Part shown: positions 1 to 63,910 of the stretch, piece by piece
Layout: every line of letters starts with the position of its first letter
Position numbering within the stretch: position 1 is the stretch's first letter
NCBI RefSeq assembly: GCF_006345805.1
Contig: NC_043006.1
Span: 74,834,001-74,897,910 of the forward strand
Source: Octopus sinensis
Taxonomy: Eukaryota
Length of the DNA stretch: 63,910 nucleotides
Reading direction: 5' to 3'
Made by a program: the position numbers and the translations under genes
Notes under the pieces: model-generated
Database searches by the model: none
What the model was told of the DNA's origin: nothing
Seen by the model: the letters and a program-made list of their open reading frames with translations, nothing else

Positions 1-1896
1 AGATCCCAGTGTGTTTCCCCAGCATGGCCACAGTCCAATGTCTGAAAACAAGAAATGATCGACAGAGTGAAAGTGAAGATCGATATAATCTGCCGCCGTC
101 GCAGACAACGTATTCATCAAGGGACGTAACTCTAAAATTCCATGAATTATCATGGCTCTCCAACAAATAATAGTTTCGTACACATTCAAGATTATTCGAC
201 AACCGTACTTACAATAATTCCAAGTTATTCCTCCAACCGGATAAACGCGAGTGGCGTGTTTCGTTACTTGATTACATGATGTTTTGGTTTTATGATATGA
301 TCCAGAAATTAAAATCACTGACGTCGATTCAATAAAATGATTTTCTGTAGTACTAATAAATTTAACTCGGTAGTGAAATGAAACTGGGAGACTTTTATTT
401 ATTATTTGAAACTGCAAGTTTGTTGCAAAATTGTTTATGTAGGGAAAACTTGGTTTACTTTGTTATATGACGAATGCATGTGAGAACTGTACGCAACTGA
501 CTGAAAGAAATGTCATACAGGATATTTGTTGGCATACACACAAGTATGTACCCTCCACCGACTTAGTTTCCTTCCAGAGAAATGGATGTTTTTAAATGAA
601 ATTTTCTACTGACATGCTTCAGATGGTGTAGATTCTGAATATATCGAAATTTGCTCCGAAAATGTTTTTTTGTTTTTTTTTACTTTTCGAGGGTAGGAAG
701 AGGATTTCGGAAAAATTCACCCGAATTGGTATTGTTTCCTCATAACTTGCCGAAAAATGGATATCCTTTTTTATTGAAATTTTCTATAAATACTTTTCAG
801 ATGGTGTGTAATACGATTACATCAGAATTTAAATTAAAAAAAAAATGGTAGGCTCGTACACATAGATACGGACACAATTTTTTTTTTTTGAAATCTCAAG
901 TTTCATTTCGTGATGTGTATCAGTATTTATGTTATGTATGTATGCGAGTTCATCAGTTATTTTTTTCCAAATTAAACTTTGATATTATTGTAATATACAC
1001 CACCTGAAAGGTATTTATCGAAAATTTCATTAAAAAATATTCATTTTTTGTGGAAGTTATGAGGAAACAAATCGAGGTAACACACTTGTGTCACTATGTC
1101 CATTTATTCTATGTAAACACTCATATACGACGGATTTCGGAAAGCATGAGGGCCTTAAATGATGCAGTGTCATGGCAGTCAACAACTGACGCAGGCAGTT
1201 TATTCCATGCTTCAGCAACTCTGAGTGTGAAGAAATGTTTCCGAAAGTCATGGGAGCTGTGTATTATTGTATTAGGTTATCTGATAAATTCGTCTTTTTC
1301 TATTAATTTTAATCCTTTCCAATGTTTATTTGAAATAGCACGAACAATTTATTATCGTCGTATTTTATAGATTTTTTTTTGTAGCTATATACTTTCTACA
1401 ATTTTTGTTTATTGCTTTTGAAATTTAAATAAATATTTCTTCTTTTCGTTGAGATCTATGACGATGGTGTGCCATATCTTTATATATAAAACTGTAATTG
1501 TGTGAGTGTCTGTCCCCTTCGATTTAAATTCCTAACTACTCCCACATTTTGCGGTGCAGTTTAACCAAAACCGGGTATCTTATAGTCGTGATTCATATCA
1601 AGCCCTTCTGGTATTAGCGCGCGTCTACGATGAGTCTACGATTTTAAAAATAATTTACCATAATCTTTTTCCATTTTAACGCATATTTTTTTTAATATAA
1701 GGGAAGTAACTCTCGGTACTTGTCTATTGTCGTGGTCCCGGTTTCTCACAGCGAATTCGCGCGCGCGCGCGCACCAGACGTAGGTACTCGATACTCGAGA
1801 TCCTACGAGGTGACTTGCGCATGCGCAGTGCAGAATTCGCGCATGCGCGTAAACCCCCCCCCCCCCCCAAAAAAAAGGTGTTGGATTTCACTAAAA

Positions 1897-1935
<39 letters not shown>

Positions 1936-2220
1936 ACATTTTCAATTTTACACAAAAAAATTACATAGTCGCTTTCCTCGCGGATTTACAGATAAATGAA
2001 TTAATTACTATTTTACAGAATAAAATTAATGAATTAATTATATAAATTAAATAATTCTTGAAAATTAATTAATATTAATAATATTTTTTGAACAAAGTAA
2101 ATAATTTATAAAACTTGGTTAATAATTTTTTTTACACAAACGCGAACGTATATAATTTGTGAAACTTTTTTTTTTTTACAGACGTATATAATTTGGTAAA
2201 CTTAATGAATTAATTTCTTC

Positions 2221-2640
2221 TCATCATCATCATCGTTTAACGTCCGTTCTCCATGCCAGCATGGGTTGGACGGTTCGACCGGGGATCTGGGAAGCCAGAA
2301 GGCTGCACCAGACTCCAGTCTTATCTGGCAATGTTTCTACAGCTGGATGCCCTTCCTAACGCCAACCACTCCGAGAGTGTAGTGGGTGCTTTTTACATGC
2401 CACCCGCACAGGTGCCAGGAGAGGCTGGCAACGGCCACGGTCGGATTGGTGCCAGTCGAGGCGGCTCTGGCATCGGCCACGATTCGGATAGTGCTTTTTA
2501 CGTACCACCAGTCCAGGGGTCCTGGCATTTGCCGGGTGCCACACTTGCCCCAACATGTCTTCGCAAGCAAAGGGGGTTGGCGTGGGTGCCTGTCGTGGGA
2601 TGAGGTTCGATATCAACTTCGCTTGCCTCAACAGGTCTTT
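2221..2640 (-). mobile_element. Retroposon (RTE-like 3' end or SINE) with (GAT)n tail inside the left foldback arm
   Basis: GC-rich block within an AT-rich arm, with a (TCA)n tail at 2221-2233 and the motif GGATGCCCTTCCTAACGCCAACC. Family assignment is inference. Confidence 0.6.
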
Positions 2641-3687
2641 GTGTATAAATGTATAAATTTTTCGCACTAAATTCTTTCCGTAGAATTTATCAAAAAACGC
2701 GCAAAATTATTCCGTAGAATTTATCAAATTAAAAAACGCAAAATTAATATATTTTTTGAAATTGCAAATTATTTAGAATATAAAACAAATGAAGTTAAAT
2801 TTAAAAAATAAATGTCATATACTTATACTCTGTAAGGTGCTGTGTTCACACTTCATTTACTATTTTCTAGAAATGTTGCTTTTCTAATTGAAACAATTTT
2901 TCTCAATCTCCATTTAAAAGTCCATAATGCCTCTTGAGACATATCAAAATGAACAACTTTGAATTACGCGGCGGCGGTGGTGGTGGTGTGTGAGGTTCTA
3001 ATTTTTTTCTGATCTCTCTTTGCCCCCCTAGATGGAGGTGTGGTGGGGAGACAGATGAAAGATGTTTCATTCTCTTATATATATATATATATATTATATA
3101 TATATATTTCTTAAACCTACACGATATAGTCTATAAATTGGGATGTTTTTGAAAGATAATATATTTTGTCATCAGAATATATATACTTTCTCACACTACA
3201 ATTAAGATATATTTATTTTAAATCGTTCATCTTTTCCCGCGACAACAAAAATTGGGCGCGAAAATTTTTCTAAATATTAGCGGAATGAACAACTGAGATA
3301 AAAGGGGGGCAAAGAGAGATCAGAAAAAAAATTAGAACCTCACACCACCACCGCCGCCGCGTAATTCAAAGTTGTTCATTTTGATATGGCTCAAGAGGCA
3401 TTATGGACTTTTAAATGGAGATTGAGAAAAATTGTTTCAATTAGAAAAGCAACATTTCTAGAAAATAGTAAATTGAAGTGTGAACACAGCACCTTACAGA
3501 GTATAAGTATATGACATTTATTTTTAAAATTTAACTTCATTTGTTTTATATTCTAAATAATTTGCAATTTCAAAAAATATATTAATTTTGCGTTTTTAAT
3601 TTGATAAATTCTACGGAATAATTTTGCGCGTTTTTTGATAAATTCTACGGAAAGAATTTAGTGCGAAAAATTTATACATTTATACAC

Positions 3688-4107
3688 AAAGACCTGTTGA
3701 GGCAAGCGAAGTTGATATCGAACCTCATCCCACGACAGGCACCCACGCCAACCCCCTTTGCTTGCGAAGACATGTTGGGGCAAGTGTGGCACCCGGCAAA
3801 TGCCAGGACCCCTGGACTGGTGGTACGTAAAAAGCACTATCCGAATCGTGGCCGATGCCAGAGCCGCCTCGACTGGCACCAATCCGACCGTGGCCGTTGC
3901 CAGCCTCTCCTGGCACCTGTGCGGGTGGCATGTAAAAAGCACCCACTACACTCTCGGAGTGGTTGGCGTTAGGAAGGGCATCCAGCTGTAGAAACATTGC
4001 CAGATAAGACTGGAGTCTGGTGCAGCCTTCTGGCTTCCCAGATCCCCGGTCGAACCGTCCAACCCATGCTGGCATGGAGAACGGACGTTAAACGATGATG
4101 ATGATGA
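3688..4107 (+). mobile_element. Mirror copy of the same retroposon in the right foldback arm
   Basis: Reverse complement of 2221-2640; the four ORF-track translations are identical between the arms. Confidence 0.6.
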
Positions 4108-5436
4108 GAAGAAATTAATTCATTAAGTTTACCAAATTATATACGTCTGTAAAAAAAAAAAAAGTTTCACAAATTATATACGTTCGCGTTTGTGTAAAAA
4201 AAATTATTAACCAAGTTTTATAAATTATTTACTTTGTTCAAAAAATATTATTAATATTAATTAATTTTCAAGAATTATTTAATTTATATAATTAATTCAT
4301 TAATTTTATTCTGTAAAATAGTAATTAATTCATTTATCTGTAAATCCGCGAGGAAAGCGACTATGTAATTTTTTGTGTGTAAAATTGAAAATGTTATATA
4401 TACACACACACACACACACATATTTTTAGTGAAATCCAACACCTTTTTTGGGGGGGGGGGGTTTAACGCGCATGCGCGAATTCTGCACTGCGCATGCGCA
4501 AGTCACCTCGTAGGATCTCGAGTATCGAGTACCTACGTCTGGTGCGCGCGCGCGCGCGAATTCGCGTGTGAGAAACCGGGACCACGACAATAGACAAGTA
4601 CCGTAACTCTCTAAACATGTCTACGATGAGTCAACGATTTAAAAAAAATTACTATAATTTTTTTTTCCATTTTTAATGCATTTTTTTGCTATTTTTGGCT
4701 ATAACTCTCTAAAAATGCTTATATAGTTATTTCCCTTACAAACCCGAGCAACGCCGGGCGATACTGCTAGTATATATATAAATTAGAGAAAAACTACTAT
4801 TATGTAATTCAAACAATGATAGACATAAACCAAGTCATAAAGAAAAAATAAAATATATTATAAAACATTTAACTAGATCACAAAAAGTACCAAAACAATA
4901 AATAAACAATATATAAGTAAAAGGACGAGCAAATTGATCTGACAGCACAATAATATGCTGAACATAGAAGGTACGATTAACTTGCATGCATCGTTGGAAC
5001 TAATTAATAATTCAGCTGAAGATTACAATAAATCAACACATTTGGTGAATCACCACACATTGCCTCGTAGAGTTTATGTGTTGATGGACAGCAGTTAACC
5101 GCCTTCGACGGTATTATCCTGTCTAATTGCTTATTTTTTAATCATATCTTCTATCTTTTACTCGTTTCACTCATTGGTCTGCGGCCATATTGGGGCACCA
5201 GTCTGGATGCTTTTTTTTTTTCGGATAAATCATCTCCATTATTTATTTTAGTACTTATTGTATTGGTTTCTTATGTCGAACCTCTCTGCTACGGGGACGG
5301 AAATAAACCAACACCAGTTAGTTGTGAAACAGTGGTGCTGGTGGTAAGGACAAACACAAAGACACAGGTGTATGTACGCTATGATAGATCGTTAGCCACT
5401 ACATACTTTTTTTTCTCTCCTTGTTTTTTCGATGTC

Positions 5437-5474
5437 TCTTTCTGTAGAAGAGCGTAGGCTCGAAACGTAAAAGA
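5437..5474 (+). ncRNA. Minimal hammerhead-like motif with a variant core (CUGUAGA)
   Basis: TCTTT-CTGTAGA-A-GAGC-gtag-GCTC-GAAA-CG-TA|AAAGA: perfect stems I and II, but A6 of the core is replaced by U. Confidence 0.55.
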
Positions 5475-5974
5475 CTTTTTCTATTCCTGAGCGTTATACT
5501 AATACATCTGTTTGTTTTGTACACCACCTGTCTTCGTCTTTTGTTGTTTTTTTTGTAAACTCTCCCTATATATATATATATATATATTATCTTTTGTTTA
5601 ATCATATTAGATTGTGGCCATGCTGGAGCACTGCCTTGAAGAATTTTACTTAAACGAATCTACCCCAGTGCGTCTTTTCTAAGCCCGGCACTTACGCTAT
5701 CTCTCCGTTTTGTCGACCTAATAATTTACGGCGATGTAAAAACACCAACACCGGTTTCGAGCGTTGGTGGGGAAGAAATACACACACTCCCACACGCACG
5801 CACACACACATGCCCGACGGGCTTCTTGCAGTTTCCGTCTACCAAATCCAGTCATAATATCCGCCCGAGGCTACAGTGGAAGACACTTGCCCAAGGTGCC
5901 ACGCAGTGGGACTGAACTCTGTACCATATGGTTGTGGAGCAAGCTTCTTACCACACAGCTATACTCAGACTATA

Positions 5975-6209
5975 CAGGGTAGCTCAAAAGTATGTTTACA
6001 TTTATCACGTTGGCACTTTAAATTTCTTTTAAGACATTTTATTACATTTAAATTTCTATCTTACAAACTCAAAAGGGAGCTTGACAAAATTAGCCAAATT
6101 GGCGCAGAACAAAGGTTTCATTTATTTTTATAATTAAGGTCTAAGCTGTTAATATATGAATGCGACAGAGATAGTTCAATAACTGTAAACCTACTTTTGG
6201 GCCACCCTG
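5975..6209. mobile_element. Tc1-like MITE
   Basis: TA|CAGGGTAGCTCAAAAGTATGTTTACA ... TGTAAACCTACTTTTGGGCCACCCTG|TA. Confidence 0.8.
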
Positions 6210-6431
6210 TATATAAAAAATTAAAAAAATCAAAGCGTTTTTGAAAAATCAAATTTTACAGTTAAGTTTTTTTGTTTCAAGTTTTTACCATTTTACTTCA
6301 TGTCAAAGAAAAGAATTCTTTCACTCGTTTCATTGCCCAGTTTCAGACAAATCACGATCTCTGTTGAATTCAGTAGTCTCACTCTGGTGATCATAAAACG
6401 AAACATCGCCATTGATTGATTGATTGATTAT

Positions 6432-6476
<45 letters not shown>

Positions 6477-6672
6477 TGTGGAAATCGAATTTTTTGATAG
6501 AAATTAGTCTTGTGGCTGTGGCTGTGTGGTAAGAAGCTTGTTCCTAATCACATGCTCCCGGATTCAGTCTCACTTCGTAGTACCTTGGGCAAGTGTCTTT
6601 TACTATAGCCTCAGGCCGACCAAAGCCTTGTGAGTGGATTTGGAAGACGGAAACTAAGAGAAGCCTTTCATA

Positions 6673-6718
<46 letters not shown>

Positions 6719-8721
6719 CGTGATCACCTTAACCGACCAGGCTATCAGATGTTGCTACACATCGCTGGTCATAATGCGCTTCGCATTGTTTTAGCCTTCA
6801 AGTGACGCCAACCCCGCTGGCAGAGCGAGCAGGCCAACAGAAGAAAGAGTGAGAGAAAGTTGTGGCGAAAGAGTACAATAGGGGTCGCCACCCCACCCCC
6901 TGCCGAAGCCTCGTAGAGCTTTAGGTGTTTTTGCTCAATAAACACTCACAACGCCCGGTCTGGGAATCGAAATCGCGATCCTACGACCGCGAGTCCGCTG
7001 CCCTAACCACTGGGCCATTGCGCCTCCACACACACACAAACACATACACACACGTGTGTGTGTTTGTCACACATACACCCAACGCGTGATAACCGATGCT
7101 GGTGCGTCTGCGTCTCCTGTAACTTAGCAGTTCGGCATAAGAGATTGATAAAATAAGTACCAGGCTTAGCAAAATAATTAAGTGCTGGATTAGACTCATC
7201 CGACAAAACAACTCTGAACGGTATTGCTCCATCATGACCGCAGTCAAATCACTGAAACAAATAACAAATAAAAGAAATATATGTATGTGTGTATTATTGA
7301 AGAAAAAAAAGAACATCGGAGTTACGTCCCTTATAAGCTAGACCTACAGAACCTCGTTCCACAAACATCATAGATTTTCATCAAGAATATGTTCACCGTT
7401 TAGAGGCAATTTTTAGATAGAGTTACTTCCCTTATAACATAGAAAGAACTACTTGTAATTATTGATCGAATTTGACACAAGGACACTGGCGCAGTGTCTA
7501 TGGATATTATGTAATATTTTCTGTGCATATGTGTGCATAGGGAGGGGCTTAAGGACCGAGTGACACAAACTCTAGTTGCGTCATTGCATACATTGCTTAT
7601 CGACTCGCTATGGAATACTCGGTTTGCTAGAAATAGCAGTCGGTTTTTCTCAATTACAAGAAAAAAGAGACACATTAGACAAATGATAAATTACTTGCTC
7701 CCGCCAAATAGTTGTGACTTTTAAAACATTTATTTCTCTTTTCTTCTTTTTATCTATGAGAAGACTAAAATAATTTGCTTCCATATAATTCTTATTCTTT
7801 TCAACTCTAGGCACAAGGGCCGAAATTTTGGGGGAGGGAGCCAGTCGATTACATCGACCGCAGTACGCAACTGGTACTTAATTTATCGATCCCGAAAGGA
7901 TGAAAGGCAAAGTCGACCTCGGCGGAATTTGAACATAGAACGTAAAGCATTTCTCCCGGCGTGCTAACGTTTCTTATTTCTTTACTGCCCACAAGGGGCT
8001 ACACTCAGAGGGGACAAACAAGGACAGACAAACGGATTAAGTCGATTATATCGACCCCAGTGCGTAACTGGTACTTATTTAATCGATCCCGAAAGGATGA
8101 AAGGCAAAGTCAACCTCGGCGGAATTTGAACTCAGAACGTAGCGGCAGACGAAATACCGCTAAGCATTTCGCCCGACGCGCTAACGTTTCTGCCAGCTCG
8201 CCACCTTCCCTATAATCCTTATTTGTCACAGTGTTGAACAGGTTTAAAAAGGAATATCACAGCAGGTCCCTGAAGCTGTAACTCTGCCCCTGCGTAACCC
8301 CATCATTTCCACTGGATAACAGCATCTCATGACGCTCTACTTTCAAACGAATCTTTGTCTGTTGTTTTTGAACGGTCATATAGAGTCCCGGTTACGTAGA
8401 AGGACAGCATTTTGAACCCGCGAACAACACCCTGGGAAGCAGTTCTATTACCTGTCTCATAATTCTGATTCTTTTTCTAAGTCAGTTATTTTACAATGCT
8501 CGAGTTAACACAATTTGGAAAAACTCATTTTTATTTCGTTTAGTTTCAGCTCACGAGCTGTGGCCATGCTGGGGCACCGCCATTAAAAATCATTTGAGGA
8601 TTTCGAGTACGCCAGGAACCGAACCTGATGTCTCCTGATCTGTTGCCAGGTGCGTTATTCATTGCGCCACGAGTTCAGCCACATTGGTGATTTTTTTTTT
8701 TTTTACAGATTTTCTGCTTAC

Positions 8722-8934
8722 AAGGAGTAACGCCATTTGTGATTGTGGCTTCTGCTTTTCGGAATTTCGTTGATCTCGTTCCATCTCCCATCTGTATATT
8801 CTCAACAGATTCGCCTCTTCTCCTCTCAAAGCCGACGCGGCGTTCAAAGTCCTGCACTGATCATTGCACCTAGTCCTTCCTCCACAGAACATCGGCCCTC
8901 TGGAATCTTCTCGCTGCTCATGTCTTTCTTGCAT
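8722..8934 (-). other. Candidate exon of an unidentified minus-strand transcript
   Basis: Unique-looking sequence with a donor CTT|GTAAGC near 8722, a stop-free frame from ATG 8934, and a CpG/E-box-rich region upstream (8950-9010). No homology recognised. Confidence 0.25.
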
Positions 8935-10494
8935 TCGCCTTGTGTGTGTGTGTGTGCGCGCGCACGCGTCCCAATGTGTGTGTGGTAGAACACGTGAACG
9001 TAATCTACGTGTGATTTTTTCCTAGCCCTCTTCTCTCTTCTTTTATCTCTTGTCTCTCCGCTTTGAAGTTACTTTCTTCTCTCACCCCACCATCCACGGA
9101 GGCCCTTTAATGGTTCATGAGCTCTAATAAAACCGAAATATGTCCATTATTTTCACAGTAGCTTTTAACAGCAACAGTATTAATTCTCATCTATATGATC
9201 TTCGTTTTTCTAAAAAAACCCTATTGGTTTATATAATTGGAATTATCTCCATGATTGTTACCTTCAAATTTTAAGCACCCTTAGAAGTCTTTGTCAGCAA
9301 ATCACAATGATAATTTTAGCTAGTCTAAATTTTTATCAACCCATTATATTCATATGTGAATATTTTATGTGCAGAACAATCCCCGAGGTATTTTCCCTCA
9401 CTTCTATCGATACCAGCTTTTGTTCGTTGGGATGGTCACACCGATGCATAGAACAGGGATTTTTAACTTTATGTGGCTCAGCAGCCCTTTCCCAAAAAAG
9501 AAAACCGATAAAATTTTACGAAGGTCCACCCCCAATGAATAGTTCCCCATCTCAAAAACAAAACCCTTTATTTAACGAAGTGGAAGCCAATTTTACGCAT
9601 TAGTTTCCCATGGGTCTTATTTTTACCCATATTCTAATTCCGACCCCAAATTTTTGTTCATGTGTTTAACATACAAATATTACCCGGTTTAAATATCTTA
9701 TTTCTAAACATATAACTCCTTTTGAGACCCTACCACCCTCAACCAAAGAGGACCCCTGTACCCTTGATATTTGCCGCCCCTTTCTTAGCTCACAACGTCT
9801 TCAAGGGATCAAGGTTAGGCTCCAGCTGTTTTTAAACTCCTAAGTTATAAACCACTAAGCTAGAGAAATATTGCAGATAGATAGAGAGAAAGTAACGTGT
9901 TTTATTTTTATTCTGAGCTTCTAAAGACTCGGTCAATAATATTAAACCGCAATGGACGAAGCGATCTGTCAGAAGGTAACACTGGCTTACTTCACCAACC
10001 AATCAATACTGTTTTATAACTCGCCTATATACGCAAGTAGTGGAGTAGGAGAAAGCGTAAAACAGGAAAAATATAGCATTGCGGTATTTAGCTGTTCACT
10101 TACTTTGTGAGTGCAAATACTGCACAGAACTGGCTTTACCTTTAATATCTTCAAGGAGGCAAAAATTAATACCAGTAATACACTGGTACTCGGTTTTATT
10201 GATCATATACTTTCGTTTCAAGTTTGTGACCTTTGCCAAATGAAACAGACAATCAATTGTATAAATTAATCCGTTTAAAAAAAATGTGGAACATCTTCCA
10301 TCTTTCTTCTTCCATTTGCTTCAGTCATTAAACTGTGGCCATGCTAGAACACTACTTTGAGGGGTTTTTTGTTGAACGAATCGAATCCGCTACTTAAACG
10401 ATTTTTTAAAAAAGTCTAGTACTTATTCTAATAGTCTGCCCAACCGCTAAGTGGTGGAAACGTAAACAAACCAACACCCGCTGTTAAGCAATAG

Positions 10495-10805
10495 GAGCAC
10501 TCCGTCGGTTACGACAACGAGGGTCCCAGATGATACGATCAACGGAACAGCTTGCTCGTGAAATTAACGTGCAAGTGACTGAGCAATCCGCAGACACGTG
10601 TACCCCTAACGTAGTTCTCAGGGAGATTCAGCGTGACACAGAGTGTGACAAGGCCGGCCCTATTTTGAAATACAGGTACAACTCATTTTTGCCAGCTGAG
10701 TGGAGTGGACTGGAGCAACGTGAAATAAAGTGTCTTGCTCAAGGACACAACTCACGACCTTACAATCGTAAACCGAATGCCCTAACCACTAAGCCACGCG
10801 CCTTC
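10495..10805 (-). mobile_element. Older SINE sharing the family A 3' body; similar copies at ~42100-42422(-), 56143-56445(+), 59630-59880(-)
   Basis: Shared CTCCGTCGGTTACGAC..AATTAACGTG..CTTAACGTAGTTCTC body and GCAAGACACTT core. Confidence 0.75.
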
Positions 10806-11669
10806 ACTGCTAAGCAATAGTTGGGAACAAACACACACATATACGCGCGCATGCGCATATGCGTATGTATGTATATGTGTGTGTGTGTATGTGTGTGTGT
10901 GTGTGTGTGTATGTGTATGCTACTAATATTTAGCAGAAGCAGCAGAGTGACTCGGTCCCCTCCCCCAATTTTAGGCCTTGTGCTTATAGGAGACAGGATC
11001 ATTATAATTATATATCATACACATGTATATCATATATAATTTAGAATATTTTATTATATATATTTTATAAATATAAGCATATATGCATATGTATTTATAT
11101 ACGTTTATATATGTTTTATGGATATAAGCATAAATGTATATGCATTATACATACATACATACATACATACATACATACATACATACATACGTATGTATGT
11201 ATGTATGTATGTATGTATGTATGTATGTATGTATGTATGTATGCATGTATGTATGTATGTAGATATATATATATATATATATATATATAAATTTATGTAT
11301 ATTATATTGCGTTAACATTTATCCAACGCACGGAACTCTCGGTCCATGAGTCACTGTCTTGCTTATGCTAAATGTTACTAAACAATATATATATAGTCAT
11401 GTTTTGAGTTTATTTTTTCCTGCTTGCATCGCCAAACCCACGCATATTTACATACATACATGCATGCATGCATACGTCCGTACGATTGGCTTCCACGCAA
11501 TTTCTGCCTACCAAATTCACTCGCAAGGCATTGGCCAGCCTGGCACTATTGTTTAAAAAAAAACCCAACACTTACCCAAGATGCTGCATAATGAGACTGA
11601 ACCCACATCCACATGGTTGCAAAGCGAGCGCCTTAATTACATAGCCAAGGCTACGACACAAGATAAATA

Positions 11670-11987
11670 CTCTTTTACTCTTTTACTTGTCTCAGTCATT
11701 TGACTGTGGCCGTGCTGGAGCAGCGCCTTTAGTCGAACAAATCAACACCAGGACTTATTCTTTGTAAGCCTAGTACTTATTCTATCGGGTACTTTTGCCG
11801 AACCGCTAAGTTACAGGGACGTAAAAACACCAGCATCGGTTGTCAAGCAACGTTGGGGGTAGGGGACAAACACAGACACACAAACGTATATACACACACA
11901 CACACAAACATACATGCATACATACATACATACATACATACGTACATACATACACACATACATACACACATACATACACACATGCAT

Positions 11988-12071
<84 letters not shown>

Positions 12072-12280
12072 TATATATATATATATATTATATATATATA
12101 TATATATACATATATACGACGGGCTTCTTTCAGTTTCCATCTACCAAATCGCCTCACAAGGCTTTGGTCGGCCCGAGGCTATAGTAGAAGACACTTGCCC
12201 AAGGTGCCACGCAGTGGGACTGAACCCGGAATCATGTGGTTGGTAAGCAAGCTACTTACCACACAGCCACTCCTACACCT
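11670..12280 (-). mobile_element. Family C (CORE-like) SINE with an internal microsatellite; others at ~5600-5960(-), 6510-7270(+), 15505-16660(+), 32595-33030(+), 43660-44990(+), 53750-54165(-), 54180-54620(-), 63530-63820(+)
   Basis: Head GGCTGTGTGGTAAG..GGTTCAGTCCCACTGCGTGGCACCTTGGGCAAGTGTCTTC, then (TA)/(CA)/(TACA)n, then GTGTTTGTCCCC..CCAGCATGGCC.CAGTC tail. Confidence 0.85.
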
Positions 12281-13264
12281 ATGTAATTACTTTCCTAGAT
12301 AATTATCTGCTGACTTATGGAATTTCCCCGTCTTATAAGGTTTTTCTTAATTATATTTTGATGCACGACTTTACAGATCGACATAACATTGTTTCATTAT
12401 TTAAAAAATAACGATTGTCTCTTCGATTTCGTTCCATAGTTAAGGTTTCTTAAAGCGTAAAACACGAAATTGCTTCATTTCAATTGAGATTTTGTTTTCG
12501 ATTTCGTTTCATATACATAACACTCTCATGAAGATCGACAAAAACACGCAGAATAATATTCGCTACAGTAATCAATCAAAATTACCATATTTTATAATTG
12601 ATCTTATTTCTAGTTTGATGTAAACATTTACGAATGTATTTTCATCATTTAGTTTCATTTGGTTAAATATTTCGATTATGCCTTTAGTTTTGTAACCTAG
12701 TTAAGGTTGTTTGGAGCATAACACTTGAACACGAGTGTTGTACAGAAAAAAGGGAAAAAAAACAGAAAACGATTGGGTGCGGCTGTTTAGGCGCTGACGA
12801 CTTGGGATGGCTGGCTGCACATTGTGTCTGGTTTGGCGATAGTAATTTTTGGCACTGGAGGCAAACACACACCAACGCACACGCATGAGCATGCAGAAAT
12901 ATACACATACAGATAGAATGAAGTGAGAGAGGGGGAAACGAGGAAGAGAGAGAGGGGGAAGCGAGGAAGAGAGAGAGAGAGAAAGAGTTACAATTTGTTA
13001 ATTGAAGTCGATTGAGATAAACGCTATCTTTTCATACACATGAAGAGAAGTATGTTCACACACGTAACACAGGGAGATATATATATATATAGAGAGAGAG
13101 AAAGCGTGAGGGAGGGAGAGAGAGTGTGTGTATGTGTTTGAAAGAGAGAGAGAGAGAGAGAGAGGAAGAGTATGTGAGCGTGTCAAAGAGAGAGAGAGTG
13201 AGAGAGGGAGGTAGAGTGTGCATGCTTGTGTGAGAGAAGTGTATACCTCTGTGTGTGTGTGAGT

Positions 13265-13325
<61 letters not shown>

Positions 13326-13906
13326 GACATTACAATTCATTAATTGAATACATTTCATATAAAAACACTTTCCTTCTCTTCAGAGACATAAAAGAAATAT
13401 GTTCGCACATAAACAGAGAGAGAGAGAGGGGGGATGAGGGAGGAGAGAGGGGGGGAGAGAGAGAGGAACATTAGAACATCTGATATGAAATAATCAGCAT
13501 CGAAACAGCGACGCTAACTAGGGCATGTCCTATGCTTCCGCTGATTGTTTTAGGAATCCATTTGGTGGAGAGCAGGGATAGATAGGCATCCTCTTTGGTT
13601 TTCCATCATTGATTGGCCCAAACGGAACATCCAGGATGCGATAGATACAACAAGCGACGGCTTCACCAGCACCCAGTTTGTACTCATTTCCGCTGAGAAG
13701 ATTGCAAATGAAGTATCTTGTTTAAGGACGCAATGCACCGTATGATCTAGCGCTCGAACAAGCGAAACTTCGGTCATGTGATCGTTTACGCAATACAGCA
13801 AAAATTAAGTTACGCATCGTTGTGACCAACAGCATAACGTTACATACGATTGCAGTGTCATTAATACATGAAGTGGGCATTGTTGCTTGAATAAGAATTC
13901 TAATGT

Positions 13907-13937
<31 letters not shown>

Positions 13938-14084
13938 ATTGCTTGCACGGGCGTGCATGTTATATTTCAATATATATATATTTATAGTTAATCCAAACAT
14001 GAAAACACCAAGAAAAAACACAACGCGAGGACGTGGAACAAATATAGTATTATTGGACGCTCAGGAAGGAAGGGAAGCAGGAGG

Positions 14085-14119
14085 GTTTTACGTTTCGAGC
14101 AGAGCTCTTCGTCAGAAAC
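14085..14119 (-). ncRNA. Minimal type I hammerhead ribozyme motif, intact core
   Basis: Minus strand reads GTTT-CTGACGA-A-GAGC-tct-GCTC-GAAA-CG-TA|AAAC: stem I 4 bp, stem II 4 bp, palindromic ACGT stem III, GUA cleavage triplet. Confidence 0.75.
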
Positions 14120-14198
14120 ATAGGAAAAGGAAAGATCCAGAGAAGGAAAGACGGAAGAAAAAAAATCGCCAACGGTACACACGCGGTCACATTTATTT

Positions 14199-14400
14199 AT
14201 TTACATCTAATATAGGATAAAATTTTTCGAAAAAAATTCTATCAATGGCCAGCATATTAAAAAATACCTTTAGAGGTAATTTTTTTCTTTTGCCCTTGTT
14301 TATAAGCTGTTTATAAATTTAACCTTTAAAGGTATTTTTTAATATGCTGGCCATTCATAGAATTTTTTTCGAAAAATTTTATCCTATATTAGATGTAAAT
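14199..14400. repeat. ~80-bp-arm inverted repeat with a 40-bp spacer
   Basis: ATTTACATCTAATATAGGATAAAATTTTTCGAAAAAAATTCTAT... pairs with ...ATAGAATTTTTTTCGAAAAATTTTATCCTATATTAGATGTAAAT. Confidence 0.9.
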
Positions 14401-14835
14401 TTAATAGTGTTCACTTCCGGACTCTCTCACTCTATGAGAGTTTTCAGTCCGATTGCACGTGTCTCGAGGTGTGCTGGAGAATTTCTATTTTGGATATATT
14501 TGGGGTACTTAAGTGTGCGCATGTGTTTGCTTCTTCCATGGGTATAAGTAAGTATTTCATTTATTTCTTACCGTATTTATCGCTGAAAATTCTTATGAAT
14601 TAACTCTGAAATTGGGACCGATACGATAATAACGGAATCTTTTAGAAATTTCTGTCGGCTTACTCCGAGACGCGTGCTATTAGCGATAAATTATATGGTT
14701 ATTGACGATTTGTCTATTTTCGGCATATTTGGCATTAGAATTTTTTTCTTTTGCCCTTGTTTATAAGTTGTATATATATATATAATTTACATTATTTACA
14801 TTCGAGGAATATTTGTCCTCATCTTGATTGTTGTT

Positions 14836-14881
14836 AACACAACGTTTCGGCTGATATACCCTCCAGCCTTCTTCAGGTGTC
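14836..14881 (-). ncRNA. Minimal type I hammerhead ribozyme motif, intact core
   Basis: Minus strand reads GACAC-CTGAAGA-A-GGCTG-(10 nt loop)-CAGCC-GAAA-CG-TT|GTGTT: stem I 5 bp (one G-U), stem II 5 bp, ACGT palindrome, GUU triplet. Confidence 0.75.
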
Positions 14882-15831
14882 TTGGGGAAATTTCGAACCT
14901 GGGTTTCATTCCTAAGGTATTTTTCGTCGTCGTTGTCGTTGTTGTTGTTGTTCAGGTCACTGCTTGTAATCGAACTCGGAATCTTGGGGTTAGGAGCCCG
15001 TGCTATAAACCACTTCGCCATATACTATAATAATACTTTCTGCCCTTCGCACAAGGCCTGAAATTTGGGGGAGATTATATCGACCGCAGTACGCAACTGG
15101 TACTTAATTTATCGACCCCGAAAGGATGAAAGACAAAGTCGATCTAGGCGGAATGTAAAGACAGAACTCAGAATGTAAAGACAGACGAAATACTTATTTC
15201 TTTACTGCCCACAAGAGGCTACACACAGAGGGGACAAACAAGGACAGACAAACGGATTAAGTCCATTATATCGACCCCAGTGCGTAACTGGTACTTAATT
15301 TATCGACCCCGAAATGATGAAAGGCAAAGTAGACCTCGGCGGAATTTGAACTCAGAAAGTCACGGCAGTCGAAATACCGCTACGCATTTCGCCCGGCGTG
15401 CTAACGTTTCTGCCAGCTCGCCGCCTTAATATAATTTATATTGTAATATACATTTATATATATTTTATACATATAAGCATAGTATATATGTATATGTATT
15501 TATATACACCTTGCTTAGTAACCACATGCTTCCGGGTTCAGTCCCACTGCGTGGCACCTTGGACAAGCGTCTTCTACTATAGTCTCTTGCTGACCAAAGC
15601 CTTAGAACTGGATTTGGTAGACGGAAACTGAAAGAAGCCTGTCACACACACACACACACACACACAACACACACACACACATATATATATATATATTATA
15701 TATATATATTTTCAGTAAAAGCAATTAAGATTCAAGTGAGTTCCAATTAATTCACATGAATGCGGTACTTAACTTAGATGCACCAGAAATCTATATGGTA
15801 TTAACCATAAAGTAATGTGGGGTGATTATAA

Positions 15832-16430
15832 ACAAGAAAAAAGCAACAAGAATGGATTAGTTTTTCAGTACAATTGTTTCATACGAAGAACAGCTTTATT
15901 AAAAGCTGCAAATATTGCAGCAAATACAAGTGTCCCATACTCATCAGCCAAAACACATATGAGTTTTCCAAACATCCTAGGGGGTGAGGCTACACTCATG
16001 AAGTATCGAAGAGAGTTCTATAAAAAGCAAATTTAGATTGTAAGCAGACTTCCAAAATTTCTCTAATGATGCACAGTTTTATAAAAGGTTTTAAAAAAGC
16101 TTGTTAGCTTCACAGAAAAGGTAAATCCATCCATAGTAATGTAGGTGTAATTTCCGTAGATGTGAGAAGATATTTCATACTCAGAGACGATGAATTTATC
16201 CATAATAAAGTGGGTATAATTTCCTGATATATGAGAAGATGCCGATCACTCTTCGATACTTCATGAGTGTAGCCTCACCCCCTAAGATGTTTGGAAAACT
16301 CATATGTGTTTTGGCTGATGAGTATGGGACACTTGTATTTGCTGCAATATTTGCAGCTTTTAATAAAGCTGTTCTTCGTATGAAACAATTGTACTGAAAA
16401 ACTAATCCATTCTTGTTGCTTTCTTCTTGT
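15832..16430. repeat. ~180-bp-arm inverted duplication (15832-16013 vs 16249-16430)
   Basis: Arms are near-identical reverse complements and sit inside the internal microsatellite of a family C SINE. Confidence 0.9.
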
Positions 16431-16439
16431 ATATATAAT

Positions 16440-16495
<56 letters not shown>

Positions 16496-16671
16496 TTGTG
16501 TGTCTGTGTTTGTCCCCCCTCTAACGCCACCATCGCTTGACAAATGTGTTTACACCCCGATAGAATGAATACTAAGCTTACAAGAATAAGTCGATTTGTT
16601 CGGCTAAAGGCAATGCTCCAACAAGGCCGCAGTCAAATGGCTGAAACAAATAAAGGAATAAGCATATATGC

Positions 16672-16709
<38 letters not shown>

Positions 16710-16789
16710 TTATGTATATGCATATTGTATTGTATTTTATATCGTATAATACACACATATATACACAACATATTTGTATAGTATATATA

Positions 16790-16834
<45 letters not shown>

Positions 16835-16849
16835 TAGATAGACATTTTA

Positions 16850-17143
16850 GGTACTATTTAAGAAGAATGGTCCTGGTGCGCGCACTCGTGTACTCGCGTA
16901 TCCGCGCTAGCTAGTCGTGACTAGTCGATCTTTACTTTGTGTTTTTGTGTTTTATTTACATTGTTTCAAAATTTATTTACTTTGTTCTTTTATGTTTTAT
17001 ATCCTTTTTTTAAAAAAATTATATATTTTGTGTTTTATTTACTTTGCTAGGTAGTCGTTGTAGTATCGACTAGTCACGACTAGCTAGCGCGATGCGCGAG
17101 TACACGAGTGCGCGCACCGGGACCACTCTTCTTAAACAGTACC
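16850..17143. mobile_element. MITE with GGTAC termini and ~80-bp TIRs, related to the foldback element
   Basis: GGTACTATTTAAGAAGAATGGTCCTGGTGCGCGC... / ...GCGCGCACCGGGACCACTCTTCTTAAACAGTACC. Flanks GACATTTTA / GACATATAA match at 7 of 9, a decayed 9-bp TSD. Confidence 0.8.
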
Positions 17144-17384
17144 GACATATAAGTATCTTATAAACACAAACGCGGACACACAGACACACGCATACACACA
17201 CACATGCGCACATACGTGTACGCGTATGTGATTACACTTGTTCGCGTATGCGTGCGTGCGTGCGGGTGGCGTATCATTCATTCGCTTCCCGTCGAGAGGC
17301 GCGTAACAACGACAGGAAAAGACGTAAAAACTACTCTCTGAAGCAGGAAATAACCAGACGAAGATGTTCGTCATCACATTAGTC

Positions 17385-17526
17385 TATAAATAGCCTTTGT
17401 CTAGAAGTACAAGTAGATTCCTAACCTCATTGCAGAAGAACTCTGCTGCATGACAGATGCTGCTTTGATTCTGGCTGCGTCGAACTTGGCCGATGCGAGA
17501 GAGAGAGAGATATTTGTTTCCACAAG
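17385..17526 (+). promoter_or_regulatory. Candidate TATA box and short exon of an unidentified plus-strand transcript
   Basis: TATAAATAG at 17385-17393 after a CpG-rich stretch; ATG 17450 (MTDAALILAASNLADAREREIFVST); donor AG|GTTAGC at 17526/17527. No homology recognised. Confidence 0.25.
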
Positions 17527-17782
17527 GTTAGCACATCTGTGCGTGCGCACGTGCACGTGGATATACGCGCGTATACGCTCATAAGCTTGTACTTGCGCAT
17601 GCACGCAGACATACACACACACCCTTCATATACGGATGCACATCCGAATACGTATGTGTATATATATACGTGTATGATGTATATATACACGTGTGTGTGT
17701 GTATACATTTTGATGTACATATATATATATACAATTGGATGTAAATACCTATATATATATATATATACACATACACACACGC

Positions 17783-17822
<40 letters not shown>

Positions 17823-18287
17823 ATACACACACACACACATCTATACTATGCCTATATTATGATGGAGAAAGCTGCTTATTAATTAGGTAAGTAATACTTA
17901 CTAGTGGAGCCACATGGCCTAGTGATCAGAGCAGCGGACTCGCAGTCGAGGGATCGCGGGTTCGAATCTCAGACCGGGCGATGTGTGTGTTTATGAGCGA
18001 AACACCTGAGCTCCACGCGGCTCTAGCAGAAGGTAATGGTGAATCTCTGCTGACTCTTTCGCCACAACTTTCTCTCACTCTTTCCTCCTGCATCTTGCAA
18101 CTCACCTACGACGGTCCGGTGTTCCGTCCAGGTGGGGAACCTATATTCCAAGGAAACCGAGAAACCGGCCCTATGAGCCAGGCATGGCTCGTGGAAGAAC
18201 AAACATACAGTACTTACTAAATGTACTAAAAGAAAGAAATTATTAAAGCGTTGATCGTCTGGAAATATTTTTTATAAATTCATGTTC

Positions 18288-18703
18288 GGATCTTTTCGGT
18301 TTGAACGGCGTTTTTTTCTAGCGGTGTCATATGAAATTGTCACCCATAATTATGACCCTAGTATCGATCTATTGCATTTCAATCTGTTTTAGGGTTAGGG
18401 TTAGGGGTGGGGGGCAAGGGTATCTTTTTTTCTTCAGAAATGTAAATAAACCCAATCTGTTTCTTAAACGAGGGAATATTCATACGGCACAGAATGTTTT
18501 CACCTCAATAGACGTAATTGATTAGTTGAAATTGCAGAAATTGAAGAAGAAAAACAACAAATATCTTACAAACTATAGAATTTTCTCAATAAAGCCAAGA
18601 GAAAAAGATGTTTTATAAACACATTCTACCAGTATACGAAGTTTAAAATTTTTTAGTTACCTAGAAATTATGTTAAAAACTGCCGTTCAAACCGAAAAGA
18701 TCC
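18288..18703. mobile_element. MITE with GGATC termini
   Basis: GGATCTTTTCGGTTTGAACGGC ... GCCGTTCAAACCGAAAAGATCC. Confidence 0.75.
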
Positions 18704-18909
18704 ATTTCCTATAATTTCGATTTGTCAAGTTTATTGATTCTTTTAAAATTCCAATTTCTCGTAAATTTAAATATTCATTGCATTCACTGCGGAGTATTCC
18801 ATTCTCATTTGCAAAGTCTCTCACTTTCTCTTTTAAGTTTTAATTTGCTATTAATATATACGTAATGTAAAAACCTTATTTATTGAATAAAAATTTTAAA
18901 AAATACCCG

Positions 18910-19316
18910 GGATCTTTTCACTTTGACCGGAAGATTTTTTAAAATAATTTCTTTGTAACTAAACACTTTTAAAGTTCGTATACTGGTAGAATGTGTTTAT
19001 AAAACATCTGTTTCTCTTATCTTTCTTGAGAAAATTCTGTTGTTTGTAAGCTATTTGTTCTTTAATTTCTTGCATTTCGGCAATTTCAACCAATCAATGA
19101 CGTCTATTGAGGTGAATCCAATTTGTCTGAAATCGTTGTCAACAATTAAAAATGCAAGAAATTAAAGAACAAATAGCTTACAAACTATAGAATTTTCCCA
19201 ATAAAGCCAAGAGAAAAAGATGTTTTATAAACACATTCTACCAGTATACGAAGTTTAAAAGTGTTTAGTTACAAAGAAATTATTTTAAAAATCTGCCGGT
19301 CAAAGTGAAAAGATCC
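18910..19316. mobile_element. Palindromic MITE with GGATC termini, related to 18288-18703
   Basis: GGATCTTTTCACTTTGACCGG ... CCGGTCAAAGTGAAAAGATCC; the arms (~170 bp) also match the 3' half of the neighbouring MITE. Confidence 0.75.
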
Positions 19317-19570
19317 AAATATCCGTATAATTTTTGAACGCGGGATAGCCGTAAGAAGAGTTTGGTAATTACTATTAGAAGACGAGGAGAAAAGAGAAAC
19401 CAAAACGTTACCGACAAGTACTCGAAACTTGCACTTTACAGTTTCCAAATACAACTTCGAGAGTGACACACACACACACACACCAATACACGCTCGTTCA
19501 CACATACACACAAATGAAAGGCAATAAATGTGTGTGCGTATGTGTGTGTGTGCGTGCGTGTGTTTGTGTG

Positions 19571-19605
<35 letters not shown>

Positions 19606-19693
19606 TGTTCACTGACAAAACTTCGTGCTGTATCGCTTTTGTGGAGGTTTGTCAGTGAACAGGTTTCAAAGCAGTTTGAAAGCGACGAAAATA

Positions 19694-20090
19694 TCTTTAT
19701 ATATAAAAGTGAAGTTGTGTGTCTGTCTCCTACGATTTAGATTCCTAACTACTCCCACATTTTGCGGTGCAGTTTAACCAAAACCGGGTATCTTATAGTC
19801 GTGATTCATATCGAGCCCTTCTGGGTATTAGCGCGCGTCTACGATGAGTCTACGATTTAAAAAAAAATTATGGTAAATTTTTTCCATTTTAATGCATTTT
19901 TTCGCTATTATATAAGGGAATTAACTCTCTAAAAATGTCTACGATGAGTCAACGAATTAAAAAAAATTTACCATCATTTTTTTTCCATTTTTAATGCATT
20001 TTTTTGCTATCTTTTTGGCTACAACTCTCTAAAAATGCTTATATAGTTATTTCCCTTACAAACCCGAGCAACGCCGGGCGATACTGCTAG
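19694..20090 (+). mobile_element. Intact 397-bp non-autonomous Helitron, same family as 1477-4770
   Basis: A|TCTTTATATATAAAA ... CCCGAGCAACGCCGGGCGATACTGCTAG|T; no TSD; colinear with the split copy. Confidence 0.9.
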
Positions 20091-20236
20091 TTTTGACATA
20101 AATGAAGTTTTAATATTGAAGTGAAACTAATAATATTTGTGTTCTTGAATGGTTTACAAACGTCTTCCATGCTGCAATAGCTTTTGTTCAGTACACGATC
20201 TCAGATCAGGTTACTTGCTATGCAAATACATCTCAC

Positions 20237-20287
20237 TGTGGATAAATGCCAGCAATGACCTTCTCAGGCTCTCCAATACTTTAATTT
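20237..20287 (-). other. Candidate 51-nt symmetric exon
   Basis: Acceptor TTGTTTCTGTTTAG, donor CA|GTGAGA, single open frame (E)IKVLESLRRSLLAFIH. No homology recognised. Confidence 0.2.
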
Positions 20288-20727
20288 CTAAACAGAAACA
20301 ATCGGAGGCAGGGAGTGGGGTTGCAAATAATTCATGCTTTCTTACATTTTTGTTTTTTATAGCAGAGAAATGCATTTATGGGGGGAAATATTGAAAAACA
20401 CCAATACATGCGATAGAGAAACGAGGAGGGTTGACTTTGGATGTGCTAGAATCAACAGTCAAACCACCCTTAAATCACATTTCCCCTGAAAATATTAACA
20501 ATTTTTTTTCTTCCGAAAATGCGAGTTTCGTCTATTTCCTGAGCATCCAGTCACATTTAGTGACGATTAAATTTTTCCTTTTTGGTATTATATGGCGCCT
20601 AGCTGTTTATATTAACTTTGAATATACGCATTATCATTTCGTTAAATCATCCATCAATTTTTATGGTAATTAAATATATACTGGCAATTGGATTTAGCCA
20701 AACTATCGACCGTTTGAGTAGTCACTG

Positions 20728-21115
20728 GATGGAAGCACTCCGTCGGTTATGACGACGAGGGTTCCGGTTGATCCGATCAACGGAACAGCCTGCTCGTGAA
20801 ATTAACGTGTAAGTGGCTAAGCACTCCACAGACACGTGTACCCTTAACGTAGTTCTCGGGGATATTCAGCGTGACACAGAGAGTGACAAGGCCGGCCCTT
20901 TGAAATACAGGTACAACAGAAACAGGAAGTAAGAGTGAGAGAAAGTTGTGGTGAAAGAGTACAGCAGGGATCACCACCATCCCCTGCCGGAGCCTCGTGG
21001 AGCTTTAGGTGTTTTCGTTCAATAAACACTCACAACGCCCGGTCTGGGAATCGAAACCGCGATCCTACGACCGCGAGTCCGCTGCCCTAACCACTGGGCC
21101 ATTGCGCCTCCATAA
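20728..21115 (-). mobile_element. Full-length tRNA(Arg)-derived SINE, family A
   Basis: Head GGAGGCGCAATGGCCCAGTGGTTAGGGCAGCGGACTCGCGGTCGTAGGATCGCGGTTTCGATTCCC with box A/B; TSD AGTAGTCACTG at 20717-20727 and 21116-21126. Confidence 0.9.
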
Positions 21116-21245
21116 AGTAGTCACTGCTGATGGTGCCAACGAAATAGTTGAAACAAGTCTAGTGATTCTTGAGACGGTTGAGGGGCGTTTACCTCCCCTG
21201 TCAGTGAATATATATTGCGCTCATCTTACAGCATTAAGAGATTTT

Positions 21246-21282
<37 letters not shown>

Positions 21283-21316
21283 CTGACAGAAATCTGCAGT
21301 GGTCAAACATATAAAG

Positions 21317-21536
21317 CAGTGCTTTTCAACCTTTTTGCTGGAGCGGAACCCCAAGTGAAACATTCCACTGGCTCGAGGAACCCCTGTGCAATAATTTAAT
21401 AGTCTTATGCACACATATCTGCACAGGAGAATTATAAATTACTGCTGATTTTAGCAGTTTTGTAACTTTTTGCGGAACCCCTGGACTGTACTAGCGGAAC
21501 CCTAAGGTTCCGCGGAACCCTGGTTGAAAGCCACTG
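21317..21536. mobile_element. hAT (Charlie-like) MITE
   Basis: TIRs CAGTGCTTTTCAACC / GGTTGAAAGCCACTG; perfect 8-bp TSD ATATAAAG at 21309-21316 and 21537-21544. Confidence 0.9.
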
Positions 21537-21807
21537 ATATAAAGGAATGGCTGAGTAGCTATATAAATGCCACTTGGGGCGGCGAGCTAGCAGAATCGTT
21601 AAAGCATCGGAAAAAATGCGGTGTTTCTTCCTTCAAAATTTTCCTTGTGTTTAAATTGTCTACCATTATTACAGTACTCCCTCCCCTTTGACCGCGGTGG
21701 GATTTGAACTCAGAACGTAAAGAGCTTGAAGAAAGGCCGCTGAACATTTTGTCCGTCTTGCTAATGATTGTATCAGCTTGCCACCTTTAATATTGATTTC
21801 AGATCAA

Positions 21808-22385
21808 AGCGGCGAGCTGGTAGAATCATTAGCACGCTGGGCGAAATGCTTAGCGGTATTTCGTCTACCGCTACGTTCTCAGTTCAAATTCCGCCGAGGT
21901 CGACTTTGCCTTTCATCCTTTCGAGGTTGATAAATTAAGTATCAGTTACGCACTGGGGTCGATGTAATCGACTTAATCCGTTTGTCTGCCCTTGTTTGTC
22001 CCCTCTGTGTTTAGCCCCTTGTGGGTAGTAAAGAAATAGGTATTTCGTCTGCCATTACGTTTTGAGTTCAAATTCCGTCGAGGTCGACTTTGCCTTTCAT
22101 CCTATCGGGGTCGATTAAATAAGTACCAGTTATGCACTGGGGTCGAGATAATCGACTTAATCCGTTTGTCTGTCCTTGTTTGTCCTCTCGGTGTTTAGCC
22201 CCTTGTGGGTAGTAAGGAAATATGTATTTCGTCTGTCTTGATGTTGTGAGTTTAAATTCCACCGACGTCAACTTTACCTTTCATCCATTTCGGGGTCAAT
22301 AAAATAAATATCAGTTGAATACTAAAGTCAATGTAATTGACTTACCCATCCCCTAAACTTGGTGGCTTTGTGCTAAAGTTTGAAA
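21808..22385 (+). mobile_element. Trimeric family B SINE (one head plus three core units, period ~170 bp)
   Basis: Head GGCGGCGAGCTGG.AGAA; repeated GAGTTCAAATTCCGCCGAGGTCGACTTTGCCTTTCATCCTTTCGGGGTCGATAAATTAAGTACCAG units. Confidence 0.85.
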
Positions 22386-23154
22386 CTAATATTAATAAAG
22401 AATTAACAAAAAAACCTTCGTTCGATCACTTGCTCTCATTTTCCTTTCTTTATTAAAAATCTATTGTTTTGTACTGACTTCCTCTGATGATTTACTTCCA
22501 CTGAAAGCAACAAGATGTCCATTGTCTAATAAATACACTTACTCTTACTTTTTCTTTTCGTTTTCTTCCAAATTTTTCTTCGTCTTTTTTTCCCTCTTTA
22601 CTAGACTCTAGCTGCTCACTCGACTTAATTGGTAGGTATCGGCCAATATGTGCTTGAGATGGAAATTCAGTGTTTTCGTATGATATGTACTCTTTGGCTG
22701 CAGTCCAAATACATCTGACTTGATATTTATTTCAGTCTAAATTATAGGTTCAAGGTATATAGCGTAAAAGTAACAATGGGCAATGCGCAATTTTCCGTCT
22801 AAGCATCAACTTGTTTGGCAATTTTAGCAGTTATTACGATAGAAATTAATAATTTACATTTGACCTGTCAACTAACATATATTTAGAGACATTTCCTCTC
22901 ACCGAAGCAATATAATTATACATTTGTGGAAGGCGCCGTGGCCTAGTGGTTAAGGTTCTTTTAGTCGTGTTTATAAGTTTGCAGGTTCAATGCTTAAACC
23001 AGGTGGTGTATTGCGCCCTTGAGTAAGGTACTTCGTTTCACATTGCTCCAGTTTACTCAGCTGTAAAAAGTTCTAACTGCTAACAGAATGAGTGGGGCCG
23101 TTTTCTTACTTTTCTTCTTTCTTACTCTCTCTCTCTCTCTCTCTCTCTCCCTTC

Positions 23155-23187
<33 letters not shown>

Positions 23188-24623
23188 TCTGTCCTCAGCT
23201 GTCACGTCCTGGATATTCTGTTGGTTCGATGTGAGGAGGTCGAGAGAGTGTCCATCAGCGCCGCCTGAAGGTATTGGAACACTGGGCAGTTGTACGGGTA
23301 CCCCACAGGCACAGGGACTCAATTCTAATCTATGTATGATGTAGCTTGCTGTCAATAAGTAAATGCTATTGGCCCCAATGCACGGATATGCTCAGGGGAT
23401 CTATAATGCTGTTAAGAGGCCCTGCTATCTATGTCCATTCGCAATATTGTGAGCACCTAAAACCATTAGGGAAAGCACGGTACATCCTACAAAGCCTTAC
23501 CGTTCGACTTTAAAGTCAGGCATCGTCGAATAGAAGACACATGATCGAATGCGTTCCAGCCGTGATCATCCTGTATGGGAGTGGGAATGAGTGAGTGTGT
23601 ATATGTGAGTGTGGATGTGTGTAGAGGTGTGTGAAAGTGGGTAAGAAAGAAAGAGAGAAATAGAGAGGGAGAGAAAAAGAGAAAGAAAGAGAGAGAGAGA
23701 GAGAGAGAGAAACGGAAAGTGTACGGCAGCTCTTCAAAATGACCCACATATAAAAGTTTAAATTTCCCAATGACATAATATTAAATCTTTGTTATTTGAA
23801 CAAACGAAGATCTTATTAAAGCAAGCATATTATTGCTAATATACATACTTATACTTATTAATCACGTTATGTATAAAAGGCTATTATATGACGTCTCTAG
23901 ATAGGTTCTGGAGTAACTTGTCTCGCGAGTCGGAGTAGTTCACCACATTTATTTGTTTATAAAAGAAAACTTCCAATCATATAAATATAATCGTCTCTAA
24001 AGTCACAAAATCTTAAAGGAAATGAATTTTTGACCAGCCTTGGATTCACAGACTAAAACATACTTGAAAGTAAATCTAGTTATCGATAAGATGCATTTCC
24101 ATTAGATTTAGAATCTATTTCGCTAGAAGACTTCTTTGAAAACAGAGGTGTATTTGTTTGACGATTTGAATTGATGAGAAACTTTGTTTAAAACTGAAAC
24201 AAATATATATATAAAGGAAGAACTATTTTAACCATTTAAAGAATACACAAAAGACATTTACGTTCAGTTGTGGTTTATTTGTTAAATAGTACCGGCAACT
24301 ATGAAGTCTTAAATAGTTCCATCGTATTTTTGCTATCTGATTATTGACACAAATTGATTTCTTAAAACTTTATTTGAGCTTTTAATGCCTTTTAGCTATA
24401 CAAGAATGTCAGTTGCCATAGATTTTATTCTTCTGCATCAACTAGGTTAATATAAACTAACGTATTTTACAAAATTGTAGCGTCACCCAAGAATATTTTC
24501 TCTATAGCCATATCTCTAATAATTTTTATTTTTATTTTTAAGATCTGATTCCAACGAAGATTGATGTTCTTCTACAATGGTTTTGCTTTCCAGATTTTTA
24601 TTTTTAGATCAACTTTTTAAAAT

Positions 24624-25958
24624 CTATTTTCGCGTCTTTTTATTAAGTTTTGGAAATATTAACTTCCGCTTTTGAATCACACCTTGTGATTGCTCAACAG
24701 TTTTTGAATCCATTGGTTCTTGTTCTTCCTGTTTAAGTGAGGCGCTCCACCGAGGAGAATTGTCACCGGAAGAATCTTTTATTCTTTTAATCATATTTGA
24801 TGGATCTTGGGAAGAAAAACTTCCTTTAACAGGATGGTGCGATTTACTTTGCATTTTGAGATTACGTTGGGGCGATTTGGAACGAATCGATTCATCTTCG
24901 TCAGAACTCCACAGAACAGGACCAGGAAGATTGTCAAAAGTTTTTGTTAATTCTAACACTTGAGGGAGATCCTCTTTAACAGAATCATTATCATGAAGAC
25001 TTCGATTATATCCCGACAACAAGAATCTAGAGACAGAATGTAATGGAGTAACGGGTTCCTCAGATATCTGAGATTCAGTAGTACCAGATTCTTCCAAATT
25101 TTTCGAAGACGGCACAGTTTGCTTTTTATTATTTCCTTCTGATGTCGAGTTTTTAACAGCTGAGCTTTCATTTTTAATGTGTTTTTGCTTTTCCGTTTTA
25201 TTATTATCATCTTTATCGAGTGATTTCATCTTTTTAACTTTATTCTCAATACTTGCTCCATTTTTCTTTTTGTTGCTAGATTTTGTATTTATAGGTTTCC
25301 TATTGATGGCCTTTTGGCTTGTGGAATTCGAGCTGTTAACTTTCGAATTTTCAGTAGTTGTATCATTCTTTGCTGTATTCTTGCAAATGCTGCTTTTTTC
25401 ACAATACAAAACAACCAAGCGGTAAAATTGAAGCAAAATGACGAGAGTGTTTTTAGAAGTAAAGAATATATTGGTGTAGCTTAAGACGTTGTATCGAAAT
25501 ATTAGTAACATACGTAGCACAAGGAATGGTCCATCCTGTAAGATAATAGTTGTCAAGATTGATATAATGTCTGCAGTACAGCAACAACAACACAAGCCCT
25601 TGTTAGTCTTATTTGAATTAGTTTCTTCTAAGTTTTCTACCTTTTCTTTAACATAGAGTGGGCGTGGACGGCGCGCTTTCGATGTGGTGACCACAAATGT
25701 AAATTGCAGCAAACTGGCCGTCCAAAGGGAGAGAATAACGATGGTCAAGGTCCAGTTGTATTTGACCACTTCTTCTTTGAATGCTTCGAATAGTTCAATT
25801 ATATCAGCTGCCATACCAATATAGACCAGTAGCAATTGGGAAAGCTGTTCTCTTGAGATCTTTCCTTTCGGTAGCAGCCAACGGCCAATAATAAGCAGGA
25901 GGAGAAGCACTTGCTGAAGAATTCGCACCCACTTTTCTGGATCCAACATAATTTTGAA
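24624..25958 (-). CDS. TMEM26: Terminal coding exon of a TMEM26-like multipass membrane protein (444 aa plus stop)
   Basis: Translation has LLLLIIGRWLLPKG, QLSQLLLVYIGMAADIIE and QDGPFLVLRMLLIF..NIFFTSKNTLVILLQFYRLVVL, matching TMEM26 family motifs as I recall them. Acceptor TTTTCAG|TTC at 25959/25958 (phase 0); stop TAG at 24626-24624. The ORF-track N-terminal poly-I/V/Y/H is intronic microsatellite. Confidence 0.93.
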   Translation of the reverse strand, partial: FKIMLDPEKWVRILQQVLLLLLIIGRWLLPKGKISREQLSQLLLVYIGMAADIIELFEAFKEEVVKYNWTLTIVILSLWTASLLQFTFVVTTSKARRPRPLYVKEKVENLEETNSNKTNKGLCCCCCTADIISILTTIILQDGPFLVLRMLLIFRYNVLSYTNIFFTSKNTLVILLQFYRLVVLYCEKSSICKNTAKNDTTTENSKVNSSNSTSQKAINRKPINTKSSNKKKNGASIENKVKKMKSLDKDDNNKTEKQKHIKNESSAVKNSTSEGNNKKQTVPSSKNLEESGTTESQISEEPVTPLHSVSRFLLSGYNRSLHDNDSVKEDLPQVLELTKTFDNLPGPVLWSSDEDESIRSKSPQRNLKMQSKSHHPVKGSFSSQDPSNMIKRIKDSSGDNSPRWSASLKQEEQEPMDSKTVEQSQGVIQKRKLIFPKLNKKTRK

Positions 25959-25961
25959 CTG

Positions 25962-26130
<169 letters not shown>

Positions 26131-26133
<3 letters not shown>

Positions 26134-26667
26134 TTGGGAACTCTGTGGAAATTACGGCCTACAAAGAGCAAAGACGTGGTATCAGCAAACCCCAGGAGTC
26201 ACCGAAAATGAGAATTGCAAAATCCTGTTGGATGCAATGATCCAGTGCGATCACCTGACCAGACATCGGAAACTGGATATTGTTGTGGTGAATAAAAAAA
26301 AGAAAGAACATAGCATGCCCCGGTGACGACAGGATAAATGTGAAAGAAGAAGCGAAAATAAATAACTATGATGATTTGAAGTGGGGAAATACGAAGGTTG
26401 TGATCAGTGAAGAGAGAAGACATGATAACAATAGTAATTGGTGCACTTGGAAGTATCATCACTCAACTACCAACATGGCTGAAAAAGACTGGTGCAAATG
26501 TGAAGTTAGAACACCTACAAAAAAAATCAACATTGCTTAGAACTGCAAGAATTCTTCGCGGGGTTCTTGAAGCATGACCAGTAAACAAATGTCACCTTAG
26601 TCTGCCTGCTGTGGACAGCTGACACTTTCCATCATACCCAGCAAAATAAGCTGTGAATTTTCAACAG

Positions 26668-26708
<41 letters not shown>
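26131..26708 (+). mobile_element. 5'-truncated Dong/R4-clade LINE 3' end (restriction-like endonuclease) with (ATA)n tail
   Basis: Reconstructed WELCGNYGL..ENENCKILLD..RKLDIVVV..KINNYDDLK..IVIGALG..STLLRTARILRGVLEA*; embedded in trinucleotide microsatellites. Confidence 0.8.
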
Positions 26709-26709
<1 letters not shown>

Positions 26710-26719
26710 TCCTTTTTAA

Positions 26720-27900
26720 CCAATGCTCAAAGCCAGATTGGACTCGAAAATAGTATGTTGTAAAACGTTGGAATAGGAAGTCAATCGGCTATCTTTTGCA
26801 CATGGACGACCTCGTGTTATACATCGCAGATGATAAACAACTAGATATACTGCTACAGACAGTACATTGATTTACTCAAGGAACTGATAAGTGCTTCTCC
26901 AAGTGGAAAAATGCGCTAATGTAATCTTGTAGAAGGGAAAATTAAGTACATTAAATTTCATACTAGAAATAGACTCTGTGATAAGATAATTACAATAAAC
27001 ACAGAGTTACAAGCACTTAGGAATCAATGAACTGGGCAAACGAAAGAAAAAGTTAGGAAGAATATTATAGATTTATCAAATAAATACTCAGAACAGAACT
27101 AAATACAGACGGTAAGATAATCGGATTCAAATATCCTAGTTATTATTATAATATTCTTAACGCCGCCAAGTAAGTTAACATTTATATACAAGTAAATTAA
27201 AACACATACAATGGGATATAATAAGTGTATTCAGAAAACACCACTCAAAATATAATGCAGAAAGATTCTATTTTTCCCTGAATACAAGATGGTAAGGTCC
27301 TTATGCGACTAGAGAACTATTGTGGGATTACGAAAATATCTAGTAAATAAACGAAATAGAACAAGAAAACTAATACAAGGAATTGAATAAATATAAAACA
27401 AAAACTGAAATGATAGATTGTTTTGAAGGAAAGGGAAAAAGATAAAACTGACATTAAAGGCTGCCATTCGAAAATGATGGTAAAATGTTCGTTTGAGATC
27501 AAAAAATGGTAAAACAAAATAAGAGAGATAAATCGACAAAGAAACATTGTAGCATTGGTTGAGAAGCATAGACTCAAAGCTGAAATTGAAGGACTCCTAG
27601 CTGCAACATATGAGCGAAATCTACTTGCCAGAAATCACCAAAAGGCGCTTATTAAAGCAGAGTATGTTAACTAAATGGAGAATAGATGTGGAGGTCAAGT
27701 AGAAACACTTGGCCGAATTATCTCTGCTCAGTCTTAGTCACGAGAGAAGACATCTGCACTCACTCAAATTATGACGGACAGAAACGAATGGTATTTCGAA
27801 GCCTTCTGACGAAAACATCACCAGGAAGGTTGTCGAGAAGTTGTAAAATTAGATGGATCTTGAACCAGAAATAAGCAAAACCTGTGGTATGAGAGTGAAA
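26720..27900 (+). mobile_element. Highly decayed LINE RT fragment, probably Dong/R4
   Basis: LHMDDLVLYIADDKQLDILLQTV (YMDD-type motif) near 26795-26865; many stops downstream. Confidence 0.6.
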
Positions 27901-28561
27901 TCAGTACTAACATCCAAAATGTACCAGAACCAAAATAAATCGATCCTTTTTCTAAATTTAAGTCGCTGATTACAATGACCATACTCGTTTCTTTTAAGAT
28001 TTGCTAAAGTTTTTGAATTACAGAAACTATCCCCTTTTTCGATTTCTCCTCAAGAGCATGTCAAAATGATCCTTCCATAAAATGAGACCATTTGCTGTGC
28101 CTGAAAATGAATGTGTCAATTCTTATAGACCCTTAGTTACAAATCACGGAAATGATACTAATTTTTTTCAAAATTCCTTAATGTTTTGGAAAATCAGGAT
28201 TAAAACCCATCTGAATTTCTTCAAAATCTATAGAAGAGGCATAATGCAGTAAAGATCAAAAACGAATGTGACATACGAGCACAATCATCTTCTTCCAAGA
28301 TTCAATGCTGTACACATTTAAAGAACACGGAGGTGCAACAGAGAATGCAACAGAAACTAATATAAAAACTGTTAAAACTTGAAGATGATACGGAAAATAA
28401 AGGCAGCGCATCGGCCGAAAGCGTTGGTTAAAATGCCTCCGGCTTTCTATGCGCCCTGAATTCAAATCCCATCATGGTCAACTTTGCTTTTTATCTTTTT
28501 GGGGTCGTTTGGAGGAGCACCAATCCTAGGAGGTAGATTAGCAGAACTGTGAGAACGGCGA

Positions 28562-28865
28562 CTGTGGAGGCGCAATGGCCCAGTGGTTAGGGCAGCGGAC
28601 TCGCGGTCGGAGAATCGCGGTTTTGAATCCCAGACCGGGCGTTGTGTGTATTTATTGAGCGAAAACACCTAAAAACTCCACGATGCTCCGGCAGGGGGGG
28701 GGTGACCCCTGTTGTACTCTTTCGCCCCAACTTTCTCTCACTCTTTCTACCTGTTTCTTGAGTAACGCTGCGATGGACTGGCGTCCCGTCCAGCTGGGGA
28801 GAACACAGAAACCGGGAAACCGGGCCCCTGAGCCTGGCTAGGCTTGAAAAAGGGCGAAAAGAAAA
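28562..28865 (+). mobile_element. Family A-related SINE (same head, different 3' body); similar copies at ~6715-7027(-), 17905-18200(+), 33805-33995(+)
   Basis: Shared tRNA-like head and CAACTTTCTCTCACTCTTTC block. Confidence 0.8.
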
Positions 28866-28916
28866 GAAGAACGTCGACCGGATGCCTTGCGGTATTTGTT
28901 CCGGCTCTTGTATCTT

Positions 28917-29198
28917 AATAATGCTGGGATTGTTACCTTAGCCATTCTGCTGGGCCATACTGGCTCCTACATATTGTTCGTGATGCTTTTATTTCTGCCC
29001 TACATTGCCTTTGTCTACTTGGGACTGCATTATTCCAAATGGTATTTTCTACCTCTCTTAACCGTGTTTGAATCCTTTAAATTGGAGAGATATTTTCGTT
29101 ACCGTCACTTGGAACAATTGCCTCGGAAAGTGGCACGGTTGAATTTTATTTTTGGGCTTCTTTATGTTATAGCTTGTATATTGGCACTAAAACACTGA
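28917..29198 (+). pseudogene. UBIAD1: C-terminal ~93 codons of a UBIAD1/Heix-like UbiA prenyltransferase; 5'-truncated fragment (retrocopy, duplicated fragment or orphaned last exon)
   Basis: [58 protein letters not shown] aligns without gaps to the human UBIAD1 C-terminus as I recall it ([58 protein letters not shown]). Stop TGA 29196-29198. No AG acceptor immediately upstream; the 5' flank is SINE sequence. Confidence 0.85.
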
Positions 29199-31390
29199 CC
29201 AAACATTCGCAGCAAGATCCATCGAAAGGCAAAGTATTTATTATTGTTATTTTTATACTTGTTTTTATTATTGTTTTTTGTTATTGATGGAGAAACAGAT
29301 TTGGTAAAGCCTTGCAGTATTCATAGCGTGTTTTTCAGCCTTTCGCGATCGATAAAATGAAGTACCAGTCAGATACTGGGGTCGATTTTGTACTGTGCCA
29401 CTCTGCCATGTGAGGTCCTGTGGGTGAATTGTGTTGAGAAGGCGAAATCAGTAAAGCGGCCGACAAAATTCTTGCGGTATTTCATGTTCCTTTACGTCGA
29501 GGACAAATACTGACAGGGTTTCCGTTTTTGTATCAATAAAATAAACACCTGTAATTACTAGTTACGATATAATCAGGTACATCGATTATACTCTCACCAA
29601 TAGTTGAAATAATAGTTATTAGTGAGACTTTAGAGTGGTTGAAACGGAATGCTAGGTTAACAGGTTCCCTTATGTTCTGAGTTAAAATCATATTGAAATA
29701 AGGACTTGTCACATACTAGTACCGGTTTCATCGAATAAACCTTTCTACTGTAATTTGTGGCCTTCTATCAATTATGATAGTGTAGTCGTATCCTTGTTTA
29801 TGATGTCTTCAGAATAATTAAAATGCTTCAAAATTTCAAATCAAATTACGCGACTGTTCCACCTGCTAGAAATGGTAGTCATATCACACCCTACGAAGGC
29901 TGAGGAACCATGTCTGAGTAATAGACAGGATGGTCACAACTTTTATGATTAACGATTTACCTACTCGACACAATAATTCACATCCAAGACTTTATATGTT
30001 GATTGTAGAGTGCGGAATCGATTATATTGATCTCAGTATTTGACTGGTACTTTATTTTATCGATCTGACTTGTAGGACTTTTTGACCAACGATTCGTTCT
30101 CCTTCAATTAAAACTGACTCGGTGCTAAACAACAATAATGACTTCGACCGTTCGTCATGATTAGCATGAATTATCAATATTATTGGCAGAATTGTTGAAG
30201 TGTGGAAGAAATACTTTGCAGTATTTATTCCAGCTCCTTATTTCTGAGTTCAAATCTCTCTAAGGTCAAGTTTATCTTTCATTCCAAGATCGATAAAATA
30301 AAGTATCAATCCAGTAGTAAGGATCGGTTTATTCGACTAACCATCTTCTTTCAAGATTGTTGGCCAAAATCAGAAATCAGTTTTCTTCAGGTGCTGCACA
30401 AATTATTTAGCGCTATTTCCTCCGGCTCTTTATGTCCTGAGATCAAATACTGTCGGAGCCGACTTCGCGTTTCATCCTTTCGAGGTCGATAAGATAAGCA
30501 GCATTTGAGCACCGGGGTCGATGTGAAGATCCTAATCGACCTCGCTCACCCCTCAAAAAATTCATTTATTTTCAAGACAATATTCTCAGTTGAGATAACT
30601 AATCTTGGTGCTTTACGTTTTCTTCTTTCTTCCTCTCATCTTCTTTAGTTCGCGATCTTTTGTTTCGTGTTCAAACAATCTTTACCACATCCATAATCTT
30701 GATACAAACTAATGTTTCAAGTTCTAGGCTGTAGTTATTGCACAAGGGCATATCTTCTTAAGAAGGTAATTGGTTATATGATTTCTCCACCCAGCTGATA
30801 TTTTATATAACCACGAATAACACGGGGCATTACTAATTAGTTAATTATATATTTACCACGAGTTAGTTTATGACGATAGACATACACCTGAGAGATACAT
30901 ATGTCAAGTTTTAATACCCCTATTTTTTTTTTTGTTTTTCACAGTTGCTAATTTTGTTTTGTAAATGACATGTGCTGTTTTCTGAATTATTCTAGTGTGT
31001 TTACAAAAATGCCTCTGTAGCAGATTTTTGCCTCAACTATCGGGGACGGGAGGAAGTCTTTCTAAAATCTGAGTCCCTCTGAATCTACTGAGGCCCTTTT
31101 AAGTTTTAGGGCATCTACATTTAGTCGGGCCCTCTCTGCTATTTTATGTTCTAAGTTAGCAAAACCGTAGCCCCCCCCCCCGGAAAATGGCCTCGATGTC
31201 CCATCAGACCTATTCCAGCCCTACTTACGAAGATCCCTAGCAACTCTTTCCTAAGTTGTACTTCACTGTGTCGCCTGAAATGTTTTTCATCACGTTTGCT
31301 CCATAACCTGTGGCTGAAGAAAAATAACAAATAATACGGCAAGTACAGCATCATCAATGATTCTTACGCTGATTACACGAGTCTCCAAGT

Positions 31391-31680
31391 CAGGGGTCGG
31401 GGAACTTTTTTGGTAACCAATTACACCAAAATATATTTATTTACTCCGACTTTATCCCCCTTAATTTGAAAAGAAGAAAATCGCAGATTCTTTGAATTCA
31501 AAAGGTTTATTGAAAGAACTCGTTTTCTATGTAATTTTACTTACGTCTAATGAGTCCTCATTACCCCTAAGAATTTTATTCTTACCCCACTTCGGGTAAT
31601 TTATCCCGGTTCACCTGCCCTAAGCGGGTGCGTGATCTTTTAGAAATAGTTAGAATTTTCCCTAAAACCACAACCTGCCG
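31391..31680 (+). mobile_element. hAT-like non-autonomous element; second copy at ~61835-62070
   Basis: CAGGGGTCGGGGAACTTTTT start; internal block TCTAATGA(G/A)TCCTCATTAC...TACCCCACTT.GGGTAATTTA is shared with 61990-62055. Confidence 0.5.
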
Positions 31681-32395
31681 TATTAAAAGAGAATGGTCAC
31701 AGTGTATAATAATGTATGTATGCATACACACTCCTGGTCTAATTTAGTCTCTTTTAATATGGTATACGCACACTTAAGCACGGTCGAATAGTTATGAAGT
31801 GTGCTCCATCGACTTTGTTTCGTCAAAAGTTCCAGAAAAGTACTTTTTAGTGAAATTTTCTCCAACTATCTTTCATGTGGTGTAGATTGTGATTCTATTG
31901 GAATTTGTTGTGAAAAGGTGTTTTCGGGGGTGGGGGGGAGTTTCGGGTAATTCCACAATGTTGGATTTGTTTCCTCGTTACTTTATGGAAAATTAATATT
32001 TTTGTGATAACACTAGTGCCAAACTAGATTAATGGTTTTTCTCTGGGAAAAATATCAATGGAGTAAAGACAGAAGATTTGCATGCATGGTTATGCTTGTT
32101 TAAATCAAAAAATTTTGCCCATGTGGTCACATATACGTATGGATGTATAGTCAGTATTAATCGACAGGGATCCTACAATAAGGATTATAAAAAAGGATGA
32201 TAAGGATTTCTGACTTTACACAAAGCCACATATTTGTAAGGAAGTGATGTGGGCGATAAACCAACCCCAACATTTAACTGGTATTACTTCGTCAAACTTG
32301 CTAATTGAGAAGTAAAGTATCGCATTCTGAAGGTCCTATAGCGTACCATCCCAAAATAAAAATCTTATTTTATTTTAGACACACACACAGAGACA

Positions 32396-32434
<39 letters not shown>

Positions 32435-32447
32435 CACACACACACAC

Positions 32448-32504
<57 letters not shown>

Positions 32505-32524
32505 CACACACACACACACGCACG

Positions 32525-32561
<37 letters not shown>

Positions 32562-32756
32562 ACACACACATACACGCACTCACACACACATATATGCGCA
32601 GGCGTGGCTGTGTGGTAAGAAATTTGTTTCCCAGCCACATGGTTCGGGTTCAGTTCCACTGCGTGACACATTGGAGTGAGTGTCTTCTACTGTAGCTTCG
32701 GGCCGACTAAAGCCATGCGAGTGGATTTGGTAGACAGAAACTGGAAGAAGCGCGTC

Positions 32757-32823
<67 letters not shown>

Positions 32824-33174
32824 TGTGTCTTTGTTTCTTTGTCCTGCACCACCGCTTGAAAAACCGGTGTTGGTGTGTTTACATTCCCATAACATAACGG
32901 TTCGATAAAAGGCGACTGATAGAATAACTATCAGGCTTTAAAAAGTCCTGGGGTTGATTCGTTCGACTAAAAACTATTCAAGGCGGTGCCCCAGCATGGC
33001 TGCAGTCTAATGATTGAAATACGTTTAACATGACAGATTAAAGATATATGATAAGACCTGTACGTAGCTGTCCTTGTTGGTGTCCAGTGCATTCTATGCT
33101 TTAATTAGATGAAATATAATTCTATGCAGCCAGAGTAACACCGGTGCGAAATAAATTGAAGGTTGTTGGCAATT

Positions 33175-33568
33175 CTTTTTTTTTTAAGCACTCCGTCGGT
33201 TACGACGACGAGAGTTCCGGTTGATCCGAATCAACGGAACAGCCTGCTCGTGAAATTAACGTGTAAGTGGCTGGGCACTCCACAGACACGTGTACCCTTA
33301 ACGTAGTTCTCGGGGATATTCAGCGTGACACAGAGAGTGACAAGGCCGGCCCTTTGAAATACAGGTACAACAGAAACAGGAAGTAAGAGTGAGAGAAAGT
33401 TGTGGTGAAAGAGTACAGCAGGGATCACCACCATCCCCTGCCGGAGCCTCGTGGAGCTTTAGGCGTTTTCGCTCAATAAACACTCACAACGTCCGGCCTG
33501 GGAATCGAAACCGCGATCCTATGACCGCGAGTCCGCTGCCCTAACCACTGGGCCATTGCGCCTCCACA
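33175..33568 (-). mobile_element. Full-length family A SINE with poly(A) tail
   Basis: Near-identical to 20728-21115; TSD TGTTGGCAATT at 33164-33174 and 33569-33579. Confidence 0.9.
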
Positions 33569-35084
33569 TGTTGGCAATTAATAAGATATGGTTCATGCGT
33601 TTTGATTCAAGATTCATTAGGTTTCAGCGCCAGTTCATAATATAAAGAAGAAAACGTGCAACAAAGCGAATACCCGTCTTCAGGCATCTACCATACTCTG
33701 AACGTCTTGCTTCCTTGGGTATGGACAGGTTGAAGCTCAGACGTCTGGTAACTGTCTTGGTAGACACCCACAAGATTATCCACCATCTTTCCAACAACAA
33801 CCGTGGTGGAGGTGCAATGGCCCAGTGGTTAGGGCAGCGGACTCGCAGTCGTAAGAACGCGGTTTCGATTCCCAGACCGCGCATTGTGAGTGTTTATTGA
33901 GCAAAAACACCTAAGCTCCACAAGGCTCCGGCGGGGTGGTGGTGAACCCCGCTGTACTCTTTCACCACAACTTTCTCTCACTGTTTCTTCATATTTCTGC
34001 CACAAAGCAGAGGAACCATGGTGTAACCCACTATGGTGTGGTAAACTTTCAGATCCTATTCTAGATTACATCGACCCCAGTGCGTAACTGGCACTTAATT
34101 TATCGACCCTGAAAGGATGAAAGGCAAAGTCGACCTCGGCGGAATTTGAACCTTGTTACATTCTGTGTCACGCTGAACTTTCCCGAGAACTACGTTAACG
34201 GTACATGTGTCTGTGGAATGCTCAGTCACTTGCACGTTAATTTCACGAGCAGGCTCTTCGGTTGATCGGATCATCTGGGACCCTCGTCATTGTAGCCGAC
34301 GGAGTGTCAGCAAAATGTGTGTGTGTGGCCGAAAGGTCAACAAGTTAACTTCGATCTCTCTCTCCTTAAGTGGAATCTTGTGACCCACATTTGTGAGCGA
34401 AAAAATTAGGTAGATGGAAAATGCATTGAAGCCCATCGGGTGGATTATACCCGTAATTAAAGAGGTACAGTCTTATCATGCACTATGTCACTCGCAGACA
34501 TATCTGCCTAAAGAATACTAAGTCTCAGGAAATTTAGTCGATCGAACAAGTGAATACTTATCGTCGACCGAAACGGAGATCCACCGCACACACGCGCTCG
34601 CCTAATTGCGTGCGTATGAGTGCACGCGCGCGCGTGGGTGCGTGCGTGTGTGTATGTGTGTAAGTGTGTTCGTATGTTCATATGTATGTTTGTATGTAAA
34701 CTGTCTGAAAGATAGATTATTATCAGATACAGATAAAATTCTACAATTCTACTGTTCATTTACTCTTCCTCTTTTACCATTTCCAGTTAACGAGGCTGAA
34801 CAGCTATGCTAATGCAGCGCCATCTGTTGAAAATATTATCTCATCATCTAATTTCTGTGTTTGTATCACGTGTCCTAAACCCACACAGCGAACTAAAGAT
34901 GTACTATTTATAGGAATATTATTTATTTGTTAGTTGCAGGCATCGGTTAAGAAGCTCGATTTACAACCACGTGATTTCAAGTTCAGTGTCACTGCGCGGC
35001 ACCTTGAGCAAATGTCATCTAGTATAGCTCCAGGACGACCAATTCCTCGTGAGCGAATTTGGTAGATAGAAACTGAGTTTTAAG

Positions 35085-35500
35085 GCGGCGAGCTGGCAGA
35101 AACGTGAGCAAGCGGGGCGATAATGCTTAGCGGTATTTCACCTGTCGCAAGGCTGTGAGTTCAAATTCCGCCGAGGTTGACTTTGCCTTTCATCCTTTCG
35201 GGGTCGATAAATAAAGTACCAGCTACGTACTGGGGTCGATATAATCGACTTAATCCATTTGTCTGTCCTTGTCTGTCCTCTCTGTGTTTAGCCCCTTGTG
35301 GGTAGTAAAGAAATAGGTATTTCGTCTGCCGCTACGTTCAGAGTTCAAATTCCTCCGAGGTCGACTTTGCCTTTCACCCTTTCGGGGTCGATAAATTAAG
35401 TACCAGTTACGCACTGGGGTCGATGTAATCGACTTAATCCCTTTGTCTGTCCTTGTTTGTCCCCTCTATGTTTAGCCCCTTGTGGGCAATAAAGAAATAA
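35085..35500 (+). mobile_element. Dimeric family B SINE; similar copies at 7810-8205(-), 15040-15425(-), 62340-62722(-); monomers at 60320-60552(-), 63205-63432(+)
   Basis: Same head, core and CCCCTTGTGGG.AGTAAAGAAATA tail units. Confidence 0.85.
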
Positions 35501-36059
35501 GAAACTGAGTGGAAGCCCATAGATTCACCCCACACACACACACAAATGTTATATATTCACGGTCAACTATAACTAACCCCATTCACCCGTTGTAACCCCA
35601 AACTTATCCGACCTCCTGTCAGTGTACCAATGTACAAATAGCCAGAACAACATGCCAAGGAGATCTCAGTACATCTTATGGGGTATCTTTTTTCTACACC
35701 AAGCATCTGAAGTGACACAGGCTGCACTGATTCATGCAACACATTGTGAGGGTTGTGAGTGTTTATTGAGCAAGAAACACCTAAGAGGAACCATGGTGTA
35801 AGTAAACCACTATGGTGTGGTAAACTTTCAGACCCTAATCTAGATTGTGAATCCTCGGTACCTCAGGATGGTTCAGCTCTCCACCCGTTAAAAACTCACC
35901 GTTTACAGAATGAGGACAACAACGTAGCTTTCGCGCCCGTGCAACCGCCAGTCTATCGCGTGTGGTGGGTGGATCTTCAAGTTGGCACACGCATTCTTTG
36001 TGGCTTAGAGTAGGCTCGAATTAGAGATTATTCTTTGTGGCTAATGGCGTGAGTCCTGA

Positions 36060-36238
36060 TTGAAGAAGAAGAAGAGAAGAAGAAAGAAGAAGAAGAAGAA
36101 AGAAGAAGAAGAAGAAGAAGAGAAGAAGAAGAAAGAAGAAGAAGAAGAAGAAGAAGAAGAAGAAGAAGAAGAAGAAGAAGAAGAAGAAGAAGAAGAAGAA
36201 GAAGAAGAAGATGATGATGATGATGATGATGATGATGC
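36060..36238. repeat. (GAA)n-(GAT)n microsatellite
   Basis: Seen directly; source of the poly-E/K/F/S ORFs. Confidence 0.95.
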
Positions 36239-36762
36239 AGCACAACAGGATGCACAATATTCTACCTCTAAGGGACAGATGCAGGATGGGTCGAAAAGAT
36301 TGTCGTGATGAACAAAGATTCGTATTGAATCCATCTTCCGTTTCCTTTATCAACTGCTCACACACACACATACACACACACACAGACACAGCCACACACA
36401 CACGCATGTACGCGCATACACACACTCGCACACACACATGTATGTGTGTGAGTCTGTATATGAACGTTTGTGTTTGTTCTCCTACCCTACCGCTTGACAA
36501 GCATTGTTGGCTTGTTTACGTACCCGCAACTTAGCGGTTCAGTGAAAGAGAGCGGTAGAGTAAGTACCGAATTTTAAAAAAGAAAAATAAGAACTGGGAT
36601 CAATTTTCTCTATTAAACCCTTTAAGACTGTGCTCCAGCATGGCCTTAGATCAATGACTGTAACGAGAAACGGATAAAGGATAGAAGGCTAAGTATTAGT
36701 TTTAAAAATAAAGACAAGGAAACAAGAAATATTTTTAATGTTTAAATAACGAAGGAGGATAC

Positions 36763-36916
36763 GTTTGATGCCAGCAGAGAGAGGTTTTGAACTTCTGACG
36801 GAGTCCTTGTTCCTCCAGAGACGCGATGATCCATTCTTCTCTTGAGCAGGTCAAGTTCCAGTAACCATATTGGTGGTAGACTGTACGCCAAATACAGGAA
36901 AACACTTGGACAAAAC
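36763..36916 (-). CDS. TMEM26: Internal coding exon of the TMEM26-like gene
   Basis: Encodes (W)FCPSVFLYLAYSLPPIWLLELDLLKRR..SLLASN, homologous to TMEM26 [22 protein letters not shown]. Acceptor ATTTCCAG|G at 36917/36916 (phase 2, fits a split Trp codon). Donor AAC|GTATCC at 36763/36762 is phase 0, compatible with the terminal exon. The donor position is less certain than the acceptor. Confidence 0.85.
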
Positions 36917-36964
36917 CTGGAAATAAGATTAAAATACAATGTAATTAATATCAATTATCGCTCT

Positions 36965-37811
<847 letters not shown>

Positions 37812-37812
<1 letters not shown>

Positions 37813-38178
37813 GCCTTTGCACAGCTTCTAACGCTGGAGATGTACAACGGTGTCAGCTGCTCACTACCAGTGAACTAAAGTAACACCTCTTATTTTTTGA
37901 GCACCTTCCGGAGTATTCGAGCGGTTCCAAGCAGTGCTGTTTTCTGCAAGTGCTCCACCCTTATTGCAGCCCCTATTTGTTCCACGTACTTCTCGAGACT
38001 TTTGCTCACTGTTCCCAAGGCTCAGACAATTATTGGTACTACTGCTACCTTTTTCATCGACCACAAATGCTAACCTTCCCAAGCTAACCTGTCATATCTC
38101 TCGACTTTTCTTTCTTTCTTATCGCATACCTTGTTGTCAGCTGGGCATGCTATATCTATGATTCAGCATTCTCTCTTT
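37812..38178 (-). mobile_element. Dong/R4 LINE 3' fragment inside a (TAA)n tract
   Basis: Minus strand LEKYVEQIGAAIRVEHLQKTALLGTARILRKVL; (TTA)n on both sides. Confidence 0.8.
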
Positions 38179-38200
38179 ATTGTTGTTGTTGTTGTTATTA

Positions 38201-38276
<76 letters not shown>

Positions 38277-39054
38277 TTTTGTTCATCATGTACGTGTGTA
38301 TTCACCATATTTTCTTCATTTTATTCAAGTGAAGAGAAACTGAAGCATGTCTTTGGCAATTCCGTAGCGTATTGTGCTTATTTTGTGCGTGACTTTTGGC
38401 CCAGCCTATAAGTGTGACGGGTAGAGGGGTATGTGTGTAAATAGCTAGCTAGCTAGCTAGAAAGTTAGATATATCGATAGACGTATATAAACGCACTATA
38501 ACGCGCGCGCACACACACACACGCACAAACAAACTAATAAAACAAGTCTGGTTATATTCCTTACCCAGTCTATTCAAGTGATATCTCTCCGTGACACAAC
38601 CAAAGCGTGTAAGTTATCACCATGGTTTAAAACATAAACAAAGTAAATTTAATTTTATATTTTATTTTGTTAATAATGGTTTCGCACAAACATTTGGATT
38701 TTATTTTAAATTTATATTTCCTTTCCGAATTTGCTTCATAGCGCGGACAATATATGATGGCTTTCATCTGGTACATTATATAAAAATTAGTGGACGTGGG
38801 AAAGATGTAGATGTTCCACTAACGTTCCTTTCGATTTCAGTATAGAAATAGTTTTGAAAGAGACTTATGGCGCCATCTATTTTATCTTTAATGCTGCGGT
38901 TCTTGTTGTTGTTGTTGATGATGAAGATGATGATGATAATGATGATAATTTCGAAGATCTAAGAGTCACTGCTTTCATATCTTCTAAAGATATAAAAGCC
39001 GTGACTTGACAAGATTTTATTTCCGTCATATACATACGTGTGTTTTATATATAT

Positions 39055-39087
<33 letters not shown>

Positions 39088-40325
39088 TTGTATCTTGGAC
39101 ACGTTCTATGTGTCATTCTATTTTTAAGTTGGTAACATGCGAGTTGAAGGATATATAGTTGCTATTTCTGGCAAATCAGGTGACTGCGTAAGACGTCACT
39201 TGTTGATGGTTTTGTAGCGTAAACAAACAGCCCCATGGTATGCTGGTTGGTAGTCGGCGGAACGGTTGGAAACAAGACACAGATCCATCTGTCTAGTTTA
39301 GACATTGGTAACCGCTCTTGAAAAGCGGGCCGCATGAAACATGGTTCATCATTAAGTGGGCCGCATTGCTAAAACAACTCAAGGTAATTTTTCGATAGGA
39401 ATGCCATTTAGAAAGTCCCGCGGGCCATAGTTTGTTTGGGTTAGAATCATACTACCCCGCCTCCCGCCATGCAATGGTGGAATTCTATGGGGTATAGTCT
39501 GAACATGTTTCATCCTCTTCACTTTGTCCAATCAATTTCTGTGCGCCATCAGATTCTGTTTGGTGACTGCGGCTGAGGTGGGCACGGTGGACTCTGTAAA
39601 AGTGTGCCAGTTGTTCCATTGCATTGGTTCATCTAGTGGTGTTATATTAGAAGTGGTTGACAACTATATAGAAGGTAACAATTAAAAATATTTATTTGTA
39701 AAATATAATCCACCTATCCTCGTTTGTTACAGAGGTTTGATTCCTAAAAAACAGTGTTAAATAAATCCGTGATAAATGAATCATTTCCGCACACGTAAAT
39801 GGAACGAATTGTTGATTCATTGACACGAAACTCGCGGTCCACAGAAGCGAAGCTTCAACCGTCACGTATTTTCTTGATTATCTCTACTTTTCCAGTAAAG
39901 AATACAATCGTCTGCTTTGTTGACTAGGATCAGATGCCTTCGCATTTTTTCTGATCATTGGCCCAATTGTTTATGGTTACGAGCACGTAAATTCCTACAA
40001 GAAATACGCAGCATCACCATAAGACTATGTAAATACAAACGAGAGTCAGTGCATTCTGGGTTGCTGAGCATTGTGGGTGATTGCTTGGGTGTGTTTTTTT
40101 TGTGGTAAAAGCGCCATCTTCGATTGATTTACCAACTCGTGTTATTACAGATCAATCCGTGATAAAGATAACATAGTTTACAAATAAACGTACCATGTTA
40201 TCATGGATGAGCAATGAATGAATCGGCGATAAACGAGGCTACATATATCCCATTAGAAATCAAATTGCTCCACTACTACTACTACTAATAATAATATTGC
40301 TGCTGCTGCTATACTACTACTACTG

Positions 40326-40370
<45 letters not shown>

Positions 40371-42929
40371 TACTACTACTACTACAACCGTTAATAATTG
40401 TTTCAAACAAATGAAAATAATAATGGTTCCAAATTTTGGCACATGTCTAGCAGTTTTGAGAGAGGGTTTGAGTCGTTTACAACGATCCCAGTGTTCAATT
40501 GGTACTTATTTTATCGATCATGAAAAGGTGTTAGTCAAAGTCGACACAGGCGATATTTGAACTCAGAACGTAAAGCCAGAAGATACACTGCTAAGCATCT
40601 TGTCCGGCGTGCTGACAATTCATCCAACCCGCCACTTCACATTAATAATTCTTTCAAATGCTGGCACAAAGTTTCAGAAATTTTTGTGGGACGGGGTGAG
40701 TGGATCACATCGTCTCCAGTACTTGTCTGGCACTTACATTTTTTTTTACCCTGAACGATGAAAAAAAGCAAAGTTGATCTCCACAATATTCGAACTAAGA
40801 ACGTACAGACGGACGAAAAAAGCCCGAAACATTTTGCCCGGCGTGCTAACGATTCTGCCAGCTCATTGCCTTACAAGGATCTAAGATATTGAGGACAAGA
40901 AAGACGAAGTACAAAGACACCACAAAGGGGGTTTTCTCGAGAATAAAGAAATCGACCAAAACGGTAGATATAACATAAAAAGTTTCTATGTGGAAACCCG
41001 ATGTATTCACACACACACATGAAGGGTTCTTTGGTTTTCCCATCGCTCGACAAACGGTGTTGGTTTGTTTGCGTTTCTGTAAATTAACACTTTGACAAGA
41101 GACTAATAAATTAAATATTAGACTTAAAAGATATATACTAGAGTTGATTTGATCGACAAAACCCTTCAAGGTGGTGCCCTAGAATGACAGCAATCCAAGG
41201 AATAAAACAAATAAAAGAATTTTTAAAATGAAAGGACGAAATCCAGGAACCGGTGCCAAGGTATTCAGCGCCTTACAAAGTGCACTTCATTCTCTCAGTT
41301 ATAAATGCTTGACGATTAAAGTAAAGAATAATAGGTGGTTAAACTCCGGTTCGGTGTATTATCACATGCATCATTTATAAGGAGAATTTTTCTTCTGAAA
41401 TAACTTCTACAGCAAAAGTCTCTCCACGTTTGAGTGTACACAAACATGTTAAATACGAATATACACAGATTTAACAACAGCAATTCCTCGGTGACATATA
41501 CCGTATTTGCCGGTGTATAAGACGCAATCTCGCATAAGAGGCATCCCCCTTTTACACGTGTATTTTGTGGGCACACGATTTCACATCAGGAGTCTTGCAA
41601 CACAAATTCATAAACGTAAATTTAATATATTTTATCCTAAACTTACCAAAAGGTATTTTACTAGGGTAAAATGTATGATTCAGTGCATGTAAAGTTTTGT
41701 GACAGTATCCTGGAATAAAGTATGAAATCTTAAATTTATCACAAATAAATTACATTATGGGAGTTTTGTATCTCAGTTTCATCTCCTTTCAGATCAATTG
41801 TTTATTTATCAAGAGAATTGTCATACACGATGTAAAACTCATATTTCTGGCTTTGATATTTTATGTAACCGCTACTGGTCTCCATGGTGGCGCACCACTG
41901 CTATGATTTTGTTGTCATCCACTCATTGCAAATAGCTAACAGAGGATGAAAGTTTGTTAATATTGCATTAATCTTTCTTGGAGAATTTTTAGATAATTAA
42001 AATATGTTTCTTAAAAGTAACAGTCATTGTGTCTCAAAGACGTGTCTCACCCGGTTCTTTATTTAGCCTATGATAATTAGTCTCCTATCCGTGAAACAAC
42101 TGGTACTCCGTCGGTTACGATGATGAGTTTTCCAGTTGATTCGATCAACGAATCAGCCTGCTCGTGCAATTAACTTACAAGTGGCTGAGAACTCCACAGC
42201 CACGCGTACTCTTAACGTAGTTCTCTGGGAGATTCAACATGACATAGAATGTGACAAGGCTGGCCTCTTGAAATACAAGTACTATTCATTTTTGCCAGGT
42301 GAGTGGACTGGATCAACGTGAAATCAAGTGTCTTTTCCAAGGATACACTGCACCACTGGGAATCGAATTCACAACCATACGATCGTAGGTCGAGTACCCT
42401 AACCACCAAACCACGCACCTTCACTCTCCTATCCTTAATATTGCATTAGACGCAGGGCAGTTTTTTTATGTATTTAAAAATAAGAGAAAAAAGCGCAAAT
42501 TCGGTAAATACCATGACTAAATGTATGAAAATATTTGCAACAATTTCTTTTTATTGTTTACTTTTATGTCCTTCAAAAAGCTGTGATTTTTAATTGAAAT
42601 AAGAAATTTTATCTAATTGTTCAGAATTTGTAAGACGCCCACAGATTTTAGCGTCCTGGGTGATTATCTGGTTGCTTAGTGCATCGCGCCAGACACAGCA
42701 CGAAAAGCCCACGGCCAAGGACATCACTTTGCTTCTTTCTACCTACTTACAAAAGCATATTACTACAAATAATAATGATGATGATGATGATGATCTTTTC
42801 TACTGTAGGCACAAGGCCAGAACTTTGAGGGGAGGGAGCTAGTCAATTACATGGATCCCAGTGTTCCACTGGTACTTATTTTATCGACCTCGGAAAGGAT
42901 GAAAGGAAAATCGGTTTCAGCGCCATTTC

Positions 42930-42984
42930 ATCAATAATAACAATAATAATGACAATAAAAATGATGATGATGATGATGATGATG

Positions 42985-43033
<49 letters not shown>

Positions 43034-43056
43034 TAATAATAATAATAATGATGATG

Positions 43057-43117
<61 letters not shown>

Positions 43118-43135
43118 TGATGATGATGATGATGT

Positions 43136-43170
<35 letters not shown>

Positions 43171-43174
43171 ATGT

Positions 43175-43214
<40 letters not shown>

Positions 43215-43218
43215 CATG
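42930..43218. repeat. Compound (TAA)n/(TGA)n microsatellite
   Basis: Seen directly; source of the poly-I/M ORFs. Confidence 0.95.
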
Positions 43219-43824
43219 GTGATTACTTTAAGACGAAGGCCTCAAGTATTATGTTAAGAAGTGGGGATAGTCATTAAATTTTGACTGATATTTATTTTAT
43301 TGATCCCTGAAGAAGAAGAAAAAAGATGAAAGGCAAGGTCGGCCTCTAGCGGGGATTTGAATTTAGAACATAAAGAGAAAATCATCAATTACCGCAAGGC
43401 ATTTTGTCTAAAGCGAAGGAAAATGTGTTTTCAATGTGTTTACGAGAACTTAAGAAGCTGTCAAGAAGAAACGAAAGAAAACCATAAAATGGCCGTTATT
43501 AGCAAGACAGTAATATTTCTACTTGGCTGTTACAATCAGATATTTTCATTACACATGTTTCTTGATAGACACACTTACACACGCACAAACGTACATAAAC
43601 ATACATACATATATACATAAACATACACACACACAATCTTAGAAACGCACACATATACGCAGGCGCAGAAGTGTTTGTGTGGTAAGTAGCTTGCTTACGA
43701 ACCACTTGGTTCTGGGTTCATTCCCACTGCGTGGCACCTCGGGCAAGTGTCTTCTACTATAGCCTCGGGTCGACCAAAGCCTTATGAGTGGATTTGGTAG
43801 ACGGAAACTGAAAGAAGCCCGTTG

Positions 43825-44779
<955 letters not shown>

Positions 44780-45016
44780 ATATATCTGTGTGTCTGTGTT
44801 TGTCCCCACCCCAACATCGCTTGACAACCGATGCTGGTGTGTTTACATCCCCGTAATTTAGCGGTTGGCAAAAGAGACCGATAGAATAAATACTAGGTTT
44901 ACAAAGAGTAAGTTCTGGGGTCGATTTACTCGACTAAAGGTGGTGATCCAGCATGGCCACAGTCAAATGACTGAAACAAGTAAAAGAATACAGACATATA
45001 TACACACACATACATA

Positions 45017-45812
45017 CAGGGTGCGATGGGTAAATAGTCGCAACTGTATGTTTTTAATTTCGCGCATGCGCTTTATTTGTCTTTGACTTTGTCGACTACA
45101 CAGTATGGTAAGGTCAGTTGGACACCATCTGAGAGAAAAACAATACCAGGACTCAATTTACTCTGCCAAAAATTTGGAAACAAGGTACTGTGCTACTTGG
45201 CAGTATCGCCGGAACCTCCAATACGAATATTTCATAGTGTTTGGATGTCAATCTGAGGACACTGCAATCTGAGGACATGTACCGAGAGTTATAGAAATAG
45301 AACATCCAGTCAACATCATGGTGTTTGGAGTGATCACTAGTGATGGCAACGTTATGCCTCCATTCATCTTCCCACACGGTTTCAGACTAAACATGGAGGC
45401 CTACATCAAGTGCCTGGAGGACGTAGTGCTGCCCTGCGTCAAGAGGATGGCTGCTTGAAGACCCTATGTCTGACAACAGGACTCTGTACCATACCACACC
45501 AGCAGGAGAACCCAATCATGGCTGTCAGACAATTTCTGCGACCACATTACCCCTAACATCTGGCCACCTAACTCCCCAGACTGCAACCCCTTCGATTATT
45601 ATGTGCGGGGTGCAGTTGGGCGAGGGACTAACTTAAACAAGGAGACCGTCCAGAAGAGTTGCAGGAGATTCCGAAGTCGTCTAGAGACCGTGGTTGAAGC
45701 CAATGGGGATTTTACTGAATATGTAATTTTGGTAAATATATCTGTAAAGTGAGATGGCAGTGTTATTTTCGTTTTTCCGTAACTTAGACGACACTTGATT
45801 CACCGCAACTTG
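45017..45812 (+). mobile_element. Deleted maT/DD37D (Tc1-mariner superfamily) transposon remnant
   Basis: TA|CAGGGTG left end. Translation QQDSVPYHTSRRTQSWLSDNFCDHITPNIWPPNSPDCNPFDYY has 37 residues between the second and third Asp. The right end is degenerate and approximate. Confidence 0.75.
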
Positions 45813-46092
45813 TTTGTATGTATGTATGTATGTATGTATGTATGTATGTATGTATGTATGTATGTATGTATGTAGCAAGACGGCTAAATCGTTACCATGC
45901 CGATCAAAATGCTTAACAGCATGCCGAGGGTGACTTTGCCCTTCATTCTTTGAGTCGATAAATTAAGTACCAGTGAAACACTGCGTCGATGTAGTCGATT
46001 AGTCCTCTACCCCGAAATTTCAGGCCTTGTGCCTTTAGTAGAAAGGCTCTCTCTCTCTCTCTCTCTCTCTCTACTCTCTCTATCTATCTATC

Positions 46093-46146
<54 letters not shown>

Positions 46147-46309
46147 GAACTATCCATCTCTCTTTCTCTCTTTCTATATAATAATAATAATAAAAATGAT
46201 GATAATAATAATAATAATAACAACAACAACAACAATAATAATAATAGGGAATATGATTCCAAACTTACAGGAAAAAAATCAATTTAGTAATACTAAATCA
46301 AATTTCACA

Positions 46310-46615
46310 ATACATAATACATGTATATAAATTAGAGAAGAACCACCATGTAGCAATTCAACAATGATATACTTAAATCATACCATATAGAAAAAAATTA
46401 AAGACACGATAAAACATTTACCTAGAACTATATAAAGTACGAAATAATATATTATATATAAATACTTATATATACTATTTATTTATTATTTCGTATGTTA
46501 TTTAGTTCTAGGTAAATGTTTTATCGTATCTTTAATTTTTGCTATATGGTATGATTTAAGTATATCATTGTTGAATTGCAACATAGTGGTTCTTCTGTAA
46601 TTTATATGCATGTAT

Positions 46616-46625
<10 letters not shown>
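46310..46625. repeat. AT-rich palindrome (~140-bp arms); arm homologous to 4775-4910
   Basis: GCAATTCAACAATGATATACTTAAATCATACCATATAG pairs with CTATATGGTATGATTTAAGTATATCATTGTTGAATTGC. Confidence 0.85.
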
Positions 46626-46646
<21 letters not shown>

Positions 46647-47336
46647 ATATATATATTATATATTATATATATATAATATATATATATAATATATATATAT
46701 ATATGTAAATAGTAATGCAATACGAGAGTATTGCTTTCCAGTAAAGTACTTCGTTGTGCCATATATTTACTTATATATATATATATTATATATATATATA
46801 TATAATATATACATACGAAGGACGATAAACTAAATACTATACAAGACTAAGTCTTGCTTTATTGAATTTATCCTTGCGTCGAGAGAGGATAAACAACCAA
46901 CTAGCGACATTTGTGACCGAATCCCAATGTAAAGGGAAAACCTCAAAGAAATAACAATTCCCTCTCTCTCCTCCACTCTCTCTGCCCCCCTTTCTCTTCC
47001 CTTCTCTTATATGTGTGTGTGTGCGTGCGTGCGCGCGTACGTGGTTGTGTGTGTGCCACTCTAATTAATAAGTCACAGTATAAATAATGGCGAAACTTTC
47101 TAATAGGAATGAAATAGTGCTATACAGCATTGCCACTTAACAAGAAATTTCAAATGTGTGAACTTTGTCTTCCTAGTCTTCGTTGATTTCTCATTTAAAC
47201 TTCTATCTCCGTTTCGTGTTGCGAGGAGATGGTTATCTCCCTGGTATCACCGGTTATAGGCAGAGGGAGCCACACGCATACATACATATATACATATATA
47301 CAAATATACATACGCATGTATGTATGCGTATATATA

Positions 47337-47383
<47 letters not shown>

Positions 47384-47559
47384 ATACATACATATCTGTG
47401 TGTGTCTGTCTGTCTGCGTGTATTTGTTGGATGCGCAACTGGACAAGTCTTCAATATTTGTTGCAGAGTTTTCTTTATTCGTTCGATGTCGATGCTTCGT
47501 TCCGTCACTGCTTCGAATATGAAATCCCATGCGAGGTCATCTGAAGGACAGTAGTACGA

Positions 47560-47637
47560 GATTAAGACACATCGAATACCTGCAGTGACTCACTAGCTTC
47601 GGACGAATACACACACACACACACACACACACATACA

Positions 47638-47677
<40 letters not shown>

Positions 47678-48090
47678 ACGCTCGCGCGCACACACACACA
47701 CACACACATACATACATACATACATATATACAGACAGACATACGCACATACGTACGTACATACATACGCACACACATATATGTATATATATATCTATGAA
47801 TGTATATATGCGTGTATTAGTGTGTGTGTAACTGTATGTGTGAGGGATGGTTGTACATGTGTGCATGCGTTCCTGCGTGTTTGTATATAGCTGTATATAT
47901 ATATATATACATACATATGTATGCATAGATGCTTGTATACATGTGTTTATATATGTGTGCATACACACTCACATACACAAATACATACATATATACGCAT
48001 ACACAAACACAAAACACACATACACAAACATTCACACGCACACACACACACATTCAAGCTTCAAGCACACACGCACTCACATACAAACGT
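47560..48090. repeat. Long (CA)n/(TACA)n/(TG)n low-complexity block; one of many di- and tetranucleotide tracts (e.g. 11885-12115, 32385-32595, 49085-49375, 57275-57545)
   Basis: Seen directly. Confidence 0.9.
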
Positions 48091-49377
48091 GTGATTGCCT
48101 GCAGATGTAACAATAGAGAGACATAACAATTCATTGGCATTATCATATTTAAACAAATTTCTTTGTTAAAATCCTGACTATTTTGAATAATTTATGCAAC
48201 TGAACTTTTAGCTAAAGATTTTTTTAAAAAAACAACCAGCATAAGATTTCTATTGTTTAATTCTCAGTTCAGATCTTATCCAATAAACCTCTGATCAAAG
48301 GCATTCCATCCTCAACGTCCCTATTTTTGTCTTAAAATAATTTCAGAAAATGACGTAGCTAATATCACTTGCCACGGTTATCTTTCATTTTGTAAAATGC
48401 CAGGGAGATATCTGCCTGTTGTACAAGCAGATCGCCCTGTTTCTCCAACATTATAAAAGGAAGGTGCATGCGCTTTGCAGAACATTGCTGGCGAGTTGAA
48501 CAAGAGCTGACGAGTGACCTACTTCTATCGACGCAAAAGCGTGGCAGTACGTGAGCTGATCGTCTGAATACAACGCATATAGATCAGCTCATCTGAGACG
48601 CTTGATGTCTACCAGGAGACCTCTCGTAGCTAATACAGGACCGCGAACGATGGTGGTCATGTGCGTGTTAAAAATGTCCAAGCAAGCTCGACCAGATGCA
48701 CGAGTATCGCAGTTTATACAGCGGCATTGTTAACAATGAAATTTGAGGAAACAACCAAAGCGTTTTTCCTTGAACTTCTTATCTAAATAAATATAAAAGT
48801 TATTTTGATGGTGGATTCACTTTCATAATGATTTCTTTTACAACAGGTCCGCACGCGCAGACACACACATACATACACACGCATACATACACACACATAT
48901 AAACATACATATGGATACACACACATATAATGTGGAAACAATGTGCAGGAGATCAACGCTAACTTCACAATGCATACATACGTACGTGCAGACAAACATA
49001 CATGTATACATATATACAAACATACAAATATGCATCTACATAATACATACATACAAACTAGTATAATATCTATATAGTATACACAATCCAATTATACATA
49101 TATATGTATCTATATATATATATTAGATATATATTATATAATATATATTATTATATATATATATATATATATAATGTATATATTATATATATATATATAT
49201 GATATGCTATATATTATATATATATATTATATGTATATATAATATATATTATATATTATATATATATATATGTATATATATAATATATATATATATGTAT
49301 ATATATTATATATAATATTATATATATATAATATATAGATATATATATATATATAATATATATATAATATATATATG

Positions 49378-49702
49378 GATGGAAACACTCCGTCGGTTAC
49401 GACGACGAGGGTCCGGTTGATCCGAATCAACAGAACAGCCTGCTCGTGAAATTAACGTGTAAGTAGCTGAGCACTCCACAGACACGTGACCCTAACGTAG
49501 TTCTCGGGGATATTCAGCGTGATACAGAGAGTGACAAGGCCGGCCCTTTGAAATACAGGTACAACAGAAACAGAAGTAAGAGTGAGAGAAAGTTGTGGTG
49601 AAAGAGTACAGCAGGAATCACCACCATCCCCTGCCGGAGCCTCGTGGAGCTTTAGGTGTTTTCGCTCAATAAACACTCACAACGCCCGGTCTGGGAATCG
49701 AA
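49378..49702 (-). mobile_element. Family A SINE with the head cut off by the (TA)n/Penelope junction
   Basis: Body matches the 20728 and 33175 copies and stops at GGGAATCGAAA. Confidence 0.85.
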
Positions 49703-49704
49703 AA

Positions 49705-51620
49705 TATATATATATATAGAAAATAGTAAAAAGTGAAAAAACTACCGAAGGCTTGTTTTAAAAGGTTAAAAAATATATATTTGAGTCATTATGTCTGAAG
49801 AATGTTATAAATTTTTTTTCATACAATGACATAGGTTTTTGAAGAAATGACCGTTTTCGCGTTCGCTTTTCAAATTTCTTACATCGTTATGTTTTCGTTG
49901 AGAAGTGTAAAGAAGAGTTCCAGATAAGGGGAGGTAATAAGTGATTTCTTCCGGTGTAAGGAGATAATCGCTTAATATTTCTTGCCTTTTTTTTTGGGTG
50001 AGTTTCTCTGTATAAGAATGTTGGAATGTTAAGTTTGGGCTTGTTTTTTCAATGAAGAATGTTTCCTTGTTTAGTCTAATTTGTGTGGTGTTCCGATAGC
50101 ACATTGGTAAATGGAAAGATTAAAAATTGTGGTAGTATTTGCTTGCGCATTTCTCAATGTGGCTCACTAAAGGGTATCATTCTGTATTCTGGGAATGCAA
50201 TCTGTTGTCGATGCAGTGTGCATCTACGTCTGAGTGATAGTCCCGTGGACCCCCACGTAGTTTTGGTGGCAGCCTGAGCATCTTATGACATAAATTATGT
50301 TTTCAGAGGCACAAGTAAAATTAGATTTGATCTTGAAATTCTGTCCCCTCTTTGAAGAGGAATTCTGATCCTTCTAGAAGGTTTGGACATGTTGCACAGT
50401 TCGGTCTACCACATTTTTTAACTTTTGCATCCGTAATTTCAGAAAACAATTTTGGCCTTTGTGAGAATCTTTTTAGGTTGTTGTAGTCTTTTATGATTTG
50501 GTGTATGTTTAGAATTTCCTTTAATTTGGGGTCCTTATGAAGTATTGGTAAATTCTGGGTGATGATGGTGAAGGCTTCTTGTTTCTGGGGTTGTATGTGG
50601 ATATGTAAGGTAGTATTTTCGGGGATGGTGTGTTGTTGTGTTGAACTTTTCTCAAAGTTTCTATGTTGATTTCTGTTGCACGTCTGATCCCATCCTCTAT
50701 GAGTTGAGCTGGGTAATGTCTGTCAATTAGGGTGTTTTTGAGTTCTTGCAGTCTAAAGTTCCTGGTATTTTGTTCTGACACTATTGTGCATATCCTTCTT
50801 GCAAGGTTGAAGGGGATGTTTGTTTTAGTGTGTCTTGGGTGGCATGAATCAAAAAGTAGGTATTGTTTGGCGTCTGTGGCTTTGTAAAAATGTCTGTTTT
50901 CTATTTTAAGGTTAATTTTTAAATTAGTATATCCAAGAATGGGAGCTACTTTTGGTTATTCCATTGTGAACTGTATATTTGGGTTTATGCTGTTCAATAG
51001 GTTTTTGAATTTTAGGAGTTTATCTGTGTTTTTCATTCCAGAGTATAAAAAATCGTCCAGGAATCGTTTCCAATTCTCTTTTATGTATTGAGAGGAGGGG
51101 GTTACCAAAGATTGATAAAGATTCCTGGTAAATGATTATTTCCAGAGTAGCCCATTGTTAGGTTCGCAATGACTGGTGCTGCCCTTGTACCCATAGCAAT
51201 TCCGGATTTTTGACGGTAAAATGTATTGTCAACATGAAGTGGTTATATGTAGGATGAATTCAATTGATTTTAGTAATGAATTCTTTACTGATCCCTTTTG
51301 TATTTCTTCCGGAAATTGGTCCAGCCAGAACTGTATTGGCCTCTAGTCCATAATTACGAGTATACTGGTATATAAGTTAACTACATCAAATGAAACCATG
51401 ATGTTTCTTCTTTGGCTTTTTTTGGAAGGTGGTTTAACATATCTAAGTCATCTCTGATATGGCTATCGATATTTTAAGGAAGGGTTTCAGGAGGATGTCC
51501 ATAATAGACTTAGTCTGTGTGTTTCACAGGTTGGGCCAGCTACAAAGGGTCGTAGTTTTAGGTCCCCCGGGTTAGGTGTGTGTATGTATGTCTTTGGTGA
51601 TTTTTTGAATGGTTTCATTT
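49705..51620 (-). mobile_element. Decayed Penelope-like retroelement (RT plus GIY-YIG-side ORF remnants)
   Basis: Minus-strand translations FYRQKSGIAMGTRAAPVIANLTMG, WKRFLDDF and RLQELKNTLIDRHYPAQLIEDGI..ILPYISTYNPRN are typical of the Penelope RT and linker. Frameshifted; (TA)n on both sides. Confidence 0.85.
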
Positions 51621-51699
51621 ATATATATTATATATATATATATATCTATATATATATATATATTATATATATAATAATATATATATTATAAAATACAGA

Positions 51700-52800
51700 T
51701 TAAGTGCAGGGCATCATCGACCAGCAAAAAAACACGTAAATACACGAGACATAAGTAGAAGACAAAATACCAAAAATACCACAAAATTACACAAAGGACA
51801 TCAACAGCAAGTGGAAAATACGTAAACAAATAACGAGAAACAAGTACCGGACAAAATACCGAAACAAGTCTAACTCCTCCTCAGTTGTCGACGATTTACT
51901 AATCCCTATTTCGACAGGAAAATTTCATAAGACAGCAGCATCCAGACATTTTTTAAATATAAAATTTGTGGATAGTTAGGGCTTCGAACGAACAAACAGT
52001 AACAGAGTGGACGTAAAGAGTAAACACCAAGGCAAACGTTAAGGGCCGTTGTCCTGTACTTAATCTATACTTTTTAAATTTATTTATAACCGAACGCCAC
52101 GCAGCCTTGTCCACAGTAAGTTCTTACATTTATCTATAATTTCTGTGACACCACACTCTGTTTTCTTTCTTTCTCGTTATCCCTCTATAATCCTCTTTAT
52201 TTTCCGTTTCTCCCCTCATTATTTGCTGTCCCCTGTCTTTCTTCCACTCCCAACTATCTTTCGTTCCTTCTCCCTTCTCCTCACTCCCTTTGTTTCATTT
52301 CATCCTCTCTCTCGTCCCCCTTCCCCTCTACCTGCTTGCTCACACGTGACTACAGGCAGTTCTCTCACCTCTGCACTTTTTGGACTTGGCCTTCGTTTAG
52401 CTGGACGTCATTTTCTCGCCTCCCCGACATTTTTTCTCTTCTACTTATTTTATACCTTTTCAAAGTTTCTCCCAGACGTTGCCCATTACCATTCGTCTTA
52501 GCCTGACGGCCCTTAATGTTTGTTTTCATCGATTGTTTACTCTGTACGTCCACTCTGTTGTTGTTTGTTCGTTCGAAGCCCTAACTCTCTACAAATTTTA
52601 TATTTAAAAAAATTCTGGATGCTGTTGGCTTATGACGTTTTTCTATCTTGTCGTTGAAAGCTCGAAATAAGGAGTAAGAAACAGTCGATAACTGAGGAGG
52701 AGTTATACTTCTTTTGGCATTTTGTCCTCTACTTATCTCTCGTGTATTTACGTGTGTTTTTCGCTCGTTGGTGATGTCCTGTACTTACGTGTATCTTATA
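51700..52800. repeat. Inverted repeat pair (~51700-52050 vs ~52505-52800) next to the Penelope ORF; probable inverted pseudo-LTR
   Basis: CTAACTCCTCCTCAGTTGTCGAC pairs with GTCGATAACTGAGGAGGAGTTA; ACGTAAATACACGAGACATAAGTAG pairs with CTACTTATCTCTCGTGTATTTACGT. Confidence 0.7.
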
Positions 52801-52820
52801 TACATATATATAGATATCTA

Positions 52821-52869
<49 letters not shown>

Positions 52870-53141
52870 ATATATTATGTATGTATATTAATATTAGGAA
52901 GATATTTCTGAGTCCACAGAGGAGAGAAGTTCAATTTAGTGGTACTAAAATGAATTACTCACTGTATTATATACATATATAAAGATAGGTTTAAGAGAAT
53001 TGTAGATATTAATTATGATAATTTTAATATTTAGTCCTACATGTACCTATTGTGGATAATGTCATTCAATGATGATTAAGTTGCTCGACGGTGATTCTGT
53101 CTCTTAAACATATCTATCTATCTATCTATCTATCTATCTAC

Positions 53142-53197
<56 letters not shown>

Positions 53198-53200
53198 TTA

Positions 53201-53243
<43 letters not shown>

Positions 53244-53244
53244 G

Positions 53245-53301
<57 letters not shown>

Positions 53302-54386
53302 GTGTGTAAAAGAGAGAGAATGTCATGCTAAAACATTTTAGAGAACAAAAGGAAATATGTAGTCTATGAATATTTCATAAAGTGTCTACGGTACTCGACA
53401 GATGTAACCGAATTGACGACAAGTTTTCTTTGAAAACATGGAGACAAACAACAACAAAAGAAAACAAGAAAAAGAGGAAAAATAAAAAAAAATAGCACGA
53501 AGAATAGACGGCATTATACCAACATGCACACATACTCTCTCAGACACACACAGACACACACATAGATATACATAAATGCAAACATAGATACACGCAAGGC
53601 TACGCACATATAATGTGTATGCACGTTTATTTTACAAACGAAATAAAAAGTACTCAATACATACTGGGGAGCTTAAATATTTAAACACAACTGGCGTTTC
53701 ACTCAGTCGCTACTTAGTGTTCCATTATTCGCATGTGTTTTTTATATACTCTTTTTTACTCTTTTACTTGTTTCAGTCATTTGACTGCGGCCATGCTGGA
53801 GCACCGACTTTAGTCGAGCAACTCGACCCCGGGACTTATTCTTTGTAAGCCCAGTACTTATTCTATCGGTCTATTTTGCCGAACCGCTAAGTGACGGGGA
53901 CGTAAACACACCAGATCGTTGTCAAGCAATGCTAGGGGGGACAGACACAGACCACAAAAACATACACGACACCCATATATATATACACATACATATATAC
54001 GACAGGCTTCTTTCAGTTTCCGTCTACCAAATCCACTCACAAGGCATTGGTTGGCCCGGGGCTGTAGCAGAAGACACTTGCCTAAGATGCCACGCAGTGG
54101 GACTGAACCCGGAACCATGTGGTTGGTAGGCAAGCTACTTACCACACAGCCACTCCTGCGCCTATTCTTTAATTCTAATATTATTTTCGTTATTTCAGTC
54201 ATTTGACTGCGTCCATGCTGGAGCATCGCCTTAAAGGGTTTCCAGTCGAAGAAATCGACGCCGGAACTTATTCTTTGAAAAACCCAGTGCTTATTCTATC
54301 GGTTTCTTTTACCGAAATGCTAAGTTACAGGGACATAAACGCACCAACATCGGTTGTCAAGTGATGGTGGGTGGCAAACACAGACA

Positions 54387-54425
<39 letters not shown>

Positions 54426-54429
54426 ACAC

Positions 54430-54472
<43 letters not shown>

Positions 54473-54624
54473 ATCAATAGGCTTCTTTCAGTTCCGCCAA
54501 CCACATCATCTCACAAAGCTTTGGTCGACCCGGCTATAATTAAAAGAATTTGCCAAAGTACCCACCAGTGAGACTGAACTCAGAACCATGTTGTTGGAAA
54601 GCAAGCTTCTTACCACACAGCCAG

Positions 54625-56040
54625 GGATTTCAACCCCTTCTGCGCCAGTGTATCCCCACAGCATTTCAATCAAATGGTAATGCAGGCTCGATGTTTTCAT
54701 TAAACTGCATGTTATTTTCCTCAGCCTACCTGTATATTGTGCCCAACTCCTGTTGCAGGAGCGCAATATCTCCAGGTTTCTAGATTCTTTGAGAAATTTT
54801 TGTGTCGTCTGCATAGCTAAGCAATGGTTGCTACCCGAGCAGCTGAGGGCCACTATATAACCCTTCAACAAGTTTCAGCTCGAGAGCTGGCGCCGCACCA
54901 TTAGCTTAGCTACATCTTCATTACTTGAAACCTGAAACTTCCTCTGATACGTGGGATTTGGTGAATGAGGGAGTTTAATGCTACTGCTCACATCTGTGTT
55001 TCCTGCCGTGATGTAGATTTATCCATAAGTCTTGACAGGAAGAGATCCAGCTTTTTAGTTGGAGACACCTATAGCTAACCCATACAAGTCTCTCAGGCTT
55101 TTGGGAGGATATTGAAGAGCTGTGGGTCCTTAAAATCCAAACTATTACAGTATCTTGTTCTGTGTGTTGATGGCGATGTTAGGATCTTTGGCACTATGAA
55201 GCGGTGCCCAGTTTTGCTGTTTGTGTAACTTTCAATGCTAAAGTCTGGTACAATTCTTCCCTGGATCTTCCATATGCATTTCACTGTATATATTTCCCAC
55301 CTTCGTTTTAGAGAGTAAAGTCTTAACTTTTTCAGCACATACCCATTTGTTGACACGTCACATTGAGATAATCTTTGTGAAGCTTTGCTAGCTTGGTTCG
55401 AGTTTCACCGTTAATTTTACACTGTGAGGTGGCTGTAGTTGGGAGCAATAGCCTAAGCAGCTGAGGACATATGTCGTTCAGAGGACCACCATGGTTTCCT
55501 GTTCTCTCATTCTGAAAGTTCTAAGGACTCACCTGACTATCCGCCTACATTTTATTGCTAATTTGATAATATGTATCTGGAAAGATGCATCATCATTCAT
55601 ATTATTGCATAGGTCGCGCACTGATTTTGATTCCGGGATTTCAAACCCTTCTGGACCAGTGCATTTGGACTGCATTTCAATCAACTTCATAACCTGGCAA
55701 TGCAGGGCTCGAAATTTTCCAGCATTAATCTGCATATTATTTTCCTCAGCCTAACTGTATACTGTACCCAGCTCCTGTAGCATGTGCTCAATATATTCAG
55801 GGTTCTCGAACTCCTCTGAGATCGACTTTGCCTTGCATCCTTTCGGGATCGATAAATTAAGTACCAGTTGCGTACTGCGGTCGATCAAATCGACTGGCCC
55901 CTCCTCTCAAAATGTCGGGCCTTGTGCCTAGACTAGAAAAGAATATATTCAAGGTTCTGTAGCCTCTGAGAGACTTTTGTATCGTCTGCATAGCTAAGCA
56001 AGGGTGGCTACCTGAACAGTTGAGGGCCACTATGAATATT
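54625..56040 (-). mobile_element. Decayed CR1/L2-type LINE 3' region with an internal duplication and a SINE insertion
   Basis: LKKLRLYSLKRRWEIY..WKIQG..NSLDFKDPQLFNILPK and NAGKFRAL motifs; 54650-54870 resembles 55660-56030. Confidence 0.7.
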
Positions 56041-57299
56041 AATAACCCCAAGTCAGTACTACCAACGAAGTGTTGACCACTCATACTTTCTATTCGATAT
56101 TGGCGTAAATATATAAGACTACGTGAAGGCGCGTTGCTTAGTGGTTAGGGTATGCGGCTCACGATCACAAGGTCATCAGTTCAATTCCCGGCCACGCGTT
56201 GTGTCTTTGAGTAAGACACTTTATTTCACGTTGCTCCAGTCCACTCAGCTGATAAAAATAAGAAGCACCTGTATTTCAAAGGGTCGGCCTTGTCACACTC
56301 CGTGTCACGCTGAATCTCTTTTAGAACTGCGTTAAGGGTAAACATGTTTGTGGAGTACTCGACCACTTGCACGTTAATTTCATGAGCAAGATGTTTCATT
56401 GATCGGATCAACTGGAATCCTCGTCGTCGCAACCGACGGAGAGCCAATTATATAAAACTATATTATCCAATTTATCCTTCATCTTTTGAAAAAGTGTACG
56501 AACTCTATAGAGATTTGACTGCTATTTCAAGCAGACTATGTACCACTGCTTTAGCTCGTGTTACCGCTTGTAATTCTTTAGTCATAGGCTAACTTTTGTT
56601 TACCATTGCTCCAGTCGTGACCGTCTCAACTTTTGTTCTCACTCAGAGTGTATGATATGAAGATGTTTGAATTGAGGGTGAATTGATTACTATTTCTAGC
56701 AATATAGACTGACCACATAGAGGCGTCTGCAATGTCTCGTAGCAACAGCAGTACTATTTTTATGCTGTTGATGTTTTGTAGTTGTTGTTGTTGGTGGTGG
56801 TAACATTGTTGGTAAAGGTGAGTTATGATAAAATTGCAATTAAAGGTTAGCTATAGAGTAGCGGGGTTTTAGCGAAGGGTCGGTTCGAAGGGTTGAAGTG
56901 GCATTTGTCATGTTCTGTCGACACAAATGCTAGTCACTTTTTGGCTCAGACATGCTATGAAAGGAAATCTCTCGAGTTTACCTCTACAGAGGCTATTTTG
57001 TTTGACAGCGCCAGTCATTTGCATTCAGTTTGTATTTTTTTTGTTTCATTGTCTCTGTATGTGCAACTCTGTGTGCATATGCGTATGTGTGTGTTTGTGG
57101 AGGGTGTGTGTGGTTGTGTGCGTGCGTACAAACGTACATACACACACATACCTGCACACACATGCATTCGCATACGCTCAATGTGAAAAGAGTGAAAATA
57201 GACGTAATTAATTATAGGTACGTCACCCACCCCACAAACACAGCGCCCCCTACATAAATACACATGCACAGGTTATATATATATTTTATATATATTATC

Positions 57300-57355
<56 letters not shown>

Positions 57356-57400
57356 TATATACATAGATATATATGTATATTACTCTCTCTCTCTCTTTCA

Positions 57401-57474
<74 letters not shown>

Positions 57475-57507
57475 GTATGTCTCTCTCTCTCTCTCTCTCC
57501 CCTCTAT

Positions 57508-57541
<34 letters not shown>

Positions 57542-58038
57542 CATAGTGATGGCACATGGCCTAGTGGCTAGGAAGTTGCACCCACGATCGCGAAATCCTG
57601 GTTTCAATTCCTAGACCGGGTGGTGCGTCGAGTTCTTGTGCAAAATACTTCATCCGACGATGCTTTGCGATCACTTCGACATCTGATGCGTGGCACGCCG
57701 TGCACCTGCTCAGACAACGTCGATTTGATGGCGAGAGTGAGCTAATGTGCAGCACGAACATTTGATCGCTATAAACAAATCATTTGGGCAGGTCGTTTGG
57801 TAAAAGCTGACGCGAGAGTCCGTCATCTAAATCATAACCATTTAATTCGGAGATTTATATATGTTTAACAACTGAATGAAGTTAATTAAAGCATCTGAAT
57901 ATGAAACTTCATGAAAATTGTTCGGAATGAAGTCCTTCTTGAGCGATACATTTTTGCATTCGAGTCAGAATTACAGATAGTATTTATGGAATTTTGATTT
58001 ACTGTCGGGGGACTTTTGGTCAGCCCTGTATATATATA

Positions 58039-59295
58039 TCAGGTCATCCGATAAGTTCTGTCCGATTTTACCTTTTTTAAGATTGAATGAAATTTATAAG
58101 TATTTTAGAATGTCTAATGGAATTAAAAACATTTTTATGCGTTTGTGTACATTTAAATAAATTAAATATTATTTTACAGAATTAAAATTTCTTTGATTAA
58201 AACCCTTCCTAACATGGAAGGATCCAAAGAGCATTTGAGGCACATAATATTTTATGAGTACAAAAAATGGAAACTCTGCAACCGAAGCGACTCCAAACAT
58301 ACACTCAATTTATGGGAAAGAATACTTGAGTGAAAGAACTGGCAGAAGATGGTTTACAAAATTCAGAAGTGGAGATTTCAGCCTTGAAGATGAAGATCGA
58401 ACAGGACGTCCAGTTGAGTTTGATGATAAGCTCCTTGAGGCATAACTTGAAGAAAATGCTGCATAATCAGTTGAAGAATTGGCAATAAAACTTGGTTCAA
58501 ACCATACAACTGTTCATCGTCATCTTTAACAACTTAGAAAGGTTCCTAAACTTGGAAAATGGGTGCCTCATGAATTGTCCGAAAGCAACCGCAAATCCCG
58601 AGTTGACATTTGCTCTTTTCTCTATTCTTGCGAACTCATTTCACCTTTTTGGATAGACTTGTGACTGGTGACGAAAAATGGATCTTCTATCGAAGCGTTA
58701 AACGTCGTAAACAGTGGCTTGGTAAAAGGGAAAAAGCTCAACCCAACCGAGAAGGGAACTTCATGGGAAAAAGGTTCTTCTCTCTATCTGGTGGGATTGC
58801 AAAGGAGTAATTCACTTTGAATTGTTACCACCTAATGCAATAATCAATGCACAAGTCTACTGTCAGCAATTAGAGCGTTTGAACAAAAAAATCCCGCTTT
58901 AGTGAATCGAAAAGGAGTGATGTTTCATCAGGATAATGTGCGACCCCACACTGCAAAGATCACGTCACAGAAGATCGAAGAGCTTGGTTTGGGAAAAAAT
59001 TCCTCATCCACCTTATTCTCCCGACCATGCTTCTTCAGACTACCATGTGATTCGTAGTTTACAGAATCATTTGGGGGACATAACTTTCGCAAGCCAGGAG
59101 ATCGAAACTGACATTTCAGAGTTCTTCGCTTTGAAACCAAAAGAGTTTTACATTGATGGGATTAAAAAGCTTGTAAATAGATGGAAGGAAGTCATAGATA
59201 ATCAGGGAAAGTACATTGATGATTAAATTTCAATTAAATATAACATTTGATCACTTGTTTTCTTTATTCACATTCGGACAGAGCTTATGGGACAC

Positions 59296-59299
<4 letters not shown>
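58039..59299 (+). mobile_element. Full-length decayed mariner (DD34D) transposon
   Basis: Imperfect TIRs TCAGGTCATCCGATAAGTTCTGTCCGA / TCGGACAGAGCTTATGGGACACCTGA with TA flanks. Transposase remnant 58214-59226 has WVPHEL, TGDEKW, HQDNVRPH and YSPDHASSDY, broken by stops and frameshifts. Confidence 0.92.
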
Positions 59300-59336
<37 letters not shown>

Positions 59337-59499
59337 TATATTATATATATATATATATACGCACACACAATATATATATACATATATATATATATATATT
59401 CATAAATATATTTAAGATAAAAATTGGTAGATTTTTCTCTTATAAGGTTTTTCACGCCAACTACTGGATAAATTCTTATAAAGATTTTAGCCTATTTTA

Positions 59500-59536
<37 letters not shown>

Positions 59537-60657
59537 CACACACACACACACACACACATATATATGGAGTTAGGACGTCACCAACAGTAAACAACAAGAA
59601 GTAAGAAAACAAATGAGCTAAATACGTCGACGAGGGTTCCAGGTGATCTGATCAACCGAACAGCCGGCTCATGAAATTAGTGTGCAAGCGGCTGAGCACT
59701 CCACAGACACGTGTACCCCTAACGTAGTTCTCAGGGAGATTCAGCACGACACAGAATGTAACAAGGCTGGCCCTTTGAAATACAGGTACAACTCATTTTT
59801 GGCAGCTGAGTGCACACTGGAGCAACGTGAAACAAAATGCCTTGCTCAAGGACTCAACGCAACGTGGAACATTGAACTCACTCACGACCATAATATATAT
59901 ATATACACACATACATATACATATGTTGTACACATACACACGCATAGACTAATACATATATATATAAATAGGCACATACATATATAGCGGATACATAAAT
60001 GTACACACCGCATGCTTACATACCTGCATTGATTATAAATGTATAAAAAGAGAGAAAAATAATTTGATGGTTAAAAGTGTGGATAAGAGACGCACGTTGC
60101 CACATACATACACTTGGAAGCACATGCGTACACGCACACGTTAGAGCTGTGTATGTATGCGTGTGTACATGTATGCATGCATGTATGTATGTATGTATGT
60201 ATGTATGTATGTATGTATGTATGTATGTATGCGTGTGTACATGTATGCATGCATGTATGTATGTATGTGTGTATGTATGTACGCATGTATGTATGCATAA
60301 ACGCACACATACACATATATCTATTTCTTTATTACCCACAAGGGGTTAAACACAAAGAGGACAAACAAGGACAGACAAACGGATTAAGTCGATTATATCG
60401 ACCCCAGTGCGTAACTGGTACTTATTTAATCGACCCCGAAAGGATGAAAGGTAAAGTCGACCTCGGCGGAATTTGAACTCAGAACGTAATGGCAGACGAA
60501 ATACGGCTACGCATTTCGCCCGGCGTGTTAACGTTTCTGCCAGCTCGCCGCCTTCATACACATATATCTATGCACATATGTGTGCGTGTGTGTATGTGTG
60601 TATGTGTGTGGTAATGTATATGTATATATGTGTGTGTGTGTGTTGTGTGTATATATA

Positions 60658-60706
<49 letters not shown>

Positions 60707-60847
60707 AGTATGTAAGACTACAGTAAATGAATGAAATGTTTTCGCTTGAGAGAGAAAGGAGAGAGAGAGAGAAAGAAAGAAAGAGAGACAGAGAGACAGA
60801 GGAGAGAGAGATGAAAGACAGAGGGGGGAAAAGGGCAGAAAGGGAGT

Positions 60848-60891
<44 letters not shown>

Positions 60892-61221
60892 GACAGAGAG
60901 AGAGAGAGAGACCTGTAGGTCAGCAAAAGGAAAAAGAAACGGCCGAGGACAATGGAAGATAAACAGTGGGCGTACAGATTGTAGACAAGGGACAATAAGA
61001 TTGGTAGGTTAATGTGATGTTGGTCGGTTGTAGGTTAGAGCGGTTGAACAGGCTTCATTTATCCTTTTATGTCAACCCTTCAAATCAAAAAGAAAAGCAA
61101 TATATCACAGACTTGAATCACTTCACAACCAATTACCTTTTATGAACTCTAATAATTCTGAAAGGGGCGCTCGTAGTGATTTAAGACTATATATATACAC
61201 ACACACACACACACACAGACA

Positions 61222-61267
<46 letters not shown>

Positions 61268-61298
61268 CACACACACACACTATATATATGTATGTGTA

Positions 61299-61339
<41 letters not shown>

Positions 61340-61445
61340 CTCTCTCTCTCTATTATATCTATATATTCTATATGATATATAATCTATATATATATATATT
61401 ATATATATATATATAATATATATATATATATAATACGTATATATA

Positions 61446-61770
61446 CAGTGGCGGACTGGGTTTAAAAATATTGGCTGCCAGGAGGACTATGGGGGCCCAC
61501 CCGCAACTACAAGGGGCCCACCTGCATCTGCAAGGGCGCCCACCCGCAACTACAATGGTTTGATGATTAATTTTTTTTTTTTGTTAAATGTATTCTTTTC
61601 AACTGTCTACAAACACAGCCAGGCTGAAATAATTAATGCATTCTTCCAGGAGTGAATAAGAAATTCTCAAACTTGAGGGAATGGGCTCCTTAGATACTAA
61701 CATAGGCCCCTAATGGCGCAGGGGCCCATTTGCCATCGGGTAAGCTGGCAACCTGGCCTGTCTGCCTCTG
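61446..61770. mobile_element. GC-rich MITE-like element with degenerate TIRs in a (TA)n tract
   Basis: CAGTGGCGGACTGG vs reverse complement CAGAGGCAGACAGG; internal GGGCCCACCCGCAACTACAA repeats. Confidence 0.5.
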
Positions 61771-62766
61771 TATATGTATATATATGAAGAACGTATACAG
61801 CCAAGATAGCTAATGTGAGCTCTTGCTTCAACACCAGGTGTCAGGGAACTTTTTAACTAATTATCCCAAAATATATTATTGACACCGACGTTACTCCCTT
61901 GATTTGAAAGGAAGAAAATCATAGATTTTCCGAATTCAAAAAGTTTATTGAAGGAACACGTTTTTTTTTTAAAATTATGATTTTACTTATGTCTAATGAA
62001 TCCTCATTACTCGCAAGAATTTCATTTTTACCCCACTTGGGGTAATTTACTCCGGGTCGCCGACTTCCGTTCTATACCATTAGTTCCCAACTTCCCCAAC
62101 GTTTATAGCCTTTCTTTTAACACCTGAAATAACTTAGTCGCAAGCCAACTAGTGCGTCCTTTAGGAAGCTGAGAAGAGTTCCTACTGGCATCTTGATTCT
62201 GGGCCCCTTAACCAACTACGAGGGTTGCAATGTAGATAGTAACATAGAAAATGGCAACAGAGAGATGCCACCTTCTATGTCACTGTTATGGTCTGGATGT
62301 GGCCCATCCCCACTGAAAGTGTAAGAAATTATTTTCTACTCTAGGCACAAGGCCCGAAACTTTTGGGGAGGGTGCCAGTCAATTAGATCAACCACAGTAC
62401 GCAACTGGTACTTAATTTATCGACCCTGAAAGGATGAAAGGCAAAGTCGACCTCGACGGAATTTGAACTCAGAACGTAGCGGCAGATGAAATGCCTATTT
62501 CTTTACTACCCACAAGGAGCTCAACACAGAGAGGACAAACAAGGACAGACACACGGATTAAGTCGATTATATTGACCCCAGTGCGTAATTAGTACTTATT
62601 TAATCAATCCCGAAAGGATGAAAGGCAAAGTCAACCTCCGCGGAATTTGAACTCAGAACGTAGCGGCAGACGAAATACCGCTAAGCATTTCACCCGGCGT
62701 GCTAACGTTTCTGCCAGCTCATCGGCTTGCATGGAGTGGAGGTATGGAGGCTTCTTCCCAGTAGAC

Positions 62767-63089
62767 CAGAGGTTCTCAGCCATTTTTTATCTATGGTTGA
62801 TCACTATTTTATTTTGGTGGACCTCCATACCCTTTCGCTATCTAAAAACTAGTTTTATAGAAACTTCTTTCAAAATTCCTCTTTTGTTATTCACACAACT
62901 TGTGTAAGTTGAACCATGTAAAATGTTAGATAAAGAAACTTAGCTGTTCTTGCAATACATACATCTAAAGCAATTTTTTTTTCATGAATCCTTAATGAGT
63001 TACTGTGGGTCCCCAATTTGCTGTTTCGTTCCCGTTGACCCTTCATCCCAAATCTTATAAGGACCCTCAGAATGTCATATGAACCACTG
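62767..63089. mobile_element. hAT-like MITE
   Basis: CAGAGGTTCTCA ... TATGAACCACTG; flanks CAGTAGAC / CTGTAGAC match at 7 of 8. Confidence 0.7.
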
Positions 63090-63910
63090 CTGTAGACTTT
63101 TGTTGCTCAGCTATCCCTAGAGTTTCACCACAACCATTAAGTCGACATGCTTAGCATCAGCTGAAATATAATCATTAGATCCTGTCAGTATTGGTCTGAC
63201 AAAGGCGGCGAGCTGGCAGAAACGTTAGCACTCGGGCGAAATGCTTAGCAGTACTTCGTGTCTTTACGTTCTGAGTTCAAATTCTGCCGAGGTCGACTTT
63301 GCCTTTCATCTTTCGGGGCGTAATTTTAAATAAGTACCAGTTACGCACTGGGGCCGAAGTAATCGACTTATCCCTTTGTCTGTCCTTGTTCGTCCCCTCT
63401 GTGTTTAGCCCCTGGGACAGTAAAGAAATAAGTATTGGTCTGTTTGTGTTCATAATAGCCTTTTGACTTATTCTTATCCAGGAATATTCGTGTGAAATAT
63501 GTGATCACATGATTATGAATATGGAGTGTAGGTATATGCCTGTATGGTTAAGAAGCTCGTCTTGCAACCGTTAAGTTCCGGGTTCGATCTCACTTGCAAT
63601 CTTAGACAAGTAACTTTTTGTATGAAATTGAGTTACTCTACACACACTTGTATGTATATACATACAAATGTGCATGTGTGTATATATATATATATGTATG
63701 TACGTGTGTGTCTGTGTGAATGTGCGGTGTTCATGTTTACACCTGTCTGAAACTGGTATTGTTTATGTTGTGTCTCTTTATGTCAAGTAACATAGCGGTT
63801 AGTCAGAGACAGGAATGTTTTGCCATGGAATTTCGTAGACGAAGCTTTAGCCGCAAGCCGGCGCCATCACCGTCGCTATCACCGTCGCGTCGCCGTTGCC
63901 ATCGCATTGT

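Follow-up and report, generated by a model that had tools for sequence, protein, structure and literature searches.

At full length, UBIAD1 (Heix; PF01040) is a multi-helix membrane protein of ~320–400 aa. The window analyzed here, a 63,910-nucleotide stretch of Octopus sinensis DNA, holds only 91 codons derived from this family. Their translation is colinear and ungapped with the C-terminal ~90 residues of animal UBIAD1 at 47–59% identity, and the best solved relative is PDB chain 8djk_B (‘UbiA prenyltransferase domain-containing protein 1’). The likeness is confined to the last ~27% of the protein; the first ~6 helices and both Asp-rich motifs are missing.

The 91 codons sit at one end of a 3,083-bp block, which can be compared with described kinds of insertion. 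Insertions at double-strand breaks that arise without target-primed reverse transcription (TPRT) are known in human as class 2 ‘templated sequence insertion polymorphisms’, and NUMTs and filler DNA are captured by end joining. Like these, the block looks like a single-copy segment from elsewhere, carries no target-site duplication (TSD) or poly(A), has junction homology of ≤1 nt and left its target intact. The block also resembles a 5′-truncated processed pseudogene in being a truncated copy, without promoter and 5′ part, in the intron of an unrelated gene. LINE-mediated processed pseudogenes, however, have a poly(A) tail and a TSD; the block has neither, whereas a local SINE retro-insertion does have a TSD. 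We favor, at a probability of roughly 0.75, a young, O. sinensis-specific and dead-on-arrival UBIAD1 fragment that came in on an inserted 3,083-bp block of octopus DNA, with capture by end joining as the inferred route.

A UBIAD1 C-terminal fragment antisense to a TMEM26-like gene

A TMEM26-family gene has its last exon in the minus-strand ORF at 24624-26171. A 435-aa query from this ORF is 100% identical to P0211 (569 aa, PF09772), a protein recorded for Octopus vulgaris as well as for Octopus sinensis. Exon mapping with P0211 gives the following framework, in which the UBIAD1 fragment lies antisense to the TMEM26-like gene and inside its intron.

36915-36763, minus strand: TMEM26-like exon, aa 75-125
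25959-36762, minus strand: intron of the TMEM26-like gene (LOC115216257, protein P0211), 10,804 bp, between the exons for aa 75-125 and aa 126-569
25958-24627, minus strand: TMEM26-like last exon, aa 126-569
28923-29198, plus strand: UBIAD1-derived coding remnant, 91 codons and a TGA stop, from profile and protein searches

The plus-strand frame is open from 28848 to 29198 and ends in a TGA stop at 29196-29198; the 91 codons that match UBIAD1 occupy 28923-29195 (AGIVTL...ALKH) with no stop or frameshift. In a phmmer search the fragment matched 8djk_B without gaps at E = 5.8e-21, query residues 12-100 aligning with residues 205-293 of the 301 in the chain. Against 1.84 billion representative sequences, phmmer returned 93 matches (best 2.7e-24), every one of them aligned at its C-terminus and none above 55% identity to the fragment. 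A hidden Markov model (HMM) of seven full-length animal UBIAD1 proteins, run against the six-frame translation of the window, gave the fragment as its single match (E = 2.9e-38, HMM positions 244-333); the same search found no second UBIAD1-like sequence in the window, with nothing else better than E ~1. The Pfam UbiA model (PF01040) gives a weak match (E = 1.4e-3; 18.4 bits, gathering cut-off 34.2) because the fragment covers the tail of the domain only, at model positions 171-232 of 250.

The fragment corresponds to human/hamster UBIAD1 residues ~243-330, which form the last transmembrane helices past the second Asp-rich motif. Its identity to nine bona fide UBIAD1 orthologs is 47-59%, in a set whose members are 34-73% identical among themselves, and all columns invariant in the UBIAD1 alignment are retained within its span. 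As judged from this alignment, the fragment shows no sign of decay relative to the orthologs, which is expected because the copy would be very young.

These results bear out much of what the initial annotation had read from the DNA. The host is indeed a TMEM26 intron of ~10.8 kb on the opposite strand, the sequence is a UBIAD1 C-terminus with no stop or frameshift, and homology to UbiA proteins is present in searches against both 8djk_B and the UBIAD1 profile. N-terminal UBIAD1 exons, described there as missing, are found neither in the window nor in the 69.8-kb O. sinensis locus. The extent had been overstated, as a ‘C-terminal half’ is in fact about 27% of the protein, and the N of ‘NAGIVTL’ is flank sequence and not UBIAD1. 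The homology had also been said to begin abruptly right after SINE sequence. The abrupt start stands; the adjacency does not, as 158 nt lie between the end of the recognizable SINE core, near 28763, and the start of homology.

The fragment begins at the edge of a species-specific block

The TMEM26 locus was compared among three assemblies, L004 (GCA_006345805.1, CM016868.1), L005 (GCA_951406725.2, OX597822.1) and L006 (O. bimaculoides). The window is 100% identical to L004. Since P0211 carries an O. sinensis RefSeq accession, we take L004 to be the O. sinensis assembly and L005 therefore to be O. vulgaris. The comparison delimits a block with two parts, the coding remnant listed above and a longer non-coding remainder.

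28922-32004, no strand: species-specific block, 3,083 bp, 37% GC, carried by the O. sinensis assembly but not by O. vulgaris at the orthologous site
29199-32004, plus strand: non-coding remainder of the block, a putative parental 3′ UTR or downstream DNA, with no ORF carrying a family signal
~29312-29390, 30026-30065 (reverse strand), 30216-30321, 30407-30525 and 31391-31615: old octopus SINE remnants in the block

Up to 28921 the O. vulgaris locus runs colinear with the window at ~98.6% identity, and the alignment picks up again at 32005/32006; placement of the block is ambiguous by 1 nt (alternative 28923-32005). When the O. sinensis flanks are joined and set against the O. vulgaris empty site, the alignment is gap-free over 400 bp and differs at the junction by one C/T. 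In O. vulgaris the empty site reads ...TCTTAATAA-C-GATAACACTAGTGCC... and the O. sinensis filled site reads ...TCTTAATAA[TGCTGGGATTGTT ... AATATTTTTG]TGATAACACTAGTGCC.... No target bases were lost at the block junctions, and the shared T amounts to ≤1 nt. Homology to all UBIAD1 orthologs starts at A-G-I-V-T-L, the first full codon of the block (GCT at 28923).

A tblastn search found no UBIAD1 sequence in the TMEM26 loci of O. vulgaris or O. bimaculoides, and no gene besides TMEM26 is called at the locus in any of the three octopus assemblies. The presence/absence comparison in related species that the initial annotation had proposed is informative here: O. sinensis has the block, O. vulgaris cleanly lacks it, and the O. 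bimaculoides locus has no UBIAD1. The presence of the block is read from one O. sinensis assembly. The O. bimaculoides flanks cannot be aligned at the exact site, so this species gives no outgroup polarity for the indel.

Content and ends of the block

The SINE remnants within the block are diverged, being 74-81% identical to other octopus copies, and their presence identifies the block as octopus DNA and rules out contamination as its origin. AATAAA motifs occur from 29535 onward (the first at 29535/29540). The block extends 2.8 kb beyond the stop codon and ~2.4 kb beyond these first motifs, and its remainder has the appearance of a long UTR rich in repeats or of genomic 3′ flank.

The initial annotation had suggested looking for a poly(A) tail or TSD beyond the coding sequence, and neither turned up. 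No A-run of ≥7 is present in 28922-32040, and the 3′ end reads ...GGAAAATTAATATTTTTG. Comparison of the joined flanks with the O. vulgaris empty site gives no target-site duplication beyond the single ambiguous T. The block has no terminal direct or inverted repeats, and its ends are TGCTGG... and ...TTTTTG. Gene capture of the Helitron type (A/T insertion, 5′-TC, 3′-CTRR, 3′ hairpin) was considered and rejected, as these ends do not fit and there is no terminal hairpin or repeat.

SINEs and other indels near the block

Three further features of the intron bear on the relative timing of events and on the insertion machinery of this lineage.

28566-28763, plus strand: tRNA-derived SINE copy, one of five in the window, common to O. 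vulgaris
33132-33568: O. sinensis-specific tRNA-derived SINE insertion, absent in O. vulgaris, with a ~10-bp TSD (TGTTGGCAAT)
33914-34327: 414 bp in O. sinensis, missing in O. vulgaris, where the copy of the SINE from 33811 is truncated

The SINE at 28566-28763 predates insertion of the block, as it is shared with O. vulgaris. A 40-nt probe was taken from this copy (the one at 28569); of the five copies in the window, three others match it with zero mismatches. The retro-insertion at 33132-33568 is 4 kb from the UBIAD1 fragment, and the tRNA-derived SINE family has been active since the O. sinensis/O. vulgaris split. The truncated SINE in O. vulgaris marks 33914-34327 as a deletion in that species. 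Rfam and tRNA scans of the window returned no matches.

Coding potential

The open frame continues upstream of the block, into sequence that is not derived from UBIAD1.

28848-28921, plus strand: open in-frame segment of intron flank that is ancestral, KRAKRKEERRPDALRYLFRLLYLN, with the same sequence in O. vulgaris; contains TTG 28887

The 24 open codons upstream of AGIVTL are ancestral intron sequence common to O. vulgaris, in frame by chance, and 28886-28909 resembles the head of a common octopus SINE. The only in-frame ATG lies at 28983, with none upstream, and the fragment has no promoter of its own. There is no AG splice acceptor between 28869 and 28940, in agreement with the initial annotation, which had seen none before AGIVTL. 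The AG at 28940-41 was considered as an acceptor, U12-type or otherwise, and rejected, as UBIAD1 homology reaches 18 nt upstream of it.

In all relatives the second Asp-rich motif (NNTRDxxSD) stands directly upstream of AGIVTL (alignment columns 401-411), where the fragment has flank sequence. Both Asp-rich catalytic motifs are absent, the first belonging to the N-terminal part of UBIAD1. By its sequence, the fragment cannot be a prenyltransferase, because the second Asp-rich motif and the whole N-terminal three quarters are missing. The six candidate products of ORFs starting at ATG, GTG or TTG gave no hit in an exact look-up against a 15-billion-protein collection. Runs of TTTT occur in the upstream SINE (28621, in the B-box region) and next at 28987, positions that make Pol III read-through from this SINE into a translatable RNA implausible.

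The parent gene and UBIAD1 in other animals

No near-identical annotated protein for the fragment was found in a word index of 5.8 billion proteins, which includes octopus proteomes; the index may be too insensitive for a query of 92 aa, or the parent may lack annotation. The profile search yielded no cephalopod UBIAD1 among the matches listed (120 of 1,190 UBIAD1 proteins). The closest identity to the fragment among all proteins retrieved is 59%, and a metagenome scan found no relatives above this value. No relevant literature on UBIAD1 in octopus was found.

The UBIAD1 coding region is a single uninterrupted exon in Littorina saxatilis (L001, 2001-3077) and in Lingula anatina (L002/L003, 2001-2963), so intron content may not separate a DNA from an RNA origin of the fragment. 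In Logan contig L037, UBIAD1 is in at least three pieces with short introns, an arrangement that is uninformative on intron positions in cephalopods. In L. anatina L003, UBIAD1 (2001-2963, plus strand) lies head-to-head with an mTOR-like gene (1-1164, minus strand; a 2486-aa product with FAT, FRB and PI3K domains), the same neighborhood as human MTOR-UBIAD1. This mTOR-UBIAD1 neighborhood could guide a search for the octopus parent locus.

Origin of the block

In the mechanism that we favor, a 3,083-bp piece of octopus DNA would have been inserted antisense into the TMEM26-like intron after the O. sinensis/O. vulgaris split. The first 276 nt of the block would be the last 91 codons and stop of a UBIAD1 gene, and the rest its SINE-rich 3′ flank or UTR. 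Capture would have taken place during end-joining repair of a double-strand break, with either a genomic fragment or a non-polyadenylated nucleic-acid copy of the parent locus as the source, and the block would not have arrived by LINE target-primed reverse transcription. The frame would be intact from youth and not from selection. The junctions have the character expected of end joining without TPRT: they are clean, share ≤1 nt, and show neither a TSD nor poly(A) nor terminal repeats. The best-supported mechanism, we infer, is end-joining capture, in which either a DNA fragment or a cDNA without poly(A) would have been taken up.

The block was probably inserted on the branch leading to O. sinensis, and would be younger than the ~1.1-1.4% divergence of its flanks. 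This reading draws on the coincidence of the block edge with the start of UBIAD1 homology, which is automatic under insertion; with O. bimaculoides unalignable at the site, polarity rests on this boundary argument. An older fragment, present in the common ancestor and lost from O. vulgaris by a 3,083-bp deletion, has in its favor the 414-bp O. vulgaris deletion within a SINE nearby (33914-34327) and an outgroup that is uninformative at the site. It is nonetheless very unlikely, as such a deletion would need a left end no more than 1 nt from where UBIAD1 homology begins and would need to restore a seamless site, and the fragment is undecayed. An assembly artefact is an unlikely explanation too, if less so: here the block would belong to the true UBIAD1 locus, and a graph error or a chimeric long read would have placed it in this contig. 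In favor of this, the block is seen in a single O. sinensis assembly, an annotated protein with the C-terminus of the fragment was not found, and a near-perfect 2.8-kb palindrome in the same window (1751-4565) is a possible missed-adapter artefact. Against this, the contig resumes at the exact same nucleotide after 3,083 bp with its flank intact, which would take two precise chimeric junctions, and the left junction falls in coding sequence that is unique, where no repeat could lead an assembler astray.

The route of arrival separates the end-joining reading from a classical LINE-mediated, 5′-truncated retrocopy of UBIAD1 mRNA. Truncation inside the coding sequence is typical of retrocopies, active SINEs imply that reverse-transcriptase machinery is available in the lineage, and the single-exon coding regions of Littorina and Lingula mean that missing introns are no argument against a retrocopy. 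We still regard it as quite improbable: the 3′ end of the block is neither poly(A) nor A-rich, any TSD is ≤1 nt, and the block continues ~2.4 kb past the first AATAAA signals, while the contemporaneous SINE insertion has a ~10-bp TSD. That SINE shows that target-primed reverse transcription leaves its mark in this lineage, a mark that the UBIAD1 block lacks. Of the options in the initial annotation, the ‘young 5′-truncated retrocopy or transduced fragment’ comes closest; the young, truncated copy holds, given the clean absence from O. vulgaris and the lack of decay, and the ‘retro’ part is unsupported, given no A-run of ≥7 and a TSD of ≤1 nt. A functional element is hardly credible, be it a terminal exon belonging to a nested UBIAD1 gene or a hydrophobic micro-protein of ~70-116 residues translated from the frame. 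In its favor, 116 codons are open without interruption and the UBIAD1 segment retains its family-invariant residues; set against these are the absence of the block from the sister species O. vulgaris, the missing AG acceptor (28869-28940), the missing upstream UBIAD1 exons in 28.9 kb of window and in L004, the sole in-frame ATG at 28983, the loss of both Asp-rich motifs, the lack of annotation for the fragment in every assembly and the 0/6 ORF products in the 15-billion-protein collection. The ‘SINE-disrupted exon of a nested gene’ is accordingly refuted by the intact O. vulgaris empty site, by the lack of an acceptor and of any upstream exon, and by TMEM26 being the only gene called; the ‘SINE-driven micro-protein’ starting at TTG 28887 is very unlikely given its ancestral flank codons, the ATG only at 28983, the TTTT runs and the missing Asp-rich motifs. 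It is conceivable, if far-fetched, that the block is the footprint of RNA-templated or otherwise unusual break repair in the cephalopod germ line, and that the chimeric frame (24 flank and 91 UBIAD1 codons) is perhaps transcribed antisense within TMEM26 as an O. sinensis-specific hydrophobic micro-protein or regulatory antisense RNA. The block is an ordinary lineage-specific gene-fragment insertion, and the UBIAD1 sequence on it is almost certainly a non-functional gene fragment and not a nested gene.

Annotation and further observations on the window

For annotation, the sequence is best labeled a UBIAD1 gene fragment or pseudogene, not a gene or nested exon, and it is not to be counted as an O. 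sinensis UBIAD1 paralogue. The locus provides a clean, datable case of genic-DNA insertion without retrotransposition between sister octopus species, and a minor data point on the spread of gene fragments in repeat-rich cephalopod genomes. If fixed, the block could be used as a presence/absence marker for O. sinensis versus O. vulgaris.

The palindrome at 1751-4565 spans ~2.8 kb with its center near 3164; arms of 570 nt and 223 nt match at 100% and others at 97-99%, and identical ORFs occur on both strands (2253-2603, plus; 3725-4075, minus). The palindrome could be a real inverted duplication, or it could stem from an adapter missed in a long read and so be an artefact of the O. sinensis assembly. 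The TMEM26-like gene spans 49.8 kb in O. sinensis as compared to 39.2 kb in O. vulgaris. Its upstream intron contains a large stretch that is non-colinear between the two, with 10.3 kb in O. sinensis (window 43826-54162) against 6.7 kb in O. vulgaris (L005 27653-34329). Low-complexity tracts lie directly upstream of the TMEM26 last exon (window 25960-26171, minus strand) and throughout the window. They include long mononucleotide- and trinucleotide-like tracts, poly-His/Tyr/Ile reading frames and microsatellites of the TA, CA and ATT types, and such tracts are typical of the repeat-rich octopus genome.
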